From contig DATFEP010000077.1 of NCBI GenBank assembly GCA_035250975.1, forward strand, positions 1-15,472: a stretch of 15,472 nt of DNA. The letters run 5' to 3'. Numbering within the stretch: position 1 is the stretch's first letter; every line of letters begins with the position of its first letter. A program made the translations under genes and the position numbers. Source of the stretch: Nitrososphaeraceae archaeon (GTDB taxonomy: Archaea; Thermoproteota; Nitrososphaeria; Nitrososphaerales; Nitrososphaeraceae). The notes under the pieces are model-generated. The model was not told the origin of the DNA. It was given only the letters and a program-made list of their open reading frames with translations, and did not search any database. Shown in pieces: positions 1 to 15,472 of this stretch.

Positions 1-370
1 CTCCCCATAAAGGACCAGTTTGAAAACCCCATACTTGTCTTTGACGGCAATCATATTCTTTGCCAGCAGTACAGTCCTTACATATTCTACAGGTTAGATT
101 GGGATGTCCTACTATTCTGTCTCCTTTTTTTATATCTAAAATATTTTCTCCAATATCTACTACTGTTCCAGAAACATCACTTCCAGAAATGTGAGGAAGA
201 GGAATCTTGATTGGTTCTCCCCATATTCCCCAAAGATCATTGTAATTGTAAGATGCTGCTTCCACTTTTATAAGAACTTGATTATGTTTAATTTTAGGAA
301 TTTCTATCTCTTCTATTCTTACAACTTTTCGTGGATCTTTATTATGTTCATGATATACAGCTGCCTTCAT
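1..370 (-). CDS. Zn-binding MDR-superfamily dehydrogenase/reductase (ADH/QOR-like), N-terminal part; continues beyond the window start
   Basis: Not in the ORF track. Manual translation from ATG at 370: MKAAVYHEHNKDPRKVVRIEEIEIPKIKHNQVLIKVEAASYNYNDLWGIWGEPIKIPLPHISGSDVSGTVVDIGENILDIKKGDRIVGHPNLTCRICKDCTAGKEYDCRQRQVWGFQTGPLWG. Shows the ADH_N pattern (PHISGSDVSG, GDRI) and the structural-Zn motif CxxCxxC-x7-C. The catalytic GHE motif is replaced by GSD. Confidence 0.92.
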   Translation of the reverse strand, partial: MKAAVYHEHNKDPRKVVRIEEIEIPKIKHNQVLIKVEAASYNYNDLWGIWGEPIKIPLPHISGSDVSGTVVDIGENILDIKKGDRIVGHPNLTCRICKDCTAGKEYDCRQRQVWGFQTGPLWG

Positions 371-470
371 TTCAATAAACAATAAGCAATAGGAAATTTA
401 AAGAATATGTCTACAAAGTATTCTAAAAAAATATACAAATCATTTGGTGTAGCAAAGCCTTGTTACTAGA

Positions 471-515
471 GGGCTCGGAGGATAGTCAATTGTTTTTGAC
501 ACAAGTTTGTAGTTC
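471..515 (+). repeat. Dispersed repeat family A, copy A1 (putative recombination/att site)
   Basis: GGGCTCGGAGGATAGTCAATTGTTTTTGACACAAGTTTGTAGTTC; 40/45 identical to the copy at 5738. Confidence 0.95.
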
Positions 516-588
516 AGAAACCAAAAAAATAGGAATTCATCTAATGCTTTTATTGTTTGAATAAATCCTAAATTAATTAAATAAAGTA

Positions 589-1572
589 TTAATGATGTTC
601 TTTTTGTAAGGTAGCAATTGTTGCCAATACCATTTTTGTAACTGAAGTTAAATAAATCCAATTTATTAAATCTGGTGTATCAGTTGCAGAATGATAATGA
701 GGATTTTCATCTTCAGCGGATCCATCATAGGCACCAATTACAACATGTCCTTTGGCTTCAAAATGTTCATAATCACTACCATAAATATGTTTTAACAAAG
801 GGGGCTGTAGATCTGTGTACATTGACATTTTGACCATCAAATTTCCACATTCAATTGAATCATTATCATTTTGTTTTACTTTATTATATCGGCATTTGTC
901 ATCCTTATCATCATAATTATCTACTTCGACTACTACTATTCCAGCTCCTAGAAAAGGATTTCCTATCATGTCAAGATTAATTAGTCGAAATATCTGGATG
1001 CCATTTTCTTTGACATATTGAGCATAATGTTCTGATCCCAAAAGACCTCGTTCTTCACCAGAAAATAGAACAAATTGGATACCATATTCCATCTGTGGTT
1101 GGTTATAGAGTATACGCGCAATTTCTAAAATTGCGCTTACCCCACTTGCATTATCATTTGCGCCTGGAGCTCTTGAAATAGCATCTTCCAAATTAACTTT
1201 TAAAATTGTATCATAATGAGCACAAATCAAAATGTATTTGTTATCATTACCTTCTTTAGTACATATAACATTTTTGAGATTATAATTACAATTATCAATA
1301 TATGCCTTGTAATTATCAAAATAAACATCATGATATCCTATATTTTTGAATTCATCCAATAGCCAATCAGCAGCCTTATTAATCTGTCTAGACTTACTAT
1401 GTCTATTATGAAACGAGCTTAGATAATTTAATTTTGTTTTTATATTATCCAATGAAAGTTGATCTAATAATGATCCAATGTCATTATCTAATTTTATTTC
1501 AGACTTTTGCATGTCAATTGTAATTGTTTTCATGTCTCCGGTTCTTTTATCAATTTTAAAATTTTTACACAT
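589..1572 (-). CDS. M28 family Zn-metallopeptidase (aminopeptidase-like)
   Basis: Motifs CAHYDT, PGANDNASG, FSGEERGLLGS, INLDMIG, GSD and HYHSATD. No evident signal peptide. The start could instead be the downstream Met (MKTITID). Confidence 0.93.
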   Translation of the reverse strand: MCKNFKIDKRTGDMKTITIDMQKSEIKLDNDIGSLLDQLSLDNIKTKLNYLSSFHNRHSKSRQINKAADWLLDEFKNIGYHDVYFDNYKAYIDNCNYNLKNVICTKEGNDNKYILICAHYDTILKVNLEDAISRAPGANDNASGVSAILEIARILYNQPQMEYGIQFVLFSGEERGLLGSEHYAQYVKENGIQIFRLINLDMIGNPFLGAGIVVVEVDNYDDKDDKCRYNKVKQNDNDSIECGNLMVKMSMYTDLQPPLLKHIYGSDYEHFEAKGHVVIGAYDGSAEDENPHYHSATDTPDLINWIYLTSVTKMVLATIATLQKEHH

Positions 1573-1852
1573 GTTTAATTCACCAGTATTATTTTACTCT
1601 TAAACTTTTTATTATCCTCCAATATTATGTCATTATCTATTTGTTTAATAAAAAAGGATCTTAAAACCCTGCACGTTTTTGTCAAATTGACTTTTATTTT
1701 TAGACTCAATATTAATTTCTGCCATGGGAATGTTTCGTCCAGATATATTTAAGTTTATTTATGAGTAAATATAGAATTCTTAAATTATAAATTTACAATT
1801 TTTTAGTCGTCTCAATATTAGATTACTAAAAGTATATGATTAACAGCCAAGT

Positions 1853-1897
1853 GCAATCAGAAGCGTATCCACTGTTTTTGACACAAATTTGTAGTTC
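1853..1897 (+). repeat. Repeat family A, copy A2 (left half diverged)
   Basis: GCAATCAGAAGCGTATCCACTGTTTTTGACACAAATTTGTAGTTC. The right 26 nt match the consensus almost exactly; the left arm resembles the A4 subtype (GTATC(C/A)AC). Confidence 0.88.
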
Positions 1898-1942
1898 AAA
1901 GTAAGTATTTTTTATTTCAATAAGTAATAATATTGTGATCGA

Positions 1943-1952
1943 ACTTATAATA
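1943..1952 (+). promoter_or_regulatory. Putative archaeal TATA box for the PPOX gene
   Basis: TTATAA at 1945-1950, about 25 bp before ATG 1975, the spacing typical of leaderless archaeal transcripts. The AT-rich background weakens the call. Confidence 0.45.
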
Positions 1953-1974
1953 ATCTATCTAACCAATAATCCTA

Positions 1975-2409
1975 ATGGTAGAAATGACTAAAGATGAAAT
2001 CCGAAATTTTCTTTTAAAAGGCACTTTTACAGGGAAACTCGGGACAATTAACAAGAATGGAACACCACATGTGGTTCCTGTTTGGTATACTTTAGATGAC
2101 GAGGATAATATTTTATTTAATACAGATAATAGTTCAGTAAAAGCAAAGAATATTCAACGTGACAATCGAGTCCGTTTATGTGTAGACGATCAGGTTCCTC
2201 TTTTCTCATTTGTTACTATTGATGGTATTGCAGAATCAATTAGTAATGAACCAACCGAAGTTTACAAGTGGGCTAAAATTATCGCGGCTAGGTATATGGG
2301 TAATGATAAAGCAGCAGAGTATGGCAGGAGAAATAGTTCAGAAGGTGAACTATTGATAAAAATAAAACCAACCAAAGTTATTGGTCAAAAAGATATAGCA
2401 GGATGGTAA
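1975..2409 (+). CDS. PPOX-class (pyridoxamine 5'-phosphate oxidase-like) probable F420-dependent oxidoreductase
   Basis: LGTINKNGTPHVVPVWY, KAKNIQRDNRVRLCVDD, VTIDGIA and IKIKP: the split-barrel FMN/F420-binding family pattern; 144 aa. Confidence 0.92.
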   Translation: MVEMTKDEIRNFLLKGTFTGKLGTINKNGTPHVVPVWYTLDDEDNILFNTDNSSVKAKNIQRDNRVRLCVDDQVPLFSFVTIDGIAESISNEPTEVYKWAKIIAARYMGNDKAAEYGRRNSSEGELLIKIKPTKVIGQKDIAGW

Positions 2410-2499
2410 ATAATCGACTCAACTTTTCATAAATGAATGGTTTATTTATAAATTAATGAATTAAAGGTCAAAAAATTATACAAGTCGTTGGTATTATGT

Positions 2500-2543
2500 G
2501 GGTTCTGAGGACTTAGAATTCTCATTATAACAGGGTTCGGTAA
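2500..2543 (+). repeat. Repeat family B, degenerate copy B1
   Basis: GGGTTCTGAGGACTTAGA-N15-GGGTTCGGTAA aligns without gaps to 7165 GGGATCGGAGGGCTTCGA-N15-GGGATCGGTAA (14/18 and 10/11 in the two blocks; the middle has diverged). Confidence 0.65.
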
Positions 2544-2991
2544 CATTACATAATATAATTAGTTTTTGATAATTTTGAAGTATTATAACATCATTATCCT
2601 AGATTTTCAATCCAAGTACGATTTATATTATATCTTTATTTGGGAATAAAATAAATACTAGAAATTCTGGTAGATACATAGTTATACAACGGAATCTAAT
2701 TTAGAATTTACAGAAAATGTTAAAGATGATCTTGAGATAACTATGACAGCAAAGAAGTATTAAGGAAAGTTTGCTTAAATCTTAATGTACATATTAACAA
2801 TATGTCCATCTGTATATTCAGTTAGACGATCAGGAGTGGAGTCGTTCATGTAATAGGGTTTTCTTATCTTGTATTTGGTTTTTTGTGTAATACCAATAAA
2901 TAATTTAGTACATTAGGATATATTATAAATTTAAAGAATGAAAGGAAGGTATACAAAAATAATGTTACATCAGGTGGTTGATACCTTCTTG

Positions 2992-3384
2992 TTAATCAAT
3001 ATATTCTAAGTTGAATTTGACAGTACTATCCTCATCTTTAGGTAATTTTTTAGTCTGGCAGTATTCTGAATTATCATCTGATTCTTCTAAACATACTTTA
3101 ACTTTATCACCTGGTTCGCCTGATATCTTTTCTTTTATTTTTTCTGTGTTATCATTTATTTTTACAGTTGTTTCTATCTTATCATCTTCTGTTTTGATAG
3201 AGACATCTGTTTTAGTATCGACATTTTCTTCATTCTTGATAGATATATTAATTTTATAATCTTCTGCAAAAGATTGTTGAGACATCAAGAAAGGAGAAAC
3301 AAATAAAGTTGCTATCATTAATAAATATATAATAAATTTTAAGTTAAGTCTTAGATAATTTTTATTCTTTATTATATTATCCAT
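2992..3384 (-). CDS. Hypothetical secreted/membrane-anchored protein
   Basis: N-terminal basic and hydrophobic signal ending in SFA|E, followed by an acidic beta-rich domain with a Cys pair (VKVC...EYC). TTTATAAA box 20-27 bp upstream. Confidence 0.8.
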   Translation of the reverse strand: MDNIIKNKNYLRLNLKFIIYLLMIATLFVSPFLMSQQSFAEDYKINISIKNEENVDTKTDVSIKTEDDKIETTVKINDNTEKIKEKISGEPGDKVKVCLEESDDNSEYCQTKKLPKDEDSTVKFNLEYID

Positions 3385-3403
3385 ATTACTTATTTATTAT
3401 TAC

Positions 3404-3416
3404 TTTATAAAAATTT
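3404..3416 (-). promoter_or_regulatory. Putative BRE/TATA for the 2992-3384 gene
   Basis: The minus strand reads AAAAATTTTTATAAAG about 20-32 bp before the ATG. Confidence 0.45.
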
Positions 3417-3933
3417 TTAGAGATATGTATCTATAAAAAAAATCAGAATTAAATACAGTATAGTATTCTATTGTTAATATGTGATTTTCCAAAATTTTGT
3501 TTGTTGTAAAATAATAAAGAATCAACAAAACAAAAGAAATCATTAGTAATAAATTATATTATCATCTTTTACTGTAATTATGATAAAATATTATGACCGG
3601 TAATAGAGCTCAAAAAAATATTCTACCAAACAAGAGTTCGAGAAAGCAACTGTTGTAACAAATAACAAAGACAATGAAAATCTAAAAGAACTAAACAAAA
3701 TAGTTGATTTTTGTCCTAGATGGGAGAAACAAGAAGAAAATTTTGGCAAAGCCATAATGAATAATATTTGGGTAAATAATTTAGAATATAAATTATGTAT
3801 TAAAATTTCATAGTAGTATAAAATCTCTTTATTCATTATTTTTTTATATTATAAAACAATATCCTAGGATCTAGCCTCAGCAATATTTCTTATAGTAGTA
3901 ATCTTTATTTAGAATAATTACAATCTATTTCTA

Positions 3934-4551
3934 TTGGTATCCGGAAGATACTTTAACAAAGGAGTAAAAGCTTTAGATGAACCTAACTTAGGACACGTAG
4001 TTAGGGAAGCACCGGATAAAATTGTGATATTTGGTGGAAAAAATAAGAGATACGATATACCTATTTCGGAAATTCAACAGGTTGGTGCTAATGTTCTTAT
4101 TGGGTTACCATTTTCTGAAATTGAAAGTAAATATAGTGTAAATCGAAATGATCCACTTCCTACTAGTAGAAAAGATCCTTGGCAAACGGATAATCAAACG
4201 GATTTGGCCACTTATGAGGGCAAATATCCAAACTCATTATTTAATAAAGGAGTAAGAACAGAAAATGAAGACCACGTTGGACATGTTATGAAAGAAACAG
4301 ATGATAAAATAGTAGTTTTTGGATATGGAAGTGAAAGATTTGATATTCCCAAATCCGAGATACTTGCAGTAGGAAGAAATGTTATTGTAAAAAAGAACTT
4401 TCCAGAATTATTTATGTTTAAGGTAGATATGAATTCACCATTACCAACTGGAGAGCCATTAGAAAACATAGATGAAGAAGCATATCCTGAATATTACCAT
4501 GGTCCTAGAGATGATAAAGAAGATAAACATGATTTAATATATCCAAAATAA
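3934..4551 (+). CDS. Hypothetical protein with two tandem ~70-aa PRC-barrel-like domains
   Basis: Internal duplication: FNKGVKALDEPNLGHVVREAPDKIVIFG...RYDIPISEIQQVGANV...PLPT versus FNKGVRTENEDHVGHVMKETDDKIVVFG...RFDIPKSEILAVGRNV...PLPT. The 'G.V...IP...I..VG.NV' pattern is PRC-barrel-like (inference). Confidence 0.8.
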   Translation: MVSGRYFNKGVKALDEPNLGHVVREAPDKIVIFGGKNKRYDIPISEIQQVGANVLIGLPFSEIESKYSVNRNDPLPTSRKDPWQTDNQTDLATYEGKYPNSLFNKGVRTENEDHVGHVMKETDDKIVVFGYGSERFDIPKSEILAVGRNVIVKKNFPELFMFKVDMNSPLPTGEPLENIDEEAYPEYYHGPRDDKEDKHDLIYPK

Positions 4552-4914
4552 AATCTAACTATCTTTGTCTATAATGTCTTTTCTGTTATATCATTATCAA
4601 TATTGATTTTTTAAATTGTCCACAAAAGTATATCATTTATTCCTATTTCTTCTTTTTTGATTATTTCTGCATGATTGAAAATAGAAGGTTTTTGACATAA
4701 TTTCCTTTATAGTTTTAATGCATTCTAATTTGAATCTTTAAGAAATAGAGAAAAAATGTCTATTAATATGTTAATGTCTGTTATAGTATATTTATACATA
4801 TTCTTTCTGGATAACATGTTATTTGTTTCGATGAAGAAAGACAATATAGGTCAATCAATGGTCACACAATCTGAAATGTTTCTAATGAAAGAAGATTAAA
4901 TTGTTATAATTGAC

Positions 4915-5583
4915 TCATTTCTTCCCTAAATCTATAGTCTCATTGTCTATTGGAGATAACTTGAACAGTTCTTGGTTATTTTGCTTATAATCTGATCTTT
5001 CTTTTATTACCACTTCACAATCTGATTCAAAGATATCTCCCTGAGTTGTATTCAAATTAACTACTACATCCATCCCATCTCCACATTGAAAAATATCCTT
5101 GGCATTACCGCCAACAAGCAGATCATTTCCATTTTCTCCAAAAAACTTGTTTACATCCTTTGAGGTTGTAGAAGCAAAATCTCTAAGCCAGTCATCCCCT
5201 TCACCTCCATAAAGTTCATCATTCCCTTTGTAACCCATCAATATGTCATCATTTAAACCACCAATTAAAACATCCTTTCCATATTTAGTTTCATTAAAAA
5301 CCTCACTTGAAAGATCACCAATAATTGTATCCGCTCCCTCTCCTCCAAAAATAACATCATCTCCCCCCATTCCACGCAAATAATCTGAGCCTGTCCATCC
5401 GTATATTATATTGTTATTATTATTTCCAGTAATGTCATCGTCTGTTTCATCCCCTGTGCAGATCAGCAGACTCTCATCACACCAATATTTTATTCCTTGT
5501 ACTTCTTTAAAGAAAGAAACTCCAGTTGGAATAACTAGCGAAATTGATATTATAATTAGTGATATTACCTTCATCTTGATCAT
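4915..5583 (-). CDS. Secreted hemolysin-type (RTX-like) calcium-binding repeat protein
   Basis: Signal-like N-terminus; multiple GGxGxDxLxG nonapeptides (GMGGDDVIFGGEGADTIIG, GYKGNDELYGGEGDDWL); C-terminal cap CGDGMD...GD...DCE. Confidence 0.9.
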   Translation of the reverse strand: MIKMKVISLIIISISLVIPTGVSFFKEVQGIKYWCDESLLICTGDETDDDITGNNNNNIIYGWTGSDYLRGMGGDDVIFGGEGADTIIGDLSSEVFNETKYGKDVLIGGLNDDILMGYKGNDELYGGEGDDWLRDFASTTSKDVNKFFGENGNDLLVGGNAKDIFQCGDGMDVVVNLNTTQGDIFESDCEVVIKERSDYKQNNQELFKLSPIDNETIDLGKK

Positions 5584-5737
5584 TGTTACTCTTGGATTTT
5601 CCCATAAATAAATAAACCGTTCGTTTATTGAAAGTATTCTCTTCTACCTTTTTTAACATAGTTTCAATTTTTGGCGCATTGATATATCTTCTTCTTGTAT
5701 TCTTACGAGAGATTTGTATATGAACGCCGATATGATA

Positions 5738-5782
5738 GGGCTCGGAGGATAGTCAACTAATTTTGACACAATTTTGTAGTTT
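5738..5782 (+). repeat. Repeat family A, copy A3
   Basis: GGGCTCGGAGGATAGTCAACTAATTTTGACACAATTTTGTAGTTT; ends 16 bp from the GT2 stop codon. Confidence 0.95.
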
Positions 5783-5798
5783 TAAAAATAAAAATTAT

Positions 5799-7031
5799 TT
5801 ATATCGTTCTCTGATTTTCCTTAATCGTATATTTTCTGTCCTTCCAATTAACAGTGTGTTTATATGCAGAATTAATTATGGATGTAAAAAATACAATAAA
5901 TACAAAAGTACATGCTAATGGAAAGGCTACTGAATAGAAGATATTTTGAACTATTAAATATTTTAAATGCAAAATACTTGTTATTATCAACAATAAAATT
6001 GATGTTATGGCTAAAGATAGCAAAACTATATTTAGATTGGTCATATAATCTGTTATATGTTCTTGCTGTAACACCATGCTCATAATTGAGAATGCCAATA
6101 CAATTAGAGGTAGTAAGAGTAAAAGAAATGTTGCAATCACCATAAAACATGCCTTTATTTTTTCTCTTTTGTATATGGAAATCATTAATCTTCTAAGTCC
6201 ATGCCAAAGAGTAGAAGGGTCTCTTGCCCATAAAGCCTCTATGTGGTCTTTGCCATTAACTACTTTAAGTTTAAAGCCTTTCTCTTTTACTTTTCTTCCT
6301 AGTGCACCATCTTCTACAATTTCTTCCCTTACTGCTTTATGAGTACCAATTACCTCATAGGTTCTTCGTGTTATTATAAAAAAACTGCCAAAGAGGTATC
6401 CTATCTTGCTATTGGGATTGTTTGCTTTTAGCGCGGAGTATCTAGCCAAAGAAAGAGTCCAAAGTATAGGTAGAGTAATCTTTGTCCAAAAATCAGTTGT
6501 CGATATTTTGGGCATTGCAGTAAGAACATCAAGTTCTTCAGCTAAAAAATGATTCACAGCTAAAGAGATAGAGGTTAAAGAATGGATAGTGTCCGCATCA
6601 GTAAAAAGAAAGAGATCGCCTGTTGATTTAAGATATCCCTGATGGCAAGCCCAATTCTTTCCTGTCCAGTCATCTGGCTTTGGTTCTGCATTTACATACA
6701 CAACTCTAGAATTTGTTGTGCTATAATTCTTAATTATTTCAGCTGTTCTATCAGATGAAGAATCATTAATTACAACTATTTCATAATTGGAATAGTCTTG
6801 CTCAATTAAAGTTTTAAGACATTTTTCTATGTATTTTTCCTCATTTCTTGCAGGAACAATTATGCTCACCTTAGGAAAAACGATGTTTTTTTTAGATGCT
6901 ATAAAAGATTGTAGTTTTGGTACCTGTATTAGAGATTTTATAGTATAAACAAGAAAGTATACCCATGAAAAGAAAACACTGGAAATTATAGCAATTAAAG
7001 TTATTAATACAGCAAAATTATATTCTACCAA
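5799..7031 (-). CDS. Membrane-bound family 2 glycosyltransferase (HpnB/CrtQ-like lipid glycosyltransferase subgroup)
   Basis: VSIIVPARNEE, VINDSSSD, WTGKNWAC, FTDADT (DXD) and IVEDGALG. One N-terminal and three C-terminal TM segments; C-terminal VNWKDRKY. Confidence 0.92.
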   Translation of the reverse strand: MVEYNFAVLITLIAIISSVFFSWVYFLVYTIKSLIQVPKLQSFIASKKNIVFPKVSIIVPARNEEKYIEKCLKTLIEQDYSNYEIVVINDSSSDRTAEIIKNYSTTNSRVVYVNAEPKPDDWTGKNWACHQGYLKSTGDLFLFTDADTIHSLTSISLAVNHFLAEELDVLTAMPKISTTDFWTKITLPILWTLSLARYSALKANNPNSKIGYLFGSFFIITRRTYEVIGTHKAVREEIVEDGALGRKVKEKGFKLKVVNGKDHIEALWARDPSTLWHGLRRLMISIYKREKIKACFMVIATFLLLLLPLIVLAFSIMSMVLQQEHITDYMTNLNIVLLSLAITSILLLIITSILHLKYLIVQNIFYSVAFPLACTFVFIVFFTSIINSAYKHTVNWKDRKYTIKENQRTI

Positions 7032-7164
7032 TTAATATTAAGAAATATTTCTCTTTACATATAAATAATTTTTATATTATTTAATGCCTATAATATATAT
7101 AAATACATCAAAATTTATGGGAATGTCGTAAATAATGTAATACCTTTTCTATTTAGTATATTTT

Positions 7165-7206
7165 GGGATCGGAGGGCTTCGAGTATGACATGTAGTTGGG
7201 ATCGGT
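7165..7206 (+). repeat. Repeat family B, copy B2
   Basis: GGGATCGGAGGGCTTCGAGTATGACATGTAGTTGGGATCGGT; 38/42 identical to 12140. Contains TTGGGATCGG twice, 33 bp apart. Confidence 0.95.
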
Positions 7207-7652
7207 AAACTAGTATTTATTAATTTGGTAACTTATTTCAAATCTTTACGTACTGTTCCAATAGAATCTTAGGAAAGATAATAAAAGGATTTGAAACTTA
7301 TATCTTGTTTTCTATATTTTTATATCTTATATCCTAATTTGTTCTGTTATTATTATGTAATTATGTTCAACAACTATTCAGTAATATCATATTGATTATA
7401 CTACATAGAATTTTTCCTATGTATTAAAAAAATTGAATATTAATAACTTGAGATTTTATCAAATAAATAAATAATAATCATCAATGACGGGGAATAGATT
7501 CTGTTCAGGTCTATCCATGGGTTTCATTAGATAAAAATCAATCTTTGTCTTATTGATAGATCTTATAGCAGCATATATGGCTGAGTATATCAAATTTTTA
7601 TATCATATATATCGATTAGTACAGATGTGCAAATGGATGAACGAATAAGTCT

Positions 7653-7658
7653 GGAGGT
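7653..7658 (+). promoter_or_regulatory. Shine-Dalgarno sequence of the LLM gene
   Basis: GGAGGT 6 nt before the GTG start at 7665. Confidence 0.7.
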
Positions 7659-7664
7659 AAAAAT

Positions 7665-8648
7665 GTGACACAAGAAGATTTAGGTTTGCAAGTTGCCCCA
7701 ATATTCAGACCAACCCGAGAACGCGTTGGACTCATCGTCAATGGGGCAAATGCAGCAGCAGCAATAAAAACAATTGCTGCAGCCGAAGCTGCTGGTGTCC
7801 AGCAAATCTGGATGGCTCAGCCTCCTTGGTCCCCTGACGTACTGACAACACTTGCAGCAGCAGCAATAAAAACATCTAGAGTACATTTAGGAACGTCTAT
7901 TGTACCAACATATCCACGACACCCGATAGTCCTAGCACAGCAGGCTCTTTCGCTCTATGATATTGCACCAGGTCGATTGCGCCTGGGAATTGGCCCTAGC
8001 CATCGTGCTATTATAGAGGATATGTATGGCTTACCCCAGACAAAACCCTTGGTCCATTTACGCGAATATGTGAAAGTGCTGCATTCCGCTCTCTGGGATG
8101 GGAAGGTAGATCATCATGGAGAGTTCTTTAACATTGTAATCCAATTCCCACGTACAGCTCAAATTCCAGTGTTAATTTCAACATTAGGAAAAAAGGCGTT
8201 TCAATTGGCTGGAGAAATTGCTGATGGAGCTCTTTCATGGATGTGTCCTGTTCCGTATTTGCTCGATACAGGAATTCCGTCATTACGTAAAGCAGCAACT
8301 GCTAATGGACGCTCAAACCCTCCTCCATTGGTAGCACATGTTTTGGTAGCACTTTGCGAAGATCATGATTCTGTAATGGTGGCAGGCCATCAAATGATGG
8401 ACATGTATGCGAAATTTCCTTTTTATGTTAAAATGTTTGCTGCTGCAGGCTTCCCACTAACATCCGATAAGAAGGTGACTGATGATCTTGTTAATAATAT
8501 GATAATCTCTGGTCATGAAGCCACAGCGGCTGCATCGTTTACTAAACTTCTGACTGCAGGTTTGGATGAACTTATGGTAAGCCTGGTACCTATTGTAGAT
8601 GAGGACTATGAGCAGACCCAACTTATGCGTTTGATCGGCCAGCTGTAA
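7665..8648 (+). CDS. LLM-class (luciferase-like) flavin/F420-dependent oxidoreductase
   Basis: AEAAGVQQIW, TSRVHLGTSIVPTYPRHP, GRLRLGIGPSH and LAGEIADG motifs. Visibly higher GC than its neighbours. Confidence 0.94.
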   Translation: MTQEDLGLQVAPIFRPTRERVGLIVNGANAAAAIKTIAAAEAAGVQQIWMAQPPWSPDVLTTLAAAAIKTSRVHLGTSIVPTYPRHPIVLAQQALSLYDIAPGRLRLGIGPSHRAIIEDMYGLPQTKPLVHLREYVKVLHSALWDGKVDHHGEFFNIVIQFPRTAQIPVLISTLGKKAFQLAGEIADGALSWMCPVPYLLDTGIPSLRKAATANGRSNPPPLVAHVLVALCEDHDSVMVAGHQMMDMYAKFPFYVKMFAAAGFPLTSDKKVTDDLVNNMIISGHEATAAASFTKLLTAGLDELMVSLVPIVDEDYEQTQLMRLIGQL

Positions 8649-8709
8649 TGGCTGCAAGTAAGGGATAGTGCTTGGTCCATCGACTAAATGGGTTCAATAA
8701 TTAAAACTT

Positions 8710-8774
8710 AAACTTGGGGGGCTTAAAGCATGACATTTAATTGGGATCGGTTTTCTGTTATTTAATTTTACTTT
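8710..8774 (+). repeat. Repeat family B, copy B3
   Basis: AAACTTGGGGGGCTTAAAGCATGACATTTAATTGGGATCGGTTTTCTGTTATTTAATTTTACTTT aligns ungapped with 12140-12204 (32/42 in the core, plus a near-identical 23-nt T-rich tail). Confidence 0.88.
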
Positions 8775-9083
8775 TTTAATATGAAAAATTGTCTAATCAC
8801 AAAATGTTAACGCAATGAGTGGGATTCAAACCCCGAAGAAGTACACCGGTGTTTGTAAGATATCTCTCGAGTAATGGATTAATGAAATATTTATTTTAAA
8901 AAAAGAAAAAAGGTTGTCGATCGGTATATTGGATTATTCGACTTTATTATCTATTTACAAGTACCTGAAGGTAAAAGGGAGGAAGTTAACACAAGGTTTG
9001 GATTATTTATTAAATAGAAAAAACAAATAACAGCATAAAAAACGAGCTCTTCATATAGTATAAAGACTAATACAGAGTAAATA

Positions 9084-9353
9084 ATGACGACAGAATTCAC
9101 TTATCATTATTTGTCATATTGTGTTTCTGTTTTCTTTCTCTTTTACTCTTTATTTTTATTGTCAGTCCATGGTGAATTCGAACAAGAAGAAGACTATTCA
9201 AACATGGACATATATGGAAACATATTTTACAACAATATCGATGATGAAATCTTGGACACTGAACCTCCCGTTCCAATGAATACCACAGAACTGATAGAAA
9301 TAGGAAAGAATCTTACAATTATCCACAACCCTTCTACTGAAAAATATTTTTAA
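9084..9353 (+). CDS. Small hypothetical protein, N-terminal hydrophobic segment and acidic tail
   Basis: 89 aa; signal-like segment (VSVFFLFYSLFLLSVHG) followed by an acidic region. Family not recognised. Confidence 0.5.
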   Translation: MTTEFTYHYLSYCVSVFFLFYSLFLLSVHGEFEQEEDYSNMDIYGNIFYNNIDDEILDTEPPVPMNTTELIEIGKNLTIIHNPSTEKYF

Positions 9354-9420
9354 TATCTGTCCTTATCTGCAGAAACAACCAATAACAAACTAACAAAAAA
9401 TAAAATAAAAAAAGAAAAAT

Positions 9421-9633
9421 TTAGGTTGGTTGTACAATCAACCCTAGTTTTTCTAAACATTCCAGTATGTCGTTTCTCTCCTGCTGAGTCACATCCACAG
9501 TATTAGTTAGTGCATTTTCTATTTGCAAGTATGCTGTCGCTTTCTCTGCGTCAGTTAAAGAGGCTAATATATTAAATAGACCGGTGACCGTTTCTGTTTC
9601 TGCCTCAAGTAAATCTAGGAACTGATTGAATTG
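9421..9633 (-). pseudogene. 5'-truncated gene remnant (C-terminal 70 aa of a larger protein)
   Basis: Not in the ORF track. Stop-to-stop open frame QFNQFLDLLEAETETVTGLFNILASLTDAEKATAYLQIENALTNTVDVTQQERNDILECLEKLGLIVQPT*, protein-like and amphipathic. An in-frame TAG lies at 9634-9636 and there is no start codon at the 5' end. Confidence 0.65.
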
Positions 9634-9818
9634 CTATGTATCTTAAACATAGAAAGAAATTTTTTAAAATAAAGTCATAGAAGTATTTACTTATGGATTA
9701 TAAAAAATCATGTTAGCGATTCTTTATTGTGATCTTCCTTACTGATCTTTTTTAAAAATATTACACTGAAAAGTATTATCTAGCTCTTAAATATTTTAAT
9801 ACTCTTTTAATAGATACA

Positions 9819-10181
9819 TTGAAAAATAACAAATTAATAGGAATACCTTTGGCAATATTGTTAATACTTACTATAACAACTGTTGGCTTTACTAATTCTG
9901 CATTTGCACATAGTAAAAAGGCGAAAGTTGGTTGCTATGATCTTGCTATTAACCTTGTAAGTTGGGATGGACTGTACAGATACATAGATGACGATGATTT
10001 AGCAGCTCTTGAGGATGTCTTTGGTGAAGATCCAAAGGATGACTTAGATCCGGCTTCATTCGATAAAATCATTGATAGACACATGGAAGATGTATTAGAT
10101 GACTTTAAAGATGCCAAGTGTAAGAAGCATATTGATAAGGATCTAAAGAAGTGGATAAGAGATGTTGAGTTTGAAAGATAA
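9819..10181 (+). CDS. Hypothetical secreted protein
   Basis: Clear signal peptide (MKNNKLIGIPLAILLILTITTVGFTNSAFA|H), then an acidic helical domain with two Cys. Confidence 0.8.
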   Translation: MKNNKLIGIPLAILLILTITTVGFTNSAFAHSKKAKVGCYDLAINLVSWDGLYRYIDDDDLAALEDVFGEDPKDDLDPASFDKIIDRHMEDVLDDFKDAKCKKHIDKDLKKWIRDVEFER

Positions 10182-10495
10182 GAATAAGATATAGATAGAT
10201 AGAATCAGGTGTAAAAGATATTTTAAGTCATCCTTAAAGCCATTTTTCTTATCTAAATCTCCATAATTCTTCCAAAATTGAATGTAGATCTTTTCATGCA
10301 AGGTCAATTAATTGTGAATTGAAATGCCTGCGTAACACGACAATCAGTTTATAATATTTATTAAAGATTATTGAATATATCTTAATATACAGAACAAATA
10401 AGGTTTTTCCTTAAGCATAGATTGTTTGATGCATATTTCATAGACTCCTCCAATATTATCTTCCATTTCCTAGTATATGAGCCCAATTGGTAGAC

Positions 10496-10540
10496 GGGCC
10501 ACGAGGTGTATCAACTGATTTTGACACAATTTTGTAGTTC
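10496..10540 (+). repeat. Repeat family A, copy A4
   Basis: GGGCCACGAGGTGTATCAACTGATTTTGACACAATTTTGTAGTTC; 10511-10544 is identical over 34 bp to 15348-15381. Confidence 0.95.
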
Positions 10541-10709
10541 TATATCAAAAATATCCACAATTTGTTCTTACATTCTAACAAAATACCATTGATATATCGT
10601 TCTTGATATAGTGTAGAATTGATGAAAAAGAATAGTAAATTAGAAAATTTTACATTACTCCTTAACTATTAAAAATTTTTAATGTGATACCTATAATTCT
10701 ATTTAATTA

Positions 10710-12014
10710 ATGTATAGTATAAACAGACAGGTTCCACTTTATCCTCTATTATTGATTAATTTTATTGGAACTCTAGGTTTTAGTATTGTTTTACCTTTTT
10801 TGATATTTTTAGTCATAGATTTTGGAGGGAATGCTATAGTTTATGGAATACTAGCTGCAGTATATCCTGCATTTCAACTAATAGGATCTCCAATTCTAGG
10901 AAGATGGTCTGATATTTATGGCCGAAAAAAAGTTCTTCTTGTCAGTCATGGAGGAACATTAATTGGTTGGATATTTTTTCTTTTTGCATTGTTTTTGCCT
11001 GTTGAAAATCTTTTTATCATTAATTCTGCTCTTTTTGGAACTATTGTTATAACTCTTCCCTTACTTGTATTATTTTTTGCACGTTCTATTGATGGAATAA
11101 CAGGTGGAAATATCTCTGTGGCCAATGCCTATCTTGCAGATATTTCATCAGATGAAAACAGAAGTAAAAACTTTGGTAAAATGGCAATATCTTCGAATCT
11201 TGGTTTTATTGTTGGTCCCGCATTAGCAGGAATTTTAGGTGCAACTATTTATCAAGAAATATTACCTGTCTTGGCTGCTCTATTTCTCTCTCTAATTACC
11301 TTAATAGTCATAGGTTTCGCTTTAAAAGAATCAAAGCCTCAATTGGCTGTTACGAAACAAATTCCGGAAAAAGAAAGTGTTAGAAAAGTTTTTGCACATG
11401 AATGCAAAGAATGCTACCAGCCTGAAAATCCAAAAAAACTTAAATTTCAAGATGTTTTCAAGTTAAAAAATATTCCATTCCTAATTTCCTTATACTTTTT
11501 TATTTTCCTTGGATTTAACATATTTTATACATCTTTTCCAATTCATGCAGTGAATGATTTAAAATGGTCAGTAACAGAACTTGGAATATTTTATGCAGTA
11601 CTAAGTGGAATCATGGTTTTGGTACAAGGTCCGATTTTGCATAAGTCTTTAAAAAAATTCTCTGAAGAAAAACTAGTTATAATTGGAAGTATTATTCTAG
11701 GTACAAATTTTATTTTATTTATATCAAATGATGATAGCTTAATTTATGTCGCTGCAATTCTGTTTGCAGTTGGGAATGGGCTGATGTGGCCATCTTTTAT
11801 GTCAATACTTTCAAAGATTTCTGGCAATATATATCAAGGATTCATACAAGGAGTTGCAAGTAGTTTTGGGAGTCTAGCAAGTATTGTTGGACTAACAATA
11901 GGAGGATTTTTGTATAATTTAATTGGAGGATTTACTTTTCTAATTAGTGCTGGAATCATATTTGCAATTTTTATTATGTCTTTTAGACTATTGAAAATGA
12001 AAGTGTTTAACTAA
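10710..12014 (+). CDS. MFS transporter, DHA1/TetA-like drug:H+ antiporter family
   Basis: Motif A (LGRWSDIYGRKKVL), motif B region (ARSIDGITGGNISVANAYLAD) and motif C (LGFIVGPALAG); 12 or more hydrophobic segments. Confidence 0.94.
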   Translation: MYSINRQVPLYPLLLINFIGTLGFSIVLPFLIFLVIDFGGNAIVYGILAAVYPAFQLIGSPILGRWSDIYGRKKVLLVSHGGTLIGWIFFLFALFLPVENLFIINSALFGTIVITLPLLVLFFARSIDGITGGNISVANAYLADISSDENRSKNFGKMAISSNLGFIVGPALAGILGATIYQEILPVLAALFLSLITLIVIGFALKESKPQLAVTKQIPEKESVRKVFAHECKECYQPENPKKLKFQDVFKLKNIPFLISLYFFIFLGFNIFYTSFPIHAVNDLKWSVTELGIFYAVLSGIMVLVQGPILHKSLKKFSEEKLVIIGSIILGTNFILFISNDDSLIYVAAILFAVGNGLMWPSFMSILSKISGNIYQGFIQGVASSFGSLASIVGLTIGGFLYNLIGGFTFLISAGIIFAIFIMSFRLLKMKVFN

Positions 12015-12139
12015 CTAATTATAAAAAATAAAAAAGGTCTATCAAAATAGGATATTATATTTTAAATATAGTCTAAATTAAGTCATGTTTACCATTTTTT
12101 CTATTCTTTGAAAAATGTTATTGAACCCTACTAGTATAT

Positions 12140-12186
12140 GGACTCGGAGGGCTTCGAGAATGACATGCAGTTGGGATCGGTTTTCT
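12140..12186 (+). repeat. Repeat family B, copy B4 (best tRNA-3'-like core)
   Basis: GGACTCGGAGGGCTTCGAGAATGACATGCAGTTGGGATCGGTTTTCT. Lies between the convergent MFS and TFB genes, 16 bp from the TFB stop. Confidence 0.95.
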
Positions 12187-12202
12187 CTTATTTTATTTTA
12201 CT

Positions 12203-13204
12203 TTATTTTATCGATTTTAAATTCAAGGTATAAACTATATCATTATACCATTTTCTTAAAACTGAATCAGATATTCCTGTTGATTTTGCAAATTCTCTCT
12301 GTGTTTTTGTTTTTCCTTTTTTATCGTTATAATCCTCATCAATTTTACAGGCAACATATACGGTTGAAGCAGCAATTGCTATTGGATTTTTTCCTTCGTG
12401 AATCTTATTTCGTTTTACATCTGCCATGATTTGTATTGCTTTACGTTCTGTACTCTCGTTTAAATTCATTTTATTTGTTATTTTTATAATACATTTCATT
12501 GGATCTATAACAGGTACGGTCTCTAAACCAAGTTCAACAACAAGAATTCTATAATAATGTGAAATAGTTCTTATCTTTACATTAGTTGCTTTTGAAATCT
12601 CTTTTAGTGTTGTGGGTCTTTCAAATTCTTTACATGCTAAATAAATTGAAGCAGAAACTATTCCATCTATTGTTCTTCCACGTACAATTCCCAATGACTG
12701 TGCTTTTTTATAAAAGTAAAATGATTTTTTTATTATCGCATCTGAAATACCAAGTTTGTATTTTAATTTATTCAGTTGTTCAAAAGCATATTTTAAATTT
12801 CTGTCTGTTGCATTATTATATCTTGTTCTTTTCTCCAATACTCTCAATTTATTTATAATGTTCTCCATATCTGTTCCAATTTTTCTTCCTGTAGCATCCA
12901 CATTAGTTCTTCCTATGATTGTAGGCGATTGAATATTATAGGGTAGAATATTGCTTGTATTGTGAGACATTAACTCATTATTAATTGCCTGTGCAGTACC
13001 GTTAACATTGTTTATCTCTTCATAAATTAGTGGTGAAGGACATTCATCATTCTTTTCATCAGATAAAACTTTACCGCATTTAACGCAAATTACTTCTCTC
13101 GTTTCAGGATCGGATATAGTTTTATAATTATCATTACAAATTAAACATAATGATCTTTTATCATTAATATTCTCAATGTCATTCTCATCATTGTTATAAC
13201 TCAA
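12203..13204 (-). CDS. tfb: Transcription initiation factor IIB (TFB) paralogue
   Basis: Zn ribbon CLIC...DPETREVICVKCGKV; two cyclin repeats (DRNLKYAF, VRGRTIDGIVSASIYLACK...TLKEI, GKNPIAIAASTVYVAC, TQREFA). Confidence 0.95.
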   Translation of the reverse strand: MSYNNDENDIENINDKRSLCLICNDNYKTISDPETREVICVKCGKVLSDEKNDECPSPLIYEEINNVNGTAQAINNELMSHNTSNILPYNIQSPTIIGRTNVDATGRKIGTDMENIINKLRVLEKRTRYNNATDRNLKYAFEQLNKLKYKLGISDAIIKKSFYFYKKAQSLGIVRGRTIDGIVSASIYLACKEFERPTTLKEISKATNVKIRTISHYYRILVVELGLETVPVIDPMKCIIKITNKMNLNESTERKAIQIMADVKRNKIHEGKNPIAIAASTVYVACKIDEDYNDKKGKTKTQREFAKSTGISDSVLRKWYNDIVYTLNLKSIK

Positions 13205-13811
13205 TATTATTTAATACGTATAAAGATAATTTATGTATTTAATAGGTTATAAAAAATAACATTTTTTAATCAGATTTGGTTAACTGATAATGTAGATAAA
13301 TTAAATATAACACAGACAATGGTATTATATAATATCTCCCACTCATGTAAAGCAATATAGGATATCTGATGGGAGAAAATGTTTTCTTTTTCGTTGATGC
13401 GTAAATTTTTGGTTTTAGGTAAGTGCCATGAGATAAAATGAATTCTTTAAATATTAAGCATCTTTTAAAATTTTTTCTTATCAATATCACCAATTGTTCT
13501 TCATTCTTATTTCAGAAAGGCATAATGTTTTTCCATTTGGAAATAAATCATTTTTCTAGTATTGCATAAAACCTTGTAGGATTGTCTTTACTTCCATTTC
13601 TGGATTCTGTAATTTCCTTTACTGCATAAACCTGTTCTTTTACTATGTAAATCGAATCCCAATAGGAGCAAGTGTTCTATTTAATTTCTCTTTAAGATTT
13701 CCAAGAAATCATTTTCAAGTTATTGATATCAATTCTTCATTGTAGCAAAACTATTTTCGTTGAACCATAATTGAACTATCAACTTTAATAGTTCTTGATT
13801 ATTTTCAAAAA

Positions 13812-14119
13812 TTACCTTGTTACCGTTTCACAATCTACGGTTTTTCTGTCTCCTTCCAGATTGTTAAAGTTTACTGCGATATCATTTCCTGGTCCACATA
13901 TATAAAAATCAGCGCCTGAATTACCTATCAAGGTATCATCACCATTCGCTCCTATCAGTTTATCATCACCTTTGCCTCCCTTAATTATATCGTTTCCATC
14001 TCCACCATCAAGAAAATCATCTCCTGCTCCCCCATACAATTTATCGTTTCCAGAATCACCTATGAGCTCATCTTCACCTTCCTTTCCCTTTAATATATCA
14101 TACCCAATCCGCCGAACAA
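13812..14119 (-). pseudogene. 5'-truncated, frameshifted hemolysin-type Ca-binding repeat gene
   Basis: The RTX nonapeptides continue upstream of the called ORF (DILKGKEGEDELIGDSGNDKLYGGAGDD). One more repeat (LFGGLG) lies across a 1-nt deletion at about 14100. No signal peptide. Same C-terminal cap (CGPGND...GD...DCE) as 4915-5583. Confidence 0.8.
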
Positions 14120-14120
14120 A

Positions 14121-15143
14121 ACTGCTGTTATTTCAGCAATTATTGCAATTATTTCTATTTTCCTTGCAAATAGGAATAGTAAAGAACTCCAGAAATCAGA
14201 TTTTAATTATCAAAATAAGATAAAAGAATTAGAATTAAAACACTCTGAGAGACTAAAGAAACTTGAATCAGAATTAACAAGTGAAAGAGATGAAGTTGCA
14301 AGACGAGAATATGAATATGATGCCAGAAAGAGACTTTATCAAGAGTATGAACCATTATTGTTCCAATTCAATGAATTAGCAGAAAATGCGTTGAGACGTA
14401 TTATTGCGTTAGCAAGAGATTCTAGAGAAGGAAGATTCGAAGTAGGTAAAGGATGGCTTTCTGGTTCGGGATATTATTTTGACAGTACAATATATCGATT
14501 ATTTGTCCCATTTGCAATATTCAATCTTATGCAGAGAAAGTTAACCATGTTCGATCTAAAATTAGACCCATTTTTTACTCATCAGTATTTACTAATCAAA
14601 TTATTGTATCATACATTTAGTCACGATATAAGACTAGCAAATATTAAACCAAAAATTAACAATTATGATCCCAATCTAATAATGAAAGAGGATCCCAATT
14701 CTAAACAACAAGGAATTTACATAGGAATTGTTGATAATCTGGCTAACGAATTCATCATAAAAGATGGCGAAAACCTGAGAATAATGACCTTCGGAGAATT
14801 TTCTAAACTTTGCTCAGATTCTTCAAAATTTATAACTTTTGAGGCGATATCTAAAATATTCAAAGATTTTCATCCAGAAAGTCATCCAGTTCTATGGAGA
14901 ATATTAATGGTTCAAGCATATATCTATAGAATAATATTAATTGACTATGATAAACATTACAAAAAAGAGAGTGTAGACATTAAAGAGATATTATCTTCAA
15001 TACCCATGAATTGGCGGTTAAAGTTTGATTGGAGACAAGAAAATGAAAGAGAAAATATACCTGATAAATCTGTATTTGATGATCCTTTTAATGTAGCAGA
15101 GATCTATTTACGTAAAAGAATAGAAGAATTAAAAATTACATAA
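14121..15143 (+). CDS. Hypothetical membrane-anchored protein with coiled coil; true 5' end apparently lost (track start 14358 is internal)
   Basis: The frame is open from 14094. Upstream of 14358 it encodes TAVISAIIAIISIFLANRNSKELQK...ELELKHSERLKKLESELTSERDEVARREYEYDARKRLYQEYEPLL (TM helix plus coiled coil) but has no ATG/GTG/TTG. Confidence 0.75.
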   Translation, partial: TAVISAIIAIISIFLANRNSKELQKSDFNYQNKIKELELKHSERLKKLESELTSERDEVARREYEYDARKRLYQEYEPLLFQFNELAENALRRIIALARDSREGRFEVGKGWLSGSGYYFDSTIYRLFVPFAIFNLMQRKLTMFDLKLDPFFTHQYLLIKLLYHTFSHDIRLANIKPKINNYDPNLIMKEDPNSKQQGIYIGIVDNLANEFIIKDGENLRIMTFGEFSKLCSDSSKFITFEAISKIFKDFHPESHPVLWRILMVQAYIYRIILIDYDKHYKKESVDIKEILSSIPMNWRLKFDWRQENERENIPDKSVFDDPFNVAEIYLRKRIEELKIT

Positions 15144-15332
15144 ACACATGCAGTCATCATCTTACAATTGAAATTTTGAGATTTTTATTTTAATTATTGA
15201 AAAGGTAGCAGAGATAGCATGGTAGCGCTCCCTATAGAACGTATGTCAAAAAAAGTAATTTAATATAAAATAATTATGAAATCATTATAGATATTATAAT
15301 TTCTACAAGATATTACAGATACCACATAGTAA

Positions 15333-15377
15333 GTACACGGAGGATAGTCAACTGATTTTGACACAATTTTGTAGTTC
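15333..15377 (+). repeat. Repeat family A, copy A5
   Basis: GTACACGGAGGATAGTCAACTGATTTTGACACAATTTTGTAGTTC; 40/45 identical to 5738. Confidence 0.95.
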
Positions 15378-15472
15378 TATAGTTACAAAAAAAATAAATT
15401 ATTTCTTCATTTTCCAATTTTATTATGTACATCATCATATCTTTTTAGACCTACAATTTTTACGGTATTAAA

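Follow-up and report, generated by a model that had tools for sequence, protein, structure and literature searches.

A probable tandem array of small, mostly integrase-less integrative elements with tRNA-Arg-derived cores in a Nitrososphaeraceae archaeon

Introduction

Soil Nitrososphaeraceae are major nitrifiers, and their acquisition of accessory genes is poorly understood. Here we consider a 15,472-nt stretch of one Nitrososphaeraceae genome (assembly GCA_035250975.1, contig DATFEP010000077.1), hereafter called the window, in which short repeats in a single orientation separate genes of unrelated function. What are these repeats, and how did the genes come to lie between them? A preliminary description likened the arrangement to integron cassette arrays and pdif modules. 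Our analysis points to a different kinship: we consider it probable, at roughly 75%, that small integrative elements, mostly integrase-less, stand in a tandem array of which the window shows one stretch.

Results

Nine composite sites share an 11-nt core

The preliminary description distinguished two repeat families, and all nine copies were recovered on the + strand, at 471, 1853, 5738, 10496 and 15333 (A) and at 2500, 7165, 8710 and 12140 (B). The start-to-start spacings are 1382, 647, 3238, 1427, 1545, 1786, 1644 and 3193, as first measured, and none of the nine repeats overlaps an open reading frame (ORF) of at least 70 aa. The common start, GG(G/A)CTCGGAGG, proved real as well, and it is eroded at 1853 and 8710, where the core keeps 6 of 11 letters. 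An exhaustive nhmmer scan of the window found no tenth site. The sites are composite: a "head" of variable sequence is followed by an 11-nt core (GGGCTCGGAGG) and then by a "tail" of type A or B. The core is all that A and B sites have in common.

471..519, + strand: A-type junction site, core GGGCTCGGAGG 11/11 plus A tail (E = 1e-13)
1853..1901, + strand: A-type junction site, eroded core 6/11, A tail intact (E = 6e-12)
2500..2547, + strand: B-type junction site with variant tail, core 9/11 (E = 1e-7)
5738..5786, + strand: A-type junction site, core 11/11
7165..7212, + strand: B-type junction site, core 10/11; next 7 letters match the reverse complement of the tRNA-Arg 3' end, 7/7
8710..8757, + strand: B-type junction site, eroded core 6/11
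10464..10495, + strand: type 2 head; 25/32 letters match the G016 spacer that separates tRNA-Arg(TCG) from the start of the integrase gene
10496..10544, + strand: A-type junction site, core 8/11
12140..12188, + strand: B-type junction site, core 10/11; next 7 letters as tRNA-Arg, 7/7
15333..15381, + strand: A-type junction site, core 8/11

The site at 10496 has several differing upstream contexts among metagenome contigs, with loose ends at 10503. Judging from its match to the G016 spacer, the head at 10464-10495 is an integrase-proximal arm from which the integrase has been lost.

Strong conservation of the tails in many species (214 distinct A copies and 98 B copies), not matched by the heads, argues for functional constraint. 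The motif GARCC, counted in a fixed scan window, occurs in the heads of just 71 of 315 sites; the heads are therefore heterogeneous, and we dropped the idea of a conserved head hairpin. TATA-like motifs lie in the heads about 20-25 nt upstream of the core, and the A tail contains two short inverted repeats. When the nine sites were folded on both strands with single-stranded DNA parameters (18 folds), z-scores relative to shuffled sequences ranged from -0.80 to +1.30 and no attC-like hairpin appeared. An Rfam search of the window in E-value mode returned three snoRNA-like matches, all far under their gathering scores. The repeats showed neither terminal inverted repeats nor target duplications, and an 11-6-11 dyad around the crossover is absent from the sites.

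The sites delimit gene-sized modules of unrelated cargo

Five of the eight modules hold a single ORF of at least 60 aa, as originally counted, and some carry 2-4 ORFs. Pfam upheld the cargo names first proposed from the translations and identified an RTX-repeat protein. Window genes lie about equally on both strands, in keeping with the earlier statement that cargo occurs in either orientation, and the sites keep one orientation regardless of which way adjacent genes point. The suggestion that modules vary in GC holds weakly: the luciferase-like monooxygenase module has 38.8% GC, whereas the other seven lie at 28-31%.

2..382, - strand: zinc alcohol-dehydrogenase gene, 5' part, multi-copy; the assembly breaks at this gene
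589..1572, - strand: M28 peptidase cargo (Pfam)
1975..2409, + strand: PNPOx-family protein cargo (Pfam)
4915..5583, - strand: RTX calcium-binding repeat protein cargo (Pfam)
5799..7031, - strand: family 2 glycosyltransferase cargo (Pfam)
7665..8648, + strand: luciferase-like monooxygenase cargo (Pfam)
10507..12150, no strand: MFS module, comprising A tail, MFS gene (10710-12014), head and core
12203..13204, - strand: TFB (TFIIB-type) paralogue cargo (Pfam)
12151..15347, no strand: 3.2-kb module, present or absent, comprising B tail, TFB gene, RTX remnant and a 261-aa ORF

The 647-bp PNPOx module occurs in several copies per genome, and the luciferase-like monooxygenase gene is inverted in G019 with the same tail and head around it. 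Neither the PF00589 profile nor a tblastn search for remnants detected an integrase or integrase stub in the window, and none of the eight modules encodes an integrase of its own. A tRNA scan of the window was likewise negative. The multi-copy gene at positions 1-440 was considered as a recombinase and ruled out, being the zinc alcohol dehydrogenase.

Co-oriented arrays recur across the genus

The preliminary description asked whether further copies cluster in co-oriented arrays. The source genome contains 31 A/B sites (E < 0.01) on nine contigs, co-oriented within every contig. Searched with at most 2 mismatches, a 21-mer from the A repeat gave 14 matches here and, in all but one of 24 congeneric genomes, between 1 and 52; its reversed letters, used as a control, gave 0-1 matches per genome. 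The repeat pattern is far beyond chance. In two relatives, G019 and G016, the sites form long arrays. G019:C11 carries 31 sites (E < 0.01), all on +, from 40.4 to 143.4 kb, an array of 103 kb; there the core (at most 2 mismatches) occurs 21 times on + and never on -. On G016:C10 the + sites span 1,235,998 to 1,358,999, an array of 123 kb. The arrays take up some 4% of the genome: 103 kb in G019 and, in G016, 123 kb with a further 22 kb. Three genomes share the chromosomal location at which the array begins. Co-orientation holds in 95 of 96 sequences with at least two sites, some of which represent overlapping loci and are hence not independent. G012 has no sites, and its exact core matches fall inside a coding RTX-type repeat.

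Several features of the G016 chromosome were examined and set aside. The region where site orientation switches (1.170-1.177 Mb) contains metabolic genes only, and GC/AT skew and gene-strand bias across 320 kb gave no clear switch. A solo B site at 1,217,385, taken up as a candidate "empty site", turned out to be a replacement and not a clean insertion. Large ORFs adjoining solo sites were unrelated enzymes and transporter-like pairs.

Homology between species ends at the core

Comparison of strains had been proposed as a check, and between species module homology indeed stops at the end of the shared core. In eight pairs of sites with homologous left flanks and different tail types, homology ended at position 0 (the last G of GGAGG) in six, at -2 in one and at +1 in one. 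In nine pairs that share only the right flank, homology begins between -19 and +8. The tail swaps between A and B sites thus break at the shared 11-nt core, at position 0 in 6/8, and because this core is their only common sequence, it is too short for ordinary homologous recombination.

Module order is also reshuffled between species. The left and right neighbours of window sites are non-adjacent in G016 or G019, and the MFS module (10507-12150) is 95% identical to G019:C11:96008-97652, where its neighbours differ. The module at 12151-15347 is absent from G019. Within metagenome X2, one contig joins 12150 to 15348 and another spans 11923-15370 unbroken, so that both forms coexist; this is one presence/absence variant among near-identical populations. 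Three results, namely the termination of module homology at the core, the shared array start and the link to a tRNA and an integrase described below, bear out the original view of the repeats as scars left where gene-sized units were inserted site-specifically, time after time, at one locus.

Between-species identity is 82-96% for modules and 87-96% for flanking core DNA. Since the two are about equal, recent transfer is not demonstrated, and differential loss and rearrangement could explain much of the variation. One indel relative to G016, at 2556-4862 of the window, has no recognisable bounding site.

Some metagenome contigs contain joints that run backwards along the window. The joint 12145->10504, which goes back 1642, is present in X2, X3 and X5 and rests on only 30-35 letters of a recurring head; it is compatible with circles or tandem copies of the MFS module, and we did not count it as evidence. 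Other joints (2015->12149, 10499->841 and 10540->7181) have short sides, and in metagenome X4 parts of the window have no contig cover.

The core corresponds to the 3' end of tRNA-Arg(TCG)

Read in reverse complement, the core together with the start of the B tail matches tRNA-Arg(TCG) over its final 19 nt, positions 57-75. Over the full 19 nt, B sites are 89-100% identical to this segment at 14 array sites (in G016, G019 and C27 of the source genome), and shorter matches of 14-16 nt occur on C11, C36 and C87 of the source genome. The window cores agree with the tRNA end in 6-11 of 11 letters, and the A tail has just 11-12 nt in common with the tRNA. The tRNA-Arg(TCG) gene itself is missing from the source assembly, which is 94.6% complete.

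A tyrosine integrase of about 430 aa is associated with these sequences. In G016 an intact integrase gene begins 58 nt after tRNA-Arg, and sites abut both, in agreement with the suggestion that arrays might end at a tRNA or recombinase gene; neither large + array, in G016 or in G019, adjoins a tRNA gene, and the G016 tRNA-Arg lies within a separate run of sites whose orientation is opposite to the + array. Among 12 further loci examined, three show the tRNA-integrase layout and one has an intact integrase copy beside an A site; at 6/12 intact integrase loci there is no core or tRNA nearby. Integrase stubs lie 60-68 nt from sites in three of four matches in G019:C11 and three of eight in the G016 region, and a stub is kept at about 1 in 10 array sites of these two genomes. 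C27 of the source genome ends in an integrase stub, a type 2 head and the first core letters. Partial tRNA copies and fragmented integrases are scattered through an island of niche cargo.

Of 25 genomes in the genus, 22 have the integrase family, and the site-less G012 lacks it; the source genome and G019 contain fragments only. Nine intact copies keep the motifs RPHE, RHS and RY. The Pfam score falls just below the cut-off (26.3 versus 27.1 bits), the nearest NCBIfam model is archaeal XerA at far below its own (23-31 bits versus 220), and a PDB sequence search gave no match at E <= 0.1. The preliminary description placed the recombinase outside the window, either flanking or acting in trans. 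An intact integrase does stand beside sites in a relative, but with only fragments in the source genome, supply in trans is unsupported there.

Other candidate enzymes were screened. PF00589 had no match on G019:C11, the 103-kb array, and reading the translated ORFs of the conserved left flank by eye revealed no recombinase. A 364-aa tyrosine recombinase (G000:C13) was rejected: 16/25 genomes have it, and G012 and G017 lack it, but so do the site-rich G005 and G014. In both G016 and G019 only a pseudogene is left, and the stretches of DNA examined around 13 copies contain no A or B site. The IS200/IS605 Y1 transposase profile (PF01797) found nothing in G000, G019, G012 or G017 and one sub-threshold match in G016; the serine resolvase profile (PF00239) found nothing in G000 or G019.

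Discussion

A model for array growth

If integrative elements arrayed in tandem make up the window, each module would read, on the + strand, as a tail (A or B, about 35-40 nt, the presumed integrase-distal arm), cargo of one to a few genes, a head and a core. The head would be the integrase-proximal arm, including the integrase upstream region, and some modules would retain an integrase-gene stub before it, pointing away from the junction. The core GGGCTCGGAGG would be the attachment core used by tyrosine integrases whose target is the tRNA-Arg 3' end. A circular head-core-tail element could then recombine with any chromosomal core, in the tRNA or at an existing junction, and would come to be flanked by two cores in direct orientation. 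Repeated insertion would yield a co-oriented array, and recombination between two cores would delete or move the modules between them. Most modules lack an integrase and would be mobile only if one were supplied in trans. Catalysis by this integrase family, circular intermediates, mobilisation in trans and any present-day activity are inferences. The source genome retains integrase fragments only, which makes present activity doubtful; the array there may stay frozen unless a helper element enters.

Alternative explanations

The arrays could instead be fossil scars, in which old integrations at tRNA-Arg left dead modules. The species would then have come to differ as segments were deleted or inverted and repeats recombined by homology, and integrase-less modules would not be mobilised site-specifically. 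The eroded cores fit such a history, as do the fragmented integrases of the source genome and G019, module identities no higher than those of core DNA, and the indel at 2556-4862 without a recognisable bounding site. We nevertheless consider it unlikely, as head and tail exchanges break at the 11-nt core (at position 0 in six of eight pairs), A and B tails are conserved across many species while heads are not, intact integrases persist in several genomes, one directly by an A site, and both forms of one junction coexist in a single metagenome. That the repeats serve primarily as small RNA genes, terminators, operators or MITE-like elements, with rearrangement as a side effect, is very improbable. 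The TATA-like motifs before the core and the inverted repeats of the A tail might hint at such a role, but the former are explained as the integrase-gene upstream region, no Rfam family reaches threshold, and folding does not rise above shuffles. Orientation is moreover fixed regardless of neighbouring gene direction, heads and tails recombine at one point with no terminal inverted repeats or target duplications seen, and the copies are co-oriented, not scattered in random orientation as MITE or REP sequences would be.

Two known cassette systems deserve the same scrutiny. An integron, with IntI recombining folded attC sites, would account for co-oriented repeats around gene-sized units of unrelated cargo, and archaeal integrons are on record in the available text of PMC9668308. 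We regard it as extremely improbable here: the nine sites fold no better than shuffles, no PF00589 gene was found on the window or G019:C11, cargo genes point either way and some modules have 2-4 ORFs, whereas integron cassettes mostly carry a single promoterless gene oriented with the array, and the core is a tRNA 3' end. A system of the Xer/dif type, as in the pdif modules of Acinetobacter plasmids with their alternating 28-bp dif-like sites, would suit the finding that archaeal XerA is the integrase's nearest NCBIfam model, though far under cut-off. All sites are direct and not alternating, however, the 11-6-11 dyad is missing, and a search of the source genome at E <= 0.01 gave no small Xer-like gene, so that this reading, too, has very little to commend it. 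Of the original analogy with integrons and pdif modules, the functional likeness stands; the structural likeness does not, given sites without an attC fold, no IntI or Xer-type platform gene, and tRNA-derived att sites.

Relation to known elements

Because each site is an ordinary att site that goes back to the 3' end of a tRNA, the closest kin of the array are tandem integrative elements and not integrons. As in tRNA-targeting integrative elements, the core is the tRNA 3' end, direct repeats flank the units, breakpoints fall in the repeat, and an integrase sits beside the att site in relatives (G016 and 4/12 further loci), though not within the window; unlike such elements, the modules do not each encode an integrase. 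Integrase-less, att-flanked units in tandem with an autonomous element, and reliant on its integrase, are familiar from CIME-type accretion in streptococci. Those cases involve one or two units, whereas here there are dozens, conserved across a genus.

We view the array as a variant of tandem integrative elements, resembling tycheposon islands. As far as the available text of bioRxiv 10.1101/2020.12.28.424599 describes them, Prochlorococcus tycheposons are tyrosine-recombinase elements that enter a tRNA gene, newcomers pushing older ones inward, and their islands contain partial tRNA copies, fragmented integrases and niche cargo (transport, metabolism) as plug-in cassettes. The present array differs in its archaeal host, in a far denser and longer chain (about 31 junctions in 103 kb), in units most of which are 0.6-3 kb and lack an integrase and, apparently, a replication module, and in a conserved 35-40-nt arm that every junction keeps beyond the tRNA-derived core. 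Integrated elements of Thaumarchaeota, in the portions of PMC6563490 at hand, insert in tRNA genes with tyrosine integrases, have att sites of median 17 bp and sizes of 2.6-98 kb, and are defined by their integrase; arrays are deemed possible through re-use of the same site, element pairs are reported, and integrons are listed among the types unseen in thaumarchaea. Compared with the pairs described there, we find chains of dozens of integrase-less modules with att sites of 11-19 bp. Sedentary chromosomal integrons, including archaeal ones, are characterised in the available text of PMC9668308 by a fixed chromosomal platform where many co-oriented sites separate units, usually of one gene, with unrelated accessory roles; sites resemble each other more closely within than between lineages, and an adjacent integrase is often lacking. 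Here, in contrast, there is no attC fold or IntI, attI/Pc is probably lacking as well, genes point either way, and the crossover lies in the middle of a composite, tRNA-derived site. Full-text literature searches found no description of such arrays in Thaumarchaeota.

Implications

The model offers a testable mechanism, in which a crossover core of 11-19 bp, arms of two conserved types and a candidate integrase family would jointly assemble chains of single-gene modules, and suggests that integron-like organisation can evolve from ordinary tRNA-targeting elements, which bears on the origin of cassette systems. The arrays also break short-read assemblies and so affect the reading of metagenome-assembled genomes in this group. 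Their cargo includes transporters, oxidoreductases, glycosyltransferases, transcription-factor paralogues and metal/ion homeostasis genes. Tentatively, and at somewhat less than even odds, the arrays may form a genus-wide platform on which integrase-less modules, retaining a conserved 35-40-nt arm and an 11-nt core, are excised, inserted and shuffled in trans by the tRNA-Arg-type integrases of occasional autonomous elements. If so, it would be a functional counterpart of the integron with an independent origin from tRNA-integrating elements, and it would be a main route of accessory-gene flux in the soil ammonia-oxidising archaea of this genus.

Site content and orientation in the window and its source genome

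The preliminary description had placed nine co-oriented repeats of two related families, A and B, in the window. All nine were recovered on the + strand where it had put them, with E values of 1e-7 to 3e-14 in a profile search, and an exhaustive scan of the whole contig (G000:C11, 15,472 bp, from a 2.49-Mb assembly of 30.6% G+C) found no tenth A or B copy. None of the nine overlaps an open reading frame (ORF) of at least 70 aa, in agreement with the intergenic placement claimed for them, and the gene names proposed at that stage were borne out by Pfam. The other small ORFs of the window matched no Pfam family, save one RTX remnant. This RTX-type repeat remnant holds a 27-nt tandem pair (13924-14039), and in contigs from two metagenomes 27 nt are inserted after position 14015.

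The source genome contains 18 A and 13 B sites over nine contigs (E<0.01), and their orientation is uniform inside every contig. Window positions 1-440 and G000:C32:1-836, both contig starts, are the same multi-copy zinc alcohol-dehydrogenase gene, which indicates that the assembly breaks at repeated modules. The array of this genome is probably one locus, fragmented across contigs C32, C11, C36, C27 and C90.

Distribution of the sites in relatives

We searched related genomes with a 21-mer of family A, allowing up to 2 mismatches and using the reversed pattern as a control. Of the 24 other genomes in the genus, 23 carry the 21-mer (1 to 52 copies each); beyond the genus it turned up in one of 12 genomes from other genera of the family and in none of 24 from the remaining families of the order. 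With the reversed pattern there were 0-1 matches per genome. Exact matches in the public genome collection come from records titled Nitrososphaeraceae or Nitrososphaerales MAGs, such as TH1177 and TH5894. Two retrieved stretches, L049 from a Bacilli MAG and L057 from a 484-kb contig of a betaproteobacterial MAG, carry exact A cores with typical heads despite their bacterial titles, and are probably mislabelled or misbinned archaeal DNA.

Arrays are long and directional. In G019, a genome of the same genus, 31 sites (E<0.01) lie on one contig between 40.4 and 143.4 kb, all on the + strand. In G016, another congener, a run of + sites extends from 1,235,998 to 1,358,999, and a shorter - run occupies 1,080,042-1,169,919. 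Sites are co-oriented in 95 of the 96 retrieved sequences that have at least two, a count that overstates independence because several loci overlap. The lone exception is a clean orientation switch in G016. There, in the retrieved stretches L119-L129 (G016:C10:1,150,001-1,370,000), the - run gives way to + sites from 1,176,671 to 1,358,999, followed by a single - site at 1,361,842; one explanation could be a large inversion between inverted sites. The - part contains a tRNA-Arg gene and an intact integrase gene. The left end of the array occupies the same chromosomal place in three genomes.

Site anatomy and module breakpoints

Alignment on the shared motif resolves each site into a poorly conserved head, the 11-nt core GGGCTCGGAGG, best preserved at GGAGG, and a highly conserved tail, about 35-40 nt long, that comes in two related types, A and B. 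Conservation was gauged from 214 distinct contexts for A and 98 for B. All pairings of head and tail are seen. When the window was compared with the genus by blastn, matches were module-sized and ended at sites; its modules recur in G016 and G019 in a different order, tens of kilobases apart, with one gene inverted. That gene, for a luciferase-like monooxygenase, lies at window 7631-8654 and at G019:C11:114172-115192 (retrieved stretch L135); the B tail and head type on either side of it are shared by the two genomes, and the gene between them is reversed. A 2.3-kb segment with three ORFs of no known family (window 2556-4862) is missing from an otherwise matching G016 module; no recognisable site bounds it, the only candidate being a weak A-like match at 4688-4703 (E 0.46).

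The MFS module and G019:C11:96008-97652 share 95% identity. Homology spans the head and stops on the last G of GGAGG, beyond which a B tail and the TFB module follow in the window, and in G019 an A tail and the sequence found after 15343 in the window. A systematic breakpoint scan of 315 distinct site contexts yielded two sets of informative pairs. In eight pairs the left flanks are homologous, the tail types differ and the right flanks are unrelated; here the homology stops at 0 in six pairs and at -2 or +1 in the others. In the nine pairs in which the right flank alone is homologous, it starts between -19 and +8. These limits place the exchange point in or at the end of CGGAGG. Ordinary homologous recombination would have little to work with, since A and B sites have just 11 letters in common, and the sequence comparison thus argues for site-specific exchange.

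Part of the searched stretch is present in twenty public runs from 13 studies, and metagenome contigs from four runs in four studies were compared with the window. One contig of a single run (X2) joins position 12150 to 15348, skipping 3197 nt, and a second contig of the same run covers 11923-15370 unbroken. Loose contig ends cluster at sites (2516, 5739, 5782, 7171, 7199, 7238/7242, 10503, 12154, 15337/15343 and 15377), and a few fall away from them (2989, 9354, 14025 and 14160). Contigs tend to end in repeats, which trivially explains part of this clustering but not the skip joint.

Link to tRNA-Arg and a tyrosine recombinase

The core and first B-tail letters are the reverse complement of positions 57-75 of the following gene:

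G016:C10:1,147,352-1,147,426, tRNA-Arg(TCG)

One head type is the reverse complement of the sequence directly downstream of this gene, and an intact gene for a 436-aa tyrosine recombinase (G016:C10:1,147,485-1,148,795) begins 58 nt past the tRNA. The window head at 10464-10495 matches the tRNA-to-integrase spacer at 25 of 32 letters, and contig C27 of the source genome ends in an integrase stub (76% identity over 72 aa), a head of the 10464-10495 type and the first core letters. A complete element, about 4.6 kb long, sits at the G016 tRNA-Arg and comprises the integrase gene, an ORF of 154 aa, a gene with a SIR2_2 domain and a B tail. In the retrieved stretch L119, the SIR2_2-domain gene is at 377-1744, and an rve-type transposase fragment of the same array at 5434-6003. 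The SIR2_2 domain recurs in defence systems. Cargo in the G019 array (71 ORFs of at least 100 aa) is metabolic and transport-related; the 25 most frequent of 68 families include ADH, MFS, LLM, PNPOx, cyclases, Kdp, Nramp, PPK2, ChrB, MgtC and ferritin.

Intact or nearly intact integrase homologues were examined at twelve loci. Three adjoin a tRNA-Arg whose end contains the exact core (TCG in two cases, CCT in the third), a fourth adjoins an A site within an array, two adjoin other tRNAs, and six have neither core nor tRNA nearby. N-terminal stubs of the integrase lie 60-68 nt from array sites and point away from them in three of four matches on G019:C11 and three of eight in the G016 region. 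Past an N-terminal integrase stub at G019:C11:149,890-150,060 (stretches L136/L139), the sequence becomes G+C-rich, which could reflect a foreign insert or a chimeric end of the contig. No tRNA adjoins the large + arrays, tRNA-Arg(TCG) was not found in the assembly of the source genome, and the integrase in that genome and in G019 is present as fragments only.

Of 25 genomes in the genus, 22 contain the integrase family; no member was found in G012, which is 98% complete and also has no sites, nor in two incomplete genomes. Nine intact copies share 57-74% identity with the first and retain the RPHE, RHS and RY motifs and a C-terminal CxxC...CxxC. Their Pfam score is just below the cut-off, the nearest NCBIfam model, archaeal XerA, falls far below threshold, and a sequence search found no related solved structure.

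Comparison with known systems

The sites show no attC-like folding, a PF00589 search found no integrase on the window or on G019:C11, and cargo genes run in either direction; together these findings rule out a canonical integron. The features that define Xer/dif-type modules, MITEs and small RNA genes are absent as well, and these readings were rejected too. The array was further compared with CIME accretion and pdif modules. Its closest analogue is provided by the tycheposons (bioRxiv 10.1101/2020.12.28.424599). A thaumarchaeal mobilome survey reports tRNA integration, short att sites and tandem elements in pairs, and counts integrons among the element types that it did not encounter (PMC6563490). 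Archaeal integrons are described with canonical attC and IntI in another paper, whose main text makes no mention of Thaumarchaeota or Nitrososphaer- (PMC9668308). Full-text literature searches for such arrays in ammonia-oxidising archaea returned no description.

Origin and activity of the array

We favour reading the locus as an array of att sites, with a probability of roughly 0.75. Each junction would be an attP-like hybrid whose att core links one element's integrase-proximal arm to the integrase-distal arm of the element that follows, and the array would have grown by accretion of elements targeting tRNA-Arg or a pre-existing junction. Most accreted elements would since have been reduced to cargo and arms. 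Between species, the modules are no more alike than the core DNA that flanks them. Mobilisation of the integrase-less modules at the present day is conceivable, if on balance somewhat doubtful; alternatively, the array may be largely fossil, reshaped by occasional exchange.

Follow-up and report, generated by a model that had tools for sequence, protein, structure and literature searches.

Composite repeats in a Nitrososphaeraceae contig as probable attachment sites of a serially built array at the 3' end of tRNA-Arg(TCG)

Related tRNA-anchored islands and cassette arrays

Integrative elements of thaumarchaea enter the 3'-distal part of tRNA genes by means of a tyrosine recombinase and have attachment (att) repeats with a median length of 17 bp, and repeated use of one site by tyrosine-recombinase elements gives rise to arrays, as set out in the main text of PMC6563490. 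The locus that we describe here shares with these elements the tRNA 3' target and the short att repeats (here 11-18 bp). Unlike the elements of that main text (PMC6563490), it holds 26-29 sites per genome at a median spacing of 2.8 kb, most of its units are without an integrase, three P-type arms are interchangeable, and the island of one congener, G078, extends over at least 214 kb. The genus name Nitrosocosmicus is absent from the same main text.

The tycheposon islands of Prochlorococcus, as described in 10.1101/2020.12.28.424599, lie beside specific tRNA genes, where new arrivals push older ones inward into the island, and they contain scattered integrase fragments and partial tRNAs, cargo in plug-in cassettes and an element-associated inversion. 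Our locus is similar in that it adjoins a tRNA gene, appears to consist of older units pushed outward, and includes integrase stumps, cassette cargo and an inversion. However, tycheposons have a bacterial host, replication modules and larger cargo, whereas here the units are much smaller and both arms are kept at nearly every junction; no replication module was seen in the integrase-bearing unit of G078. Long co-oriented arrays of small, recombinase-less cassettes are also a feature of chromosomal and archaeal integrons and, as in integrons, cassette content varies between close relatives, the tRNA-side part of the array being the most variable here (for the integron traits covered in Ghaly et al., 10.1101/2022.02.06.479319). 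Unlike in integrons, no hairpin attC site is present here, a tRNA 3' end serves as the core, the integrase is of a type other than IntI and the cargo runs both ways.

In streptococci, ICEs, IMEs and CIMEs accrete in tandem at one att site, and the integrase of a neighbour can excise units that have none. The present locus parallels this in its tandem, site-specific accretion and in its integrase-less units flanked by att sites, but the streptococcal hosts are bacteria with few units per locus, as against dozens here, and nothing pointing to conjugation was found here, in contrast to the conjugative transfer of the streptococcal elements. A literature search that covered PMC6563490 by its main text yielded no account of this array from Nitrososphaeraceae. 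The system is of a known kind, namely a tRNA-anchored island built by serial integration, and it is unusually dense and integron-like. Its mechanism matches the classical one of elements that target tRNA genes; serial integration and decay beside a tRNA have been reported for thaumarchaeal elements in general (PMC6563490) and, in the greatest detail, for the tycheposon islands of Prochlorococcus (10.1101/2020.12.28.424599). The present locus stands out by how densely its sites are packed, by small units that have both arms but no integrase, by its three interchangeable types of arm and by its overall size. We consider it very likely that the repeats are att sites of elements integrating at the 3' end of tRNA-Arg(TCG) by a tyrosine recombinase, which together form a serially built array. 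Directly observed are the identity of the repeats to the tRNA, the tRNA with an integrase in congeners, the integrase stumps, the core-bounded presence and absence of a unit, and the independent assortment of the arms.

Composite sites and the tRNA that they match

The window analysed here, 15,472 bp, is a whole contig (C11) of a 2.49-Mb archaeal assembly with 30.6% G+C (Nitrososphaeraceae, G000). It holds nine composite sites, all of them (9/9) co-oriented, which bound eight cassettes of 647-3238 bp. On the + strand each site consists of a left arm, then an 11-bp core (GGGCTCGGAGG), then a right arm of type A, B or C. A first-pass annotation of this DNA had counted seven or eight sites and two arm types; there are three, the C site at 2500 being missing from its list. 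The left arms fall into a few types, with GAGCCC, GAACCC or AGAGCC at 10-12 nt before the core; in tRNA orientation this P'-type arm reads as a 10-nt spacer followed by a GGGYTC(ATATAC) motif. The conserved arm motifs are AACTACA..TGTCA (tRNA orientation) and GGGYTCATATAC; the former is common to the A and B arms, which a 6-nt insert separates. The B and C arms go on with GCTTCGA after the core, which is why sites of these two types read as a T-loop on the minus strand. In tRNA orientation the core, CCTCCGAGCCC, corresponds to tRNA positions 62-72, and the match of B and C sites extends as far as T-loop position 55, making 18 nt of identity to the tRNA as compared to 11 nt in A sites. The repeat pattern is far beyond chance: the 18-mer, with up to three mismatches, has two matches in the window and none in any of 200 dinucleotide shuffles, and CTCGGAGG has three matches against 0.05 expected, a count that 0/200 shuffles reached.

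All sites lie on the minus strand in tRNA orientation. Site A1 (471-514) combines the exact core GGGCTCGGAGG at 471-481 with an A arm, and A3 (5738-5781) likewise has GGGCTCGGAGG at 5738-5748, an A arm and an L2-type left arm at 5715-5737; it had been stated earlier that these two copies retain the core alone, and so they do. Site A2 (1853-1896) has a decayed core, with 5/11 positions differing, next to an A arm that is intact but for one mismatch in 21. The C site (2500-2544) carries the core variant GGGTTCTGAGG. Site B1 (7165-7205, designated B2 in the first-pass annotation) has the core GGGATCGGAGG and a B arm, and its sequence is as was given there: 7165-7182 on the + strand is GGGATCGGAGGGCTTCGA, preceded by T, so that the minus strand reads TCGAAGCCCTCCGATCCC followed by A. 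A further B site (8710-8750, its core starting at about 8710) has a decayed core and a B arm with two mismatches in 21. Site A4 (10496-10539) has a core with three changes, an A arm and an L1-type left arm at 10471-10495, this left arm matching what follows the tRNA in G078 at 96.6% identity over 29 nt. Of the core of site A5 (15333-15376), only CGGAGG, core positions 6-11, is left in front of its A arm; this site forms the right junction of a 3193-bp unit discussed below.

The left junction of that unit is the remaining site, and here the stretch at 12139-12157, on the minus strand, matches T-loop positions 55-60, the 3' strands of the T-stem and of the acceptor, and the discriminator of tRNA-Arg(TCG). 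Its reverse complement is TCGAAGCCCTCCGAGTCCA, as had been reported. The stretch is made up of the core at 12140-12150 and the first 7 nt of a B arm; this core is a private variant, GGACTCGGAGG, of the family consensus GGGCTCGGAGG, and the copy is 1 nt off the tRNA-Arg(TCG) end of the congeners, TCGAAGCCCTCCGAGCCC. On the minus strand, the left (P'-type) arm at 12111-12139 is of type L3, with the 10-nt spacer and then a GGGTTC motif in tRNA orientation, and the B-type right (P-type) arm at 12151-12180 adds 7 nt of tRNA identity into the T-loop and holds AACTACA..TGTCA. The L3 arm travels with the MFS cassette upstream of it, the same arm and cassette being found at 97582-97652 of a second congener, G048.

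That the shared core is a tRNA 3' end, as had been proposed, is borne out by the congeners. In G078, which is 99% complete and has a 1.8-Mb contig, an intron-less tRNA-Arg(TCG) lies at C10:1147352-1147426 (ARAGORN; Rfam 54 bits), and its last 18 nt before the discriminator, TCGAAGCCCTCCGAGCCC, are an exact match to the repeat consensus. Seven of the 25 congeneric genomes searched contain the anticodon arm of tRNA-Arg(TCG), and in 6/7 the tRNA ends in TCGAAGCCCTCCGAGCCC, with the next base (the discriminator) being G in five and A in one. The seventh, G086, has a variant tRNA-Arg(TCG) whose stems pair perfectly, and the sequence downstream of it is unrelated. The T-stem U:U mismatch of tRNA-Arg(TCG) was considered as a scar of a hybrid attL and set aside, as it may simply be native, given that the other differences from the G086 variant are compensated. 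The isotype is Arg(TCG) and not Val/Ile/Ala-like, as first suggested. A caveat raised at the same time, the non-canonical G at T-loop position 60, falls away because both Arg tRNAs of the lineage carry this very T-loop: it is shared exactly by the Arg(TCG) of the relatives and by the intron-bearing tRNA-Arg(TCT) of the window's own genome (C16:19268-19358). The latter has the same unusual T-loop and T-stem as the repeat, with 1 nt different in the 18, and sits mid-way in a 95-kb contig with no sites nearby.

In the own assembly (G000), the body of tRNA-Arg(TCG) was not found, either with the Rfam tRNA model, which gave 33 hits including the tRNA-Arg(TCT), or with an anticodon-arm search; ARAGORN, which missed intron-bearing genes, listed 22 tRNAs in this genome, none with the end of the repeat. 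No tRNA was found in the window by ARAGORN or Rfam, and Rfam at E up to 5 returned only five sub-threshold snoRNA/miRNA hits there, none at a site. However, a second contig of the same assembly, C27, closes with 60 nt that are 92% identical to G078 from the final 7 nt of the tRNA up to the end of the L1 arm. An IntA integrase frame on C27 is cut short after 74 aa, and the contig itself breaks off within the core; C27 also has one A site and one B site in the orientation of the window. Judged from its sequence, C27 appears to be the tRNA-proximal end in the own genome, and the window's contig does not. The link between contig and tRNA rests on the relatives and on C27, because the own assembly has neither the tRNA-Arg(TCG) body nor a full-length IntA. 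An intact minus-strand tRNA had been predicted beyond the right edge of the window. A tRNA-proximal end does appear to exist, on C27, but the tRNA cannot be placed just to the right of the window, because the window, a contig in full, comes from inside the array; in G048, more cassettes follow its last one. The fragmentation of metagenome-assembled genomes at this locus is explained by a hypervariable cassette island that breaks metagenome assemblies and hides the tRNA gene.

Integrases and the extent of the island

The first-pass annotation had read the repeats as att sites of a tRNA-targeting tyrosine-recombinase system, and had suggested looking for a tRNA with the end of the repeat and an integrase nearby. 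Such a tRNA exists in six congeners, and in four of them an integrase lies directly downstream of it, IntA in G078, G114 and G103 and IntB in G037; the reading is upheld by this arrangement, by integrase stumps and by a core-bounded unit. IntA of G078 is a 436-aa tyrosine recombinase with a whole ORF that starts 59 nt after the tRNA, with the L1 left arm in between. It matches PF00589 with E 7e-6 and 26.3 bits, just under the cut-off of 27.1, and phrog_1 ('integrase') with 4.5e-14, and the Arg, Lys, Arg-His, Trp and Tyr positions of the family, read by eye, are kept in it and conserved in the G103 homologue, which lies behind the same tRNA and has 59% identity to it. The same IntA gene start follows tRNA-Arg(TCG) in G114. 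IntB of G037, a 417-aa recombinase (phrog_1 1.4e-7), has no BLASTP similarity to IntA (E 0.48), and the downstream arm of G106 is the same as that of G037. A sequence search of the PDB with IntA returned nothing relevant. In archaeal integrases of the SSV type ('suicidal'), attP lies inside the integrase gene and integration splits that gene, as described in PMC7253208; the G078 ORF, which is whole in the integrated state, does not fit this type.

In G078, the first element comprises the tRNA core, the L1 arm, IntA, an unknown ORF, a gene with a SIR2_2 domain, a C arm and a core at 1152044, in all 4.6 kb. Remnants of such elements are scattered within the arrays, where N-terminal stumps of IntA adjoin L1 arms in the same relative orientation and at a fixed distance, in G078 (1327188 and 1328854), G048 (60464 and 137706) and G000 (C32 14527-14724; C27 4862-4647). 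Other IntA-like stumps in G000, on contigs C18 and C20, stand behind the 3' ends of different tRNAs and again have the same spacer and a GGGTTCATATA motif, indicating that the left arm is a family feature of these elements. In the window itself, tblastn with IntA at E up to 10 found no integrase remnant, only three noise hits of 15-22 aa, and no full-length IntA is present in the own assembly. Behind the tRNAs of G103, G037 and G114, no second recognisable site was found in the 20 kb, 7.7 kb and 4.6 kb searched, respectively.

Could the repeats instead be the sites of a true integron, that is, single-stranded hairpin attC sites served by an IntI-type integrase and an attI? The small, often single-gene cassettes that lie without integrase between co-oriented repeats, and whose order is shuffled between genomes, would be in keeping with this, yet we regard it as barely credible. 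Folded as single-stranded DNA on both strands, three sites gave -4.4 to -6.8 kcal/mol and were not more stable than their shuffled versions (200 for each; z-scores from -1.43 to +0.11); the part of the repeat that does not vary is a tRNA 3' end, and a tRNA gene stands at the start of the array; IntA scores 28.3 bits on NCBIfam NF040815 (XerA/integron integrase), against a cut-off of 220 bits, and IntB has no NCBIfam hit; and the cargo genes of the window point in both directions (three +, six -).

Integration by a tyrosine recombinase at tRNA-Arg(TCG) is the reading that we prefer. Across the whole of G000, 130.6 kb of G048 and 255 kb of G078, 83 sites passed our filters (29, 28 and 26, respectively), with 44 A, 26 B and 13 C arms, and their spacing has a median of 2791 bp over 67 intervals, 24 of which are at most 2 kb and 25 of which are 2-5 kb. 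The sites of G078 extend from the tRNA (1147415) to at least 1361879. The tRNA (1147352-1147426) is followed by co-oriented sites at 1152044, 1153319, 1157955 and 1169956, and the sites from 1217395 to 1354217 are inverted relative to it; a single inversion between sites would be enough to bring back one co-oriented island of about 214 kb. The part of this island that shares cassettes with the window is inverted with respect to the tRNA and lies 100-170 kb away from it. Around the arrays first examined, Rfam at gathering score detected no tRNA in 120 kb of G078 or in 121.6 kb of G048; the tRNA-Arg(TCG) of G078 lies further off than its 120-kb stretch, in the other orientation. When the arrays are set in the window's orientation, their left part is syntenic between G078 and G048 at 92-95% identity and their right part is reshuffled; it is on this right side that the tRNA should lie, going by the orientation of the sites. 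The A arm is present in 8/10 other genomes of the genus and in 3/90 genomes from 17 other genera of the family, with no match for a reversed-pattern control, and exact A-arm 21-mers were found in public records titled Nitrososphaeraceae or Nitrososphaerales archaeon.

Strand exchange, cassette units and their possible mobility

The 3193-bp unit at 12151-15343, to which no strand is assigned, includes a B arm, a transcription factor B (TFB) paralogue, an RTX-repeat fragment, unknown ORFs, a left arm and a core. It is present in the window and absent at the same junction in G048, where the end of the MFS cassette and its core are joined directly to the A arm and cassette of window 15344-15472 (the junction alignments cover the left flank up to 12150 and the right flank from 15338). 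The unit is bounded at both ends by CGGAGG, which is the only sequence that its two junctions have in common and which is too short for homologous recombination. Upstream of it, the MFS cassette (window 10513-12150) has 95% identity to G048 96008-97652, and is followed by an A arm there and by a B arm here. Both forms are also held by an unrelated public soil run, X2, in which one contig bridges 11923-15370 and another joins 12150 to 15348 (the short side of this joint being 30 nt, with 4 letters in between), and in run X3 one contig bridges 11496-15377; all public runs were examined as assembled contigs. Joints that go back within the window (12145 to 10504 in X2, X3 and X4; 5774 to 1925 in X5) were considered as excised circles and not accepted, because their short side is 30-47 nt of conserved arm and may come from other cassettes with that arm.

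These junctions bear on the notion that the repeats are not recombination sites at all but a dispersed regulatory or RNA element or a miniature transposon, with the differences in cassettes being due to homologous recombination. Arms of 30-45 nt could support some homologous exchange and, in about nine sites, the core is decayed and the arm nearly intact, as if the arms were functional on their own; simple neutral decay of dead att sites would not predict this. However, the 3193-bp insertion lies between different right arms (B on its left, A on its right) and between different left arms, with only the short CGGAGG common to both junctions, and integrase stumps stand at a fixed distance and orientation by the L1 arm. 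Moreover, at E up to 5 the sites have no match in Rfam, and the co-orientation seen in the window (9/9 sites) holds for each array segment. A dispersed element is therefore most improbable as an explanation, and att sites remain our favoured interpretation.

Where within these att sites strands are exchanged may be read from how the arms assort. Among the 78 sites of the three genomes that have full 450-nt flanks, 17 pairs share the upstream (left) flank only, 16 the downstream (right) flank only, and three both, and the same left flank and core can be joined to an A, a B or a C arm. The PNPOx cassette keeps its core variant GGGTTCTGAGG in four contexts, followed by a C arm in the window (2500), G048 and G078, and by a B arm in G048, indicating that core positions 1-7 travel with the upstream unit. 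Considering also that positions 6-11 alone are retained at 15333, we infer that strand exchange occurs in the arm-side part of the core, at about CCTCCG, which corresponds to the 3' strand of the T-stem and the start of the acceptor. Since any of the three arms can follow the same upstream cassette and core, one crossover zone within the common 11 bp explains all three types of site, and one specificity suffices for the array.

It had been suggested instead that two recombination specificities feed one array, with the B sites (and, by extension, the C sites) stemming from integrases that cross over in the T-loop and the A sites from integrases that act at the acceptor 3' end of the same tRNA. 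The idea draws on the 18 nt that B and C arms share with the tRNA, as opposed to only 11 for A arms, and it is conceivable in that the unrelated integrases IntA and IntB lie behind the same tRNA in different congeners. In addition, wherever a compact case was read, a C arm closes the L1 unit that bears the integrase (G078 1147415-1152044 and 1328929-1327266; G000 C32 28359-29134), from which it follows that A and B arms may belong to other element lineages. Yet the MFS cassette and its core precede an A arm in G048 and a B arm in the window, which indicates that A and B sites exchange inside the 11 bp common to them; the A and B arms, with a shared motif and a 6-nt insert, resemble variants of a single arm; and no integrase could be tied to either of them. 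We therefore think it unlikely that two specificities are at work, the single exchange zone being sufficient.

The cargo between the sites consists of genes that are unrelated to each other and run in both directions. Besides RTX-repeat proteins, it includes an M28 peptidase gene (589-1572, minus strand), a PNPOx-family gene (1975-2409, plus strand) that fills the 647-bp single-gene cassette at 1853-2499, a family-2 glycosyltransferase gene (5799-7031, minus strand), a gene for a luciferase-like (F420/flavin-dependent) oxidoreductase (7665-8648, plus strand), which is the single cargo between two B sites, an MFS transporter gene (10710-12014, plus strand) in the cassette at 10507-12150, and, in the 3193-bp unit, the paralogue of TFB (TFIIB; 12203-13204, minus strand). 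Three of the cargo genes with Pfam support are on the plus strand and six on the minus strand. The TFB paralogue has 96% identity to G078 1287141-1288258, with the homology starting at the core. A foreign origin of the oxidoreductase cassette, which has 43% G+C, was considered and found to be unsupported: the matches listed, its own protein excluded, comprise 119 homologues with 75-88% identity, of which the three with a named organism come from Nitrososphaeraceae.

On the interpretation that we favour, serial integration beside tRNA-Arg(TCG) would have pushed older units outward, producing a co-oriented array of core-bounded units, and later recombination between cores would have inserted, deleted, reshuffled and inverted some of them. 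The window would be an internal stretch of such an array, with eight small units and no integrase in any of them, and the site at 12140 would be the junction that holds the 3193-bp unit with the TFB paralogue. Units that have no integrase were presumably moved in trans by an IntA-type enzyme. It is tempting to go further and propose, for the soil ammonia-oxidising archaea of this genus, an integron-like cassette system made from tRNA-att parts, in which a tyrosine recombinase acting in trans at tRNA-Arg(TCG) captures, shuffles and exchanges dozens of integrase-less, often single-gene units with complete arm pairs, in an island of more than 200 kb that holds much of the flexible gene pool and whose arms are kept by selection for mobility. 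We put this forward tentatively, as a possibility that we do not at present expect to hold in full. In such a system each excised cassette would carry a full attP, and the flexible pool would include transporters, glycosyltransferases, oxidoreductases and TFB paralogues. Selection of the arms for mobility would also explain why they outlast the core in decayed sites.

For the Nitrososphaeraceae, the locus offers a testable recombination system, composed of an attB in tRNA-Arg(TCG), three P-type arms, conserved P'-type arms and the IntA family. Members of this family are globally important soil nitrifiers without genetic tools, and site-specific insertion is a use to which the system might in principle be put. 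If the cassettes were indeed moved in trans, the array would represent a second, independently evolved gene cassette platform beside integrons, and would reveal the way in which niche genes pass between soil ammonia oxidisers.

Cargo of the cassettes in the window

The oxidoreductase cargo segment lying between two B-type sites (window 7631-8654) is found again in a congener genome, G048 (G048:C11:114172-115192), on the opposite strand and with 87.9% identity. The segment is thus inverted in G048 relative to the window, yet the flanking B-type sites have the same orientation in both. The G+C content of window 7501-8500 is 42-43%, as opposed to 30.6% for the genome, but a foreign origin of this G+C-rich cassette is unsupported: apart from the window's own protein, the 119 homologues listed for the oxidoreductase gene are 75-88% identical, and the entries among them with a named organism come from Nitrososphaeraceae. 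A paralogue of the transcription factor TFB (TFIIB) at window 12203-13204 is carried along as mobile cargo, and its cassette also occurs in the congener G078 with 96% identity. The RTX-repeat ORF of the same unit holds a 27-nt tandem repeat (window 13924-13977), and assembled contigs from two public sequencing runs, X2 and X3, carry one extra 27-nt unit behind window 14015.

Decay of the core and retention of the arm

At about nine sites the 11-bp core, derived from the 3' end of tRNA-Arg(TCG), is changed at 3-6 of its 11 positions, while only 0-2 of the 21 arm positions differ. Examples from the window's own genome lie at window 1853, at window 15333 and on the minus strand of contig C36 at 10526. 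The arm seems to be retained for a separate reason. Among public records, an 8-kb stretch (L097) with 27.5% G+C contains two complete sites (left arm, core and A arm) 1.6 kb apart. It comes from a 483,732-bp contig titled 'uncultured beta proteobacterium', a taxonomic title that is probably wrong. In a Bacilli-titled contig (L089) there is a single 21-mer match without a core, which looks like chance.

Anchoring tRNAs and related elements

In G078, about 137 kb of the island (C10:1217385-1354217) runs in the opposite orientation to the tRNA that anchors it at 1147352, and the sites on either side of this inverted part are oriented as the tRNA. This tRNA-Arg(TCG) (C10:1147352-1147426, L032:7352-7426) has a non-standard U:U pair in its T-stem according to cmscan, which may be an integration scar or may simply be native. 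The tRNA-Arg(TCG) variant of the congener G086 (L158:1476-1550) has no non-standard T-stem pair, and its downstream flank is unrelated. The integrase-bearing first unit of G078 also encodes a SIR2_2-domain protein (L032:10377-11744, E 3.7e-10) that may be defence-type cargo.

In the window's own genome, ARAGORN reports 22 tRNA genes compared with 33 Rfam matches, and it misses an intron-bearing tRNA-Arg(TCT) (C16:19268-19358). On contigs C18 (~2042-2210, 49% identity) and C20 (~1031-1200, 45%) of this genome, the 3' end of a tRNA other than tRNA-Arg(TCG) is followed by a gene fragment resembling IntA, the tyrosine recombinase behind tRNA-Arg(TCG) in G078. The 10-nt spacer and GGGTTCATATA motif of the tRNA-Arg(TCG) elements recur at both fragments. 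IntA-type elements are a family whose members differ in the tRNA that they target.
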